Assembly: GCA_046757165.1 (NCBI GenBank) | Contig: JBHHXT010000003.1 | Location: 36,144-100,143 of the forward strand | From: a bacterium | Lineage (GTDB): Bacteria > Zhuqueibacterota > Zhuqueibacteria > Oceanimicrobiales > Oceanimicrobiaceae | Reading direction: 5' to 3' | Length of the DNA stretch: 64,000 nt | Part shown: piece after piece, positions 1 through 64,000 of the stretch | How the letters are laid out: the number at the start of each line of letters is the position of its first letter | Numbering within the stretch: position 1 is the first letter of the stretch | Translations under genes and position numbers: made by a program | The notes under the pieces: generated by a model | What the model saw: the letters and a program-made list of their open reading frames with translations, nothing else | What the model was told of the DNA's origin: nothing | The model's database searches: none

Positions 1-286
1 GGTCGATGCCGGTCGGGGAGAGATCGATGACGGGAAAGCCATATAACTTGGATATTTCAACATAGATGAGATGCCGGTCGACCTTCAACTCGTCGATCAG
101 GATGTCGAGGAGCTTGCGTTTGGCATTTCGGGGTTCACGACTCTGGATATCCGCCGCCTTTTGCAGCATCTCTTCGTTGACGACGCCCCGGGCGACCAGC
201 GCCTGTGACAAACGCCCGAGACTTTTGGTTCCCGGCCTGAGATTGATCTCTGCTGTAATCGTGGTTTTTTCTGCTTTTCTAACCAT
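1..286 (-). CDS. pilB: N-terminus of a PilB/GspE-type pilus assembly ATPase (MshEN-like domain), truncated by the window edge
   Basis: Manual translation from ATG at 286: MVRKAEKTTITAEINLRPGTKSLGRLSQALVARGVVNEEMLQKAADIQSREPRNAKRKLLDILIDELKVDRHLIYVEISKLYGFPVIDL. This resembles the PilB/GspE N-terminal domain and follows pilC directly. The ATPase motifs lie outside the window. Confidence 0.7.
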   Translation of the reverse strand, partial: MVRKAEKTTITAEINLRPGTKSLGRLSQALVARGVVNEEMLQKAADIQSREPRNAKRKLLDILIDELKVDRHLIYVEISKLYGFPVIDLSPTGID

Positions 287-299
287 AGTTCACTTCAGT

Positions 300-1643
300 T
301 CACTTCGATAGCGGTGATGGAGGACTCACAAATCCGATTTCAGATGACACCAGGGTCAAGCCGACCACCAGTAAGGTGATAAATATCGAAACCATGACAT
401 TGATCATGTCGACCAGCTTGCTCATTTTATGTTTGGTTTCTGTTTCATAATAGTTTGCCAGTTGCAGCGCCGTCTCCCGCAGGGTTCCGGATTCCTCCCC
501 GGACCGCAGTCGTCGGACGGCGGTCATCGTAAAGCAGTTGGCGCGGATGAGACATTCAACGAAGCTCTTGCCCTCTCTCAACATGCTCGGGATGACGTGC
601 CCGGTGATTTGCTTTTCAATGTATTTGTTCCGGCATGATTCTGCCGCAATACGAATGGCGGTGATGTTCTCGCCCGAGCTGCTGTAGAGCGAGTAAAAGA
701 CGCGCGCAAAAATCTCGATGCTCGTCTTGTGCAGGATCGAACCTACAACGGGTACGCGTATCACAGTCCGGTCGAAAGTATATCTGCCTTTTTCCGTTCT
801 GAGCCAATTGAAAAATAGCACGAGTGGGGTGATGAACAAGATGAAAAGTATGCCGTAGTAGTCCTGCAAAAAGTGGCTCAAGTCCATGGTTGCACGCGTC
901 ATCGGCGGGATATCAATGCTATACTTGGTCAGAATGTCTGTCATTTTGGGAAAAATGTACATGACATAGAACACCACGGCCGCGAGCATTCCCAGAGTGA
1001 CAAACATGGGCATAAACAGGATGGTGCGCAGATTACTTCGAAATTCTTCATCCCGCTCCAGGAACCTTGCCGTGCTTTCGTAGATCGCTGCCATATTCCC
1101 GCTGGTGGAGGCCACGGCCATCATGTGTGCTGCAAACTTGCCGAACACGTCGACGTGTTTGCTGTAGACCATGTGACCTTCATTGCCGGCTTTCAGGTCC
1201 TTCTGGACATCGCGAATGGTCTCACGCAGCCGCCTGTTTTCGGTGTCATCGCCGACGAGCGTTAAAATCTCATCGTAAGGAAATTTCTCCCGCAACAGGT
1301 CCGAGCAGATTCGAATGAACAAGATCAAATCCTTGGTCGGGACCTTGAGTTTGAAGTTGAACACTTTCTTGCGGACGTAGAAAACCCGGTAGCCCATCTT
1401 GATCAGGGCATTCTGCAGCTCCTCTTTTGAAAACGCTTTTTGTTCACCAAAAAGCGGCTTCTCCCGTCCGCGCTGAACTTTGTAAGCAAAGAGCGTTTTC
1501 TTTTCAATGGCATCAATGCGAACGCCTTTGCTTTTGACCAGCCTTTTGACTTTTTCTTTGACCGTCTTGTCGTCCGGACTGAAGACGACGCCTTGAATCG
1601 GTTTTCCTGTGACGTTGACGCCGGTGTATCGGTATTCGGGCAT
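300..1643 (-). CDS. pilC: Type IV pilus/T2SS inner-membrane platform protein (PilC/GspF family)
   Basis: MPEYRYTGVNVTGKPIQG start, two GspF-like repeats (…ASTSGNM…, …SGEESGTL…), three hydrophobic segments, and an apparently duplicated N-terminal beta motif. Confidence 0.9.
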   Translation of the reverse strand: MPEYRYTGVNVTGKPIQGVVFSPDDKTVKEKVKRLVKSKGVRIDAIEKKTLFAYKVQRGREKPLFGEQKAFSKEELQNALIKMGYRVFYVRKKVFNFKLKVPTKDLILFIRICSDLLREKFPYDEILTLVGDDTENRRLRETIRDVQKDLKAGNEGHMVYSKHVDVFGKFAAHMMAVASTSGNMAAIYESTARFLERDEEFRSNLRTILFMPMFVTLGMLAAVVFYVMYIFPKMTDILTKYSIDIPPMTRATMDLSHFLQDYYGILFILFITPLVLFFNWLRTEKGRYTFDRTVIRVPVVGSILHKTSIEIFARVFYSLYSSSGENITAIRIAAESCRNKYIEKQITGHVIPSMLREGKSFVECLIRANCFTMTAVRRLRSGEESGTLRETALQLANYYETETKHKMSKLVDMINVMVSIFITLLVVGLTLVSSEIGFVSPPSPLSK

Positions 1644-1680
1644 GAAAATCGCTCTGATTATGAATTCAATTTACACAAGT

Positions 1681-1705
1681 TGGGGTTGGACTGCGTCCAA
1701 CCCCA
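1681..1705 (-). terminator. Perfect 11-bp stem-loop between the pilin-like gene and pilC (partial terminator or mRNA-stabilising hairpin)
   Basis: TGGGGTTGGAC-TGC-GTCCAACCCCA, with only a weak U-tract. Confidence 0.55.
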
Positions 1706-1720
1706 GCCTGCCATGGTCGC

Positions 1721-2134
1721 TTATCTGTTGGTAATCGCGGTGGTGACCCCGTCTCGCGTTACGGTCGCGTCGATGGTGACGTTGACTGCATCTCCGTCCT
1801 GGTCTTCGACGCCCACAAAACGAAAAACCACTTGCGTCGCCGTGCCGGCCGTTTGGATTGAATAGGTGCCATCCTCGGTGGTGGCGGGCCAGGTCAATTG
1901 CGCGGTCATGTCAGTGCCCGTTGCCAGGGCCACAAATGAGTTGCCGCCGCCGCCCGCCAGCACGGGTTTGCGGTACCAGTCACGTGCTCTTTCAGAAAGC
2001 GTCAGGATGCCTTGCATGCCGGCGTCCTGGTTGGCCCGGCCGGCGCTGGTGGTGACCATGTTGATGCCAACCGCGATTGAAATCCCAACAATGATGGTGC
2101 TGAGAACGATGAGTAAAAGTTGCTGTTGTCCCAT
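1721..2134 (-). CDS. Pilin-like protein with a minimal MG leader (MGQQQLLLIVL family)
   Basis: N-terminal hydrophobic helix directly after MGQQQ, small globular C-terminus, strong RBS (TAAGGAG), located upstream of pilC/pilB. Confidence 0.7.
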   Translation of the reverse strand: MGQQQLLLIVLSTIIVGISIAVGINMVTTSAGRANQDAGMQGILTLSERARDWYRKPVLAGGGGNSFVALATGTDMTAQLTWPATTEDGTYSIQTAGTATQVVFRFVGVEDQDGDAVNVTIDATVTRDGVTTAITNR

Positions 2135-2266
2135 GAGATGTTACTCCTTAATTTGACGTTACTCCAATTTGTTGGCGAATTGTATGAGATTCCCCCGGGT
2201 TGTTCGGCTGTCACCTCCTTTCCGGCCCGCGGGTGCCGGTGCTGGTTCGCTGTTTCATGGTAGTTG

Positions 2267-4747
2267 TCAGTATGAATCGCGCGCCTGCGCGATCTGAAAA
2301 TTGAAATTCGAAAACAAGATTCGTTCAAAATTTTTCTTCAAAAGGTTGACCACTTGCTCCGCTGTTTGAAAACGGTTATCCGGTTGCTTTTCCAGACATT
2401 TCAGCACCAGGGCATCACAGAATCTCGGCACCTGGCTGTTGAGTGTCGACGGCGGCGGCGGGACGATGTTCAGGATGGCCTCGGCCAGACTCGGATAATT
2501 GCCCCCCATAAACGGGTGCTTGAGCGTCAACACCTGGTACATGATGACGCCCAGCGAAAAAATATCGCTGCGATTATCACCGCGTTGTCCGTGCAGTTGC
2601 TCCGGTGACAAATACAGGCGCTCGCTCTCGTCCTGTAAATTGTCATACTCATCAAAAAGCGTCCCAGGAATGAGAAAGTCCATCAGCTTGGGCTCCTCGT
2701 TACCTCCAAGCATGATGTTGTTTGGCTTCAGGTTCAAATGAAAGAATCCCAACCGGTGGCTATAAACCAGGCCCTTGAACACCTGGTAGATGGCTTTGAT
2801 GAAGCGCTCGCCATTGAAATTGCCATTCTTGAACATGGCCGTGAAGGGCACCCCCTCGACGAATTCACGCGCGATATAAGTCAGATCCTGGTCTTCGTCC
2901 ACTTCGTAAATGGTGACAATATTCGGGTGGTTGAGCTGCCCGAGCGCTGATGCAATCTGATAAAACTCCCGTTTCTGCGGGTTGTTGACCGGCAGCGAAT
3001 TGAAGACTTCCGACTGGATGACTTTCAAGATGACAAATCGCTGTAAGTTGGTATCCTTTGCTTTGTACACTTTGATCGCGCCCTTACCCCCCAGTTCCGC
3101 CAGCAGCTCGAACCGACCCAATTTTTTGATGTACCCGAATTTGAGCTCATCAATTGGATTGCGCCAGGCCACTTCAAACAGGCTCAGATTCTCCTGCAAG
3201 TATTTCAATTTGAACTGCCCGATGGCATTGACCTTGAACCGGTTGGAGCTCTTGATCTCACGGTAGGCTTTGGCGCTCAGAAAAATGCGGTCGGTTTTCT
3301 GGAACACTTTGCCGTACATGGGCTTGTCCTGTACCGAGAGATCGGGTTCACTAACGATTCCGATTTTCAGCCCCGTACTCAGGTCGCGCAGCGTCTGTTC
3401 ACTGTTGTGAAGCAACCCCTCGCGCGCATGATGAACCCCGATGGCGAGATGGACTTGCTCTTGCGGTTCGTTGACAAAATTGTAGCGATTCAAGATGTTG
3501 AGCAGGTCCACACAGAGAGATACCCCCTGAATGATGTCGTTGGTGAAAATCAGCAGTCCGTTGGCGGTTGCCCACACGTGATTGACCTGGTACTTCTCGA
3601 GACAATCGGTGAGCACCGCGAAGAACTTTTTGCGTATTTGATTGACTTGCTCCATGCCAAAATCTTCACATATCTGGTCAAAATTGCTCAGCTCGATGGT
3701 GACCAGAATTTCTGTGTCCGCCGCAATGTCTAAATGCTCGCTGGCCTCTTCCTCGCTGGAGAAGATGGCCGCGCCCTCTTTCTGAAAGTCGTCGTAGGTC
3801 AGCGTAGAGCGCGATGCACCGGCCCGTCTGCTCATGGTCTCAAACGGGCTGAGCCGGTTGAGGACTTCGCCGCTGAGATTGAAAGGTGGCGCGCCACCAC
3901 GAGCTTGTCCCCCCTGCTCCTGAGTCTCTTCCAGGGAGTGGTAAGCGTAGATACTCTCGGTTTCAACGGTTTCAGCGCTTTCAAAGCTGCCCCAGTACTC
4001 CTTCTCGAACAGGAACCGCTTCAGCTCCAGATAAAAGCTGAGATCTTGCAGGGTGTCGAATTTCTTTGTTTGGTGCAAGTATTCCATCACCAGGTGGCGG
4101 TCGATGAAGCTAAACCGCTGCGGTTGATTCCGGGTCTCGCCATTGAACTTCTTTTCCAAGTAGGTCATACAAAGCTGTCCCGTCAGCACATAAGGGTTTT
4201 CCGTTGTGTCGATGAGCTTCTTGAGCAAGTTGATCGTCTCGTGGAACTGCGCCGTTTGCCACGAGCACCGCAGATGCAAGTCCACGGCTTGCGGGACATA
4301 GCCGGACTTGTTGAGAAGCCTGGCCGTCACGTGTCGGCATTTGTCATATTGCTGCTGGCGGAAATAAGCCATAGAGAGATGGTGCGCGATTTTGTCAAAC
4401 TGCGCGCTCTCGCTCCGGAGCGCCATTTCATACACCTGCAGGGCGCCCGCATCATCTCGCCCTTCCTTCAGGAATGATCTTGCCAGCACCTCATAGATTT
4501 CTGCGTTGTTCGGCTCATACTGGATCGCCTTCTGGTAGATAGCAAGCGCTTTTTCGTCGAACTTTTTCAGGCCGATGAGCGCTTTGCTGAGCTGCGTGTA
4601 GATGTGCTTGTTTGCCACCCTGAACTGCAGCAATTGATTATAGCGCTTGACGGCCTCGCCGTACAACCCCTTCTCCAGATAGGCATCGCCCAGCGCCATG
4701 ATCATGATCAGCAAATCCTTGTTGTTTCTTGCGTCAATCGTCGGCAT
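2267..4747 (-). CDS. Multidomain protein: TPR repeats, degenerate class III nucleotide-cyclase-like domain, Ser/Thr pseudokinase
   Basis: TPR-like helices at the N-terminus. Cyclase-like central region (VTIELSNFD…ATANGLL…LAIGVH…IFLS…GQFKLK). Kinase fold with LGGKGA, VILK, HLNLKPNN, DFL, YLSPEQ and DIFSLG. Confidence 0.8.
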   Translation of the reverse strand: MPTIDARNNKDLLIMIMALGDAYLEKGLYGEAVKRYNQLLQFRVANKHIYTQLSKALIGLKKFDEKALAIYQKAIQYEPNNAEIYEVLARSFLKEGRDDAGALQVYEMALRSESAQFDKIAHHLSMAYFRQQQYDKCRHVTARLLNKSGYVPQAVDLHLRCSWQTAQFHETINLLKKLIDTTENPYVLTGQLCMTYLEKKFNGETRNQPQRFSFIDRHLVMEYLHQTKKFDTLQDLSFYLELKRFLFEKEYWGSFESAETVETESIYAYHSLEETQEQGGQARGGAPPFNLSGEVLNRLSPFETMSRRAGASRSTLTYDDFQKEGAAIFSSEEEASEHLDIAADTEILVTIELSNFDQICEDFGMEQVNQIRKKFFAVLTDCLEKYQVNHVWATANGLLIFTNDIIQGVSLCVDLLNILNRYNFVNEPQEQVHLAIGVHHAREGLLHNSEQTLRDLSTGLKIGIVSEPDLSVQDKPMYGKVFQKTDRIFLSAKAYREIKSSNRFKVNAIGQFKLKYLQENLSLFEVAWRNPIDELKFGYIKKLGRFELLAELGGKGAIKVYKAKDTNLQRFVILKVIQSEVFNSLPVNNPQKREFYQIASALGQLNHPNIVTIYEVDEDQDLTYIAREFVEGVPFTAMFKNGNFNGERFIKAIYQVFKGLVYSHRLGFFHLNLKPNNIMLGGNEEPKLMDFLIPGTLFDEYDNLQDESERLYLSPEQLHGQRGDNRSDIFSLGVIMYQVLTLKHPFMGGNYPSLAEAILNIVPPPPSTLNSQVPRFCDALVLKCLEKQPDNRFQTAEQVVNLLKKNFERILFSNFNFQIAQARDSY

Positions 4748-4763
4748 TGCAAAATTCGGCTCG

Positions 4764-5174
4764 TTAAAGAGCGAAGCTCTTCATTCGTTTTAACTCCTTG
4801 TCTACCGCCCGTTCGATAAGCTTGATCGCCTCCGCATCCTTTCTGCCCTCGATGATGTAGTGCTTGGCGACCAGCGTGTACAGCTCGTCCCGCCACTCAA
4901 ATGGGATCTTGAATCGCAGGATAAGCTCGAATACTTTCATGGCGCGCCTGTCGCGACGATTCTCGAGATAATAGATTCTTGCCAACTTTCGGTACACCTG
5001 CAACTTCTCCGGGCTCTGCTGCACCAGAGATTCCAGTATTCGGCCTGCTTTGCGGTCATTGCCTCGCCAGAGCCAGATACTCGCCCGCAATTCCGGCGAA
5101 AGCCAGATAATGCCGAAAATCAGGCTCGAGACCAGCAAAACAATGGGCAAAACGAACAGCTCCATCTTCGTCAT
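4764..5174 (-). CDS. Small membrane-anchored TPR-like protein
   Basis: N-terminal TM segment followed by helical TPR-like repeats; co-oriented within the cluster. Confidence 0.6.
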   Translation of the reverse strand: MTKMELFVLPIVLLVSSLIFGIIWLSPELRASIWLWRGNDRKAGRILESLVQQSPEKLQVYRKLARIYYLENRRDRRAMKVFELILRFKIPFEWRDELYTLVAKHYIIEGRKDAEAIKLIERAVDKELKRMKSFAL

Positions 5175-5249
5175 TCCGTTTCCACCGAAGAGTTTTCAGT
5201 GGCGTTTATTATTCTCCCCTCCAGCGCAGGTCCAACCACCAGGCAGCCC

Positions 5250-6608
5250 CTATTGTAGAACAGGTAGCTGCACTCCCGACACTTTGCGAATCACATTGTT
5301 GGAGGAATCAATTAAGAAAATCGAAAAGTCCCCGCTGATGAGTGGCGTGTCATCCAGGCGATAGGGATGAATTCTGTCAATTACGGTCCCTCTTTCATCG
5401 AGCTGTGCTGTTTGATAGTCTTTCAGGCTATTGAAAAACACCACAGCCAGAACGGCATCATCGCTCAGTGTGGAGCGAGTAATTGGCTGCGTCTGCGAAG
5501 CGATGAGGCTGCTCGAGTTTGCAGCGTTCGCCGGCAGCGCAACTTTCGTCTGGCGCGACCCGCCGGAGCGTGAAGCGGCCATCCGTGCTTTGGGATTGAA
5601 GTTTTGTAACGCCATGCCCAGCATAAAACAGAGCAACCCGGTGAGCAAAACCAGGCCGGGAACCATAAACCTACGTCGATGAATAGTCGTCATGAGCGAA
5701 TGCTGATTGGTTTGAAGTTGTGGTTCACTGTAGTTGTCATGGATGAATCTGTCTATTTTCTGACTTAGTTTATTCTCTTCTTCCGCAATGGTGGTCGAGA
5801 GTCCCTGCCGCCTGGTGTCCTTGCTATCCTGGCTGACGCGGGCGATGGCAACAGTAATGTTGTCCGAGCCGTCTCGCCGCATCGCTTTCTGTATCAGCTT
5901 GCGCGTGAGGGCGTCGAGCGAGCCGTGGTTGCGCTCGAAGAGTCTCTTGATATCCCTGGGGCCTACCGAATTGTGCAGACCATCGGTGCACAGAATATAG
6001 GTGTCGTCTTTCTTGTACTTCTCACAATGGATATCTATTTTCACCGTGGGCCCCGTGCCCAAGGCGCGCGTGATGACATTTTTTTGTGCAAATGTTTCGA
6101 TCTGCTCTTCATTGATTTCCTTGTCTTCGATCAGCTCGTTGAGCCAGGAGTGGTCTTCGGTGAGTTGAAAGACCTCCTGGTCGCTGACGCGGAAGATTCT
6201 GCTGTCCCCGACGTGCACCATGGTCGCAAATGACTTATCGAGCGAGAGTGCGACCACCGTTGTGCCCATGCCACGCAACTTGCTGAACTGAGTCGAGATA
6301 TTGTAGATTCTCCGGTTGGCCAGGCGTACCGCTGCGATGAGCCGGCAGGACGAACGCGCCAGAGTGAGCTCCTGCTCGTACAAGAAGTGCTTGACCAGCT
6401 CATCATCCATATGCTGGTAAATGTCCTGAATGGTCTCGACCGCGATCTTGCTGGCCAGACCGCCGGCAACTTGTCCCCCCATGCCGTCACAAACGATCAC
6501 CAGGTTTTCGTCCTTCGAGATGTAATAGCTGTCCTCGTTGGCTTTCCGGACTTTGCCGACGTCGCTGTAGACCGCTGTTGTGGTTGTGATCCGTTTTTCT
6601 TTCAGCAT
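5250..6608 (-). CDS. PP2C-family Ser/Thr phosphatase (Stp1/PrpC-like) with a TM segment and extracytoplasmic tail
   Basis: Intact motifs RKANED, CDGMGG, HVGDSR, TRALG, LCTDGL and DNIT; TM segment VPGLVLLTGLLCFMLGMAL. Confidence 0.9.
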   Translation of the reverse strand: MLKEKRITTTTAVYSDVGKVRKANEDSYYISKDENLVIVCDGMGGQVAGGLASKIAVETIQDIYQHMDDELVKHFLYEQELTLARSSCRLIAAVRLANRRIYNISTQFSKLRGMGTTVVALSLDKSFATMVHVGDSRIFRVSDQEVFQLTEDHSWLNELIEDKEINEEQIETFAQKNVITRALGTGPTVKIDIHCEKYKKDDTYILCTDGLHNSVGPRDIKRLFERNHGSLDALTRKLIQKAMRRDGSDNITVAIARVSQDSKDTRRQGLSTTIAEEENKLSQKIDRFIHDNYSEPQLQTNQHSLMTTIHRRRFMVPGLVLLTGLLCFMLGMALQNFNPKARMAASRSGGSRQTKVALPANAANSSSLIASQTQPITRSTLSDDAVLAVVFFNSLKDYQTAQLDERGTVIDRIHPYRLDDTPLISGDFSIFLIDSSNNVIRKVSGVQLPVLQ

Positions 6609-6624
6609 GGTTTATCAGCGCAGC

Positions 6625-9387
6625 TCAATAATAGCTCAGCTTGCTTCTGGTTCGCCTGACACCGAACTGCAACCCCACCACCAACAAAATGGCGACCAAA
6701 GCCGAAGCCATGTAAGCGAAATAAATGCCACTGTTTCGTTTCAGGGCTGAGGCAGCGTTCGTGTGTTTGCTGTTGCCAAACGCCTGTCCCCAGACCACCC
6801 GTTCGGGCGTGCGACTGTTGCTGTTGAGTTTATAGAAGCGCCCATCTTCTCTCAATACCAAAATATCGAGGGTGTGGTCATTATCAAGGTCACCGATCAG
6901 AGGCTGGCTAACCAGTTTTGACTCACCTGCCGGATGGGTGATCAGCGTTCTTCCGGTGGCGCCGTCGAGAATATAGAGCGTGCCACGTTGGCCGGTGACC
7001 AGGACATCCAGCGTGCCGTTTTTGTCGAAATCGGCCAGAATGGGCTGGCCGATGAAGAGGTCGTTGGATGGGGTCCGGAATTCCCACCAGACCATTTTCC
7101 TATCCCGGCCTGCACCCGTACCCTCGAGAGCAATCAGCCTGCCCGCGGAAGTCTGGCTCACGACGTCCGCCAGGTTGTCGCCGTCCAGATCTCCCAGCAC
7201 GATCCCCTGCGATCCGGCCCCGGCTTCAGTTGCCAGACTATCGTTGAGCGAATACCACATTCTGTGCAGACTGGCGCCGTCGAGCGCCAGAATATTTCCC
7301 TGTTCAGAATGGATGGCCAGGTCTGGGAGAGTATCTCCATCGAGATCCGCCACGGCAACCGGGCCTCGAACTTGGTTGTTCTGGTCAAAACTGCCAATGG
7401 CTTTGTTGAGTTCTTCGTTCACATTCAGTTCTTTCGTGATTTTTTGCTCGACTGCGTCGATCAGGAGCACTTTGCCGGTTTCGGTGCCGATCAGCAGGGT
7501 CGTTAACCCGTCCCCTGTTCTATCGGCGACGCTGATGATCGAAAGAACCGGCACCTGCAAATCCATCTTGACCCAGCGCAGGGTTCCCAGATTGGAAAGC
7601 CCGATGTAGACCGCGTTCTCGACCGAGGCGACCGCCACATCTTTCAGACCGTCACCGTTGAAATCGGCGACGACCGGAGGCCCGGTAAGGGGGCCTGCCA
7701 GGATTGGGCTTTTCCAGATTTCCAGCCCCCATTTGCCGTCGATGGCGTGCACGCGGTCGTCGGTTGATATGACGACGAGATCTGGCAGTCCTTTGCCATA
7801 CAAGTCTTCGACCACGACCGGGAACTCCTGAATGGCTTTGAAATCATAGTTTGTCCACAACGGGTCCTTGGACCGCCCGTTGATGCAGTTCAGAAGCCCC
7901 TTGTTGTTGACGTAGATCAAGTCCACAGTTTCATCGCCGTTGACATCCGCAATGGCTGGATGAATGGCAAAACTGACCCTCTCCCGGGGCTCGAATTTTG
8001 AATCGATGTCGCTCGCACCCCACACGGCCTCAGAGAGTTGCAATTCACTCGGCCGACTGGTAATCAAACGTCTGTTTGCAAACGATTCTCCAAAGACAAC
8101 AAGCGCCAGCAAGATCAGCAGAGCCGAGACCGCGTTGAACAACGGCAGTCTGTAGCGTACCGTCCATCCCCCCGCCTTGCGCGGGAAGGAGTAGTCCCAG
8201 TCCCCCTCTTCAACCATCCTGAGAATATGACTTTTGCCGTCGCTCTTGATTTCAATTTCATCTCCCGCGCGGATTTGCACCTCGTGGTTGATCTCGAGCA
8301 TGCGCTGGTTGAGCCAGGTTCGACTTTTGCTCCGCTTGTCCGAAAGATACCAGCGGTTATTCTTGAATCTTAGCGTCGCATGTCGTCTCGAGATCGATTG
8401 GTCGAACTTGCCCCTGGAATTCTTTTTGAGGACGATATCGTTGAGTTTTCTGTCGCGACCAATTCGGGTTTCGGGTTCCTTTATTTTGAATTTCCGGCCC
8501 AAATAGTAGCCGTAAATGCCCAGAAGATACGCGGCCTGCGTTTCTAGTGGGCTGCCGGTCACCGCTTCCTCGGGCTTTTCGGTATCGGTGTAGAGGTCGA
8601 CGGTAATGCCGCTGTTTGTGCCTTCGGGTTCCAGCGTTTCAGGGACGAGGTCACCGCCGATCAGAAAGTCCTCCGCGGCAGCGTCTGCCAGGCTCGTGCC
8701 GCCGTCCGGGTATCCGGGGCCGGGCTGTTCTTTCAAGTCGAGTACACCGTCTGGGTGGCCATACCCGTTAGCGCCTTTTTGGCCGGAGGTATGGCTTGCC
8801 GGATACTGTTCAGCATGTGACGTCGCCGGATGGTCGCTCATCCCGGGTTGGCCAGACCGGCTGGTCGTTGCCCCATTCTCCGTGTGCCATGACGATAGCT
8901 TGAGCTGAGTCGCCGGCGGTTCACGGTTGGTTGCCAGCCAGTCGTTGAGCTGGACCAGGGATGGCACGCCGACCATTCGCTCAGCGATATTGGGGCGTGG
9001 TCCCTGGGGACTGCTCGTGCTCCTCACCGGGCGCGCAGGCTGAGCGGCCGGTGTAACACCAACAACCGGCAGTTCGATACCAGGGCCTGTCTCCGAGCCC
9101 AAAAAGACGATGGTATGTTTTCCTAACTTGACTTCGTCGTAATCGTGAAGGGGTGTTCGCTGCGAGATTTTGTGGCCATTGACAAATGTACCCCACTGGC
9201 TCTGCAGATCCCGCACATAGTATTGTCCGTTTTGTTGTTCAAACTGAAGATGGAAAAAAGATATAACTTCATCATTGATGATTATGTCGTTTCCTCTCTC
9301 ACATCCGACAGTGAATGCCTCCATCTCGTCGGGAACTGCCAGTTTTTTTACCACCTGGCTCCCCTTTTTTATCACCAATTTCGGCAT
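6625..9387 (-). CDS. Two FHA domains, TM, FG-GAP/PQQ-like beta-propeller and C-terminal TM
   Basis: FHA1 (ISFFH…GTFVNG) and FHA2 (IGRD…ISRRH); repeated ADxNGDG/DLDGD FG-GAP motifs; two hydrophobic segments. Confidence 0.85.
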   Translation of the reverse strand: MPKLVIKKGSQVVKKLAVPDEMEAFTVGCERGNDIIINDEVISFFHLQFEQQNGQYYVRDLQSQWGTFVNGHKISQRTPLHDYDEVKLGKHTIVFLGSETGPGIELPVVGVTPAAQPARPVRSTSSPQGPRPNIAERMVGVPSLVQLNDWLATNREPPATQLKLSSWHTENGATTSRSGQPGMSDHPATSHAEQYPASHTSGQKGANGYGHPDGVLDLKEQPGPGYPDGGTSLADAAAEDFLIGGDLVPETLEPEGTNSGITVDLYTDTEKPEEAVTGSPLETQAAYLLGIYGYYLGRKFKIKEPETRIGRDRKLNDIVLKKNSRGKFDQSISRRHATLRFKNNRWYLSDKRSKSRTWLNQRMLEINHEVQIRAGDEIEIKSDGKSHILRMVEEGDWDYSFPRKAGGWTVRYRLPLFNAVSALLILLALVVFGESFANRRLITSRPSELQLSEAVWGASDIDSKFEPRERVSFAIHPAIADVNGDETVDLIYVNNKGLLNCINGRSKDPLWTNYDFKAIQEFPVVVEDLYGKGLPDLVVISTDDRVHAIDGKWGLEIWKSPILAGPLTGPPVVADFNGDGLKDVAVASVENAVYIGLSNLGTLRWVKMDLQVPVLSIISVADRTGDGLTTLLIGTETGKVLLIDAVEQKITKELNVNEELNKAIGSFDQNNQVRGPVAVADLDGDTLPDLAIHSEQGNILALDGASLHRMWYSLNDSLATEAGAGSQGIVLGDLDGDNLADVVSQTSAGRLIALEGTGAGRDRKMVWWEFRTPSNDLFIGQPILADFDKNGTLDVLVTGQRGTLYILDGATGRTLITHPAGESKLVSQPLIGDLDNDHTLDILVLREDGRFYKLNSNSRTPERVVWGQAFGNSKHTNAASALKRNSGIYFAYMASALVAILLVVGLQFGVRRTRSKLSYY

Positions 9388-9398
9388 TTACTTAAAGC

Positions 9399-11975
9399 TT
9401 AGTTTGAAGGAAAGATTTCAAAAACTAAGTTCGTTGTATCGCCAGCCCGCGCGATAACCGTCCGGCTCAGTTCGTTGTACCCCGCTTTCTTGACTTTGAG
9501 CACGTAGTTGCCCGCTGGCAGCCTGCCAATTCCTTCCCCGTTGACATCGGTTTGGTCGAGGAACGTCTCCTTTGAGCGTATCGGTTCTGTGGCGGTATAG
9601 TAGATGTCCGCCCCCGGGATGGGCACTTCGGTCAAGGCATCCCGTACCGATATTTCAACCATCGTCTTCAGTGGGGGCATCTCGACAACCACAGAGTGGG
9701 CCGCTCCTCCAACCCTGATTTGCTTTCGTTCATACCCCGGCTTCGAGAAAATCGCAGTCAGGGAATAGGCCGGCAGAACGATCTTGAAGGGTGTTTGTTT
9801 GCCTCCCCTGCCCAGGTCCCGGTTGTTATGTCTAATGCTGATGAGCGTCGCACCGATATCCCCTCGTTCGCGGGTACTGCTATCGCGAGCCGAGAATCGA
9901 ACGCTGCGTGAAAGCACGACATTGACGCGCTCACTTGAAGCCTCATCCACCACCACCGTGAGTGTTTTGCTGATAAAGTTGTCCTTTCGCATTTCCAATT
10001 TGTGACGGCCCATTGGAAGCAAGAGCCCGTCACGATTTCCGGCCATGCCAATCATCTGGCCTGTCTTGCGGTCAACGATCTCTACCCCGGATGGCACCGA
10101 TTCGATGAACACCCGTTTCCTGAAAATTCCGGTGATAGCATACTTCCTGTAAGTATCATTATATACGATCAACTCCCACAATCTGCGGTCATCGACTTCA
10201 TCGAGTCCTGAAATTGTGTCGAGAGAATATTCGGCGAGTTTTTCGAACCCTGAACGCTCCAGTTCGATGGCGAGCGGGTGGCCAACTTCCCAGGTAATGG
10301 CGCACGGCGTGCGCTGGTTCAGGCGAATGCCGTTGATATAGACCTGAGCGCCCGGCGGTTCGGAAGCAATTTCAACCTCGGTGGTAAACCGGAACAAATA
10401 GGTTTGATTCCTATCCCCTTCGGCTTCGCCCTGGACGCGAATGTCGCCCTCTCTCGGCACGAACAGGGATTTGACAATGGGTTTGTAGCCGGCCAGACTG
10501 AGTTCCAGTTTATGCACCCCCGGAGCGATCTCATCGATAGCAAGCGGTGTCGTGCCCGCTACTTTCTTGTCGTCGAGAAAGAGCGTGGCATTCTCGGGCA
10601 CGGTGGTGATTTCGATCGCGGGCGGAAAAACAACGTCATAGAGCCAGAGTCCAGCCCGGGTCCAGTGGTTCATGGTATCGAGAGCAAGGAACCCGGCAAC
10701 GGCAATCATTAGGCCGATACAGGCTTGCACAATCCGTTTTTTGTTGTTTCTCGCTGAGATTCGCAGGACATCGATGACGGTCTTCAAATCCTCTTCGCCC
10801 TCGCCCTCGAATTCCATGGTTGAAAAATCTGTTGGAAATTGTTGCTGTGCCGGCCGCGTTCTATCCGGATACGATGGGCTCGCGTGCTTTGGCTGCAGGC
10901 GAGCCTCTGGCGGCAGCACAGGGGTTGGGTTGGCCATCTGCCAGTTGACCGAAGAGGCCAGGCCCGGGTCCTGTGACGTAAGCGGGCTGGATTCGAGCTT
11001 TTCTGGTGTGGTCGTGCTATAGTTTGGCGGAGTGATCGGAGGCGTCTGCACGGTAAACTGGTCGGCGAGATGTGCCGCCAGGTCGTCCATGAGCTCACCC
11101 GTCTCGTTGCTGGCGATCAGGTACTGCAGCAAATCGATGTACATGTGGTTGGCGCTCTGGTAGCGCTTCGACAGGTCGATTTCCAGGGCCCGCAACAAAA
11201 TCTTGACCAGGGCGTGGGGAAGTCTCTTTCCTTTCAGGGCCTTTTTGAACCACTTCGGATTCTTGCCCGCTGCGATCACCTCCTCCTGCGAGGTAAACAA
11301 CCGTTCGCCGGTAATGGCTTCGAACAGCACCAGGCCCAGGGAAAACAAATCCGAGCGGTGGTCGGGGTGATTGCCCATGATGAGCTGTTCCGGTGCCATG
11401 TAAGGAATTTTGCCGCGCAGCTTGCTGTCCTTTTTGGCCTTGTGATGGCGCCGCACCGACGCAATGCCAAAGTCGATGAGTTTGACCGCGCCATAGCGGG
11501 AAATCATGATGTTGGACGGAGAGATATCCTGATGCACCAGGTTTAGCGGCTTGTTGGTGAAGGCATCACGTCGTTGATGCGCATATTCGAGCGCCATGCA
11601 GATTTCCGACACGATGTAGATCCCGAGGTGCGCCGGCATTTTCTGGTTGTATTTTCTGGCGTGACGGTTGATTTTTTCCAAATCGATACCGTCGATATAC
11701 TCCATGATGATATAGAGATGTCTGTCGGTGGTCTTTTTGAGCTCGTAGATGTGAACGATGTTGTTGTGGCTCAGCTTGGCGATGTTGAGCGCCTCTTCCT
11801 GGAACATGTCGAGGTACTTCGGATCATCTAACAGGTTTGGCGCGATCTCCTTGATGGCGACGGGTTTGTTGAGCTTTCTGTCCATTCCGTAGTAAACAAT
11901 TCCGAAGCCACCTTTCTTAATCTCGCGAACGATCTCGTATTTCTCATCTAACATCCGATTGCCATGAAGCGTCAT
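9399..11975 (-). CDS. Transmembrane Hanks-type Ser/Thr protein kinase with PEGA repeats and a C-terminal beta-sandwich domain
   Basis: KGGFGIVY, VAIK, HQDISPSN, DFG, YMAPEQ and DLFSLG; TM segment; PEGA-like segments (TVPENATLF…GTTPL, SEPPGAQVYING). Confidence 0.92.
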   Translation of the reverse strand: MTLHGNRMLDEKYEIVREIKKGGFGIVYYGMDRKLNKPVAIKEIAPNLLDDPKYLDMFQEEALNIAKLSHNNIVHIYELKKTTDRHLYIIMEYIDGIDLEKINRHARKYNQKMPAHLGIYIVSEICMALEYAHQRRDAFTNKPLNLVHQDISPSNIMISRYGAVKLIDFGIASVRRHHKAKKDSKLRGKIPYMAPEQLIMGNHPDHRSDLFSLGLVLFEAITGERLFTSQEEVIAAGKNPKWFKKALKGKRLPHALVKILLRALEIDLSKRYQSANHMYIDLLQYLIASNETGELMDDLAAHLADQFTVQTPPITPPNYSTTTPEKLESSPLTSQDPGLASSVNWQMANPTPVLPPEARLQPKHASPSYPDRTRPAQQQFPTDFSTMEFEGEGEEDLKTVIDVLRISARNNKKRIVQACIGLMIAVAGFLALDTMNHWTRAGLWLYDVVFPPAIEITTVPENATLFLDDKKVAGTTPLAIDEIAPGVHKLELSLAGYKPIVKSLFVPREGDIRVQGEAEGDRNQTYLFRFTTEVEIASEPPGAQVYINGIRLNQRTPCAITWEVGHPLAIELERSGFEKLAEYSLDTISGLDEVDDRRLWELIVYNDTYRKYAITGIFRKRVFIESVPSGVEIVDRKTGQMIGMAGNRDGLLLPMGRHKLEMRKDNFISKTLTVVVDEASSERVNVVLSRSVRFSARDSSTRERGDIGATLISIRHNNRDLGRGGKQTPFKIVLPAYSLTAIFSKPGYERKQIRVGGAAHSVVVEMPPLKTMVEISVRDALTEVPIPGADIYYTATEPIRSKETFLDQTDVNGEGIGRLPAGNYVLKVKKAGYNELSRTVIARAGDTTNLVFEIFPSN

Positions 11976-12066
11976 CCTAGCCGTCGACCTTTTGGAGAGT
12001 TTTCCTGATTAATAGACAGAAGGAAAGAAAATCCATTGTAAAAACCGCTTGATTTGTGTGACCATT

Positions 12067-12082
12067 AGCAATTAGTATGCCA
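12067..12082 (-). promoter_or_regulatory. Sigma54 (-24/-12) promoter upstream of the kinase-pilus operon
   Basis: Minus strand reads TGGCATACTAATTGCT, giving GG-N10-GC with TGGCA and TTGC consensus, about 90 nt upstream of the kinase ATG. Confidence 0.75.
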
Positions 12083-12291
12083 CTCGAATGTTATGTGCTC
12101 AAATCGCGATATGTTGCGGCATTTCAACCGGTTGCTTTCACCGGGCTCCTGGAGATCAGGCAGGGAATGCCTGTGTCCTTTTGATTCAGGTGTACGATTA
12201 CTGGACAGCACTCTGGACAGGAATGAGGTCAAAATTTACCTAAATAATAAATTTATTTAAGATTAGTAATGCTGCCGGTGCGCTTTTTTTC

Positions 12292-12320
12292 TTGCATTTC
12301 AAGGGCTTTTGTCCTATCTT
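12292..12320 (+). promoter_or_regulatory. Putative sigma70 promoter for the rsbU/W/V-mla operon
   Basis: TTGCAT-N17-TATCTT upstream of the ATG at 12366. Confidence 0.5.
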
Positions 12321-12365
12321 TTAATAAACTTTCAACCTGGGCACCCTTTTTCAACGCAACAACCT

Positions 12366-13697
12366 ATGCTTGAAGATAAGCAAGACGTCACGCTGGCCGC
12401 ACGCGACCCGCTCAACGATCCACAAGATGAACTTGCTTATTTGCGCTCCAAAGTCGCCGATCTATCCAGCCTGATCGAAGTCAGCATCATTATCAACACG
12501 ACCCTGGAGTTGGAACGCTTAATGGCTCTGGTCATGGAGAAAGCCCAGAGCGTGATGAAAGCTGAAGCAAGCTCTGTCATGTTGATCAATGAGCAGAGTC
12601 ATGTGCTGGAATGCGAAGTGGCGCTCGGCAAAGTCGGAGACAAAGTCAAGAAGATTCAGCTTCAGATGGGTGAGGGCATTGCGGGCTGGGTAGCACAACA
12701 CGGCGAAGCACTCATCATTCCCGACGTCTCAGTTGATTCCCGGTTCTCTGCCAAAGCCGACGACTCGACGGGCTTTCATACGAAATCTATCCTGGCCGCC
12801 CCATTGGTGGTGAAAGACAAGATTATCGGTGTGGCCGAGGTGGTCAACCGTATCGATGGGCTGGCATTCAATCAGGAAGATCTGGAGCTGTTTTCCACAT
12901 TTTGCCGGCAGGTCGCCATGGCGATCGAAAACGCGCGCATGCACAAGCTGGAGCTCGAGAAGCAGAAGCTGGAGCAGGAGCTCGAGTCGGCAAGAATCAT
13001 TCAGCAAAGCTTCATGCCACAGGCATTTCCGTCGCCCGAGCGCGAGTTTTCGATTTCAGCCAAGAGTCTTCCGGCGGCTTCCGTCGGGGGTGATTTTTTT
13101 GATTTTTATGAATTTGACAACGGTTCTATCGGCATCGCCGTTGGCGACGTGACGGGCAAGGGCATCCCGGCCGCTCTTTATATGGCGAGGCTGGTCAGCG
13201 ATTTGCGTTTGTTTACGCAAAAGTACAGGAACCCGGCCAGGGTGGTGCACGAGCTCAACGAGCTGCTTGCTGACCGCAGTCGGCGGGGAATGTTTGTTAC
13301 TTTTCAATATGGCATTTTCGACCCGGAACAGCGGAGATTTACGTTTGCCAATGCTGGCCATCTCCCTTTTGTTAGAATTCATTCATCGCAAGACAGAGTT
13401 GAAGTCTTGACCGGCGGGAAAGGCATTCCCCTCGGGATCATGTCAGACATGAATATCGAGGAAGCGTCTGTCGTGCTAGAAAAGGGCGACTGCATCGTAT
13501 CGATAACAGACGGCATCATTGAAGCCAAAAATAGTTCAGGCGAGGCCTACTCACTGCGGCGCACTTTGGAGGTGCTGGCGAAACCTCAGACGCGCGCTGC
13601 CGCTGTAGTCGACTGTCTCCTACAAGATGTGCAGGCTTTCACTGCGGACACCGCGCAGCATGATGACTTAACCATCTTAGCCTTGAAATGGAACTGA
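12366..13697 (+). CDS. GAF plus SpoIIE/PP2C phosphatase (RsbU-like)
   Basis: GAF domain (GEGIAGWV…KSILAAPL) and SpoIIE motifs VGGDFFD, GDVTGKG, NAGH, TDGIIE, DDLT. Start moved to ATG 12366. Confidence 0.92.
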   Translation: MLEDKQDVTLAARDPLNDPQDELAYLRSKVADLSSLIEVSIIINTTLELERLMALVMEKAQSVMKAEASSVMLINEQSHVLECEVALGKVGDKVKKIQLQMGEGIAGWVAQHGEALIIPDVSVDSRFSAKADDSTGFHTKSILAAPLVVKDKIIGVAEVVNRIDGLAFNQEDLELFSTFCRQVAMAIENARMHKLELEKQKLEQELESARIIQQSFMPQAFPSPEREFSISAKSLPAASVGGDFFDFYEFDNGSIGIAVGDVTGKGIPAALYMARLVSDLRLFTQKYRNPARVVHELNELLADRSRRGMFVTFQYGIFDPEQRRFTFANAGHLPFVRIHSSQDRVEVLTGGKGIPLGIMSDMNIEEASVVLEKGDCIVSITDGIIEAKNSSGEAYSLRRTLEVLAKPQTRAAAVVDCLLQDVQAFTADTAQHDDLTILALKWN

Positions 13698-13756
13698 AAT
13701 CCGGCATCCTTTCGCGCAGTCCCAATCCAATATCATCGATTTAGGAGTGAGCATTC

Positions 13757-14179
13757 GTGAACGAGATCATCATCAAACTGCCCAGTGATCCTCGATTCCT
13801 GAAGATCGTTCGAGGCGGCATTGCGCACCTCGGCGAGCTATGTGGATTCTCCGACGAGGAGTGCAATGCGGTCACGATAGCAGTCGATGAGGCGATTTCC
13901 AATATCATCAAGCATACCTACAACGGCGACAGAGAGCAACTCATCGTGGTGAATTTCAAGCTCCTGGAGGACCGCCTGGAAGTTGTCCTGCGCGATTTTG
14001 GCAAAAAAGTCGATCCAAAGACCATCAAGTCTCGCAACCTGGACGACATCAGACCCGGGGGACTGGGGGTGCATTTGATCAAGACAACCATGGATGTGGT
14101 CAATTATGATACTTCTCTGGAGGTAGGCAATCAATTAATTATGGCTAAGTACTTACCCGGAAGAAAAGAGGCGAGTTGA
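13757..14179 (+). CDS. rsbW: Anti-sigma-factor-type Ser kinase (RsbW/SpoIIAB family)
   Basis: AVDEAISNIIKH, RDFG and GGLGVHLI HATPase motifs. Confidence 0.9.
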   Translation: MNEIIIKLPSDPRFLKIVRGGIAHLGELCGFSDEECNAVTIAVDEAISNIIKHTYNGDREQLIVVNFKLLEDRLEVVLRDFGKKVDPKTIKSRNLDDIRPGGLGVHLIKTTMDVVNYDTSLEVGNQLIMAKYLPGRKEAS

Positions 14180-14514
14180 TGTTGTTACTTAAGGTCCGCA
14201 AAGAAGATAACTGTTCTATTGTACAAATTGAGGGCGAAGTGGATCTATATTCATCCCCTGAACTGCGCAAGAAATTGATGGAATTAACCGGTGCCGAGGA
14301 GAAAGCGATCGTGGTCGACCTGCGAAAAGTCAGGTACATGGACAGTTCAGGCGTCGCCACCCTGGTAGAAACGTTGCAGCAGGTGGGCAAATATGGCGGT
14401 AAGTTGAAATTGGCCAATCTGCGCGATGCGGTCAAAGACGTTTTCGAGCTGAGCCGCCTCGACAAGGTGTTTGACATCTTCGAAACCGTTCAACAAGCAA
14501 AGCAGACCGGTTAA
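14176..14514 (+). CDS. rsbV: STAS-domain anti-anti-sigma protein (RsbV/SpoIIAA family)
   Basis: GEVDLYSSPELR and YMDSSG with the phosphoacceptor Ser; overlaps the rsbW stop. Confidence 0.9.
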   Translation: MMLLLKVRKEDNCSIVQIEGEVDLYSSPELRKKLMELTGAEEKAIVVDLRKVRYMDSSGVATLVETLQQVGKYGGKLKLANLRDAVKDVFELSRLDKVFDIFETVQQAKQTG

Positions 14515-14520
14515 TCGGGC

Positions 14521-15324
14521 ATGGAGTACGTTGCGAAAATCTTCGGCAACATTGGACGCTACGCTCTGGACTTATTGGCGCAACTGAGCCGAGTGGCACA
14601 CCTGGCAGGACAGACGTTCTATTGGATATTTGTCGGGCCGTTCAAAGGCAAAAGCTGGCGATGGCAAAGCACGGTCGAGCAGATGGTGCGGATTGGCTAT
14701 CAATCCATCCCCATCGTGACGTTGATCTCTTTCTTTGTGGGTCTGATCATTGCCATGCAATCGGCGTATCAACTGGAGCAACTGGGCGCCACGATTTATG
14801 TGGCCAACCTGGTGGCCGTTTCGATCACCCGCGAGCTGGCGCCGTTGCTGACCGCCATCGTCATCGCCGGACGCAGCGGCTCCGCAATCACCGCTGAGAT
14901 CGGCACCATGAAGGTTTCGGAGGAGATCGATGCCCTGAAAACCATGGGGTTCAACCCGATCAGGTTTCTGGTGGTGCCGAAAACCATCGCGATGATTGTC
15001 ATGCTGCCGACCTTGACGATTATGGCCGACTTCATCGGAATCTCTGGCGGGTATATGATTTCGATGGCAACCCTGGATATTACCAGCGTGCGATACATCA
15101 ACCAGACGATGTCCGCACTCTTTTTCCGAGATCTGGCAAGCGGCCTGGTGAAAAGTTTTTTCTTTGCCATCATCATTGCCAAGATTGGCTGCTATGAAGG
15201 GTTTAATGTGGAGGGTGGGGCAGAGGGCGTCGGAAAGTCGACCACCCGCTCTGTGGTCGCCTCTATCTTCTTGATCATCGCGGCCGATGTTTTTTTCACT
15301 GCGCTCTTCTTCTCGACGTTTTGA
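14521..15324 (+). CDS. mlaE: MlaE-family ABC permease
   Basis: RELAPLLTAIVIAGRSGSAITAEIGTMKVSEEIDAL and GAEGVGKSTT. Confidence 0.95.
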   Translation: MEYVAKIFGNIGRYALDLLAQLSRVAHLAGQTFYWIFVGPFKGKSWRWQSTVEQMVRIGYQSIPIVTLISFFVGLIIAMQSAYQLEQLGATIYVANLVAVSITRELAPLLTAIVIAGRSGSAITAEIGTMKVSEEIDALKTMGFNPIRFLVVPKTIAMIVMLPTLTIMADFIGISGGYMISMATLDITSVRYINQTMSALFFRDLASGLVKSFFFAIIIAKIGCYEGFNVEGGAEGVGKSTTRSVVASIFLIIAADVFFTALFFSTF

Positions 15325-15325
15325 T

Positions 15326-16114
15326 ATGGCAGAACCGATTATCGAAATAAAGGATTTGGTGGTCAAGTATGGCGCCCGAACCGTCTTGGACGGGGTCGAC
15401 TTGACGATTCATAAGGGGGAGTCCATCGCCATCCTGGGCAAATCTGGCTGCGGGAAGAGCACGCTGCTCAGGCATATCATCGGTCTGTCCAGGCCCGCTG
15501 CAGGACAAATTCTGATCAAGGGAATAGACATCACGTTCATGCAGGAGGATGAGAAGACCGAGGTCCTGAAAAAAATCGGCATGCTCTTCCAGTCCGCCGC
15601 CTTGTTCAACTCCATGACGGTTGGGGATAATGTCGCCTTACCTCTAAGGGAGCATACGGTGCTCGAAGAAAGCACCATCAGAATCATGACCAACATGAAG
15701 CTGGGGATGGTGGGGCTTGCGGGGTTTGAAAAATTTCGGCCCTCGCAGCTTTCAGGGGGCATGAAAAAGCGGGCGGGACTGGCGCGGGCCCTGGCTATGG
15801 ATCCTGAGATTCTATTCTGCGATGAGCCCTCTGCTGGCCTGGACCCGGTCGTGGCGGCTGGCCTTGACCAACTGATCGTGCAGTTGAAGAAGGCGTACAA
15901 AATGACTATCGTGACCGTGACACACGAAATGGCGTCGGTGGAGATCATCGCCGATCGCATCGCGATGATGCACGATGGCAAGATTCTGGCAGTCGGCAAA
16001 CCACAGGAGCTCAAAAGCATGCGCAATCCTGTGATTCAACAATTCTTCAACCGGGAGCCGGATGATGAGGAAATAGACAGAGAACGCTATGTGCTTTCGC
16101 TGACAGGCGGCTGA
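15326..16114 (+). CDS. mlaF: MlaF-family ABC ATPase
   Basis: GKSGCGKS, LSGGMKKRAGLARA, CDEPSAGLDP and VTH; start at ATG 15326. Confidence 0.95.
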   Translation: MAEPIIEIKDLVVKYGARTVLDGVDLTIHKGESIAILGKSGCGKSTLLRHIIGLSRPAAGQILIKGIDITFMQEDEKTEVLKKIGMLFQSAALFNSMTVGDNVALPLREHTVLEESTIRIMTNMKLGMVGLAGFEKFRPSQLSGGMKKRAGLARALAMDPEILFCDEPSAGLDPVVAAGLDQLIVQLKKAYKMTIVTVTHEMASVEIIADRIAMMHDGKILAVGKPQELKSMRNPVIQQFFNREPDDEEIDRERYVLSLTGG

Positions 16115-16223
16115 GCACAAAAAGATCCTTTCAGGACGACAGAAAAATAGCATGAATAACCTTAATCCGACAAGCTCGAGGCCAACAGCAACAGCCAACA
16201 GCTAACCACGGAGATCTTTGATT

Positions 16224-17126
16224 ATGGAGTATACTTCTAGTGAAGTCAAGGTTGGCGCGATGCTGGTGGTCGGCTTCGGCCTGTTTGTTGCTTTCTTGAT
16301 CGCCATTTTTGGCGTCACCTGGAACGAAAACACGAATGAATATCAAACCTGTTTGAAACAGATTCCCGGGATTGTTGAAGGGTCTTTAGTAAAATATGGC
16401 GGCATGGATGTCGGCGTTGTCACGGAGATTGCCCTGCCAGGCAGCGAGGATGAAGAAGCGCTAATTCGGCTGAAACTCGAAGTTGATGGCAAGACGCCCG
16501 TGCGAATGAACTCGCTGGCCTTTGTCACCTCCATCGGCATCATGTCTGACCAGCATATCGAAATCTCGCCCGGGTCACCTGATAGCCCCATCATGCCATC
16601 GGGCGGCACCTTGCAAAGCAAGGAAATCGTGAGTTTCATGCAGATGGCTGAGCCATTCAGCGAAATGAGCAACAAATTGCAAGTGCTGATTGAACGCACG
16701 AGCGAGATACTTAACGAGGAGAACCAGGCACACCTGGCCTCAACGATGGCGAGCATTGACCGGCTGGTCACGGACGGGGGAGACAGATTTGTCGAACTGG
16801 TAGACAATCTGGATACCCTGACCCGCAATCTCGCCGAGGTCAGCCAGAGCCTGAACGCCCTGATGGCCGACAATAAGGACAACTTTGACGAAACCCTGGC
16901 TCATCTCGAAACCACCACCAGAGAGACCAGCGCGCTGATCAGTGACGTGCGTAGAGCATTAGGCGAGTTTGAAAGCATGATTTCAGCCAATGGTGCGAGC
17001 TTCGTTGAAATCATGGAGAATTTTCAATATACCTCCCAGAATCTGGAGGAATTTACGAGAATCGTTAAGGAACGTCCGTGGTTGCTTGTCCGAAAAGCCG
17101 CACCCCCGGAAAGGAAATTTCCTTAG
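16224..17126 (+). CDS. mlaD: MCE/MlaD-family protein with a long helical C-terminal region
   Basis: EVKVG, TM segment, GSLVKYGGMDVG, IEISPG; coiled region ending ERPWLL. Confidence 0.9.
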   Translation: MEYTSSEVKVGAMLVVGFGLFVAFLIAIFGVTWNENTNEYQTCLKQIPGIVEGSLVKYGGMDVGVVTEIALPGSEDEEALIRLKLEVDGKTPVRMNSLAFVTSIGIMSDQHIEISPGSPDSPIMPSGGTLQSKEIVSFMQMAEPFSEMSNKLQVLIERTSEILNEENQAHLASTMASIDRLVTDGGDRFVELVDNLDTLTRNLAEVSQSLNALMADNKDNFDETLAHLETTTRETSALISDVRRALGEFESMISANGASFVEIMENFQYTSQNLEEFTRIVKERPWLLVRKAAPPERKFP

Positions 17127-17149
17127 TCATCAAAGCTCAGGGGCGTTTA

Positions 17150-17773
17150 ATGAAAAAACACGCATCAGTGGCATTGAGTTTACTGGTTTCATTTATCCTT
17201 ACGGCATGCGGCAGCATTCCGCCGACCTATTATTATCGCGTGCACTACCCGGCGCACAGCTCCAACAACCGAAGTCCACATCTTCTCAAGACGCTTGCAG
17301 TCGCGCAATTCAGCGCGGATGTCCTGTACCAGGGAGATAAGATCGTCTTTCGGGCTTCGCCGTACGAGGCGCAGTTCTACCATTATCGTCGGTGGGTTGC
17401 CCCTCCCAAGAAGATTGTCACTGAAAAAGTGGTGAGACAATACCGGCAAGCAAGTCTGTTTGAAAAGGTTGTTCGGATTCCGTCGACGGTTCCAATCGAC
17501 TATGTTCTCAAAGGCCATATCCAGGCTTTTGAAGAATGGGATGAAAGCAGCAGCTGGTATGGCATCGTGACCATCGAGTTTGCGCTGCACGAGGCGAACA
17601 GCGATTCCATCGTCTGGGAGAAAGTCATAACCGAGAGGACTCCGGCCGGCAAAAAGGAGCCGGTCGAAGTCGTCAAAGCGATCAGCGAAAGTCTCAACAA
17701 AGTCGTGACACGCTCAATAGCAGATATCAGAGAAGCGTTGAAAGCTAGTAAGACCGTTGAGCGAAATAATTAG
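17150..17773 (+). CDS. ABC-transport auxiliary outer-membrane lipoprotein (PqiC-like)
   Basis: Lipobox LTAC, TYYY and YHYRRWVAPP motifs; follows mlaD. Confidence 0.8.
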   Translation: MKKHASVALSLLVSFILTACGSIPPTYYYRVHYPAHSSNNRSPHLLKTLAVAQFSADVLYQGDKIVFRASPYEAQFYHYRRWVAPPKKIVTEKVVRQYRQASLFEKVVRIPSTVPIDYVLKGHIQAFEEWDESSSWYGIVTIEFALHEANSDSIVWEKVITERTPAGKKEPVEVVKAISESLNKVVTRSIADIREALKASKTVERNN

Positions 17774-17782
17774 GGTGTGCTT

Positions 17783-17798
17783 TGGCACCTTTGTTGAT
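17783..17798 (+). promoter_or_regulatory. Possible sigma54-like promoter with a -12 mismatch
   Basis: TGGCACCTTTGTTGAT (GG-N10-GA) just upstream of the NtrC-like gene. Confidence 0.3.
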
Positions 17799-17824
17799 AG
17801 TTGGCAAACCACATAGGGGAAACG

Positions 17825-19174
17825 ATGGGGAGCTTATCTTCATTAGAGATCTTGGTTGTTGAAGATAATGACGGGGTCCGCAATGCCATCTTCTATCTGC
17901 TTCGAAAATCCGGATTTGCGGTCGAGGCAGTGGATAACGGCCTGGCAGCGCTAGCGAGACTGCAGCAGCAGTATTTTGATCTGGTGATTTCCGACTACAA
18001 GATGAAAAAGATGGATGGCATTCAATTGCTGGGGGAGATCAAGAAGAATTGGCCTGCGACGGAGGTGATTATCATCACGGCCTTTGGCACCATTTCGCGC
18101 GGTGTGGAGGCGATAAAGCTGGGGGCGTTTGATTACATCACCAAACCGTTTGACAATCAGGAATTGCTCAGGATTGTGAAGCGGTTCGTGGAGAAGCGCG
18201 AGGCCGGGACGCAGGCGCGGGAACGGACACAAAAACTGCGGCAGTTGGCTGAGTTTGACGCAATTGTGGGGACCTCGCACAAAATGGTTGAGTTGTTGGA
18301 AGTGGTGGTGCGCATCGCCAGCAGAGACAGCACGATCCTCATCACTGGCGAGAGCGGGACGGGCAAAGAGCTGGTCGCCAAATCTATCCATGCGTTGAGT
18401 CCCCGTAAGCATAAGCCGTTTGTTGCAATCAACTGCGGCGCCATACCGGAGAACTTGCAGGAGAGTGAGCTCTTTGGCCATAAGAAGGGGGCGTTCACGA
18501 GCGCCGACAAAGACAAACAAGGCTTGTTTGAAGTGGCCGATGGTGGCACGGTGTTCCTCGACGAAGTTGCTGAAATGGCCGCCTCCACCCAGGTCAAGCT
18601 GCTCCGCTTCTTGCAGGACGGTGAGGTGCGGAGGATTGGCGACAGCTTTCCACGAAAGGTGTGTGTGCGCGTGATCGTCGCGACCAACAAAAACCTGGAA
18701 AGTGAGGTCAAGGCCGGAACGTTCAGAGCAGATTTGTATTACAGAATCAATGTGATTCCGGTGCATGTGCCGCCTCTGCGGGAGCGCAGGGAAGACATCC
18801 CGTTGCTGGTGAACCACTTCGTTCAAAAATACAACGATACCAACAATACTCTGGTCAAGTCCGTTTCAAAGAGGGCTTGTTCCATGCTGATGAATTACGA
18901 TTGGCCCGGAAATGTGCGCGAACTGGAGAACGTGATTCATCGCTGTGTGGCGCTGGCGGCAAGTGAGGAGATTACCCCTGAGCTTCTCCCGGATGAAATC
19001 CGGAAGAGGGCGGCCGAAATAGCCCCCGACACTAGCGCTGGCAAGAAAAACCTGGCAGACATTGAGCATGAAGTCATCCTTGCGACGTTGAAACGCATGA
19101 AGGGCAACAAACAAAAAACCGCCAAAGAGCTCGGAATTTCCAAAACGACTTTGTGGAGAAAACTAAAAGTCTGA
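17825..19174 (+). CDS. Sigma54-dependent response regulator (NtrC/AtoC family; REC-AAA+-Fis HTH)
   Basis: REC domain (VVED, ISDYKM, KPF), [29 protein letters not shown] and a C-terminal HTH. Confidence 0.95.
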   Translation: MGSLSSLEILVVEDNDGVRNAIFYLLRKSGFAVEAVDNGLAALARLQQQYFDLVISDYKMKKMDGIQLLGEIKKNWPATEVIIITAFGTISRGVEAIKLGAFDYITKPFDNQELLRIVKRFVEKREAGTQARERTQKLRQLAEFDAIVGTSHKMVELLEVVVRIASRDSTILITGESGTGKELVAKSIHALSPRKHKPFVAINCGAIPENLQESELFGHKKGAFTSADKDKQGLFEVADGGTVFLDEVAEMAASTQVKLLRFLQDGEVRRIGDSFPRKVCVRVIVATNKNLESEVKAGTFRADLYYRINVIPVHVPPLRERREDIPLLVNHFVQKYNDTNNTLVKSVSKRACSMLMNYDWPGNVRELENVIHRCVALAASEEITPELLPDEIRKRAAEIAPDTSAGKKNLADIEHEVILATLKRMKGNKQKTAKELGISKTTLWRKLKV

Positions 19175-19206
19175 GTTTGTGACGCGGTCAGGAAAGGAGG
19201 AGTCTA

Positions 19207-19914
19207 GTGGCTGAGAGAAGTGAAGTGAGTCAAGGCAGGGCGCTTGTCTTTCGAGCCTTTCTCATTTTGATCATGATGGTCATTGTGTTTACGGTTTCTT
19301 ATAGATTCTTTGACCTCGGGAAAGTGCATGAAAATCCCAGGTTATCTCATCTGGAAAAATCGCTCCAGGACATTCGGGCGGCCATGAACGTCGACAGCGT
19401 GCGGCAATACAATATTCAAAAGATTATGAAAATAATCAACCGATACAACAAAGACATGCCATCCGGGATGAAATACGAAATTGCCGATGAAATCTACGCC
19501 ATGAGCGTGAAATATACCAACCTGGACGTGGATCTGATTTGTGCCACCATCACCCACGAAAGCGGCGGCACGTGGGAACCTGAAGTCGAATCAGAATCCG
19601 GGGCGATGGGGTTGATGCAGATCATGCCTGCCACCAGCCTGTGGATCGCCCATTACGAAGGCATTACCTGGACCTCGTCGGAAGATGTGCTGTTCAATCC
19701 GATTTACAACATCCGAATCGGTTGTCGTGAGCTCTCGACGTTTATCGACATGTACGATCTCGAAGGCGGGTTGGCGGCGTATAACGGCGGCGAGAAACGT
19801 GCGGCGATCTGGCTCGCCAACAATAAGGCCAAGGGGCTTCTCTGGGCCGAAACCAGCAACTACATTCCTCACATTCTCCTCCTGTATAACGAGTTTAAGG
19901 AAATTACGCTGTAA
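19207..19914 (+). CDS. Membrane-anchored lytic transglycosylase (SLT domain)
   Basis: TM segment; THES, GAMGLMQIMP, AAYNGG and ETSNY motifs. Confidence 0.9.
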   Translation: MAERSEVSQGRALVFRAFLILIMMVIVFTVSYRFFDLGKVHENPRLSHLEKSLQDIRAAMNVDSVRQYNIQKIMKIINRYNKDMPSGMKYEIADEIYAMSVKYTNLDVDLICATITHESGGTWEPEVESESGAMGLMQIMPATSLWIAHYEGITWTSSEDVLFNPIYNIRIGCRELSTFIDMYDLEGGLAAYNGGEKRAAIWLANNKAKGLLWAETSNYIPHILLLYNEFKEITL

Positions 19915-19981
19915 CAATTTGTAGATGACGAAATCGAAAGATATCTTGACTTTGTCTTATTATTATTTAATTTCATGAGCT

Positions 19982-20806
19982 GTGCAGCCCAACCATGAAT
20001 CATCTAAGTCTGCAAAACTCATGCATGCTTCTCCGAAAAGCCCACATCTGACTGAATCGCGGGAGTGGTCAAAGCATCGGGCCTACTTCTCCGACCTCTG
20101 CCAGGCAATCAATTCCAAGAGTGAGATAGAAGATATATGCCTTGAAATTCATCAGCACATCCAGCACATCTTACGGGTTGATGTCTTCAAGTGTGCTCTG
20201 CTGGATGAGCATTCCGGGGTGGCAGCATGGGTGTATGGCGCCGGACAAACGGACCTCTCCAATGTGGCCCCCTCGCTCACTGCAGATGATTGGTTCAGAG
20301 AGGCTGCTGCCAGCAGGGACATGATTTGCAAAGAGCAGAAATACGGGCAGGAGATCATTTGTCCGATGATTTGCGACAATCGTGTCCTGGGCGCCATCGT
20401 CATTGAAGCCCATCGCCCCGGATCATGGGCAGAGCAGGAGCTGGCGCTCCTGGCGATTATTGCCAGCTACCTGGCCCTGGTTCTGCATCATCACTCCCTG
20501 GTGGTCGAACTCGAGAACGTTCAGCAAGAACAAGTCCAGTTCGAAGAGATTGTCCGCAAGAATAAGAAGCTGCTATCCATCATCGAGCTGGCACGCTCGA
20601 TCGCCCATGAGCTCAACCAGCCGTTGACGGGCATTTCCGGCTATTGCACGCTGATCAAGGAGCAAATCAGCGCCGACCATGAGATCGTGCGGGACATTGA
20701 TGAGATTCAGCGACAGGCTGAACGATTGGAAGAATTGGTGTACAGATTTCAAAACGTGGCCCATGTAGAATATAGCGAGAACCAGAGAAAGAGCCCACCG
20801 TTCTAA
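19982..20806 (+). CDS. GAF plus HisKA protein lacking the HATPase domain (start uncertain)
   Basis: GAF-like segment (ICPMICDNRVLGAI) and AHELNQPLTGI; the ORF ends shortly after the DHp helices. Confidence 0.75.
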   Translation: MQPNHESSKSAKLMHASPKSPHLTESREWSKHRAYFSDLCQAINSKSEIEDICLEIHQHIQHILRVDVFKCALLDEHSGVAAWVYGAGQTDLSNVAPSLTADDWFREAAASRDMICKEQKYGQEIICPMICDNRVLGAIVIEAHRPGSWAEQELALLAIIASYLALVLHHHSLVVELENVQQEQVQFEEIVRKNKKLLSIIELARSIAHELNQPLTGISGYCTLIKEQISADHEIVRDIDEIQRQAERLEELVYRFQNVAHVEYSENQRKSPPF

Positions 20807-20846
20807 TGACGATTTTTTCAGTAAACAAAGTCTCATTGAGATTTCG

Positions 20847-21998
20847 ATGGCAGAGACACACAAGCATATCTTGATCGTCGATGATGAGGAAGTCATTCGA
20901 GACATCTGCGCGCGCAGCCTGGAATCCCGCGGCTACCAGGTGGAGCTGGCCGAAAACGGTCTGAAGGCGCAGGAGCGGTTGCGAGAAAAGGCGATCGACG
21001 TCGTGTTCACAGATTTCAGGATGCCGTTGATGGATGGTATCGAGTTGCTGGGGGCCATTAAGCGGGATTATCCGCATGTGGAGGTGGTGATCATGACGGC
21101 GTTTGCCACCATCGAAAGTGCGATTTATGCCATGAAAAATGGCGCTTATGATTTCATCCTCAAGCCGGTCAAACCCGAGCTGATCCGAGTCGTGGCCGAG
21201 AAGTGTTTTGAGAGAATCCAGTTGAGCGAAGAGAACAAGGCCCTGCGGCTGGCGAATCAAAAGCTGGTCGACCTGCAAAACATGAAGAACAAGTTTATCG
21301 CCGTCACCAGCCACGAACTAAGAACGCCGGTCAGTCATCTGAAGGGATTCATCGGCATCCTGACCGACGACAGCATTCGCAGTCAGCTTTCGGCACGCGA
21401 AGAAGCGCAGTGTAAGCAGGTGATCATGGAAGCCATTTCCGACCTCGAGGAAATGGTCATGGAAATGCACAATCTCATCGACCTTGAAGATGGCAAGTTG
21501 ATGTTACGATCCGAGTCCGTCGATATCAACCTGCTGAGCCGGAACTGTGTAAGCGCCTACAACTTGAGCGCAAAAAAACGGCACCACGTCCTGGACCTGA
21601 CCGCGTGCGAGCAAGGCCTGATGGTATTTGTTGACCGAAGCCAGATCAAGGGCGTCATCAACGAGCTCATTCAAAACGCGATCAAGTTTACTCCAGACCG
21701 GGGAAAGATCAACGTTACCACCCGCAAGGAAGGCGACTATGCTGTCATCAGCGTGAAGGATAACGGCATCGGCATCGAAGAGAGTGAGCAGGGCAAAATA
21801 TTCGAGAAATTCTATGAGATTCAGGACAGCAACTATCACAGCTCCAGCAAAGAGAAGTTCCTGGGTGGCGGATTGGGTCTGGGATTGCCGATGGTGCGCG
21901 CCATTGTGGAAGCGCATGGCGGCAGCGTAAGAGTCAACAGCAAGAAGGGCAGTGGCAGTGAGTTTATGGTTTATTTGCCACTAAATGGCAAGCAGTAG
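20847..21998 (+). CDS. Hybrid REC-HisKA-HATPase histidine kinase
   Basis: IVDDE/TDFRMP receiver; SHELRTP; NAIKF, DNGIG and GLGLGL boxes. Confidence 0.93.
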   Translation: MAETHKHILIVDDEEVIRDICARSLESRGYQVELAENGLKAQERLREKAIDVVFTDFRMPLMDGIELLGAIKRDYPHVEVVIMTAFATIESAIYAMKNGAYDFILKPVKPELIRVVAEKCFERIQLSEENKALRLANQKLVDLQNMKNKFIAVTSHELRTPVSHLKGFIGILTDDSIRSQLSAREEAQCKQVIMEAISDLEEMVMEMHNLIDLEDGKLMLRSESVDINLLSRNCVSAYNLSAKKRHHVLDLTACEQGLMVFVDRSQIKGVINELIQNAIKFTPDRGKINVTTRKEGDYAVISVKDNGIGIEESEQGKIFEKFYEIQDSNYHSSSKEKFLGGGLGLGLPMVRAIVEAHGGSVRVNSKKGSGSEFMVYLPLNGKQ

Positions 21999-22104
21999 CA
22001 AGAAGGGGCAGAGTATTCTGATCTGGTATAAAGAATGACAGAGCGGGTAATGATCCGACACCGTTTGTAACGGTGTGTCTTTGCAAGTCCAGGTTCTGTC
22101 CCCT

Positions 22105-23931
22105 TCAGTTGTAATACCTCCCTCTATAGTCTTTGATGTCCGCTTTGTCCCGAATCTCGGAGTACCAGCTGCTAAAAATCAGGCTCTCTCTGCGCTGTTT
22201 CATTTGCGCGGCCAGTCGGGCTTTTTGGGACGCGAAATCTTGCTCGTCGAATTTGTCCTTTTCGATCAATTTGAGAACGTAAACCCCTCTCGTTCCTTCT
22301 ACGGGCGCGGAGATGTCGCCAGTCTCGTCGAGGGCGAAGGCCGCGCCAATAAACTTGATGTCTCGTCCGACACCCGGCACTGAGCCCGCGCGGTTGAACG
22401 GCGTGGGTTCCTTCACCTGCAGGCTGTCCCGGGCCGCTGCCTCCCGGAATGATATTCCAGTTTGAATCTCCTGATAGACATGCTGCGCTCGCTCACCCGC
22501 CTTTTCCATTCGTCTGTCAGAAAGCAGTTTGTTTTTGATGACGGTTTTCACCTCTTCTAAAGGTTTGATGTTTTCCGGTTTCATCTCAGAAATACGATAG
22601 ACCAGGTACCCTTTATCGATCTCGACGACGGGGCTGACGTCGCCGACCTCGTTGGCGAAGGTGAAATTCGCTACCTTTTGATTACGGCCAATTCCTGGAA
22701 CGAAAAGACCTTTGACGAAGAGTCCTGTGGTGAGTACGGTATCGGCTACCTCATTTGCCAGGTCGGCGAAGGGCGTGGTTTGGGCTTCGGCCGCCAGATA
22801 CTGCGCGTCATCCCGGGCCTTGTTGACCGTTTTCCTGGAAGGCTCGAATTTGAACAGGATATGGCTGGCTTTGAGCTCTTCCTTGTCGCCTTTGCGTTTG
22901 TCTTCGATCTTGATCAGATGCAAGCCGAGGGCGGATTTGACCGGTCCGACGATGTCGCCCTGTTCGGCACCAAAGAGGTCGTCCTCGAAGGACTTGAACA
23001 TCACCAGGTCGCCCCTGGCAAAATAATCTAAGCTGCCACCTTTCTGGTTGGTTGCCGCGTCGTCCGAGTACATCTCGGCCAGGTCAGCAAAATCATCGCC
23101 TGCTCGGGCTTTTTCCAGCACGCGATTGGCGCGCTCGTAGATTTCCACCGTGTCCGCGGCCGTCGGTGCGGTTGAGAAGATCACGTACTCGATGGCGCGT
23201 TGTTCTGGCTGGCGATAATCCTCTTTGTGTTCTTTATAGTAGCGTTCGATCATCTCATCGGTGATGTCGATGTTCTCTGCGCTAAAGTCGCGCGGATTGA
23301 TGAAGATGTACTCGACTTTCACGTTCTGGTTTCGGTTCAAGTATTCACGTCTGACCTCATCCTCGGTGACTCGAACGCTGGCCCGGAGTCTTTGCTCGAG
23401 TTTCTCTCTTGGCAGGAAATCTCGCATATATCTCTCGATCGGCCGCCATTGGTCGGCGGTGTTGAGGTCATGGATTGCCTGCTTGTATTTTGCTTCATCA
23501 AACTGCTGCTGTTCGTTTTGAAACGCAGGTAGGCTTTTCAAAAAATCCGGCGGCGCCTCGAACAGGCGGTAGAGGATTTCTGCATCGGCTGCGGTGATGT
23601 CTTTTTCTTTGAACGTCTGCGCAAGCAACACCTGCTGCACCATGGAATTCCACACTTGATTTCGAATGAATTCGATCTGGTTGTCCTGTAGCTCCGCGCC
23701 GGTCTGGCTGCGGTATTGCTGCATCTGGCTGGTGAAGTTCTCATCAAAATCTTGTAGCGAGATCTCGACGCCGTTGATGACGCCGATGGCATTGGGATGT
23801 TTGCCGGTGATAATATCCATGATATTTGCTCCCCCAACCAACCCACCGACTGTCATGCTCAGGACAAACAGGACCAGTAATACGAAGAGGATTACGGCTG
23901 CCCTGTCCCTCATTTGAGTCATTACTGCCAT
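22105..23931 (-). CDS. PpiD/SurA-like periplasmic chaperone and parvulin peptidyl-prolyl isomerase
   Basis: N-terminal TM anchor, SurA-N-like region, FADLAEMYSDD…GGSLDY and KASHILF. Confidence 0.88.
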   Translation of the reverse strand: MAVMTQMRDRAAVILFVLLVLFVLSMTVGGLVGGANIMDIITGKHPNAIGVINGVEISLQDFDENFTSQMQQYRSQTGAELQDNQIEFIRNQVWNSMVQQVLLAQTFKEKDITAADAEILYRLFEAPPDFLKSLPAFQNEQQQFDEAKYKQAIHDLNTADQWRPIERYMRDFLPREKLEQRLRASVRVTEDEVRREYLNRNQNVKVEYIFINPRDFSAENIDITDEMIERYYKEHKEDYRQPEQRAIEYVIFSTAPTAADTVEIYERANRVLEKARAGDDFADLAEMYSDDAATNQKGGSLDYFARGDLVMFKSFEDDLFGAEQGDIVGPVKSALGLHLIKIEDKRKGDKEELKASHILFKFEPSRKTVNKARDDAQYLAAEAQTTPFADLANEVADTVLTTGLFVKGLFVPGIGRNQKVANFTFANEVGDVSPVVEIDKGYLVYRISEMKPENIKPLEEVKTVIKNKLLSDRRMEKAGERAQHVYQEIQTGISFREAAARDSLQVKEPTPFNRAGSVPGVGRDIKFIGAAFALDETGDISAPVEGTRGVYVLKLIEKDKFDEQDFASQKARLAAQMKQRRESLIFSSWYSEIRDKADIKDYRGRYYN

Positions 23932-23974
23932 ATTAGACCATCTCCTTCAAGTGCATAATTTTTGAAACGGAGAG

Positions 23975-24003
23975 AATATAATTCCATTTCGGTTAGGATG
24001 CAA
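23975..24003 (-). promoter_or_regulatory. Putative sigma70 promoter for the PpiD-like gene
   Basis: Minus strand TTGCAT-N17-TATATT. Confidence 0.55.
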
Positions 24004-24023
24004 GGTCTTTTTGGTAATTGACC

Positions 24024-24052
24024 TTGACATTTTGGCATAGCCTGATTATATT
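24024..24052 (+). promoter_or_regulatory. Putative sigma70 promoter for uvrB
   Basis: TTGACA-N17-TATATT. Confidence 0.65.
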
Positions 24053-24085
24053 TTCATAAAATGTAACAGGATGTGACGTACCAGA

Positions 24086-26095
24086 ATGGCCCAATTTGAC
24101 TTAGTCTCCGACTTTCAGCCCACGGGCGATCAACCCGACGCCATCGATGAGCTCTGCCAGCGAATTCTGAAGGGGGATAAATACCAAACTCTTCTCGGCG
24201 TTACCGGTAGCGGCAAGACCTTCACCATGGCCAACGTGATCGCCAGAATGGGGAAGCCAACCCTGGTCATCTCGCACAACAAGACACTGGCCGCGCAGTT
24301 GTACGGCGAGTTCAAGAGCTTTTTCCCGAAAAATGCTGTTGAGTACTTCATCAGCTACTATGACTATTACCAGCCGGAAGCGTACGTTCCCACCACAGAT
24401 ACTTATATCGAAAAGGACACCTCGATTAACGACGAAATCGACCGGCTGCGTCTAAAGGCCACGAGCTCGCTCTTGTCCCGGGACGATGTGATAATCATCG
24501 CCTCTGTTTCCTGTATCTACGGCCTGGGCGACCCGGAAGATTACCAGCATGAGTTGTTGATCTTGAGTCGGGGGCAGACTATCGAGCGCAATGAGATTTT
24601 AGCCAGGCTGGTCGAAAGCCACTATCTGCGCAATGATTTTGAGTTTGCACGCGGAACCTTCCGCGTGCGCGGCGATGTCGTCGAGATTTTCCCTGCTTAT
24701 GAGCAGGAGGCGCTCCGCATCGAGATGTTTGGGGATGAAATCGAGCGCATCAGTATCGTCGATACGCTCACCGGCGAGATTCTTTCGGCGCAAGAAACGG
24801 CCGCCATCTATCCGGCCAAACATTTTGTCACGCCGCAGCACAAAGTCGAGCGCGCCATTTTGACCATCCGCGAGGAGCTGGAGGAGCGTCTCAAATACTT
24901 TCGGGACAACGACAAGCTGCTGGAGGCGCAGCGGCTCGAGATGAGAACCAAGTACGACCTGGAGATGCTGCAGGAGTTGGGCACCTGCAGCGGCGTGGAG
25001 AATTACTCCAGACATTTGTCCGGACGGCAGCCCGGGCAACGACCGTACACATTGCTCGACTATTTCCCGCAGGGGTTCATGACCATCGTGGATGAATCGC
25101 ATGCAACCATTCCGCAGATAAACGGCATGTACCACGGGGACCGCTCACGTAAGGAGACGCTGGTCGAGCACGGCTTTAGATTGCCGTCGGCGCTGGATAA
25201 TCGCCCGCTGACCTTTGATGAATTCATGCGCATGATGAACCAGATGGTTTTCGTCTCTGCCACGCCAGCCGACTTCGAGCTCGAAAAATGCCAGGGCGTG
25301 GTCGTCGAGCAGATCATCCGCCCGACGGGTCTGATGGATCCTGAAATCGTCGTCAAACCGGTCAAACAGCAGATAGATGATCTGATCGCGGAGATACGGG
25401 AGTGCACCGCTCGCCGGGAGCGCGTGCTGGTCACCACCTTGACCAAGAGAATGGCAGAAGACCTGACGGACTATCTCGCCGGCATGGACATTCGCGTGCG
25501 CTATTTGCACTCCGAGATCAACGCGCTCGACCGGGTGGAGATTCTGCGCGACCTGCGTCTGTCTGAGTTTGATGTTTTGGTCGGCGTGAACTTGCTGCGT
25601 GAAGGTCTCGATCTGCCGGAGGTGTCGCTGGTGGCTGTTCTGGATGCCGACAAGGAAGGCTTCCTGCGCTCGGAGCGCTCTTTGATGCAAATCGCCGGCC
25701 GTGCCGCCCGTAACGTGGCCGGAAAGGTGATTTTTTATGCCGACAGAATTACGCAGTCGATGCAACGCACAATCGATGAAACAAACCGGCGTCGAACCCT
25801 GCAGGCCAAATACAATGAGGTGAACACCATCGAACCGAAGTCGATTTACAAGTCTTACGAACAAGTGATGAGCTCCACTCGAGTGGCAGACGTTCGAGCG
25901 CAGAAGTGGGGCCAGGCCAGGCGTGTCGAAGGTTCACACTGGAAAAAGCTCTCTCCGCTTGAAAAAGAGGAGCTGCTCGACCGGTTGGAGAAGGAAATGC
26001 TCGATGCCGCCCGCAAGCTCGATTTTGAACGCGCTGCTGAGCTGCGCGATGAAATCGACCGTCTGACCGGAAAAAAGAAATTTGCCTGGAGCTGA
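24086..26095 (+). CDS. uvrB: Excinuclease ABC subunit B
   Basis: [29 protein letters not shown] and a C-terminal UVR domain. Confidence 0.99.
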
Positions 26096-26769
26096 TGACA
26101 GATAGACCCCCAAAGTATGTGGCGATCATCGGCGACCTGGTCGGCTCGCGCGCGATGGCGCCGGACGAGCGCAACCAGGTTCAGAAGAGATTCCAGGTGG
26201 CGCTCGACCGGGTCAATGTGGCGTTCAAAGACGAGCTTGCCGCGCTTTTTCTGATCACGGCCGGCGATGAAACACAGGGCATTTTGCACCGGCCGGACTG
26301 CTCCTACGAGATTTTGCGCCAAATTCAGTTTGAGCTCTGGCCGGCCCGCATCGTCTTTGGTGTCGGGTATGGTCCGATGACGACGCCACTGAAAGAATAT
26401 GCCGTCGGCGCCGATGGTCCGGCCTTCTATCGGGCACGCCAGGCGCTGGAACAAGCCAGGGCAGAACGCAAGGCGTATGGAAAGTCCATCCGCCGCGAGG
26501 TCCTGTTCGATTCGGACGAGTCTTTCAAAGATGAGGTGGTCAACGCGCTTTTCCTGGCCATATCCGTCTTGCGCGGTCAGTGGACGCAAAAGCAGTGGCA
26601 GATTTTGCGATTGGTGCAGCAAGGCGCCACCCCATCCGATATTTCGACCTCCCTGGCTGTTCCGAGGTCCAACATCAGTCGCACGCTGCACGCCAGCTAT
26701 TATCGCGAATTTGAGCGCATCGTCGCAGCGTTGCAAAGTTATCTCAAGCACGGAATTGAGGAAAGATGA
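26095..26769 (+). CDS. satD: SatD-family protein with a C-terminal HTH
   Basis: AIIGDLVGSR, TAGDETQG, DGPAFYRAR, WTQKQ and an HTH; ATG overlaps the uvrB stop. Confidence 0.8.
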   Translation: MTDRPPKYVAIIGDLVGSRAMAPDERNQVQKRFQVALDRVNVAFKDELAALFLITAGDETQGILHRPDCSYEILRQIQFELWPARIVFGVGYGPMTTPLKEYAVGADGPAFYRARQALEQARAERKAYGKSIRREVLFDSDESFKDEVVNALFLAISVLRGQWTQKQWQILRLVQQGATPSDISTSLAVPRSNISRTLHASYYREFERIVAALQSYLKHGIEER

Positions 26770-26856
26770 TTAAGTCACTCAGTTATCAATGAGATGATAA
26801 TTTTATATGAGTTATCAAAAAAGTGGTAATTTCAGTCGAACCTGTGCGCTTGTGAC

Positions 26857-27243
26857 ATGACGTTCCAGATGACCCTGCCAGCCATTCCGGCACATGTACT
26901 GGTGAAATTCGGAGTTTACCTGGCGGTGGTATTGGTGGCGCACTGGCCGAGCAACTGGCTCATTCGGAAGATCATCAAGCGCTGGAAGCCGGATGAGGAG
27001 GACCTGCAGGACAACATGGGGGCATTTATCGGAACTCTGGAAAGAGTCTTGACGATCTTGCTGGTTGGATTGGGGGCGCTGACCGCCGTCGGTCTGGTGG
27101 TCACCATGAAATCGATTGCACGCTACGACAAGTTGCGAACAGAAAAACCATTCGCAGAATATTTTCTCGCCGGCACCATGTTGAGCATGCTGCTGGGCCT
27201 CATTCTGGGACTCATTGCCCAGAGGTCGGTTGGAGCGATTTAG
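26857..27243 (+). CDS. Small membrane protein resembling the C-terminal half of DUF3307 (SatE-like)
   Basis: GAFIGTLER…KSIARY…FAEYFLAGTMLS; hydrophobic; follows satD. Confidence 0.7.
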   Translation: MTFQMTLPAIPAHVLVKFGVYLAVVLVAHWPSNWLIRKIIKRWKPDEEDLQDNMGAFIGTLERVLTILLVGLGALTAVGLVVTMKSIARYDKLRTEKPFAEYFLAGTMLSMLLGLILGLIAQRSVGAI

Positions 27244-27371
27244 GGGCATGTGCAAGAATAACTTGGTAAATTGCTGTGGCCGGATTTCTATAAACCTGTT
27301 ACCCTTAACGGGGTTGACGTTCAGTGTGTCACGCGATGCGACCATCAGTCAGGACAGCCAATAGAGGCAAC

Positions 27372-27445
27372 AACCGCGGAGCGGTGACATGTTTGTAGTG
27401 TGTCCGGTTGAACTAACTATCAAACCCTGATAGGGATGACATGTC
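27372..27445. repeat. Two REP-like short hairpins, each followed by TGACATG
   Basis: ACCGC-GGA-GCGGTGACATG…GTAG and CCCT-GAT-AGGGATGACATG. Confidence 0.45.
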
Positions 27446-27499
27446 AAGGGCATTTACTGAAGATTACCAACTTGTTTCTACGCAAGCTCTAAAGAGAGA

Positions 27500-28810
27500 A
27501 TGAAAGAGGTTATGGCCAGACTGAACATTCTCGTGATCGGAGGAGGAGGCCGGGAACATGCGCTGGTGTGGAAGATCAACCAGAGTCCGCTGGTAGAAAA
27601 AATCTTCTGTGCGCCAGGAAATCCTGGCATTGGTGAGATAGCAGAGTGTGTGGAGCTCTCTGCAAGTGATTTGAGTGGTCTGCTCAACTTCGTGCACAAA
27701 CATGAAATCGACCTGACGGTAGTCGGGCCGGAAGCGCCCCTGGTTGAGGGTATCGTGGATAGCTTTACGGCCCGGGGTCTCAATATCTTCGGTCCATCGA
27801 AACGGGCGGCCGAAATCGAGGGCAGCAAAGTGTTTGCGAAGTCCCTGTTGAACGACTACAATATTCCCACGGCCAACTACCGGGTTTTTGATAACCATGA
27901 GGAGGCGTGTCGCTACCTCGAGGAGGTGTCCTATCCGACCGTGATCAAGGCAGACGGCCTCGCCGCCGGCAAAGGCGCGCTCATTTGCAAAACAAAGCAG
28001 GCGGCGCTGGCGGCCCTCGAGCAGATCATGGTGACGAAATCGTTTGGGGAAGCGGGCAGCAAGGTGGTGGTCGAAGAGTTCATGGTGGGAGAAGAGGCCT
28101 CTGTTATTGCCCTGACTGATGGCGAAAACATTGCCTACCTGCCGCCTTCGCAGGACCACAAGGCGATTTTCGATAACGACGAAGGGCCGAACACGGGCGG
28201 CATGGGCGCGTATGCCCCGGCGCCGGTCATCGATGACGCCATGATGGAACGCGTCCACCGTGAAATCATGCTGCCGACCGTGAATGCCATGGCCCTGGAA
28301 AACCGGCCGTATCGGGGGGTGCTCTACGCGGGTCTGGTGATCACAAGAGACGGTCCCAAAGTTATCGAGTTCAATTGCCGGCTCGGGGACCCGGAGGCGC
28401 AAGTGGTGCTGCCGCTGGTCAAGAGTGATCTGGTGGAGGTCATGTTCCGCATCGCCACCGGTAAGCGCATTGACCCCAGGCTGGCTTTGCACGACAAGTG
28501 GGCGTTGTGCGTGGTCCTCGCTTCCGGAGGCTATCCGGGCCGCTATGAAAAGGGCAAGGTGATTCTCGGCCTCGATGGCCACTTGCGTCAGCAGGTCGTC
28601 GTGTTTCATGCCGGCACCCGGTCGGCGGAAAAAGGCAAGATTGTCACCGATGGCGGCCGTGTCCTTGGCTTGACGGCGGTGGCAGATGATTTTCACTCCG
28701 TCCGGGAACAAGCTTACCAGGCCGTGGGAAAGGTAACGTTTGACAAAGCGTATTTTCGCAGGGATATTGGCAATAAAGCTCGTCGGCACCTGAGCCGCGC
28801 AAGCCCCTAG
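27500..28810 (+). CDS. purD: Phosphoribosylamine-glycine ligase
   Basis: GGGGREHAL, APGNPG, KADGLAAGKG, GPNTGGMGA and EFNCRLGDPE. Confidence 0.99.
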   Translation: MKEVMARLNILVIGGGGREHALVWKINQSPLVEKIFCAPGNPGIGEIAECVELSASDLSGLLNFVHKHEIDLTVVGPEAPLVEGIVDSFTARGLNIFGPSKRAAEIEGSKVFAKSLLNDYNIPTANYRVFDNHEEACRYLEEVSYPTVIKADGLAAGKGALICKTKQAALAALEQIMVTKSFGEAGSKVVVEEFMVGEEASVIALTDGENIAYLPPSQDHKAIFDNDEGPNTGGMGAYAPAPVIDDAMMERVHREIMLPTVNAMALENRPYRGVLYAGLVITRDGPKVIEFNCRLGDPEAQVVLPLVKSDLVEVMFRIATGKRIDPRLALHDKWALCVVLASGGYPGRYEKGKVILGLDGHLRQQVVVFHAGTRSAEKGKIVTDGGRVLGLTAVADDFHSVREQAYQAVGKVTFDKAYFRRDIGNKARRHLSRASP

Positions 28811-29006
28811 ATTTTTTCGCAGACTTCGCTGCGAAAAAAGTCATTAGCGCTTCGCGCCGTCATTTGGTCATTGCCTGCTCAATGCCGCCCACAGGGCAAA
28901 TGACAACAAATGACGAGCAAAGCTCAATGACGGGCCTTTTCTGAAACGGTTGATCCAAAAGAAATTATCGACAAAACTTTGTCGATGTTTGGCGCCAAGC
29001 GCCTAG
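28800..29006 (+). repeat. Structured intergenic mini-element, copy A
   Basis: TTTTTTCGCAGACTTCGCTGCGAAA hairpin, TCATT/AATGAC repeats, ATCGACAA..TTGTCGAT hairpin, flanked by CAAGC(C/G)CCTAG; near-identical ends at 42261-42460. Confidence 0.75.
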
Positions 29007-29068
29007 CTCATTCTGATGTGTTTGACTGAAAACATTGTCGCTGTCGTTTCGGCGGCTCCGCTGAAAAG

Positions 29069-29093
29069 CGACCCACAAGGGGTCGGGGCTACA
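29069..29093 (-). repeat. GTAG-type REP-like palindrome
   Basis: Minus strand TGTAGCCCCGACCCCTTGTGGGTCG. Confidence 0.4.
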
Positions 29094-29168
29094 ATTCGAT
29101 GTTACGATTGTAATTCTAATAGGCAAAATTAATAACGCACATTCTCTCAGATAGAAAGGGACCTTCGC

Positions 29169-30089
29169 ATGAGAATCTTGGTTACAGGCGGCGCCGGATT
29201 TATCGGCTCCCACATCGTCGATGCTTACATCAACCAGGGTCATGAAGTTGTGATTATTGATGATCTTTCATCAGGCCGGGAAGCTAATTTGAACCCGAAA
29301 GCCGAATTCTTTCAACTGCAGATCCAGGATCGGAAAGTGACTGAGATATTCGGCAGATTCAAGTTTGATCTGGTCAATCACCATGCGGCTCAGATGGATG
29401 TTCGCAAATCGGTTGCGGATCCGGTTTTTGACGCCAGCGTCAATGTGCTCGGGACATTGAATTTGCTGGAGAATTGTGTCAAGCACCGTGTAAGGAAGTT
29501 CATCTTTGCCTCCACAGGCGGGGCGGTCTACGGCGAGCAGGAGGCTTTTCCGGCGGACGAAACCCATCCCACCTGGCCGCTGTCGCCCTACGGCATCACC
29601 AAACTCACGTGTGAAAAATACTTGTTCTACTACCAGCAGGTCTACAACTTGCCGCACGTCATTCTGCGCTACGCCAACGTGTACGGGCCCAGGCAGAATC
29701 CACACGGCGAAGCAGGGGTGGTCGCGATTTTCATCGAAAAGCTTCTGGGCGGTAGCCATCCCGTCATCAATGGCGATGGCAAACAAACCCGTGATTATGT
29801 CTTTGTCGAGGACCTGGTGCGGGCAAATCTCATGGCAACAGCCTTTTCGCGCACGGATGTCTTCAACATTGGCACCAGCAAGGAAACGGACGTCAATACG
29901 ATTTTCCGCTTGCTCAAAGAGTTGACGGGCTCGGACTCGCCGGAGCAGCGCGGACCCGCCAAAAAGGGCGAACAACTGCGCAGTTGTCTCACATTCTCGA
30001 AGATCGAGAAAACGCTCGGCTGGAAACCCGAGGTCGAGCTGAGGACAGGGTTGCAAAGGACCGTGCACTATTTCCAGTCAAATCAATGA
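29169..30089 (+). CDS. NAD-dependent epimerase (UDP-glucose 4-epimerase-like)
   Basis: [22 protein letters not shown] and NVYGPRQ. Confidence 0.92.
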
Positions 30090-30096
30090 AGACGAG

Positions 30097-31257
30097 ATGA
30101 ACGGGAGCAGCGAAAACTTCGGCATCATTGGTCAGTCCCAGGCCATTCAGCAAATCTTGTTGACGATCCGGCAGGTGGCGCCAACCGATATCTCTGTCTT
30201 GATCGTAGGAGAAAGCGGTACCGGCAAGGAGCTGGTCGCCAACGCGATTCATCAACAGAGTCAGCGCGGACAGCAGCCGCTGGTGGTGGTGAACTGCGGT
30301 GCGATTCCAGAAGGGATCCTGGAATCCGAGCTGTTCGGGCATGAAAAGGGCGCGTTTACCGGTGCGATAGGTGCGCGCAAGGGATATTTCGAGCTGGCAG
30401 ACTCCGGCACGATTTTTCTGGACGAGATCGGGGAAATGCCGTCTGCCACGCAGGTGAAGCTTTTGCGCGTGCTCGAGGGCAAAGAGTTCATGCGCGTGGG
30501 GGGCAGCAAGATGCAAAAAGTGGACGTGCGGGTCATCGCCGCGACCAACAAGGATCTGGAGCGAGCAGTCCAGAGTGGCGAATTCCGTGACGATTTGTTT
30601 TACCGGTTGAATGCGGTCCATATTCGTATCCCGCCCTTGCGGGAGAGAAGAGATGACATCGCGCTGCTGGTGAGAAAGTTTAGCCACGCTTTCGTCCGGG
30701 AAAGCCACGTCGAGTTCCAGGGATTCAACGAGACAGCATTGAGAATGCTGGAGAAACATGATTGGCCCGGCAACATCCGCGAGCTGAAGAATACCATCGA
30801 GAGTATGATCGTGCTGGAAAAGGGCCGTCGCATCGATGAGTTGGCCATCTCGCGCTACTTGCGACCGCCTCAGCACATCGAGAGAAATCTGCCCGTGCCG
30901 ACCCACCGCTCGACCGAGCAAGTCGAGCGCGAGTTCATTTATCGAGCCTTGCTCGATCTGAAATCCGAAATCGCCAAACTGCGTGAGGACCTTTTTCAGG
31001 TCATCTATTCCGACCGCAGTCCAAAGTCGTTGCCCTATTATTCGGAGGTTATTCCGCGCCCGCAGGAGGCTGTGGAAGACAATGAAATTACTGATGCCTT
31101 CGACATGGATGGCAAGACCCTGGAAGATATCGAACGGCATATGATAAACCGTGCGTTGGAGAGTTTTGGTGGCAGCAAACGAAAGGCTGCCAAGTCCTTA
31201 GGAATCAGTGAGCGGACCCTATATCGAAAGATCAAAGAATATGCTTTGCCTTACTAG
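30097..31257 (+). CDS. Sigma54 enhancer-binding AAA+ protein with a Fis HTH and no sensory domain
   Basis: [31 protein letters not shown] and [11 protein letters not shown]. Confidence 0.93.
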
Positions 31258-31756
31258 ACCCTTGACTCGTGCGCGCCTCTGGCCAGTGCTTGGATTGTGT
31301 GCGGCAAGTCTGGCCTGCGGACCCTATTCCTTTTCGGGCACTGGTGCGACACATATCAAAACAGTGGCAGTGCCGATTTTTCAAGACCAGACCGCTGAAT
31401 TTGGAATTAAGGAAAAACTGACCGATAAAGTGATAGACGAATTTACCCGCGAGCACACGCTCAGGGTCACCGATCGACGCAATGCGGATTCTTTGATCGA
31501 GGGGAAGGTTGTTCGCGTCGATGACCGCGCCGGCGCATTCAGCAGCGATGAAAGCGTACAGGATATCAAAATCTTCATCACGGTATCTGTTCGCTACCAG
31601 GATCTAAAAAAGCGAAAACTGATATGGGAAGATAGCATCACACAGTGGGGGACATTCAATCCGGACGAAGGGTCCCAGAACCGGGAGCTGGGAATCGATG
31701 AAGCCGTTGCCAAGATTGCCAACGAAATTCTAAACCGCTCCGTTTCAGGCTGGTGA
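31241..31756 (+). CDS. lptE: LptE-family lipoprotein
   Basis: Lipobox SLAC followed by [14 protein letters not shown] and a C-terminal W; start moved to ATG 31241. Confidence 0.8.
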
Positions 31757-31839
31757 TGACAAAAAAACGTTGCTAAAAGACATTAATTTATTTACCTTAT
31801 GTCCGGACGATCTATTTTTGGCCATGATGAGTTTAATTG

Positions 31840-33072
31840 ATGGATCAGGAAATGAAAACGGAGAATAATGGCGGGGATGTGGAATTTCTGGAAAGCTATC
31901 TCAACGAGCATCCGGAGTCCATTCTCTTTGCTCGCTTAGCTGACGTTTATTTGCACCAGGACAGAGTTGATCAGGCCATCCAGGTGTGTGAGGAAGGGAT
32001 CAAAAAACACCCTTATTATGCGACGGGTCATTTTGTGCTCGGTAAGAGTTACATGGCCAAGAAATTGTTCGAGCAAGCGGAGAAAGAATTCAAACGCGTT
32101 CTGTTGTTTGATCCAAAATTCCTGGCCGCCCACAAGCTTTATGGCGACTTGATGAAGGAGATCGGCTGGGAAAACACCTGCGAAATGAGCTATAAAAAGA
32201 TCCTGCAGATCGATCCGCTTGATGAGCACGCCCGCAGTGTGGTCGGAGAGTACATCCTTGAAGGCGAGCAACGGAGTGAGAGCAAGGCCGCCTCCGGAGC
32301 GTCCATGCCTGATGACACCTCCGCCCGGCCTGAATCTGAGTCCGGGGCTGGAGTCGACCTCGACGCTGTCAGTCCAATTTCGGTTTCGGCCGAAGAGGAA
32401 GACATGCTTTTCGACGAGACCGAAGTGAGCACCGAAGAGGTTATCAAGGCGCAGGCGCCTGCCGAAACCAAGGAAGCCACTGGAATTGATGACGCCGAGG
32501 CCGAGGAGTTTTCCTTCATTCTGGATGACATCTTCAAAGACGAGGTGGTCGAAGGGGGAACGGAGAAGAAACCTTCTGCTCCCGAAAGCACTGAAACCAG
32601 CACTGAAAATGGCGCCGCTAACGAAGAGCCGGATCCCTTTTTGGCTGATCTGCAAATGCCACCCGAGACGGCTTATCAACCGCCGGCAAAGCCAGAAATC
32701 CGGCAAGTTTCGGAGCCGCCGGCAGAACCAGAAATCCAGCAAGTTTCTGAGCCGCCGGCAGAGCCAGAGCCGGACCCTTTTGAGGATATTTTCAAAGAGC
32801 CTCTGCCTGGCCCGGGACCGGAGAGCCAGGCCAAGCCGGTACCGCCCGAACCGTATCCTCAAAGCCCGCCAGTGCCGACGAAGAAGAAGAAAGGCGACAA
32901 GATCGTCACCCCCACCCTGGGAGAGATCTATGCGGCCCAGGGTCAGTACAGCAAGGCCTTGGATGTTTTCGAGACATTGATCAAGAAACACCCAGACAAC
33001 GAATTCTACATACAAAAGATCGCCATGCTCAAGCAGAAGCTGGCTGAATCCAGGGATGAAGCCAAGAATTGA
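31840..33072 (+). CDS. TPR protein with a long acidic/Pro-rich linker and a C-terminal TPR
   Basis: FARLADVY…, TPTLGEIYAAQG; internal 12-aa repeat PPAxPEIxQVSE. Confidence 0.8.
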   Translation: MDQEMKTENNGGDVEFLESYLNEHPESILFARLADVYLHQDRVDQAIQVCEEGIKKHPYYATGHFVLGKSYMAKKLFEQAEKEFKRVLLFDPKFLAAHKLYGDLMKEIGWENTCEMSYKKILQIDPLDEHARSVVGEYILEGEQRSESKAASGASMPDDTSARPESESGAGVDLDAVSPISVSAEEEDMLFDETEVSTEEVIKAQAPAETKEATGIDDAEAEEFSFILDDIFKDEVVEGGTEKKPSAPESTETSTENGAANEEPDPFLADLQMPPETAYQPPAKPEIRQVSEPPAEPEIQQVSEPPAEPEPDPFEDIFKEPLPGPGPESQAKPVPPEPYPQSPPVPTKKKKGDKIVTPTLGEIYAAQGQYSKALDVFETLIKKHPDNEFYIQKIAMLKQKLAESRDEAKN

Positions 33073-34126
33073 GAGGCTCAAAAGTCGGTTAGATCATCAT
33101 GGTCTGGATGCGCTCTTAGTTTCTTCAGCAACAAATATCAGATATCTTTTTGGCTTTACGGGGTCGAATGCGATCGCCTTGATCTCTTCCGGCCCTTCTT
33201 TTTTTGTGACAGACAGAAGATATCGGCAGCAGTCCGGTGAGCAGGTGCACGACGCAGAGATTATCATCGCGCAAAAGGACCTCTACTCTGAACTGCAAAG
33301 AGTGTCTATTCTGACCCCCGGCTACAAAGTCGGCGTGGAAGTCGCCCATCTTCCTGTCAAGAGCTTCTTCCATCTCAAAAAGATCTTGCCAAACGTCAAA
33401 CTCCTTGCTGCTGAGAATCTCGTTGAGAAAATCGCCAGCATCAAGGAGCCCGCAGAGATCGAGAATATCCGGCGTGCTGGCGGGATTTGTCAGTCTATCT
33501 TTCGCGAAGTGTGTTCGGTGTCAAAACCGGGCATGCGGGAGCTGGAGTTGTCAGCCGAGATTTCCTACCGTGCCATGCGGGCCGGCAGCGAACGGGATCC
33601 ATTCGAGCCCATCGTCGCCAGTGGCAAACGCTCCGCTCTGCCACACGGGATTTCCACCAGCAAAGTCCTTGAAACGGGCGATTTGGTCATCGTTGATTTT
33701 GGAGCCACCATCAATGGCTATGCAGCGGATTTTACCCGCACCGTGGTTCTGGGGGAGTTGACGAAGAAATATGAGGAAATGGCCCGGGTGGTTTTGCAAG
33801 CGCTGTGCGCTGCCGAGTCTGCGGCCCGGCCGGGGATGAGCGGCAAGCAGTTGGACCAGGTGGCCAGAGATTCGATCGAGCAGGAGGGCTATGGCGACTA
33901 TTTTCAGCATTCACTGGGACATGGGCTGGGCCTCAATGTGCACGCCATGCCCCGAATCAGCGAGCAAAGCGAAGATGCGCTGGAAGTGGGTCAGGTGATC
34001 ACGCTCGAGCCCGGCGTCTACGTCCCCGAGGTCGGTGGCGTCCGCATCGAAGACGATTTTTACCTCACCGAGCCAGGGCTTGAAAATCTTACGCCATGCG
34101 ACAGAGAGGTCGTTTGTGTCGGCTGA
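33056..34126 (+). CDS. Xaa-Pro peptidase (M24B family)
   Basis: SALPHG, DFG…ADFTRT, HSLGHGLGL, TLEPGVY and GVRIED. Confidence 0.93.
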   Translation: MKPRIERLKSRLDHHGLDALLVSSATNIRYLFGFTGSNAIALISSGPSFFVTDRRYRQQSGEQVHDAEIIIAQKDLYSELQRVSILTPGYKVGVEVAHLPVKSFFHLKKILPNVKLLAAENLVEKIASIKEPAEIENIRRAGGICQSIFREVCSVSKPGMRELELSAEISYRAMRAGSERDPFEPIVASGKRSALPHGISTSKVLETGDLVIVDFGATINGYAADFTRTVVLGELTKKYEEMARVVLQALCAAESAARPGMSGKQLDQVARDSIEQEGYGDYFQHSLGHGLGLNVHAMPRISEQSEDALEVGQVITLEPGVYVPEVGGVRIEDDFYLTEPGLENLTPCDREVVCVG

Positions 34127-35063
34127 AAAGGCAGTGGAGTTTTCCGTTGTCGTCGTGACGCACAACAGCGAGAATGAAATCGGCCCTTGCCTGCGCTCGG
34201 TGGTGCAGGAGCTGAGCCCGTTTACTTATGAGATTCTGGTGATAGATAACGGTTCTGGTGACGATACCCGGCGAGTCGTCACCCGGTTCATGTTGGATTC
34301 CGGGGCTCGATCCGGAGCGGTCCAGCTCATGGCGAATGAGCGCAATCTCGGATTTACGCGCGCGCTAAACCAGGGCCTGCGCAACTGCCGCGGCCGCTTC
34401 GTCATGACGCTGAATCCCGACACCGAGCTACTGCCAGGAAGCGTGACCCGGCTGCGAGACGCTCTGAGGGCGGAGGAAACTCTCGGTGTGGTGGCGCCGC
34501 AGTTGTTGTATGGCGACGGCTCTGTGCAGCCCACCTGCCGGCACTTTCCCCGCCGCCAGGATGTCTTGTGGCAGATCACAGGCCTGAGCTATCTCTTTCC
34601 GGGCAGCAAGCGCTTCAATCATTGGAAAATGGGCGAGTTTGACCACAGCACGCGCCGCCGGGTCGACCAGTGCCAGGGGGCTTGCCTCCTTTTTCCCCGC
34701 TATGTGCTCGAAAACGTCGGGTTGTGGGATGAACGCTTCCCGATGTTCTTTAGCGATGTCGACTGGTGCAAGCGCGTGAAAGAGAGCGGCTATGATATTC
34801 TTTTCGAGCCAGAGGCCAAAGTGGTGCACTTGCAAGGTGTGAGCGTGTTCAAAAGGCGCGCCCGCATGATCTGGACCTCGCACCGCTCCTTCTATGACTA
34901 TTTCAAGAAGCACGAAAGAAAATTTATGTTTGTTAATGAAATTTTTGGTCTTATTTTGTTACTAACGTGCATTCTGAGAATTTGTGCGGTGCCGTTTCAC
35001 GACAGCAAAGAGGGAGAGACTCATGCAACAGAATACCCAGGTAGAAACTCGGGTAAAGGATGA
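34116..35063 (+). CDS. Glycosyltransferase family 2
   Basis: VVVTHNS, IDNGSGD, NLGFTRALN, LNPD and FFSDVDWC; probable GTG start at 34116 with an RBS. Confidence 0.9.
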   Translation: MSAEKAVEFSVVVVTHNSENEIGPCLRSVVQELSPFTYEILVIDNGSGDDTRRVVTRFMLDSGARSGAVQLMANERNLGFTRALNQGLRNCRGRFVMTLNPDTELLPGSVTRLRDALRAEETLGVVAPQLLYGDGSVQPTCRHFPRRQDVLWQITGLSYLFPGSKRFNHWKMGEFDHSTRRRVDQCQGACLLFPRYVLENVGLWDERFPMFFSDVDWCKRVKESGYDILFEPEAKVVHLQGVSVFKRRARMIWTSHRSFYDYFKKHERKFMFVNEIFGLILLLTCILRICAVPFHDSKEGETHATEYPGRNSGKG

Positions 35064-35394
35064 CATCGGAATCATCGACATTCAGGGCGAAGTGACCAGC
35101 TTCTCGGAGAAGATTTTGGAAGAGAGTTACGAGACCTTGACCGGCGAGGGTCTGATAAAGATCGGTTTCAATTTTGAAAAGGTTTCCTACATCAACAGTG
35201 CCGGCATGGCGATCATCATAAGCATCCTGACCAGGAGCCGCAAGCGGGAACAAACCCTGCGCTGTTGGGGGCTGACCGAGCATTTTCAGAAGATTTTCGA
35301 TATGGTCGGGATTACCCGGTATATGGAGCATGCCCGCAGTGAGGAGGAGGCTTTGGGAGGATACTCCCGCTCTCGTCGGCATGGAGCTAACTGA
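35023..35394 (+). CDS. STAS-domain anti-anti-sigma protein
   Basis: IQGEVT, YINSAGM and IFDMVG. Confidence 0.85.
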   Translation: MQQNTQVETRVKDDIGIIDIQGEVTSFSEKILEESYETLTGEGLIKIGFNFEKVSYINSAGMAIIISILTRSRKREQTLRCWGLTEHFQKIFDMVGITRYMEHARSEEEALGGYSRSRRHGAN

Positions 35395-35499
35395 ACATAT
35401 TTGATCTTAAACAGCTTCAGGGTGGCGTGCAACGGTTCAGCGTTGCATGAGATGCTAAAGCATTTCACTCCTGCCTCAGTCCCCCTTTGATGACGAATT

Positions 35500-35601
35500 C
35501 CTAACCCGGACAAGCCGGAAATCCTAATCTCGAAATCCGAAACAAAGTGTGCCATAAAAAAGTCTTGCCAAAAAATGACAAAACTTGACTTGTCAGGGTC
35601 T
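35500..35601 (+). repeat. Left copy of an ~100-bp inverted repeat
   Basis: CCTAACCCGGACAAGCCGGAAAT…AAAGTGTG…AAAGTCTTGCCAAAAAATGACA; its reverse complement is at ~36857-36960. Confidence 0.75.
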
Positions 35602-35604
35602 AAT

Positions 35605-36498
35605 CTACAATTCCAATAGAATTGAAAAGACAAATCCCGGCGAATCGCCTCGCGAAGAATAATTCTTGTGCTTCAGCAGATAATACCGGTCTCGATACAC
35701 CGTAAATGTACAGAGCGGGTGGTTGTCTGTGGCCGTATCTTTGGCGATCTCAGTGCCGGAAATGTAATCCCTTTGTCTTTGCTTCACAATAAACAGATCG
35801 ACATCCGAAAGATTATTGCTTCCGGCTCCGACCATGGCATACTCTCCCGGCGGCGGTTGTGTATTATACAAATAGGTGTCAGCGCCCTTGCTCAATCGGC
35901 CACCGAACAAACAGAATGTTCCTCTGGCAAAGCGGCTGGAGAACAAGTATGTGATTTGAGCGTTCTTGATGACATTGTCGAGAGCCTGAGCGATTTCGTA
36001 CATCGAGAAATTGCCGGAAGAGCTTTGTCTCAACACGACCATGACGCAAAACCCGGCACGAGCAGAATTGTAATTGCTGATTTTTAGCGTCATGTTGCCG
36101 GAGTAATTGGGCGTAAAGTGGAGAAGTGGCGTGGCATCATTCTCGGTGTCCTTTTGCAATAGGGTTCCTGCAGAAGATAGGAGGGCCAAATCCATGTCAA
36201 TGATATCATCATCTCCTGCTGCCAGGACCAGATAGGTGACGTCTTTGTCAAAGTGCATATTGAGACTATGGGAGCTGCCCTTGGCCAGATAAACTCCGAA
36301 GAGACAGTTGCCACTCACGTAATCGTAATTTGCAAGGTTCACTATCGTTGACTGGGTGATGATCTTAGTTAGTGCTTGCTCGAGGTAGCTGAAAATGGAT
36401 GCCTGCGCCATGACCTTGCCGGGAATCAGGATGGCAAAAGTAATGAGCACAGTTAATGACACTCCAAGACCTGTTCTTTTTTTGCGATTCTTTTTCAT
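35605..36498 (-). CDS. Secreted hypothetical protein with two tandem beta-rich (PPC-like) domains
   Basis: Signal peptide ending VMA-Q; internal duplication CLFG..L.KG…Y….AG…D.DL…KDT..D..P. Confidence 0.7.
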   Translation of the reverse strand: MKKNRKKRTGLGVSLTVLITFAILIPGKVMAQASIFSYLEQALTKIITQSTIVNLANYDYVSGNCLFGVYLAKGSSHSLNMHFDKDVTYLVLAAGDDDIIDMDLALLSSAGTLLQKDTENDATPLLHFTPNYSGNMTLKISNYNSARAGFCVMVVLRQSSSGNFSMYEIAQALDNVIKNAQITYLFSSRFARGTFCLFGGRLSKGADTYLYNTQPPPGEYAMVGAGSNNLSDVDLFIVKQRQRDYISGTEIAKDTATDNHPLCTFTVYRDRYYLLKHKNYSSRGDSPGFVFSILLEL

Positions 36499-36716
36499 AA
36501 CGCCCTCCGTGAGGTTTCATAAAGGAGACTCTACCTGGCTATGCCCATATAGAGTGACGGCGATGGAAGAATCTTTCGCGTGTCGCATGAAAAAGGGAAA
36601 AGAATTGTCCAGGCAGTTGACCGAACACCGATCCTGCACGGTCTCTGACCGTACATTTTGAGGCCCGGGGTGCCGGCCAGGACAGCACAACACAGTCAGA
36701 GACTGTGTTGGAACCT

Positions 36717-36856
36717 TAGGCGCTTGAATTTTTTTATCGACAACGCAGTTGTCCATAATTTGGAGTAATGGAGTAATGGCTGGCCGAAAATCCAAAACTC
36801 CATTACTCCAACACTCCATTTCTTGCAAGCGCAGTCTTGCACGAAACCCAGGCGCT
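36717..36856 (-). repeat. Structured mini-element, copy C (reverse orientation, TGGAGTAA core)
   Basis: TAGGCGCTTG-N9-ATCGACAA..TTGTCCAT end and a GCGCAGTCT hairpin end matching copies A/B; internal (TGGAGTAA)n/(TTACTCCA)n hairpin. Confidence 0.6.
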
Positions 36857-36960
36857 GACCAGTTCTTTTCTGTCACTTTTTGGCAAGACTTTCTGGTGAC
36901 ACACTTTTCTTTTCGAGTTTAGAGCTTTGGATTTCGAATTTCCGACTTGTCCGGCTTAGG
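36857..36960 (-). repeat. Right copy of the ~100-bp inverted repeat
   Basis: TGTCACTTTTTGGCAAGACTTT…CACACTTT…TCCGACTTGTCCGGCTTAGG. Confidence 0.75.
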
Positions 36961-36976
36961 ACTCAGGGTACCTCAG

Positions 36977-37915
36977 TCAGAAATCAAACGCGACCAGAAA
37001 ATTCAGATCGTGCTCTTTCCGCTGAAAGAACTGGCCCTGGTTGGAGTGACCTGTGAAGATCTCCAGCGCCACCCGCATTTTGCGCAGCGTCTGTTGCCCG
37101 ACCACCAGTCCAAACTGGATATTGAGGTCAGGGTTCCAGTTAAACTGCTGCTTCGGCTTGAGGTCCGCTGCCAGGTAAGGGTACACCAGTTTGTTTTGTC
37201 CGGTGAGGTACCACTCCGCGCCGAGCTGCAGGGTCCAGGGTTTGACTGGCACGTAGTCTGTGTAGTTCGAGGTGACATGGTAAGCTACAATCGCGCCCGC
37301 GTAGACGCGCACTGCTGCAAAACGGTAGGCCGCAAGCAGCTCGAAAAACTCGCGGCTGAATTTTTTGGGTTTTGAGAAAGGGCGGTGTTCGTTGGCAAAG
37401 ACGTCAATGGCGTGAATGACGTCATCTATTTTGTTGAAGTCATCGCCGAGGTGGCTGCTGATGTGCGTCCACTTCAATCGCGCCGAAATGCGGTGGTGCT
37501 GCAAATCCAGCGGGAATGCGATGGTGTAGTCCGTGGATTGGACGGGAAAGTCCGGGGTTCGTAGTTTCGCCACCAGGAAGGTGTTTCCTTCTACGCGCAG
37601 CTGCAGCGTGGTTGTGTTTCGTGCCACCTGAAAGAGCCCGACGGAGTAGCCGATGTTGCCGGCAAATTCCTGGCGCGCAGAGAGAAAACGGGCACTTAAC
37701 TGCACCTCGCGCGGGTCGGCGAGCTTGCGCTCGAACAGCCATTGGCGTGGAAACAAGATGAAACTGCTTGCAGCGTGTCCTTCACATCGAGCAAATTGCG
37801 GCTGAAACAACAGGGAGACGAGGACGAGCAGAAGCCAAAGGGACCCGCTTGCGATGTTCCGTCCTTTGTGTGGGGTTGGACGGCGAGCCAAAAGAGAGGA
37901 GATTCCGGAATTCAT
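36977..37915 (-). CDS. Putative outer-membrane beta-barrel protein (DUF1207-like)
   Basis: Signal peptide, LADPRE, HISSHLGDD, GHSNQGQF and a terminal Phe. Confidence 0.7.
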   Translation of the reverse strand: MNSGISSLLARRPTPHKGRNIASGSLWLLLVLVSLLFQPQFARCEGHAASSFILFPRQWLFERKLADPREVQLSARFLSARQEFAGNIGYSVGLFQVARNTTTLQLRVEGNTFLVAKLRTPDFPVQSTDYTIAFPLDLQHHRISARLKWTHISSHLGDDFNKIDDVIHAIDVFANEHRPFSKPKKFSREFFELLAAYRFAAVRVYAGAIVAYHVTSNYTDYVPVKPWTLQLGAEWYLTGQNKLVYPYLAADLKPKQQFNWNPDLNIQFGLVVGQQTLRKMRVALEIFTGHSNQGQFFQRKEHDLNFLVAFDF

Positions 37916-37977
37916 GGCAGTCCTTTATTGTTGCAATTCTATACTCGACTCGATTCAATTTTCTCCGGAGGATGTGC

Positions 37978-39180
37978 ATGTCTAAAGCGTGGCAAATGTT
38001 GATTCTGCTGAGCCTTGCCGAGCTGCTTGCCATGACCGTGTGGTTCAGCGTCTCTGCGGTTGGCCCGGCACTGGAAGCCGAGGTCGGCTTGACCAGCGGC
38101 CAGTTGGCCCTTCTGGTCATGGCGGTGCAGTTTGGCTTCGTGCTGGGGACGCTCTTCATCGCGTTTGCCAACTTAGCGGATGTGTTCAATACGCGTCACG
38201 TTTTATCATTTTCGGCATGTCTGGCCGCAATCGTAAATGGCAGCTATTTGTTTTTTGCCGACGCGTTCACCTGGAGTCTTGGCTTGAGATTTCTGACCGG
38301 TTTCTTTCTCGCCGGCGTCTATCCGCCCGGCATGAAGGTCATCGCCGGGTGGTTCAAGCGTGGCCGGGGCATGGCGATCGGGACACTGGTTGGGGCGCTG
38401 ACGATAGGCACTGGTTTGCCGCACTGGCTCGGCTCTATCCTGCGGCAACAATGGCAGATGACGGTCCTGGCCAGCTCCGGGTTGGCCCTGCTGGCAGCGG
38501 TTATCGTGCTATTCTTTGTAAAAGACGGACCGTACGACGTGCCTGCCCGCAGGTTCAATTTCAAGTATGGCTTTACGGTTCTGAAGGATAGACCGGTGCG
38601 GTTGGCCTACCTGGGCTATTTTGGTCACATGTGGGAGCTTTATGCCATGTGGACGTGGGTGCCGGTCTTTCTGCTCAGCGTGGTTGGCGCCAGTGGGCAG
38701 CCGGCCGGGATTTCGTCCGGGTTTGCCGCCTTTATCATCATCGCTGCCGGCGCCGTTGGCTGTGTTGTGTCGGGTGTCTGGGCCGACCGGGTCGGTCGCA
38801 GTCGCTCCACCATCACCGCCATGGTGGCAAGCGGGTTATGCTGTTTTTTCGTCGGTTTTTTGGATACTCTCGATCCCGTTTGGTTGTTGGCGATCTGCGT
38901 CGTGTGGGGGATCACCGTGGTGGCGGACTCAGCGCAGTTCTCGGCTGCCGTCACTGAGCTGTGCGAGCCGGAGTACACCGGCACGGTCTTGACCCTGCAA
39001 ACCAGCATTGGCTTCTTGATCACCATGGTTTCGATTCGCATTGTGCCGGTGGTGCGGGAGATGGTTGGCTGGGGCGGCGCATTCTTCGTTCTGGGGCTTG
39101 GCCCGGTGGCCGGGATCATCGCCATGGCGTTGCTCTACCGGACGCCCGAAGCCGTCAAGATGGCCGGTGGTAACCGGTGA
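37978..39180 (+). CDS. MFS transporter
   Basis: About 12 TM segments, GVYPPGMK, GYFGHMWELYAMW, WADRVGR and ADSAQFS; start at ATG 37978 with a GGAGGA RBS. Confidence 0.92.
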   Translation: MSKAWQMLILLSLAELLAMTVWFSVSAVGPALEAEVGLTSGQLALLVMAVQFGFVLGTLFIAFANLADVFNTRHVLSFSACLAAIVNGSYLFFADAFTWSLGLRFLTGFFLAGVYPPGMKVIAGWFKRGRGMAIGTLVGALTIGTGLPHWLGSILRQQWQMTVLASSGLALLAAVIVLFFVKDGPYDVPARRFNFKYGFTVLKDRPVRLAYLGYFGHMWELYAMWTWVPVFLLSVVGASGQPAGISSGFAAFIIIAAGAVGCVVSGVWADRVGRSRSTITAMVASGLCCFFVGFLDTLDPVWLLAICVVWGITVVADSAQFSAAVTELCEPEYTGTVLTLQTSIGFLITMVSIRIVPVVREMVGWGGAFFVLGLGPVAGIIAMALLYRTPEAVKMAGGNR

Positions 39181-39567
39181 GCCTTGCTTTTCGCAACGCT
39201 GAAGCGTTGCACTCCAAACGTCCCCCGCATATCAAAAACAATTAATCTTGTGAAGGGAGTGAAATGCTTCAGCATTTCGCAGGGTAAATCTCCTGCAATC
39301 CAGACCTGGCTAAACTCACCCTACCTCCCGGATGTGTGCGTAAAAACACGGTTGCAAGCCATGTTGGATCGGGCTTGAATTAATTGTCTTCCCAAAAATG
39401 GGGGGGCATTCGTACCGCCACAATCTTCGCTTGATTTTGGCACTCCTTTTGTTAATTTCTATTCAGTTCTTCAGGTTGTTAGGCTGTAGGCTGTTGGGGA
39501 ATTCTCCGGTTGCGTGACACGTGACAGAGGACAATTGCTCTGCTTTGGCGAAAACGTGAAATACTGA

Positions 39568-39978
39568 CTATAAGTTCACCTCCAGTCGGTGCTGTCGGGT
39601 TCCGACGCCAGCGATTCCTTGAGTTAGGGTGATTGGCGGCACCAGAATGGTGAACAACGAAGCTTCTGGTAGTTGCAAAATAGTTGTTTTGCCCTTCTGG
39701 CCGTAACTATGCCTTGACCGTTTTTCAGGTTGCTTGAAAAGTGTTAGATTGCCACCATTGAAATTCAAAAAAACTGGCTTACAATCTGAGTCTGGAAGCC
39801 TCAGCGGCAGTGCCAGAGTAGCAGGTTCTTCGGAATTCTGCTTGCAATTCTCGTTCTGTTTGTCTAAAATTCTTTTCATAGGAGCTGCTCCTTGTTTGTC
39901 ATATTGTAAGTCAATATATAATAAATATTTACAAGGAGAACTCCTGTTGTTCTTTTAAGAATTTATGAATTATTCAGG
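39568..39978 (-). mobile_element. Degenerate IS1380-like element remnant (internally deleted transposase)
   Basis: ORF fragment …LPDSDCKPVFLNFNGGNLT resembles an IS1380 transposase N-terminus and then breaks off; candidate terminus CCTGAATAATTCATAAAT at 39978; AT-rich. Confidence 0.55.
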
Positions 39979-40069
39979 TTAGATAAGTTGCTCAACCCGA
40001 CCGAATAATGCTTTGCGATTTTGGGCCAGGTCGTCGGGCACCATTACTTGTCAATAAGGAAACCGATTT

Positions 40070-40924
40070 ATGCAAGTCAAGAACGTAACGGTCGTGGGGG
40101 CGGGGACAATGGGCAACGGCATCGCACATGTCTTTGCCACTTCCGGTTACACCGTCAACCTGGTGGACACTGAGCAAGTGCTGTTGGACCGTGCTCTGGT
40201 GACCATCAAGAAGAACCTGGAGCGCCAGGTCAAGAAAGAGAAAATCGCGCCATCGGACGCCGATGAGGCTTTGAGCCGGATTGCACCAACTTTGAATCTG
40301 GATTGTGCGCGCGAATCCGACCTGGTCGTGGAGGCGGTCAGCGAGAGCCTGAAAGTCAAGAAAACGTTGTGCGGCCGTCTGGATGAGATTTGTTCGGCTG
40401 AGACCGTTTTCGCCTCCAACACCTCGTCGATTTCGATCACCGAGATCGCGGCGGCGACCCACCGGTCTGAGAAGGTCGTGGGCATGCATTTCTTCAATCC
40501 GGTTCCGGTGATGCAGTTGGTAGAGGTGGTTCGCGGCCTGGCGACGTCCGATGCGGTATTCGAGCTGGTGATGGAGGTGAGCAAGAAGCTGGGCAAAACG
40601 CCGGTCGCGGTCAACGACTATCCGGGTTTCGTGTCAAACCGCGTTTTGATGCCGATGATCAACGAGGCGGTTTATTGTATCATGGAGGGGGTCGCAGACA
40701 AACAAGCGGTGGACACGATTATGAAACTGGGCATGGCGCATCCGATGGGACCGCTTGCGCTGGCAGATTTCATCGGGCTGGATGTTTGCTTGCATATTAT
40801 GAACGTCTTGCATGAGAACCTGGGGGATGACAAATACCGTCCGTGCCCCTTGTTGAAGAAGATGGTCGCTGCCGGGTATCTGGGTAGAAAATCGGGCAAG
40901 GGGTTCTATGATTACCCTCGGTAG
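40070..40924 (+). CDS. hbd: 3-hydroxybutyryl-CoA dehydrogenase
   Basis: [24 protein letters not shown] and HPMGPL. Confidence 0.95.
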
Positions 40925-40941
40925 AATGGTGTGACATGACA

Positions 40942-41039
40942 TTCAGGCAGATTGGCTGTAGACTTTTAGGCTGTAGGAAGCTCAGAAGAGCTGCGCTTTG
41001 CTTCGGGATGCAAAATAGCCTACAGTCTAAACACCTGAA
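40942..41039. repeat. Imperfect hairpin built from TAGGCTG/CAGCCTA heptamers
   Basis: TTCAGG…GGCTGTAGACTTTTAGGCTGTAGG … TAGCCTACAGTCTAAACACCTGAA; similar units at 39470-39496. Confidence 0.5.
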
Positions 41040-41102
41040 CTTAACGCCCTGTGTGCGACGTAAAGAAAGTAAGATTGAACCAATACCTTAATGAGGCGAT
41101 GA

Positions 41103-42245
41103 ATGGATTTCCAATGGACTGAGGAGCAACGGCTGATTCAACAAACTGCGCGCGAGTTTGCGCAAAACGAAGTGGCGAAAGACGCAGACGAGCGCGACCG
41201 GACAGAAACCTTTCCTGAGCACCATGTGAAACAGATGGCCGAATTGGGGTTCATGGGCATGATGGTGAGTCCCGAATACGGCGGCAGCGGTTTGGATTCG
41301 GTCAGCTATGTGATCGTGATCGAGGAGCTCTCCAAGGTAGATGCTTCGGTCGGCGTCATTTGTTCGGTAAACAACTCACTGGTCTGTTTTGGCCTGGAGG
41401 CCTACGGCACTGAGGCGATAAAGCAGAACTACCTGACTCCTCTGGCGAAGGGGGAGAAACTCGGGGCGTTTTGTCTGTCGGAGCCAGACTCGGGCTCGGA
41501 CGCTTCCGCCATGAAAACCTCCGCCGTGCGACAGGGGGACCAGTACCTTCTCAACGGAACGAAGAATTGGATCACCAACGGCAAATATGCGGAATACTAT
41601 GTCGTCACCGCTCATACCGACCTGTCGGCTGGCCACCGCGGCATCAGTACGTTTGTGGTCGAAAAGAGCTTTCCGGGGTTTTCGGTTGGGAAAAAGGAAA
41701 AGAAGCTGGGCATTCGCAGCTCGGATACGGTTTCGATCGTCCTCGATGATTGTGTGGTGCCCAAAGAGAATCTTCTGGGCAACGAAGGCGACGGCTTCAA
41801 GATCGCCATGCAAACGCTCAACGGCGGGCGGATCGGCATTGCCGCGCAAGCGCTGGGCATCGCGCAAGGCTCACTGGAAGCCGCCATCACCTATGCCAAA
41901 GAACGCGAGCAGTTCGGCAAACCCATCGCCAGGTTCCAGGCGATTCAATTCAAGCTGGCGGATATGGAAACACGCATCGACGCGGCACGGCTTCTGACTT
42001 ACCAGGCGGCGTGGAAAAAAGACAACAATCTGAGTTACTCGGTTGATGCTGCAAAGGCCAAGGTGTTTGCCTCTGAGACCGCTGTCTATGCCAGCACCGA
42101 AGCCGTGCAAATCTTCGGGGGATATGGCTATTTAAAAGATTACCCGGTGGAACGGTTTATGCGCGACTCCAAGATCACCGAAATCTATGAAGGGACTTCG
42201 GAGATTCAGAGGCTGGTTATCGGTCGTGGCCTTCTGGGAAAATAG
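41103..42245 (+). CDS. Acyl-CoA dehydrogenase (butyryl-CoA dehydrogenase-like)
   Basis: FCLSEPDSGSD, GTKNWITNG, REQFGKPI and IYEGTSEIQR. Confidence 0.95.
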   Translation: MDFQWTEEQRLIQQTAREFAQNEVAKDADERDRTETFPEHHVKQMAELGFMGMMVSPEYGGSGLDSVSYVIVIEELSKVDASVGVICSVNNSLVCFGLEAYGTEAIKQNYLTPLAKGEKLGAFCLSEPDSGSDASAMKTSAVRQGDQYLLNGTKNWITNGKYAEYYVVTAHTDLSAGHRGISTFVVEKSFPGFSVGKKEKKLGIRSSDTVSIVLDDCVVPKENLLGNEGDGFKIAMQTLNGGRIGIAAQALGIAQGSLEAAITYAKEREQFGKPIARFQAIQFKLADMETRIDAARLLTYQAAWKKDNNLSYSVDAAKAKVFASETAVYASTEAVQIFGGYGYLKDYPVERFMRDSKITEIYEGTSEIQRLVIGRGLLGK

Positions 42246-42260
42246 CGGGTCAAAAGCCTG

Positions 42261-42460
42261 AAGCGCCCATCTTTTTTCGCAGACTTCGCTGCGAAAGAAG
42301 CCATTTAGCGCTTCGCGCTGTCATTTGCCCTAGGGGCGTCATGGGGTCAGTGGTTGCTCAATGACGCCCGCAGGGCAAATGACAGAAAATGACGAGCGAA
42401 GCTCAAATGACAATAATTCATCGACAACAAATTGTCGATAGCACGGCACCAGGCGCCCAT
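42261..42460 (+). repeat. Structured intergenic mini-element, copy B
   Basis: Same end motifs as copy A; flanked by the direct repeat GCGCCCAT at 42263-42270 and 42453-42460. Confidence 0.75.
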
Positions 42461-42466
42461 TTTGCA

Positions 42467-42495
42467 TTGACTTTCATGATATTTAGAGCTATGTT
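42467..42495 (+). promoter_or_regulatory. Putative sigma70 promoter for ilvE-nusB
   Basis: TTGACT-N17-TATGTT. Confidence 0.5.
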
Positions 42496-42527
42496 GATGT
42501 TGTTTCGTATTCTTAACCTCGGAGGTC

Positions 42528-43460
42528 ATGCCTATGTCTGAGTTCTTAGAGGACGGTAAGATTTGGTTTAACGGGAGATTAGTCGACTGGAAGGACGCCA
42601 CTCTACATATCATGAGCCACGTGTTGCACTATGGCTCCGCCGTATTCGAAGGTCTGAGATGTTATGACACACCCAGGGGGCCCGGAATCTTTCGATTGCA
42701 GGACCACATACGCCGTTTGTTTGATTCCGCCAAAATATACAGAATGCCGATACCTTATTCGCAGGAAAAGATCATTCAGGCGTCGATAGAGGTGATTAAA
42801 GCGAACAATTTGCAGGAAGCCTACTTGCGCCCGATCGCCTACCGGGGATATGGTAGCCTCGGAGTCGACCCACGCAACTGCCCGGTTGAAGTCGCCGTGG
42901 CGGCGTTGGCCTGGGGCAAGTACCTGGGGGATGAAGCGATCAATATTGGGGTTGATGTGCGTGTTTCTTCCTGGAGCCGAATGAGGCCGAATACGTTGCC
43001 CGCGCTTTCAAAATGCGCCGCCAACTACATGAACTCGCAATTGATCAATCTCGAGGCGAAAGCCGATGGGTATGTCGAAGGCATCAGCCTTGACGCCAAT
43101 GGCTATGTCAGTGAAGGGAGTGGCGAGAACATCTTTCTTGTTCGCGATGGCAAAATCTACACCCCGCCCTTTTCCGCTTCCATCTTGCCTGGCATCACCA
43201 GAGACTGTGTTATCAAGCTCGCCGATGACCTCGGATACTCCGTTATGGAGGCCGTGATTCCGCGAGAGATGCTTTATGTCGCTGACGAGGTGTTCTTCAC
43301 AGGCAGCGCAGCCGAGGTCAGTCCTATCAAGACCATCGATCGCATTCCGATCGGTGAAGGACGCCGCGGCCCGATTACGGAAAAGTTGCAGAAGCGATTT
43401 TTTGGTATCTTATCCGGGGAAGTTGAAGATAAATATGGGTGGCTCACCCTTGTCGAGTGA
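42528..43460 (+). CDS. ilvE: Branched-chain amino acid aminotransferase
   Basis: [24 protein letters not shown] and LPGITR. Confidence 0.97.
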
Positions 43461-43468
43461 AAGGTCAA

Positions 43469-43939
43469 ATGTCCTCGAATCCCCAAAAGCTGAACAGGAG
43501 AAGGAGAGCCAGGGAGCTGGCCATGCGGGCTCTTTATGCGCATGAGATGTCCGGCAATCCCATCGAGAGCGTCATCAAAGAAATGATCCAAGGCAATGCC
43601 GACGAACACGAAAGAGTCCTGGCGTTCGCCGCAACCTTGGTGCACGCTTGTGTTGAGAACCAGGCTGAAATTGAGAAGCTGATCATCGAACAGGCCCACA
43701 ACTGGGATTTCGACCGAATTGCGGTCCTCGACCGGTTGATCATGCGTATGGGCATCTGTGAATTCCTGTATTTTGAAGACATTCCACCGAAAGTGTCAAT
43801 CGATGAAGCGATCGAAATATCGAAGAAGTATAGTACCGAGAAGAGCGGCACATTCATAAACGGCATTCTGGACGGAGTTTTGTTACACTTGCGGCGTGAT
43901 AAGCGTCTGACGAAAAGCGGCAGAGGGTTGCACGAATAA
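43469..43939 (+). CDS. nusB: Transcription antitermination factor NusB
   Basis: RRRARELAMRALY, NWDFDRI, VSIDEAIE and FINGILD. Confidence 0.96.
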   Translation: MSSNPQKLNRRRRARELAMRALYAHEMSGNPIESVIKEMIQGNADEHERVLAFAATLVHACVENQAEIEKLIIEQAHNWDFDRIAVLDRLIMRMGICEFLYFEDIPPKVSIDEAIEISKKYSTEKSGTFINGILDGVLLHLRRDKRLTKSGRGLHE

Positions 43940-44028
43940 GCAAAGTGCATGCAGGTTTCAGCCCGAACCGGAAGGATAGTTCGAGGATAGTTTAATGGTA
44001 GCACGGAGAATCGCTTAGGAAAGGAAGC

Positions 44029-47000
44029 ATGATTTCACGAATCGTCTCAACGGTATTTGGCAGTAAGCATGATCGGGACATCAAGAAACTGCAACCCCTT
44101 GTTGATGAAATCAATCGATATTTTCATCAGTATGACAGCCTGACGGATGCTGAGCTCAAGGCCAAGACCGGCGAGTTCAAGACGCGAATCGCAGATGCGA
44201 TCGCGGAAGTCCGGCAGGAGCTCACGGACCTGAGAGCCATCTTGCATGCGGATACGTTTTCCGCCGCCGACAAAACGAATGGCCAGGAGGAGCAAAAGGA
44301 AGAAGAGGCCAGCGAGATCGAGAGAATTCGCGAACGGATGGAAGCTCTGGAGGAAGAAGAGCATGAAATCACAGAAGCCACCCTCAATGAGCTGCTTCCG
44401 GAAGCGTTTGCGGCTGTCAAGCAAACGTGCCAACGGCTGAAAGGCAAGAAATGGAGAGTCTGCGACCAGGAAATCCAGTGGGATATGGTGCCGTACGACG
44501 TTCAGCTCATCGGTGCCATCGTGCTGCACCAGGGCAAAATCGCTGAAATGGCGACGGGTGAAGGCAAGACACTTGTCGCGACCATGCCGTTGTATCTGAA
44601 CGCACTGCCCGGCAAAGGCGTGCATCTTGTGACGGTCAACGATTATTTGGCGCGCCGCGACTGTGAGTGGATGGGCGAGATCTACAAATTCCTGGACATG
44701 ACGGTTGATTATATCGAAAACAGTATGGATCCGGAGCGGCGCCGGCTCGCCTACAATACCGATATCACCTATGGTACCAACAATGAATTTGGCTTCGATT
44801 ACCTACGCGACAACATGGCCATTCGTCTCGAGGATAAGGTGCAACCGGGCCATTATTACTCAATTGTCGACGAGGTCGATTCAGTCCTTATTGATGAGGC
44901 GCGCACACCGCTGATCATCTCCGGACCGGTTGAACATTCCACCCATCGCTACGACGAGATGAAGCCGCGTGTGGAGCAGTTGGTGAAGCGGCAAACCAAT
45001 TTCGTCAACAGCATCGTGGCTGAAGGCGAGAAACTGCTGAGTGATGGCGAGGAGTATGAAGCCGGGATCAAGCTCCTGCAAGGCTCGCGTGGCGCCCCCA
45101 AGAACAGAAGATTGATCAAGCTGATGCATGAAGTGGGCGTGAAGAAGTTGATTCGCCGCGTCGAAAATGATTATCTGCGCGACAAGAAGATGCACGAAAT
45201 CGACGAGGTGCTCTACTACGCCATCGACGAAAAAGCGCATACCATCGATCTGACGGACAAGGGACGGGATGCGCTCTCACCCAATGAGCCTGAGATGTTC
45301 GTCATCCCTGACTTGTCCGAGAAGCTGCATGCCATTGATACCGATGAATCGCTTTCAGGGCAGGAAAAACTTGCTCAAAAAGGCAAATTACAGGCAGAGT
45401 ATTCTGAGAAGAGCGAGCGCTTGCACAACATTTCACAACTGCTGCGCGCCTATTCTTTGTTTGAAAAAGACGTCGAATATGTTGTCACCGATGGCAAGGT
45501 GATGATCGTCGATGAGTTCACGGGCCGGCTGATGCCCGGCCGGCGTTTCAGCGATGGTCTGCATCAGGCACTGGAGGCCAAGGAGAACGTCAAGATCGAG
45601 CGCGAGACGCAAACGTTGGCCACCATCACCCTGCAGAATTATTTCCGTTTGTACAAGAAACTTGCGGGCATGACCGGCACTGCCGAAACCGAAGCAGGAG
45701 AATTCTGGCAAATCTACAAATTGGACGTGGTGGTGATTCCTACCAATGTACCTGTGTGCCGCTCCGACCATGAGGACCATATCTATCGCAGCAAGCGCGA
45801 AAAATACAAGGCCATCATCGACGAAATTGTTGAAAAACATGAAAAGAAGCAGCCGGTCCTGGTTGGGACGATTTCGGTTGAGGTTTCGGAAACGTTGAGC
45901 CGTATGCTGACCCGCCGCGGGATTCGGCACAATGTCCTGAATGCTAAACAGCATCAGCGGGAGGCAGAGATCGTTTCGCATGCCGGAGAACCGGGCGCGG
46001 TCACCATCGCCACCAACATGGCCGGGCGCGGTACGGACATCAAGTTGGGCGCCGGCGTGGCGGAGACAGCAGGCGGGCTGCACATCATCGGAACCGAGCG
46101 GCATGAATCCCGCCGCATCGACCGGCAGTTGCGCGGGCGAAGCGGCCGCCAGGGAGACCCTGGCTCGTCCAGGTTTTATCTCTCTCTCGAAGATGACTTG
46201 ATGCGGTTATTCCAGTCTGACCGAGTGGCCGGGATCATGGACCGCCTCGGTGTGGAAGAAGGCGAGGTCATTCAACATGCGATGATCACCCGCTCCATCG
46301 AGCGTGCGCAGAAACGCGTGGAAGGACACAATTTTGACATCCGCAAGCATTTGCTGGAATACGATGATGTCATGAACCAACAGCGCGAGGTGATTTACAA
46401 CAAGCGGGCGCATGCCCTGCAAGGGGAGAACCTGAAGGAGGAATACCTCGAGATCATCGCTGATTTTACGGAAAACAAAATCCGCCTGCGCACAGACGAA
46501 CACGAGTACGCTGAAGCGTGGGATTGGGATGGGCTGCGCAACGATTTTCGCAAAACCATGCTGCTCGAAATACCGTTTACGGAAGCAGAGATTCCGGGTC
46601 TGACTCAGTCGGCGCTGTTTGAGAGAATTTGCGAAGCCGCGGTTGAGCATTACAACGCCCGGGAACGACATTTTGGCGAGAAACTCATGCGGCAACTCGA
46701 ACGCATGGCGATGTTGCGGGTCATCGACGAGCGGTGGCGAGAGCATCTTTATGAAATGGACCAGTTGAAAGAGGGGATTGGGCTGCGAGCGTACGGGCAA
46801 AAAAATCCGTTGCTGGAGTACAAATCTGAAGGCTTTCGCATGTTTAGCGAGATGCTCGATCTGATCAATGAGCAGGTTCTCGACTTGATTTTTAGAGCCC
46901 AGATTCAACAAGAACCGATGATGGGGCGCAGAAGAATCCCCCAACAAATGACTATGGTGCATGACTCGACAGAGGGAATGGGATTCTCGAATGTTCCGCA

Positions 47001-47145
47001 AACAAGCGCGATGGCGCAAGCTGCGGAGCAATCCCGTGGGGCGAAACCGAAACCAGTCGTCGTCGGACAGAAAATAGGACGCAATGATCCCTGTCCGTGT
47101 GGCAGTGGCAAAAAGTACAAAAAATGCCACGGCGCCATGCAATAA
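44029..47145 (+). CDS. secA: Preprotein translocase ATPase SecA
   Basis: [38 protein letters not shown] and a SEC-C motif [13 protein letters not shown]. Confidence 0.99.
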
Positions 47146-47229
47146 CACTTGATTTTCGGGGATAATTTGTTACATTAGCTGTTAAGTTTGCAGGAAGAAA
47201 TGAGGATATACTAGGTGAGGAGCGAATCT

Positions 47230-47697
47230 ATGAACGAGCGAGTTGTGGAAATCCTGATCTATCTCATGAGCGCCATCCGAAAAAATCACAACGTTACGCA
47301 GAAGCTCGATTTGCTGTCCGAAAATCTCATCCAAAAAGGCTATTCTGAAAGCGAAATTAGCAACGCGTTTACCTGGTTGCTGGACAAGTTGAATTATGAA
47401 TCAGAAGAGATTGTTCAAAACCAGGGTCCCGCCCTTAAACACTCATTTCGCCATCTTCATGAGATCGAGCGCTCCGTTATTTCAACAGAAGCGTACGGCT
47501 ATATTATTCAGTTGACAGAGCTCGGAATCATCGATGAACTGGATGTCGAGCAGATTCTGGAGCGCGCGATGATCATGGGGACGCCCCAGGTCATCGTTGA
47601 AGATATCAAGTCGATAGTGGCTGCCATGCTCTTCACAAGTGACAGCATGCTCGAGGGGGGGTACTTCGTGTTCGAGGAAAGTCCTATCATCCAGTAG
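47230..47697 (+). CDS. smg: Smg/DUF494 family protein
   Basis: MNERVVEILIYLM, GYSESEISNAFTWL and R.LHEIE; upstream of topA. Confidence 0.85.
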   Translation: MNERVVEILIYLMSAIRKNHNVTQKLDLLSENLIQKGYSESEISNAFTWLLDKLNYESEEIVQNQGPALKHSFRHLHEIERSVISTEAYGYIIQLTELGIIDELDVEQILERAMIMGTPQVIVEDIKSIVAAMLFTSDSMLEGGYFVFEESPIIQ

Positions 47698-47731
47698 TCT
47701 CAGAATTGAAGAGATCAACCGCACCACAGGT

Positions 47732-49978
47732 ATGTCCAAATCTTTAGTCATCGTTGAATCAAACGCCAAGATCAAAACCATCAGCAAGTTCTTGGGGAAG
47801 GACTATGAGGTCCTCTCGTCTGTCGGTCACGTCAAAGACTTGCCCAAGCAACGGCTAGGCGTCAAGATCGAGGCGGCGTTTGAGCCAGAGTATATCACCA
47901 TCAGAGGCAAAGGCAAGCTTCTGAACCAACTCAGGAAATCCGCCAACGCCGCAGATACCGTTTTCATTGCCACCGACCCGGACCGGGAGGGGGAAGCCAT
48001 TGCGCATCACCTCGCCGAAGAGATGAAGATTAACAATGGCAAAATCTACCGGGTGATGTTCAATGAAATCACCGAGAAGGCAGTCAAGAATGCCCTGAGC
48101 AATCCTACCAAGATCGATGAAAACAAGGTGGCCGCCCAGAAGGCTCGTCGTGTGGTCGACCGCCTGGTGGGCTATCAGGTCAGTCCTATTCTGTGGCGCA
48201 CCGTCTACCGCGGCCTGAGTGCCGGTCGTGTACAATCTGTCGCGCTGCGTTTGATTTGCGAGCGCGAAGATGAAATCGAGAAGTTTGTTCCTAAGGAATA
48301 CTGGTCCGTAAGCGCCAGATTACAGGGCAGGCAAACCGAGCCCTTTGTCTCCAAACTGCTCAAGATCGACAACAAAACACCGGAGTTGTCCAATGAGAAG
48401 ATGACTCGCGAAATCTGCGACGATATCAAACAGCAGATTTTCAAGGTCAAAGAGATCAAGAAGAAGAAGATCACCCGCAATCCTGCGCCACCGTTTACGA
48501 CCAGTACCATGCAGCAGGCTGCGGCCAACCGCCTTGGATATACTTCCAAGCGGATCATGATGATTGCTCAGAAGCTCTATGAGGGCATTGAGCTGGGGCC
48601 AGAAGGCAGCGTCGGCTTGATCACCTACATGCGCACCGACTCGACGAGGATTTCGGATGACGCCCTGGTTGCTGTACGGGAATACATCGCGGTGAGCTAC
48701 GGCAATGAGTACTTGCCCAAGACGGCGAGGAAATTCAAAGTCAAAGCCGGGGCACAAGATGCGCATGAGGCGATTCGCCCGACCTCGTTAAAGTATGAAC
48801 CCCGGAAGATCAGGAAATTCCTCACCGCCGAGCAGTATAAGCTCTATGAGCTCATCTGGACCCGCTTCGTCGCCTCTCAGATGGAAGCCGCCAGAATCGA
48901 GCAGACTTCCATCGACATTTCGGCCGGCGCACCATACCTGTTTCGCACCACCGGGAGCATCATTGTTTTCCGTGGTTTTCTGCAAGTGTACGAAGATGGC
49001 CGGGATGAGGACAAAGCGGAGGATGAAAACGTCCGTGTACCGGTGAAGATCAAAGTGGGGGAGACGCTCGAGCTTCTGGACCTTCATCCACAGCAACATT
49101 TCACCAAGCCGCCGCCGCGCTACTCTGAAAGCAGTCTGGTCAAGGAACTGGACGCGCTTGGGATTGGCAGACCAAGCACCTATGCCACCATCATCAGCAC
49201 TCTCTTGGGGCGCAAGTATGTCGAAAGAGAGCAGCGCCAATTCATCCCGACAGAATTGGGGAGAACGGTAAATACCATCCTGGTGCAGAATTTCACCGAT
49301 TTGTTCAACATAGACTTTACGGCGCACATGGAAGCGGATCTGGACAAGATTGAAGCCGGGAAAAAGATGTTCATCGATGTCGCGCGCGAGTTCTACCAGC
49401 CTTTCAGGCGAGCCCTGGATAGAGTCGACTCCAAGCAGAAGGAAATCAAGGATTCCTTGCTCGAGCCGACCAATGAAAAATGCACAGAGTGTGGGAACAC
49501 GCTGATTATCCGCTGGGGACGCAATGGCAAGTTCATGGCTTGCTCCAATTATCCGGATTGCAAATACACCAAGCCCCTGGAGGAGCCAGAAGTGGTCGAG
49601 GAGAAATGCGACCTCTGCGGCCTGCCTATGGTGGTCAAGCATGGGCGCTTTGGAAGGTTTCTTGCCTGTTCCGGCTACCCTGCTTGCAAGAGTACGAAGG
49701 CTATCTCGACCGGCGTCACCTGTCCCAATCAGGGGTGCGGCGGCGTTGTCGTGGAGAAACGAACGCGGCGCGGTAAAGTATTTTTTGGCTGCAGTAATTA
49801 TCCCAACTGTAAATTTGCAACCTGGAATCGACCTGTCAACGTCCCCTGTCCCACCTGCCAGAGTCCGTACCTGGAGCTGCGCTCGAATCAGAAACAGGGG
49901 GAGTTTTACTATTGCACATCCTGCAAATCGAAGATAGAAAAGGAACAGGAATCCTGCCGTGAAGTCACTTTCGGCTAA
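47732..49978 (+). CDS. topA: DNA topoisomerase I
   Basis: ATDPDREGE, SAGRVQS, LITYMRTDS, GIGRPSTY and C-terminal zinc ribbons. Confidence 0.99.
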   Translation: MSKSLVIVESNAKIKTISKFLGKDYEVLSSVGHVKDLPKQRLGVKIEAAFEPEYITIRGKGKLLNQLRKSANAADTVFIATDPDREGEAIAHHLAEEMKINNGKIYRVMFNEITEKAVKNALSNPTKIDENKVAAQKARRVVDRLVGYQVSPILWRTVYRGLSAGRVQSVALRLICEREDEIEKFVPKEYWSVSARLQGRQTEPFVSKLLKIDNKTPELSNEKMTREICDDIKQQIFKVKEIKKKKITRNPAPPFTTSTMQQAAANRLGYTSKRIMMIAQKLYEGIELGPEGSVGLITYMRTDSTRISDDALVAVREYIAVSYGNEYLPKTARKFKVKAGAQDAHEAIRPTSLKYEPRKIRKFLTAEQYKLYELIWTRFVASQMEAARIEQTSIDISAGAPYLFRTTGSIIVFRGFLQVYEDGRDEDKAEDENVRVPVKIKVGETLELLDLHPQQHFTKPPPRYSESSLVKELDALGIGRPSTYATIISTLLGRKYVEREQRQFIPTELGRTVNTILVQNFTDLFNIDFTAHMEADLDKIEAGKKMFIDVAREFYQPFRRALDRVDSKQKEIKDSLLEPTNEKCTECGNTLIIRWGRNGKFMACSNYPDCKYTKPLEEPEVVEEKCDLCGLPMVVKHGRFGRFLACSGYPACKSTKAISTGVTCPNQGCGGVVVEKRTRRGKVFFGCSNYPNCKFATWNRPVNVPCPTCQSPYLELRSNQKQGEFYYCTSCKSKIEKEQESCREVTFG

Positions 49979-50873
49979 GGAGTTGAGCGTCCACATCGAC
50001 AGGTTCTTGCAGAATCTGAACGTTGTACGCCGGGCCTCGAAATTCACTATCACATCCTATCGAACCGACCTGAACCAATTTTTTGAGTTTCTCAACAACG
50101 GGGAGTATCCCGAAATCGACCGCCGGGTACTGCGTGCGTATCTGGCGTCACTGGCAGAGGCCGGCCTCAAACCGGCGACGGTGAACCGCAAACTCGCTTG
50201 CCTGCGCTCCTTTTTCAAGTATCTGTGCGCAGAGGGCGTCATGGCCGCAAATCCTGCTGAACTTCTGTTTTTCTTGAAACAGCAGAAACAGCTTCCGAAG
50301 GTCTTGCGATATGAGACCATCTTACAGGCGCTAAACTCCATCGATGAGACGACTTTTGAGGGTCGACGAGACAGGATGATTCTGGACATGTTCTATACCA
50401 CCGGCATGCGGCTGCGCGAGTTGGTGAATCTAAATTTCGCCGATATTGATCTCTATGAGGGAGTTGTGCGTGTAATGGGTAAAGGGTTCAAGGAACGTGT
50501 CATTCCGCTCGGGAAAACTCTATCTCACCATCTACGTTCTTACATGAAAGCAAGGCGTGACTTTTTGCTGGGTTGTGTAGATACAGACGAGGCGCTATTT
50601 GTTAACCAGAAACGGAAGCGCATGACGCCGCGCCAGGTCCAGACCCGGGTGCAGAAATATCTGCGTATGGCCTCCGGGTCGTCCGAAAGTTATCCACATG
50701 TGCTCAGACATTCATTTGCGACTCATCTCCTGGACGAGGGCGCCGATTTGATGGCAGTGAAAGAGCTACTTGGCCATTCCAGCCTTTCGACGACTCAGGT
50801 CTATACACACGTGACCGCTGAACGTTTGAAGAAGATCTACCACCAGGCTCATCCACGAGCCGAGAAGAGTTAA
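49959..50873 (+). CDS. xerC: Tyrosine recombinase XerC
   Basis: TGMRLRE, GKGFKER, HVLRHSFATH and LLGHSSLSTTQVYTH; housekeeping context. Confidence 0.88.
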   Translation: MKSLSAKELSVHIDRFLQNLNVVRRASKFTITSYRTDLNQFFEFLNNGEYPEIDRRVLRAYLASLAEAGLKPATVNRKLACLRSFFKYLCAEGVMAANPAELLFFLKQQKQLPKVLRYETILQALNSIDETTFEGRRDRMILDMFYTTGMRLRELVNLNFADIDLYEGVVRVMGKGFKERVIPLGKTLSHHLRSYMKARRDFLLGCVDTDEALFVNQKRKRMTPRQVQTRVQKYLRMASGSSESYPHVLRHSFATHLLDEGADLMAVKELLGHSSLSTTQVYTHVTAERLKKIYHQAHPRAEKS

Positions 50874-50914
50874 CTTTGGTACAGGTGACCGTACAAAAAC
50901 CAAAGGAGGTACCC

Positions 50915-51241
50915 ATGCGAATAACATTCACCGCACGGCATTTCAAAGCTCCCGACAATGTGAAAGAATTTGCAGAACGCAAGGTTCGAAAAATCAAGAA
51001 ATACTATGATGGGATCATTGATTGCGACATCCTCCTGAAGCATGAGAAGCTCACCCACGTGGCCGATATCTCGGTAAAGGTGTATGGCCAGTTTTTGAGA
51101 GTTGTCGAGGAATCGGATGATATTTTCAAAAGCATCGATACGGCGGTGGATAAATTGGAGCGCCAGGTCAAGAGATATAAAGAAAAGCTTCGTGAGCATA
51201 GCCATGAAAAAACAAAGCCGTCTGCTCTATTTGATGTGTAA
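50915..51241 (+). CDS. hpf: Ribosome hibernation promoting factor
   Basis: MRITFTARH…SIDTAVDKLERQVKRYKEK; AGGAGG RBS. Confidence 0.93.
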   Translation: MRITFTARHFKAPDNVKEFAERKVRKIKKYYDGIIDCDILLKHEKLTHVADISVKVYGQFLRVVEESDDIFKSIDTAVDKLERQVKRYKEKLREHSHEKTKPSALFDV

Positions 51242-51274
51242 CATTCTGTAAAGCGCGGTACCAGCACTCGTCCC

Positions 51275-52255
51275 ATGAGAAGTCTCTCTGTTGGAAAACT
51301 TTACAAAGAGAACAAGGTGAAGCTGCGCCTGAAGCTGCTCAACAACCAGGCGAGTTTCGAGCGGATCATTGAAGAGCCAGACTTGCACCGGCCCGGTCTG
51401 GCTTTGAGCGGTTTCGTCGATGTGTTCACTTACAAACGGGTGCAGATCATCGGGAACACCGAAAACGGGTATTTGAAGAAGATGAGCGCTGCTGAACGCC
51501 GCCGGGCGCTCAAGACACTTTTCTCTTTCGAGGTTCCGTGTGTCATTGTGACCGAAGACAACGTCCCTCCGCCAGAGTTTCTCACCATTGCGACTTCAAA
51601 CGATGTCAGCGTCTTGCGAACGCCGTTCAAGACGACACGGTTGATGCACCTGCTCAGCGATTATATGGATGACGAATTCGCGCCAAGCATCACCGTACAT
51701 GGCTCGCTGGTAGATGTGTATGGCATTGGCGTAATGTTTACCGGTCGCAGCGGGATCGGGAAAAGCGAAATCGCCCTGGATTTGATCGAGCGCGGACACA
51801 GGTTGGTCAGTGATGACATCGTTCGGATTTCCAGGAAAGCGGAAGGGATTCTCATCGGTTCGGCGAGCGAGATGTTGCAGCATCACATGGAGATTCGCGG
51901 CATCGGCATCGTAGATGTCAGGAGCATTTTTGGCATCCGCGCCGTTCGGCTGCAAAAGCGCGTCGAGGTGGAGGTGCAATTGGAGGAATGGGACGATAGT
52001 GAAAACTATGAACGGATCGGGTTGGAGGAAACGACCACAAAGATTCTCGGTGTGGAGATTCCGGTCGTCAAGCTGCCCATTTTCCCGGGCAAGAATATCA
52101 CGGTCATTGCCGAGGTCGTCGCCTTGCAGCAACTCTTGAAGATCGACGGCATCCACCCGGCCAAAATTTTCAACGAACGCTTGATCAAGACCATGCAGGA
52201 CAAAACCGACGCAGCAAAATATTTGCAGGATTATCTGGACAAGGATTTTGAATAA
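51275..52255 (+). CDS. hprK: HPr kinase/phosphorylase
   Basis: HRPGLAL, GRSGIGKSE, HRLVSDD and MEIRGIG. Confidence 0.97.
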   Translation: MRSLSVGKLYKENKVKLRLKLLNNQASFERIIEEPDLHRPGLALSGFVDVFTYKRVQIIGNTENGYLKKMSAAERRRALKTLFSFEVPCVIVTEDNVPPPEFLTIATSNDVSVLRTPFKTTRLMHLLSDYMDDEFAPSITVHGSLVDVYGIGVMFTGRSGIGKSEIALDLIERGHRLVSDDIVRISRKAEGILIGSASEMLQHHMEIRGIGIVDVRSIFGIRAVRLQKRVEVEVQLEEWDDSENYERIGLEETTTKILGVEIPVVKLPIFPGKNITVIAEVVALQQLLKIDGIHPAKIFNERLIKTMQDKTDAAKYLQDYLDKDFE

Positions 52256-52267
52256 TAAAGCTCGCCG

Positions 52268-52672
52268 ATGGTAGGTTGCCTGGTCATCAGTCATGGCAAG
52301 ATCGCAGACGCGGTCGTCGAGGCAAGTAGGAGAATCGCCGGTGAATGTGAGCAGTTGTTCACGATGGATTGCGAGGATCTGGCCCCGAAAGAAATATATG
52401 AGCAAATTGCCCATCTTATCGAGTCAAAGAACTTGAAGGATGGGCTTTTTGTTTTGGTTGCCTTAAAAGGGGGTAGTTTTTGGCATGCTGCGGCCAGGAT
52501 CGCCCACGAATGTGACCGCGTCGAAGTCATCTCAGGGTTCAACCTGTCGACCGTGCTTTCTTTTATCACCAAGAGGAACCAGTACACCTTCGAGCAGCTC
52601 GCCGAGGTCCTGGTGACCGATGCAGTCCGCGGTATCAGCAGGTTCAAGAAGTCTAAACCAGGCGCCACATAG
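52268..52672 (+). CDS. PTS mannose-family EIIA
   Basis: VISHG with the phosphoacceptor His, GGS and ISGFNL. Confidence 0.82.
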   Translation: MVGCLVISHGKIADAVVEASRRIAGECEQLFTMDCEDLAPKEIYEQIAHLIESKNLKDGLFVLVALKGGSFWHAAARIAHECDRVEVISGFNLSTVLSFITKRNQYTFEQLAEVLVTDAVRGISRFKKSKPGAT

Positions 52673-53152
52673 ATGTCCCTTGCAATGGTCAGAATTGACG
52701 ACCGTCTGCTCCATGGCCAGGTTGTCGTAGGTTGGTGTCCCTTTCTCAAACCGGACCGCGTCATTGTTTGTGATAATGATGCGGCTGCAAACGAGTGGGA
52801 GTGTGAACTCTATCAAGACGCGGCCGGCGAGTACGCCACCTCTATTTATGGCATCGAAAAAGCGGCAGATGTTTTGAAGGAAACCGAGACAAAAGATGAA
52901 AAGATCTTCCTTGTGGTCGCCTCGCCTCAGGTGATTGTAAGGCTCATGAATTCAGGGGTCAAGATCCGTAAAGTCATAGTGGGTGGCATGCACTACCAGG
53001 CTGGCAAACGCAAAATCTCGAATTTCATCTATGTTGATGACGAAGACCTGCGAGATTTTCGTTTTCTTGTCGATCACAATGTGGTCCTGGAGGGGAAGGA
53101 TTTACCACATGGCAAGACTATTGACCTCGGTAAACGGTTGCACCTCAACTAA
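52673..53152 (+). CDS. PTS mannose/sorbose-family EIIB
   Basis: RIDDRLLHGQV and VGGMH. Confidence 0.92.
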   Translation: MSLAMVRIDDRLLHGQVVVGWCPFLKPDRVIVCDNDAAANEWECELYQDAAGEYATSIYGIEKAADVLKETETKDEKIFLVVASPQVIVRLMNSGVKIRKVIVGGMHYQAGKRKISNFIYVDDEDLRDFRFLVDHNVVLEGKDLPHGKTIDLGKRLHLN

Positions 53153-53679
53153 TCGTGTTGTGGCCAGCCCACCTGGGTCAGAGAGCAGGTTTGTCCTTGC
53201 GATTGTCCGCGTTTGGCAACCATCAGACCCCGGCAGCACAGCCTCATCAAAAGTATTCTCTCCCGTTAAGGATTTTCAACAGCGCCAGCCATTGCGTAAA
53301 AGTTACATAATATATTGATAAGATGTAACTTAACGTATCCCGTTTGTATCTCAACATTAACGACTGATAAGAGAAGGACTTGTGTATGAAATAAATATCA
53401 CAAGTCTTGTTTTTGTCCGGCGAATTGGTATTTTTAGACACTTCAAAAAGGGACTGAAAGGAGATTGAGCAACATTCGGAGCCGACAGCAGCATGACGAG
53501 AGTGCTTTTCAATCCTTTTTGGAAACGCAGGCTCGAGACTCTCCCAAAACCAATTTGTGTTCGTCGAATTTAAGCTGTTGTCACAAACATTAATTTGTTT
53601 GCTTCTCATTTTAGTTTCGCTTTTGCTGTTTCGATAGTTGGGTTGATCATTTGCCTTCTGGCGCCCCGAATGTTTTCTC

Positions 53680-54069
53680 ATGACAGATCATAAACTGAAT
53701 TATCAGAACTCAGAAACCACCAGTGAACTTATGGTAAGCAATTCCAATCCAAGGCAGGAAAAAGTGTCCAGTTTTCCAAGAGACGCTCTGGAGCAGGCTG
53801 AGATCGTCAGATTGGGGTGGGACAAAGTTGGCAACAAACTTTCCGTACCTAATTTGAGCATGGAGAGATTCCTCGAAAAGCTCTCTGAGGCGAAGCAGCA
53901 TGTGCGAAATGCCGAGCAGTTGAAGGCGGAGCGCGCGCACGCCATCCATGAGCGCAACCTGTGTTTGAGCGAACTGTGGGACCTCACCAAGCGAATCAGA
54001 CATGCCGCGAAGGCCACATTTGGTGATTATTCCAACGAGTTTGAATCGTTGGTCCATTTGAAAAGGTAA
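53680..54069 (+). CDS. Hypothetical helical protein
   Basis: 129-aa ORF co-oriented with the polysaccharide locus; amphipathic helices. Confidence 0.55.
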   Translation: MTDHKLNYQNSETTSELMVSNSNPRQEKVSSFPRDALEQAEIVRLGWDKVGNKLSVPNLSMERFLEKLSEAKQHVRNAEQLKAERAHAIHERNLCLSELWDLTKRIRHAAKATFGDYSNEFESLVHLKR

Positions 54070-54205
54070 GGTGGGCTGGCGTGGCCCGTCTTACATGCTT
54101 GAACCCCGACTCTTCCTGAGAGGTTCAAAACAGACTCAAAAGCGACCGCAATCACCGATGGGAGTGACGTGGCGGAGCTGTGTAAAGAGGATGAAAGGTA
54201 ACTTG

Positions 54206-54763
54206 ATGGATATCCGAATGAACAAAGCTCAGAATTTCGATGGTGACCGACACTGGTATGCTATCTACACCAGGCCGAGATTCGAGAAGAAGATTGACGC
54301 TGAGTTGAAACGCAAGAATTTGCACTCGTTCTTACCGTTGCATTGCGTCACCCGCGTTTGGAGTGACCGAATCAAGAAAATACAGGAGCCGTTGTTCCCG
54401 TCTTACTTGTTCGTCCATGCCAATTCGCGCGAACGCTATTCTGCCCTGCAAAGCACAGGTGTGGTGCGCGTGGTCAGCTTCAATGGCCAACCGGTACGAA
54501 TCCCAGATGATCAAATCGAGGGCATCTACAAGATTATCAAGTTTGGCTACAACCCCGAGCCGTATCAATACTTGAATTATGGCGATGAAGTGGAAATTGT
54601 GTCCGGACCGTTGCGCGGCCTCAGGGGCTATTATATCGAAGAAAGAGGACACGACACATTGGCGGTGTCGGTACATGCAATTCAGCAATCTTTGACGATT
54701 CAGCTTGGTCGAGGTCTTATCAGAAAAGTCGCTCGAGGAACAAGAGAAAGTCCGCTCGTGTGA
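54206..54763 (+). CDS. UpxY/RfaH-type NusG-paralogue antiterminator
   Basis: WYAIYTRPRFEKK, WSDRIK, PLFPSYLFV and KOW motif GDEVEIVSGPLRG; start could be 54191, 54206 or 54218. Confidence 0.92.
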   Translation: MDIRMNKAQNFDGDRHWYAIYTRPRFEKKIDAELKRKNLHSFLPLHCVTRVWSDRIKKIQEPLFPSYLFVHANSRERYSALQSTGVVRVVSFNGQPVRIPDDQIEGIYKIIKFGYNPEPYQYLNYGDEVEIVSGPLRGLRGYYIEERGHDTLAVSVHAIQQSLTIQLGRGLIRKVARGTRESPLV

Positions 54764-54906
54764 CAACTCAGCACCGGTGACGCCCGGTCTACATCATCGT
54801 TGATGTAGCAGTCTTCATGCATCAAACGGTGTCCCCGGTTTCACTCCTCTTGAGATGCAAGAAAGTCACAGGGTATACGCGAACCGAACAAACCAAACCT
54901 AAAGGG

Positions 54907-55488
54907 ATGATGATGAACAAGCACAGAGCATTTTGTTGTTTTGTTTTGTTGCAGCTTCTGCTGATAACCGCTGTCAATGGCCAGGAGACCGACTCAGGCG
55001 CGCTGTTGAACCGCGCGGCACAATACCACCTTGGCGACAAGGATCAGATCCTGATGAACGTGAACGTCTGGGGGTATGTGAGCCAACCTGGCCAGTATGT
55101 GGTTCCGCGCCATACAGACTTGATCACGTTGATCTCCTTCGCAGGGGGACCGGTTTCTGGGGCAGATCTAGACCACGTCAACATCATCCGTGGTGGGGAC
55201 CTGGTCAAAGGGGCGGAAGGAAAAAATGGCCATAACGGCAAGAATGGCCACAACGGCCATAATGGCAAGAACTCGTTACACAAAAACAAAGTGCCTATTC
55301 TGACCGTCAACGTCAAGCACCATATGAAAACTGGCGAAATCGGTAAGATCCCCATCTTGTATGCCGGCGATACGGTGATTATCTCTGAGAGTTCTGGCAG
55401 CAAGTTCAGTAAGTTTTGGGGACTCAATTCGATCGTGAGTATTATCACTGCAATGGCCTCGGTTACAATCATCCTCGAGAGGATTTGA
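54907..55488 (+). CDS. SLBB-domain polysaccharide export protein (Wza-related)
   Basis: Signal peptide; VNVWGYVSQPGQY…LISFAGG…LYAGDTV; C-terminal hydrophobic helix. Confidence 0.82.
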   Translation: MMMNKHRAFCCFVLLQLLLITAVNGQETDSGALLNRAAQYHLGDKDQILMNVNVWGYVSQPGQYVVPRHTDLITLISFAGGPVSGADLDHVNIIRGGDLVKGAEGKNGHNGKNGHNGHNGKNSLHKNKVPILTVNVKHHMKTGEIGKIPILYAGDTVIISESSGSKFSKFWGLNSIVSIITAMASVTIILERI

Positions 55489-55530
55489 GGTGAAAGACGA
55501 AAATAAGTCATTAATTTTGTGGGACTTGTA

Positions 55531-57843
55531 ATGGACACCAACACCAATCACATACGAGCAAACGGACCGGGAACTTCAAACCCGATGACAAAAGCCGCCA
55601 CAATTCACGATTACCTCGCGATGCTTTATCGAGGGCGATGGATCATTTTGAGCACGTTTGTGGGGTTGATGACTGTTATTGTTTATTATACATTTACGAG
55701 AACCCCAATTTACCAGGCCTCCACCACGATCATGATCGATGAGAAGAGCGGCATGGGCCAGGCGCTCTTTGAGTTAGGCGGCTATTCTTCACGGCAAACA
55801 CTTATCAATAACCAGGTTGAGATTCTCAAAAGCCGGTCGTTAGCGCAGGCCGTGATCGAGCGGCTGCTGCAGTCTCCTCACCGCGATTCCTTGCAAATTC
55901 TCGATAATTTGGGCGCGGAAAGGACGATGCAGGATGTGGTTGACGCGTTCCAGGGCAGCATCATTGTCACCCCCATTCGGAACACTGATCTCATCGCCAT
56001 CAAAGCGATGGCGCCCTCGCCATTTGAGGCCTCCTATTTGGCGCGCAGTATCGCCAGGGCATACCAGGAAAAGGACCAGGCGTTCAGCCAGGGAGAAATC
56101 TCGCAAGTCGTAGATTTTCTGGTCGAACAGCTCGACCGTAAAGAGAAAGAGCTCAAGGCCAGTGAAGAGGCGCTAAAGACGTTTCTGGAGCGGGAAAAGA
56201 TTGCCTCGCTGAGTGAGGAAGCCTCGCAGATCGTAGAGCAAGGGGCTGAGTTCGAGAGTCTTTACAGAGGTGCGCTGATAGATGAGGAGGTGAGCCATAA
56301 GCGGTTGGAGTTCCTGAAATCCCAGTTGGGCAAAAGCAAGGAAACACTGGAAGAGGAAATCGCCCGAGTTTCGAGTCCGCTCGTTCTAAAGCTGCGAAAG
56401 GAGATTGCTGAAATGGAGCGCACCGTTGCGGTCTATCTCTCGCAGGGTGTTGGCGAAAGCGACCCCCAGGTCAGACGCGAGAGAAGAAAACTAAAGGCGA
56501 TCAAGGACCGTTTGACCCAGGAGACCCGAAAACTCATCGTCGATGGGTTGTCCTCAGATGATCCGCTTGCCGATGCCCAGGATTTGTTGCTGCAGATCAT
56601 CGAGACGGAGATAGAGCTGGAGTCGGTCAAAGCCCGCGCGGACGGGTTGAAGCGCGTTGTCAGGAGCTATGGTGAGAAACTGGAGTCTTTGCCGGACAAG
56701 CATGTGCAGTTGGCCCGTCTGGAGCGGAGCCGCAAGGTCGATGAGAACCTCTACATGATGATGCGCGAGAAATTCGAGGAGTCGCGCATCACGCAGGCCG
56801 GACAAATCGGCAAAGTCCGAATTCTCGATGATCCGGTCATGCCGACCGCACCGATCTCACCGAAAAAAAGGTTGAACATGATTCTGGGCATTTTTGTCAG
56901 TCTGGGTCTGGGCGTTGGCCTTACCTTCTTGCGTGAATATCTGGACATTACCGTGCGCCGCATCGAGGATATCGAAGCGCTGGGCATGCCGGTTTTGGCA
57001 GCGATTCCCGAGATCAATACCCCTGCTAGAGACAACTATTCTCTACCTCCCAATGGCAGGACAAACGGCAAGGCTGCCGACGCCAGGATACGACTTGTCA
57101 CTCACTTCAAGCCGAAGTCGCCGGTGAGCGAGGCGTACCGGACGCTGCGAACGAACCTGCAGTTTTCGGATGCCAAACGGCAGCTACGGAGTATTCTGGT
57201 AACGTCGCCCGGTCCGGGGGAAGGCAAGTCCACAACCGCTGCGAATCTTGCCATTGCCATTAGTTTGCAGGGGACGCGCACGATCATTGTGGACGCCGAC
57301 CTGCGTCGACCTGTCACTCACCGTATTTTTGGCCTCGAGAAAAGTCGCGGACTGACCAATGTTTTGGTGGGCAATCTCTCACTTGAAGAGGCGGTGCAGC
57401 CTTCGCAGATACAAAACCTGGATATTCTGACTTCGGGAATCTTGCCGCCAAACCCTGCCGAGCTCATGGGTTCGGAACGAATGGCGGATTTGATCAGAAA
57501 TGTCAAGAGCAAATATGAAATCGTGCTCTTCGATAGCCCACCGCTCATTGCGGTGACAGATGCTGCGGTCCTGTCAAAGCAGGTCGACGGAGTCCTGTTG
57601 GTGGTCAATTCAGGCCAAACACACCGCGACGCCCTCATCCGGGGCGTGGAATTGCTTCAAAATGTCAACGCGCGCATCCTGGGCGTGTTATTGAACGGCG
57701 TGAGCCGCGAGAATACGTATGGCTCTTACTATTACTATTACTACTATCATTATTATTATTACTACGGTGAGGGGGGAGACAAGAAAAAAAGAAGGCCAAC
57801 CGGAAATCACGCCATAGTACATCAAATGAAAACATCTTCTTGA
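55531..57843 (+). CDS. wzc: Polysaccharide co-polymerase/tyrosine autokinase
   Basis: Two TM segments flanking a coiled coil; EAYRTLRTN, GPGEGKS, DADLRRP, FDSPP and a C-terminal Tyr cluster. Confidence 0.95.
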   Translation: MDTNTNHIRANGPGTSNPMTKAATIHDYLAMLYRGRWIILSTFVGLMTVIVYYTFTRTPIYQASTTIMIDEKSGMGQALFELGGYSSRQTLINNQVEILKSRSLAQAVIERLLQSPHRDSLQILDNLGAERTMQDVVDAFQGSIIVTPIRNTDLIAIKAMAPSPFEASYLARSIARAYQEKDQAFSQGEISQVVDFLVEQLDRKEKELKASEEALKTFLEREKIASLSEEASQIVEQGAEFESLYRGALIDEEVSHKRLEFLKSQLGKSKETLEEEIARVSSPLVLKLRKEIAEMERTVAVYLSQGVGESDPQVRRERRKLKAIKDRLTQETRKLIVDGLSSDDPLADAQDLLLQIIETEIELESVKARADGLKRVVRSYGEKLESLPDKHVQLARLERSRKVDENLYMMMREKFEESRITQAGQIGKVRILDDPVMPTAPISPKKRLNMILGIFVSLGLGVGLTFLREYLDITVRRIEDIEALGMPVLAAIPEINTPARDNYSLPPNGRTNGKAADARIRLVTHFKPKSPVSEAYRTLRTNLQFSDAKRQLRSILVTSPGPGEGKSTTAANLAIAISLQGTRTIIVDADLRRPVTHRIFGLEKSRGLTNVLVGNLSLEEAVQPSQIQNLDILTSGILPPNPAELMGSERMADLIRNVKSKYEIVLFDSPPLIAVTDAAVLSKQVDGVLLVVNSGQTHRDALIRGVELLQNVNARILGVLLNGVSRENTYGSYYYYYYYHYYYYYGEGGDKKKRRPTGNHAIVHQMKTSS

Positions 57844-57899
57844 GTTGAGATTTCCTCGCCAACTTGCTTTAACTTGATACCAAGGGAGGTTAATCACAC

Positions 57900-58976
<1,077 letters not shown>

Positions 58977-59219
58977 GGTGACGCTTTTGCTGATGTCGAG
59001 ACAGCGCCAGACCGAAAACTGAAAATAGAGTGTCTGCAGAGCGTTGCGGACAGGCGCACGGTCCTTGAAATTCATCTGGCTCAACATGGGATAAATCACT
59101 GCAGGACCGTCACCTGCGACAACGACATCAATGACTTCGAAGCGATGAAGTTGGTAGGCCTGCCTGTGGCGCCTGCAGATGCTCAGTGGAAAAGGGTGAT
59201 CTGCGCACATGAATGCTGA
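58977..59219 (+). pseudogene. Decayed fragment of a KdsC/YrbI-like HAD phosphatase
   Basis: Manual translation …RKLKIECLQSVAD…HGIN…DNDINDFEAMKLVGLPVAPADA…; no N-terminal DxDG motif and no usable start. Confidence 0.65.
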
Positions 59220-59937
59220 TTTTTTCAAAGAGTCTGCACCCTTGCAAGAGTTTGTCGTTATTATTCAGGCGCGCATGGGATCGAAGCGGTTACCTGGCAA
59301 AACGTTTCACATGTTGAAGGGAAAACCCACAATTGAACACTTGATTGATTCAATCGTCCAGTGCGTTGATAGATCGAGAATTGTCGTTGCGACATCGGTT
59401 TGTTCCAAAGATGATGTTATCTCTGACTATTGTTTGAACAACGATATCGCTGTGTTTCGAGGAGAGCTCGGCAACGTCGCCTCCAGGTTTTATGAAATCG
59501 TCAAGACACTGAATCCCCATTACTTTGTTCGACTCAATGCTGACAGTCCGCTCTTTGACTACCGGGTTCTGGCCCTGGCATTGGAAACATTTCAAAACGC
59601 CGAATGCGACCTGGTGTCGACCTCATGTGAAAAGTCATTTCCGTCCGGGCTGCATGTGGAAATCGTGAAGGCGGAAACGTTCTTGAATGCCTACCAGAAG
59701 TTCAGCACACCAGACCATTTTGAACACGTCACTCTCTATTTCTATGAGAACAAAGACTCCGCTAGAATACTGTCTCTCAGAGCGCAAATACAAAACCCGG
59801 GACGATACAAGTTTAGTCTCGATACTGTAGAAGACAGAGAGAGACTCGAAAAATTCTTTCATTCCCTGGAGAACCCGCACTATACCTATACCCTGCAAGA
59901 CAAGTGTACCCTTTTCAATAAGCTCTTCCTCAATTAA
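59209..59937 (+). CDS. SpsF-like cytidylyltransferase
   Basis: IIQARMGSKRLPGK, RLNADSP, EHVT and SLDTVED. Confidence 0.9.
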   Translation: MNADFFKESAPLQEFVVIIQARMGSKRLPGKTFHMLKGKPTIEHLIDSIVQCVDRSRIVVATSVCSKDDVISDYCLNNDIAVFRGELGNVASRFYEIVKTLNPHYFVRLNADSPLFDYRVLALALETFQNAECDLVSTSCEKSFPSGLHVEIVKAETFLNAYQKFSTPDHFEHVTLYFYENKDSARILSLRAQIQNPGRYKFSLDTVEDRERLEKFFHSLENPHYTYTLQDKCTLFNKLFLN

Positions 59938-59943
59938 CTGACC

Positions 59944-60942
59944 ATGTTGAAAGTCGGAATCATTGGATTAGGCGTCGGTGAGAAGCATATCGCCGGGTAT
60001 CAATCTCATCAACACTGCAAAGTTACCGCACTTTGTGATTTTAGCACCGCCAAGAGGAGAAGTGCACAAATCAAGTATCCGGACATGCGCGTGACTGCCA
60101 ATGCCGATGAGCTCATTGAAGATGAGAATATCGATGTAATCTCGATTGCATCCTATGACAACTTCCATTATGAACAAATCACAAGCGCCATCGAGAACAA
60201 CAAGCATGTTTTTGTAGAAAAACCGCTGTGCCTTTTTGAGTCAGAAGCCCGGCATATCAAGAGAAAGTTGGATGAGAACCCTCACCTGAAGATGTCTTCA
60301 AATCTGATATTGAGAAGGTCTCCCAGGTTTGTCGAATTGAAACAAATGGTAGAGGAGGACTATCTGGGTGAGATTTTTTCAATCGAAGGGGACTACAACT
60401 ACGGCAGGTTGACAAAGATTACAGATGGATGGCGTGGCAGGCTCGATTTCTATTCGGTCATACAAGGCGGGGGCATCCATATCGTCGATTTGCTGCTGTG
60501 GCTGACGAATGACAAAGTCATTGAAGTAGCAGCCTTTGGAAATCGGATTTCGTCCAGGGGCACCCGTTTCAAACACCATGATATGGTGATGAGCATCCTG
60601 AGGTTCGAGCACGGAAGCGTCGGCAAGGTTACGGCAAATTTCGGCTGTGTATTTCCGCATTTCCACCGGCTTGCACTCTATGGCACGAGAGCGACCTTCA
60701 TCCATGAGCTGTCCGGAGCTCGTTGCTATACTTCGCGGAATCCTGAGATTGCCCCTCGCGAGATTGAGACCGCCTATCCGGGTGTTGCGAAAGGGGATCT
60801 GCTTTATGATTTCATCGATGCGATCATCAATGACTCCCGGCCGGAGATTGGCAAAGACGATGTATTCAAATCTATGTCCGTATGCTTTGCGATTGAAAAA
60901 GCGTCTCAAAAGAACGAAACCGTCAGGGTTGATTACATTTAG
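59944..60942 (+). CDS. Gfo/Idh/MocA oxidoreductase
   Basis: IIGLGVG, VEKP and GIHIVD. Confidence 0.9.
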   Translation: MLKVGIIGLGVGEKHIAGYQSHQHCKVTALCDFSTAKRRSAQIKYPDMRVTANADELIEDENIDVISIASYDNFHYEQITSAIENNKHVFVEKPLCLFESEARHIKRKLDENPHLKMSSNLILRRSPRFVELKQMVEEDYLGEIFSIEGDYNYGRLTKITDGWRGRLDFYSVIQGGGIHIVDLLLWLTNDKVIEVAAFGNRISSRGTRFKHHDMVMSILRFEHGSVGKVTANFGCVFPHFHRLALYGTRATFIHELSGARCYTSRNPEIAPREIETAYPGVAKGDLLYDFIDAIINDSRPEIGKDDVFKSMSVCFAIEKASQKNETVRVDYI

Positions 60943-60950
60943 AGGGTGAG

Positions 60951-62102
60951 ATGAAGCAGATCAAATTCGGCAAACCGCTGATTGGCCAGCAAGAGAAAGA
61001 CGCAGTCTTGGCCGTGCTGCAGGGAGACACGCTCGTTCACGGCCCAAGGGCCAAAACGTTCGAAGCGCAGTTTGCCGCATACACGGGGGCGCCCCATGCC
61101 GTCTCGGTGTCGAGCTGTACAGCAGCGTTACATCTTTGCTACTTTTACCTGGGGATCGGACCGGGCGACGAGGTCATCGTTCCCGCCCAGACCCACACGG
61201 CGACGGCTCATGCGGTGGAGTTCACCGGTGCCAGGCCCGTCTTTGTAGACGCGGAAAAGAATACCGGAAATATTGACATCGAGCAAATCGAGGAGAACAT
61301 CTCGGATCGTACCCGAGCGCTGTCCGTGGTACATTTTCTCGGCATGCCTGTCGACATGGACCGCGTCTTGAATATTGCCAAGAAATATGATCTTTTTGTG
61401 GTCGAGGATTGCGCGTTGTCCATCGGCGCGACCTTCAAAGGCACGCACTCCGGCTTGCTGGGTGACGCCGGGTGCTTCTCCTTCTATCCCGTCAAACACA
61501 TGACCACCGCAGAAGGGGGGATGCTGATCACCAAACTCGGACAATTGGCGAAAAAGGTGGTGCGGCAGAAAGCGTTTGGCGTCGACCGCACCGTCAGCGA
61601 GAGAAAGGTGCCCGGGGTTTACGATGTCGACATGCTCGGATTCAACTATCGAATGAGTGAGCTTCACGCGGCAATTGGACTCGAGCAGATCAGGCGCATG
61701 GATGACTTCCTCCGGGCCCGCAAAGAAAACTACGCCAGGTTAACAGCCGGACTGGAACAGATCGAGGAGATTTCACTGTTTCAGTCGTCTCATGCGGAAT
61801 TCGAGAGCAGCCACTATTGCCACGCCGTTCTGCTCAACGGCTCGCTGGCTGGCAATCGATTTGAAATTGTCACCGCCTTGAAAGATGCCGGAGTCGGAAC
61901 CAGTGTCTACTACCCTCGGGCTGTACCGCATCTGACCTATTATCGAGAAAAACACGGATACACAGACAGCAGCTTCCCCGTCGCCGCCTGGATCAGTGAC
62001 AGCTCGATCGCCTTGCCTGTCGGGCCACACCTGAGCCCGGAAGATATGGACTATGTTGTTGACTCGCTCAAGAAAGCAATCCTGAAGGTGAAGTCGTCAT
62101 GA
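60951..62102 (+). CDS. DegT/DnrJ/EryC1/StrS sugar aminotransferase
   Basis: SSCTAALH, EDCA, FSFYPVKHMTTAEGG and GFNYRM. Confidence 0.95.
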   Translation: MKQIKFGKPLIGQQEKDAVLAVLQGDTLVHGPRAKTFEAQFAAYTGAPHAVSVSSCTAALHLCYFYLGIGPGDEVIVPAQTHTATAHAVEFTGARPVFVDAEKNTGNIDIEQIEENISDRTRALSVVHFLGMPVDMDRVLNIAKKYDLFVVEDCALSIGATFKGTHSGLLGDAGCFSFYPVKHMTTAEGGMLITKLGQLAKKVVRQKAFGVDRTVSERKVPGVYDVDMLGFNYRMSELHAAIGLEQIRRMDDFLRARKENYARLTAGLEQIEEISLFQSSHAEFESSHYCHAVLLNGSLAGNRFEIVTALKDAGVGTSVYYPRAVPHLTYYREKHGYTDSSFPVAAWISDSSIALPVGPHLSPEDMDYVVDSLKKAILKVKSS

Positions 62103-63100
62103 GTTTGAAGAAACGAATTGCTTTGATCGGCGGGGCTGGATTTATCGGCCACAACCTGGCGCTCGCCCTTGCAAGAAAAGGGCATAGTGTCCATGTCGTG
62201 GACAGCCTGGCCGTCAATAACTTCCTCTATCTGGCCTCGGCCAACAACAGAGTGGTCAACCGTAAGTTTTACATCAGGATGACCGATGAGCGGCTGGCGT
62301 TGCTGGAGCAGGCAGGCGTCGCCTTCTACGCACAAGACGCCAGAGAATATCATGAGTTATCACAACTGCTCGGAAGAATCGAACCGCAAATCGTGGTGTT
62401 GTTAGCGGCGGTTTCCCATGCGGACCGGTCTAACAAAGCTCCTTACAGCACGTTTGATCACAGCTTCCGCACGCTGGAGAATACCCTCGATAATTGCCGC
62501 AGTGACTGTGTGGAACATTTTATCTATTTTTCCTCCAGTATGGTCTACGGCCATTTCAAGCATGGGCTGGTGACTGAAGACACACCGTGTGAGCCTCTCG
62601 GCATCTACGGCGCCCTCAAATACGGCGGTGAAAAACTCGTGACGGCCTATAACCAGGTATTCGGACTGCCCTGTACCATTGTGCGTCCCTCGGCGCTATA
62701 TGGGGAAAGATGTGTCAGCCGCCGGGTGGTGCAGATTTTTGTCGAAAGCGCGATGCGGGGCGAGGACATTGTCATCAAAGGAGATGGTGAGGACCGGCTG
62801 GATTTTACCTATATCGACGACCTGGTCGCGGGAGTCATCAATGTCACCGAAAGCGAGAATTCAAAAAACAACATTTTCAATCTGACTTATGGGGAATCCA
62901 GGTCACTGACTGACCTCGCCAATATCGTGGCCGAGTATTTCCCCAGAATCAAAGTGACTCACCTGCCCAAAGACCGCCTGACCCCGGAAAGGGGGACGCT
63001 CTCTGTGGAAAAAGCCAGGAAAATGCTTGGGTACAATCCTCAGTTTCCGCTGGAAAAAGGCATTCCGAAGTATATCGACTGGTACAAATCATTTCTGTAG
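62099..63100 (+). CDS. NAD-dependent epimerase/dehydratase
   Basis: GGAGFIG, FSSSMVYG and YGALK. Confidence 0.92.
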   Translation: MSLKKRIALIGGAGFIGHNLALALARKGHSVHVVDSLAVNNFLYLASANNRVVNRKFYIRMTDERLALLEQAGVAFYAQDAREYHELSQLLGRIEPQIVVLLAAVSHADRSNKAPYSTFDHSFRTLENTLDNCRSDCVEHFIYFSSSMVYGHFKHGLVTEDTPCEPLGIYGALKYGGEKLVTAYNQVFGLPCTIVRPSALYGERCVSRRVVQIFVESAMRGEDIVIKGDGEDRLDFTYIDDLVAGVINVTESENSKNNIFNLTYGESRSLTDLANIVAEYFPRIKVTHLPKDRLTPERGTLSVEKARKMLGYNPQFPLEKGIPKYIDWYKSFL

Positions 63101-63103
63101 ATC

Positions 63104-63847
63104 ATGCCTGGCCAACAAAACATCATACCGGATGATTGGCTGTCCGAAATCCTGGCCCGTCGTGTATACAGACTGGTGCCCGACGATGAGTTTGTCAAGA
63201 AGGCCCGCAATTCTGCGAGCGCAGAACATGCCCGGTTGCGCCGTTTGATGGACAGCAAACCGGTCTTCTTTTACGCCAGGGTGGCGCTCGAGGCCATAGA
63301 CGCCATCACGTTCCTGGAAGAGCAAGGGTTCCATCTTATCGAAACGAATGTGTCGCTGGAGCGCCCGAGTGCGCCGCCACCCAGCGTCAGCAGAGATTGT
63401 GATGTGCGCTTTGCAGAGGCGGAAGATGAGGCGCAAACTGTCGAGCTTGGCAGAAAAGCGTTCCGCTTCGCCAGATTTCACCTGGATAGTCATTTTTCAA
63501 CTGCGATGGCTGACCGAATCAAAGCGGAGTGGGTTCGAAACTACTTCAAAGGGAAAAGAGGCGAATACATGGTCGTGGCGGTCAAAGACGGCAGGGTTAC
63601 GGGGTTTCTGCAGCTCCTTCAGAACCCAGACGGGGTGCTCACCATTGACCTGATTGGGGTTGACCAGCGCTATCGTCGGCAGGGCATCGCCAGGAACATG
63701 ATCGCTTTTGCCATGACACATTGCCCCCATTCCACGATGACTGTCGGGACTCAGATGGTGAATATCGCCTCGATCAGACTCTATGAAGAGATGGGATTCC
63801 GGATGGATTCCGCCAGGTATGTTTTCCACTTTCACAATGATCTTTGA
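63104..63847 (+). CDS. GNAT acetyltransferase (WecD-like)
   Basis: RFHLD, IDLIGV..YRRQGIA and VGTQMVN…LYEEMGF. Confidence 0.88.
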   Translation: MPGQQNIIPDDWLSEILARRVYRLVPDDEFVKKARNSASAEHARLRRLMDSKPVFFYARVALEAIDAITFLEEQGFHLIETNVSLERPSAPPPSVSRDCDVRFAEAEDEAQTVELGRKAFRFARFHLDSHFSTAMADRIKAEWVRNYFKGKRGEYMVVAVKDGRVTGFLQLLQNPDGVLTIDLIGVDQRYRRQGIARNMIAFAMTHCPHSTMTVGTQMVNIASIRLYEEMGFRMDSARYVFHFHNDL

Positions 63848-64000
63848 TTAGGGTGCAGGTTCCGTTTTGCGTGCTTGACAGGATAACAGGATTCTCGAGA
63901 TTTACAGGATTTCATTTTGGGCAAAGAAAGTAGAAGTAAAAAGAAACGTTAGCAGTAATAAAGTAAAGCACTCATAATAAAGAATAAGTGGGTAAACTGA

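Follow-up and report, generated by a model that had tools for sequence, protein, structure and literature searches.

A type IV pilus gene cluster in the genome of an uncultured bacterium of candidate division KSB1 (Zhuqueibacterota) is flanked by two specialised copies of a kinase/FHA/PP2C signalling cassette, which suggests, without proving, that the pilus is switched by threonine phosphorylation. The stretch of DNA that we analysed, here called the window, is 64,000 nucleotides long and covers the upstream third of a gene block that extends over about 31 kb, with all its genes in one orientation. In this block a sigma-54 type promoter is followed by cassette A, a pilus machine of ten genes and the paralogous cassette B, with an exopolysaccharide export locus beyond. 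Judging from gene content and sequence, we consider gating of the pilus through these cassettes plausible, if slightly more open to doubt than to belief.

Type IV pili serve in attachment and motility, in the uptake of DNA and in the building of biofilms. The switches known for them are c-di-GMP, cAMP, PilZ/FimX and two-component systems. If our reading is true, a Hanks-kinase/FHA/PP2C switch in a bacterial pilus cluster would be a new class of control. It would also mean that a ‘phospho-Thr gate’ has evolved repeatedly for envelope machines, i.e. for type VI secretion, the archaellum, perhaps Kil, and the KSB1 pilus. A merger, specific to one family, of modules that are separate elsewhere further provides a natural comparison of pili with and without the cassette.

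A preliminary description of this DNA had reported eight co-oriented genes at the start of the window, together with their spacing and domains. The open reading frames are found at the same coordinates (A1 to A5 and P1 to P3 in Table 1), the gaps between them are exactly reproduced (11, 16, 75, 16, 132, 77 and 13 nt), and Pfam and further domain tests confirm the domain contents. The packing inside cassette A is tight, with gaps of 11–16 nt beside the one of 75 nt. That the block consists of these eight genes only was not borne out, as at least 11 more co-oriented genes follow past the left edge of the window.

Table 1. Features of the pilus block and its surroundings, in window coordinates.
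Feature	Position	Strand	Basis
Candidate upstream activator site, TGTCC..N..(G)GACA-like inverted repeat	12187..12207	-	6-genus alignment; putative function
Sigma-54 type -24/-12 promoter, TGGCATACTAATTGCT	12067..12082	-	invariant core in 6/6 genera
A1, receptor Ser/Thr kinase	9399..11975	-	Pfam Pkinase, 3 PEGA, CarboxypepD_reg; hydropathy
A2, FHA/propeller membrane protein	6625..9387	-	Pfam 2 FHA and FG-GAP repeats; hydropathy
A3, membrane-anchored PP2C phosphatase	5250..6608	-	Pfam PP2C_2; NCBIfam Stp1/IreP
A4, small membrane-anchored TPR-like protein	4764..5174	-	weak TPR matches under cut-offs; membrane segment
A5, soluble TPR / inactive-looking cyclase-fold / pseudokinase protein	2267..4747	-	Pfam TPR repeats and Pkinase; motifs, structural model
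Pilin leader element: GC-rich hairpin, then AAGGAGGTGA, then CCGGGGGA	2191..2239	-	invariant GGAGGTG block (6-genus alignment)
P1, major-pilin candidate, MGQQQLLL start, without leader peptide	1721..2134	-	model, Foldseek, N-terminus conservation
Hairpin after pilin stop codon	1682..1704	-	10-bp G+C-rich core in 11-pair predicted helix, no T run
P2, PilC/GspF platform protein	300..1643	-	T2SSF E 3e-32 (Pfam); below all NCBIfam equivalog cut-offs
P3, PilB, first 95 codons (610 aa in all, rest beyond window start)	2..286	-	T2SSE
PilB codons 8–14 (TTITAEI), Thr-rich N-terminal tail, candidate phospho-Thr docking site	245..265	-	putative function
NtrC-type sigma-54 activator (REC-AAA-HTH), candidate activator of the promoter	17801..19174	+	domain content, synteny; putative assignment

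Hydropathy predicts one membrane segment each in the kinase, the PP2C phosphatase and the small TPR protein and two in the FHA protein, which would put the sensor domains on the outer side of the membrane and the kinase, FHA and PP2C domains on its inner side. The receptor kinase A1 has a cytoplasmic Hanks kinase domain (Pkinase, E 1e-38, Pfam), a membrane segment at residues 415–433 and a periplasmic part made of three PEGA domains and CarboxypepD_reg. Its catalytic loop reads HQDISPSN and the VAIK Lys, DFG and APE motifs are present. The loop is likewise conserved in every PEGA-kinase paralogue that a motif script retrieved, and the kinases retain the catalytic Asp, Asn and DFG. The A2 protein runs from FHA1 through a long Ser/Thr/Pro-rich linker to FHA2, a membrane segment, a periplasmic FG-GAP beta-propeller and a second membrane segment (FHA match E 5e-33, Pfam). 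FHA2 retains GR and SRRH; by reading of the sequence, FHA1 is without the phosphate-binding Arg of GR. The phosphatase A3 passes the NCBIfam cut-off for Stp1/IreP (232.7 against 230 bits) with its PP2C motifs intact, and has a membrane segment at 316–334 and a periplasmic C-terminal part of about 118 aa. The N-terminal membrane segment of A4 is predicted at residues 6–24, and its orthologues in the family are 46–68% identical.

Both names given earlier to parts of A5, ‘pseudokinase’ and ‘pseudocyclase’, are upheld. The catalytic loop of the first has HLN in place of HRD, and each of the 13 orthologous loops retrieved by the script has Asn instead of Asp. For the second, Pfam offers Guanylate_cyc at only E 0.14; residues 330–530, modelled at pLDDT 80, have a cyclase fold that Foldseek matches to class III adenylyl cyclases (prob 1.00), with E values of 1e-7 to 1e-6 for Ma1120 and Rv1900c. 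The metal-binding Asp pair of these enzymes is missing from A5: the GDG of Ma1120 aligns with ANG, and the position of the first metal Asp is, by reading of the alignment, a Glu.

The pilus gene set encodes a leaderless pilin, PilC, PilB, a PilT-like ATPase, a PilM-PilN-SPOR fusion, a 304-aa membrane protein, a short secretin and three minor-pilin-like proteins. The naming of P3 as PilB proved right, since the complete gene beyond the window start has a T2SSE match at E 7e-103; the protein also carries an MshEN-type match. T2SSE and T2SSF matches in Pfam thus give the PilB, PilT and PilC set of a type IVa machine, and in NCBIfam the highest-scoring models are PilB (430 bits, cut-off 675), a PilT family (315.7, cut-off 319.1) and GspF/PilC, all at sub-equivalog level. 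Inspection of the adjacent DNA for PilM/N/O/Q, as had been proposed, was partly rewarded: a fusion of PilM-like and PilN-like parts with a SPOR domain and a short secretin are present, but neither PilO nor PilP was clearly recognised in the cluster by profile searches. The N-terminal 400 aa of the fusion protein resemble PilM in the ESM Atlas (TM 0.6–0.8), its PilN part matches Pfam at E 7e-5 and PDB entry 3jc8 at E 0.007, and the secretin match (E 8e-28) falls in a protein of only 411 aa. A profile of the 304-aa protein (P6) found nothing among solved structures, and P8, P9 and P10 have no Pfam or NCBIfam family.

P1 had been called pilin-like, and its model (pLDDT 89) does have a pilin fold, with a helix at residues 2–55 plus four strands. 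The best structural match is full-length PAK pilin (prob 0.99, TM 0.60), though at an E value of only 0.036, and the top four Foldseek matches are all PAK pilin entries (prob 0.91–0.99, E only 0.036–0.14). Neither an N-methyl nor a pilin family of Pfam or NCBIfam matches P1, and it has no class III leader peptide of the prepilin type. The reading frame cannot start earlier, because the listed start is the first start codon after a stop, and a Shine–Dalgarno-like AAGGAG precedes the pilin ATG in most orthologues. At the N-terminus, M1, Q4 and Q5 are invariant and G2 and Q3 occur in at least 90% of 20 sequences. The family comprises at least 2387 metagenomic proteins at E <= 0.001, and nine of the ten members fetched start with MGQQQLLL, the other with MGSQQLLL; neither Pfam nor NCBIfam has a model for such pilins. 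Genes for peptidase A24 are absent from the cluster, with two elsewhere in the genome. A literature search returned no relevant description of leaderless type IV pilins, which is a weak negative. Pilins of this kind cast doubt on the general requirement of type IV pilins for a prepilin peptidase.

The preliminary description named unlinked signalling and pilus genes in relatives as a refutation of its reading. Inside the family the linkage is general; outside it the two are unlinked, so that by this standard the reading is refuted there. The cassette adjoins the pilus genes, at least in part, in 15 of 15 same-family genomes with contigs that could be examined (14 genera), and in every one of these cassette A lies between promoter and pilin. 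The full A/pilus/B order is found on one contig in seven of the 15, the window genome among them; in G012 and G006 the block is cut short by a contig end. Across the family the compared cluster proteins are 34–83% identical. At pilus loci of other KSB1 families the cassette is absent (0/10), the same machine being complete without it in all ten, and pilus genes are likewise absent near other-family cassettes (0/6 loci, within the 20–30 kb fetched). We propose that the merger of two older, otherwise independent modules arose once, at the base of this family.

A tree of 42 FHA/propeller proteins, whose rows were labelled from gene context and hence independently of the tree, places 13 A-type rows in one clade (SH-aLRT 99) and 12 B-type rows in another (100). 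Ten of 11 stand-alone copies from the same genomes group outside both clades, and the A and B paralogues are seen only beside pilus genes. On this phylogeny the pilus-linked FHA proteins are specialised paralogues.

Cassette B codes for a kinase, an FHA/propeller protein, a large TPR protein and a pseudokinase, without a phosphatase gene, and its genes overlap by 4 nt at B1/B2 and at B3/B4. It is dispensable: G003 lacks it, and all that is left of it in G014 is the pseudokinase gene. A further, stand-alone cassette is kept by the window genome, where it is the third copy, and by at least nine family members. Such copies in the same genomes indicate that the cassette has a job independent of pili, so its adjacency to the pilus genes may reflect no more than shared regulation. 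In that case a sigma-54-controlled surface or biofilm island would comprise the cassettes, the pilus and the exopolysaccharide genes, and the targets of the kinase/FHA/PP2C proteins would lie elsewhere, e.g. in envelope or polysaccharide synthesis. This explanation, which we judge unlikely though it deserves to be taken seriously, gains from the cassettes that stand alone in other families and from the company of exopolysaccharide genes: a stand-alone cassette in G032 lies 5–15 kb from Wzz- and Wza-like genes, and a Wza/Wzz/ATPase locus abuts cassette B in the window genome and in G004 and the pilus genes directly in G003. (The best matches of that locus are XrtA/PEP-CTERM-associated families, all below cut-offs.) It does not account well for the monophyly of the A and the B paralogues and their restriction to pilus loci, for the constant position of cassette A between promoter and pilin, or for a PilB tail that co-occurs with the cassette.

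This tail is Thr-rich and is present in 12 of 12 PilB orthologues from the family against 0 of 8 from other families. Nine of the family sequences have [ST]IT[AES]EI, two have TITFTKSL and one has TATTVLP. Thr-x-x-Ile/Leu spacing in such a tail goes together with the cassette and is seen nowhere without it (12/12 versus 0/8), a correlation that rests on one evolutionary event and so is not independent evidence.

If the pilus is indeed gated by threonine phosphorylation, the periplasmic PEGA and propeller domains would sense an envelope or surface cue. The kinases would autophosphorylate and would also phosphorylate either the FHA protein, in its Ser/Thr-rich linker, or PilB, in its Thr tail. 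These phosphothreonines would be read by the canonical FHA2 domains, which would thereby recruit or release the PilB/PilM platform and turn pilus extension on, and PP2C would reset the switch. The catalytically dead pseudokinase/cyclase proteins may act as scaffolds. A type IV filament would then follow the logic that the threonine phosphorylation pathway provides in type VI secretion. We put forward only tentatively, as rather unlikely in its entirety, the fuller proposal that the KSB1 family took two dedicated paralogues of the module to gate its pilus post-translationally, with docking on a newly acquired PilB tail, that a bacterial type IV pilus would here be seen for the first time under a switch of this type, and that its leaderless pilins may need no prepilin peptidase. 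Phospho-gating in general has to contend with the separation of the modules elsewhere in the phylum, the stand-alone copies, the loss of cassette B and the FHA1 domain without its Arg.

FHA domains are also carried by ring and platform proteins, such as YscD of type III secretion and GltG of the Myxococcus gliding machine. The FHA domains of the cluster match Yop-YscD_cpl (E 1e-22, Pfam) and, weakly, GltG (E 2.4e-4, NCBIfam). The FHA/propeller and PEGA proteins, with their large periplasmic domains and two membrane segments, could be envelope-spanning parts of the pilus that serve, for example, as an alignment or peptidoglycan-anchoring subcomplex, and phosphorylation would be secondary. That no clear PilO or PilP was recognised in the cluster speaks for this. 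The complete machines without these proteins at all ten other-family loci, and the active-looking kinase and PP2C kept alongside, make such a structural role improbable.

A close model for phospho-gating is the kinase/PP2C/FHA triad PpkA/PppA/Fha1, a post-translational switch of H1 type VI secretion in Pseudomonas aeruginosa to which PMC8460266 also refers. As in that pathway, a membrane-bound Hanks kinase with a sensor on the outside is accompanied by PP2C and FHA proteins inside the cluster of an envelope machine, and the presumed logic would again be post-translational gating. Unlike it, cassette A is not embedded in a type VI cluster: the machine is a type IV filament, no type VI families were found among the cluster ORFs scanned with Pfam, and a match to TagH (TIGR03354) is far below its NCBIfam cut-off (45.3 against 120.25 bits). 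The KSB1 set also differs in its FHA protein, which is membrane-anchored with a periplasmic beta-propeller, in its membrane-anchored phosphatase, in a kinase sensor of the PEGA rather than the von Willebrand A type, and in being duplicated and carrying TPR/cyclase-fold/pseudokinase proteins.

The preliminary description knew of no such control of type IV filaments in this lineage. We found no description in print of the kinase/FHA/PP2C-pilus linkage in KSB1, but for type IV filaments more widely there are precedents in the Sulfolobus archaellum and the Kil cluster. Control of the Sulfolobus archaellum lies with Ser/Thr kinases, a phosphatase and an FHA protein; in S. acidocaldarius the network consists of the FHA protein ArnA, ArnB, the kinases ArnC/ArnD and PP2A (PMC5007285). 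What this network has in common with our proposal is a type IV filament under Ser/Thr kinases, a phosphatase and an FHA reader. It differs in being archaeal and in acting mainly on filament gene expression. Its proteins are either soluble or of another build (zinc finger-FHA, vWA), and its genes are not interleaved with the machine genes in the KSB1 manner. FHA proteins also abound in the Tad-like Kil cluster of Myxococcus xanthus, and the authors who described it proposed a signalling cascade resembling the one in type VI secretion (PMC8460266). It shares with KSB1 a type IV filament, several FHA-domain proteins and a short secretin; unlike KSB1 it belongs to the Tad class, with a CpaF-type ATPase that has a fused FHA domain and a Flp pilin. 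The words ‘kinase’ and ‘phosphatase’ are absent from the main text of that paper. In the KSB1 cluster, PilB, PilT and PilC are of the type IVa/type II kind and are accompanied by an explicit kinase/PP2C pair. Type IVa pili are regulated at PilB by c-di-GMP/MshEN and by PilZ-FimX, according to a 2024 review of PilB regulators (PMC11656802) in which ‘threonine’ and ‘FHA’ have 0 occurrences. The control point that we propose would likewise be the extension ATPase PilB, through its N-terminal region; the input would differ, being phospho-Thr/FHA, and the KSB1 pilins are without a leader peptide.

Upstream of cassette A, the -24/-12 promoter is present where it had been claimed. Its sequence, TGGCATACTAATTGCT, has one mismatch to TGGCAC-N5-TTGCW, with GG and GC elements 10 nt apart, and lies about 90 nt upstream of the ATG. 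The number of such motifs in the window is not above chance (4 matches with at most one mismatch, 2.74 expected), so the call rests on conservation instead. The core stands out as a footprint across six genera, invariant in an alignment with a mean column identity of 49%, and is the sole cluster-strand match scoring at least 10 of 11 in each of six family genomes. An rpoN gene is present in the genome (contig C1). The NtrC-type activator encoded 5.8 kb away is syntenic in G003 and G002, activator genes are found directly beside pilin genes in other families, and we infer that it acts on the cassette A promoter. A candidate upstream activator site, about 105–125 nt upstream of the -24 element, is a conserved block TGTCC...CG.ACA..TG in the 6-genus alignment, with a perfect TGTCCG-N5-CGGACA in G004. 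The NtrC-type activator was also considered as the PEP-CTERM regulator PrsR; it scores 378 bits against an NCBIfam cut-off of 502.6, and the idea of a PrsR regulon was therefore dropped.

The kinases could also control transcription, acting through the sigma-54 activator or another regulator on pilus expression, as in the Sulfolobus archaellum network, rather than gating the assembled machine. Apart from the promoter, the nearby activator and the archaeal precedent (PMC5007285), the family f10 speaks for this. There, at three of the ten non-family pilus loci, a Ser/Thr kinase gene is found beside an activator gene upstream of the pilins; the activator is of the sigma-54 GAF type, and the kinase of G124 is a Pkinase and PEGA protein. 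This neighbourhood is a second, differently built kinase-pilus association, and as such it also counts in favour of phospho-gating. In the window genome, however, the nearby activator carries a receiver domain but lacks an FHA domain, FHA proteins that are anchored in the membrane and bear periplasmic propellers are poor candidates for transcription factors, and the cassette is downstream of the promoter that it would control. We therefore regard transcriptional control as quite improbable here, and phosphorylation of the assembled pilus machine remains our preferred reading.

It is doubtful, on sequence features, that the pilin is co-transcribed from the single cassette A promoter, since it has a conserved leader element of its own, a trailing hairpin and, in relatives, gaps of about 145–355 nt. 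Upstream of other-family pilins there are no consistent sigma-54 sites, only a plausible one in G037 and a near-match in G107, which leaves unsupported an origin of the present gene order by insertion of the cassette between the pilin and an ancestral promoter of it. Rfam has no match at E <= 0.1 in positions 1–12400, and the 132-nt pilin 5′ gap folds no better than shuffled sequences (z = -0.38). The 76-nt stretch with the hairpin after the pilin has a minimum free energy of -27.7 kcal/mol (z = -3.83), and 0 of 200 shuffles were as stable. Strings resembling the leader element, AAGG(A/G)GGTGA...GGGGA-like, are found upstream of pilin genes in other families too.

All eight minus-strand ORFs lie where the preliminary description had placed them, separated by gaps of 11, 16, 75, 16, 132, 77 and 13 nt as it reported. 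Its observation of a phospho-signalling cassette next to type IV pilus genes is confirmed and extended. As a co-oriented unit the eight genes stand within the window but are not its limit: to the left of the window (positions 36144-100143 of contig C3 in this genome, G000) the same strand runs on through further minus-strand pilus genes (P3-P10), a paralogous signalling cassette B, which has no PP2C gene, and a polysaccharide export locus. The latter holds Wza-like, Wzz-like, tyrosine-autokinase-like, ExeA-like ATPase, priming transferase, flippase and glycosyltransferase genes, and its best NCBIfam matches are XrtA/PEP-CTERM-associated families, every one below cut-off. The first 400 residues of P5 resemble PilM in the ESM Atlas (TM 0.6-0.8). 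A hydropathy scan finds one membrane segment each in the A1 kinase, the A3 PP2C and, at its N-terminus, the small TPR protein A4, and two in the FHA protein A2 (414-432 and 888-906). This topology puts the kinase, FHA and PP2C domains in the cytoplasm, and the PEGA domains, propeller and PP2C tail outside.

Features of the signalling and pilus locus (window positions unless stated otherwise)
Feature	Location	Strand	Description
PilB (P3)	beyond window start	same strand	610 aa
PilB, part in window	2-286		truncated ORF; no Pfam match
PilC (P2)	300-1643	minus	Pfam: T2SSF
Hairpin after pilin stop	1682-1704	minus	strong, z = -3.83, no T run
Pilin (P1)	1721-2134		137 aa; no Pfam match
Pilin leader element	2191-2239	minus	conserved hairpin, perfect Shine-Dalgarno-like AAGGAGGTGA, CCGGGGGA; ~60-100 nt upstream of pilin start
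A5	2267-4747	minus	Pfam: TPR repeats and Pkinase
A4	4764-5174	minus	Pfam: weak TPR matches
A3	5250-6608	minus	Pfam: PP2C
A2	6625-9387	minus	Pfam: 2 FHA and FG-GAP repeats
A1	9399-11975	minus	Pfam: Pkinase, 3 PEGA, CarboxypepD_reg
Sigma-54 -24/-12 promoter	12067-12082	minus	TGGCATACTAATTGCT; ~90 nt before A1 start
NtrC-type activator	17801-19174		sigma-54 activator
PilT-family ATPase (P4)	left of window	same strand	410 aa; 315.7 bits (cut-off 319.1)
P5	left of window	same strand	686 aa; PilM-like first 400 residues, then PilN segment, SPOR domain
P6	left of window	same strand	membrane protein, 304 aa
P7	left of window	same strand	short secretin, 411 aa
P8	locus L002, 11837-12319	minus	160 aa; hydrophobic N-terminal segment
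P9	locus L002, 11235-11825	minus	196 aa; hydrophobic N-terminal segment
P10	locus L002, 10017-11216	minus	399 aa; hydrophobic N-terminal segment
Cassette B	left of pilus genes	same strand	PEGA kinase B1, FHA/propeller B2, 612-aa TPR B3, TPR/pseudokinase B4
Polysaccharide export locus	contig C3, 1-16651 (L003), directly past cassette B	same strand	NCBIfam

The family set comprised G000 and 20 relatives, onto whose fetched contigs the G000 cluster proteins were mapped by tblastn; A2 has a match in each of the 20. Cassette A, pilus genes and cassette B follow one another on a single contig in seven genomes (G000, G004, G012, G017, G011, G008 and G006), the G012 contig ending after B2 and that of G006 beginning inside PilC. 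The two cassettes lie on separate contigs, with the break inside the block, in G009, G018 and G001, while G010 has A and then pilus genes up to a contig end and G016 has pilus genes followed by B. Of the remaining genomes, G003 passes from A and the pilus genes to export genes without a cassette B, and G014 has A and the pilus genes but only B4 of that cassette. In G002, A3-A5 adjoin the pilus genes, and a different contig bears a further run of cassette genes. The linkage of kinase, FHA and PP2C genes to pilus genes is borne out within the family, with at least part of a cassette adjoining pilus genes in all 15 examinable genomes (14 genera), a count that leaves out G005, G007, G013, G015, G019 and G020, where the matches lie on short contigs.

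Beyond the family this linkage does not hold. None of ten pilus loci from other KSB1 families (G124, G117, G093, G098, G107, G066, G037, G035, G109 and G061) has an FHA/PP2C cassette; eight run from the pilin genes through the secretin, and those of G117 and G098 are cut by a contig end. The reverse is seen at six cassette loci from other families (G027, G032, G037, G040, G030 and G022): each lines up genes for a kinase, an FHA/propeller protein, a PP2C, a TPR protein and a pseudokinase, and the stretch fetched around it contains no pilus gene. Stand-alone cassettes also occur inside the family: G000 carries one on contig C12 and part of one on C315, and nine family members have others. In 7/10 of the other-family pilus loci the pilin genes adjoin a sigma-54 activator gene, and in three of these (G124, G037 and G109, all of family f10) that activator gene in turn has a Ser/Thr kinase gene next to it. 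This is a second kinase-pilus association of different build. In G124 the kinase is a canonical (HRD) Pkinase+PEGA protein of 456 aa beside a GAF-type sigma-54 activator, both genes lying directly upstream of the pilin genes (L059, 7333-10210, plus strand); G037 and G109 are alike.

A tree of 42 FHA/propeller proteins, labelled by gene context and omitting one redundant ORF call on C12, was built with an IQ-TREE quick search (LG+G4, SH-aLRT only). The 13 A-type proteins form a single clade (SH-aLRT 99), as do the 12 B-type proteins (SH-aLRT 100), with G002 basal in both. Of the 11 stand-alone family copies, ten group with G027 and G022; the C315 copy lies close to the A and B clades, together with G030 and G040. 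We read A and B as two specialised paralogues that would be older than the diversification of the family and pilus-linked ever since, although the order of events is not fixed by this tree because the outgroup that sets its root is not monophyletic.

A further lead comes from PilB. All 12 full family orthologues carry an N-terminal tail ahead of a conserved GRLSQAL stretch, with the motif [ST]IT[AES]EI in nine, TITFTKSL in two and TATTVLP in G002; the tail is absent from 8/8 PilB proteins of other families. Threonine with Ile or Leu at +3 is a spacing favoured by many FHA domains. The second FHA domain of A2 and B2 retains the GR and SRRH motifs, while the first is without the Arg. The tail tracks the cassette, a correlation that amounts to a single evolutionary event. 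Another input is also conceivable: PilB residues 116-177 match MshEN (Pfam), and c-di-GMP may be a second input to the G000 protein. Residues 25-48 (window 2-286, minus strand) hold the stretch RLSQALVARGVVNEEMLQKAADIQ, which resembles the c-di-GMP-binding motif, 24 residues long, known from MshEN domains.

On the strength of the PilB tail, the specialised paralogues and the conserved linkage, a phospho-threonine switch on a type IV filament is the best single reading of this locus, yet one to which we give a little under an even chance, since the two modules are independent elsewhere. Neither of two KSB1 genome papers (PMC11683472, PMC9012183) uses the words pili, pilus or FHA in the parts consulted (0 occurrences), and their passages name no protein kinase; likewise 'threonine' and 'FHA' have 0 occurrences in the consulted parts of a 2024 review of PilB cofactors (PMC11656802). 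The switch logic has precedents, as far as the excerpts go, in the Kil cluster with its many FHA proteins (PMC8460266) and in the archaellum network of Sulfolobus (PMC5007285).

The kinases A1 and B1 retain the VAIK lysine, helix-C glutamate, catalytic Asp and Asn, DFG and APE. Their catalytic loop, HQD[IV]SPSN, is non-RD, with Ser replacing the usual Lys. The form H[QK]D[IV]SPxN, an unusual yet conserved kinase signature, is retained in all PEGA-kinase paralogues and families picked up among the fetched loci, which argues for constrained, working enzymes. The kinase domains of A5 and B4 instead have HLN and HRN, with DFL and DGG, and the catalytic Asp is Asn in 13/13 orthologous loops picked up; both domains are pseudokinases. 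'Pseudocyclase' is also fair: A5 residues 330-530 match Pfam Guanylate_cyc at no better than E 0.14 and, in a profile search, a solved adenylyl cyclase at E 0.05, but their model (9 sequences, pLDDT 80) resembles class III cyclases (Foldseek E 1e-7, prob 1.00), and the GDG metal site is ANG.

The pilin-like P1 is modelled (pLDDT 89) as a 54-residue N-terminal helix with a four-stranded sheet; among known structures, full-length PAK pilin matches it best (prob 0.99, TM 0.60). The fold is that of a pilin, albeit with a weak E-value (0.036). The N-terminus MGQQQLLL runs straight into the hydrophobic helix, no earlier in-frame start is present, and in most orthologues the ATG follows a Shine-Dalgarno-like AAGGAG. 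An alignment of 20 orthologues and paralogues shows no variation at M1, Q4 and Q5 and almost none at G2, Q3, L6 and L8; nine of ten metagenomic relatives fetched begin MGQQQLLL and one MGSQQLLL. At E <= 0.001, at least 2387 metagenomic proteins of the 8000 candidates scored belong to the family, for which Pfam and NCBIfam have no model. P8 begins MG-x-[RQ]-E in 13 of 15 ORFs found, so that Glu stands at position 5 counting Met1 as the first, a position that is a hallmark of mature type IV pilins; in the remaining two, the same GERE string sits further in, behind an apparently over-long ORF call. In G000, P8 (MGHRE) and P10 (MGRALLII) start like P1 without a leader peptide. The cluster lacks a prepilin peptidase gene; two lie elsewhere in G000, one of them on contig C71. 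These pilins may function as made, after trimming by methionine aminopeptidase, or after a cut behind Gly2. The C71 gene (peptidase A24) belongs to a second PilB/PilC/secretin cluster (~400-11300), which probably encodes a type II secretion system or type IV pilus of the conventional kind.

The -24/-12 promoter proposed ahead of A1 is supported by conservation and not by motif count, as such motifs in the window are not above chance (4 found, 2.74 expected). Its TGGCA..A...ATTGC core is invariant in a six-genus alignment of the orthologous intergenic region (mean column identity 49%), and no other match on the cluster strand scores 10 of 11 or higher within the 32-60 kb examined for each of the six genomes. 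Some 110 nt further upstream the alignment has a conserved TGTCC...GGACA-like inverted repeat, a candidate activator site; G000 has rpoN as well as the NtrC-type activator gene at 17801-19174. The suggestion of one operon behind one promoter applies to cassette A at most, given the pilin leader element, the 3' hairpin and the wide A5-pilin gaps (~145-355 nt in relatives). No start codon stands behind the Shine-Dalgarno-like strings of the leader, and similar strings lie upstream of pilin genes in other KSB1 families; leader and hairpin look like 5' and 3' stabilisers of a separate or processed pilin transcript. On the plus strand, a divergent block (12309-17773), conserved in position among family relatives, encodes a partner-switching set of GAF-SpoIIE phosphatase, anti-sigma-type HATPase_c_2 kinase and STAS protein, followed by MlaE/MlaF/MlaD-like and auxiliary lipoprotein genes.
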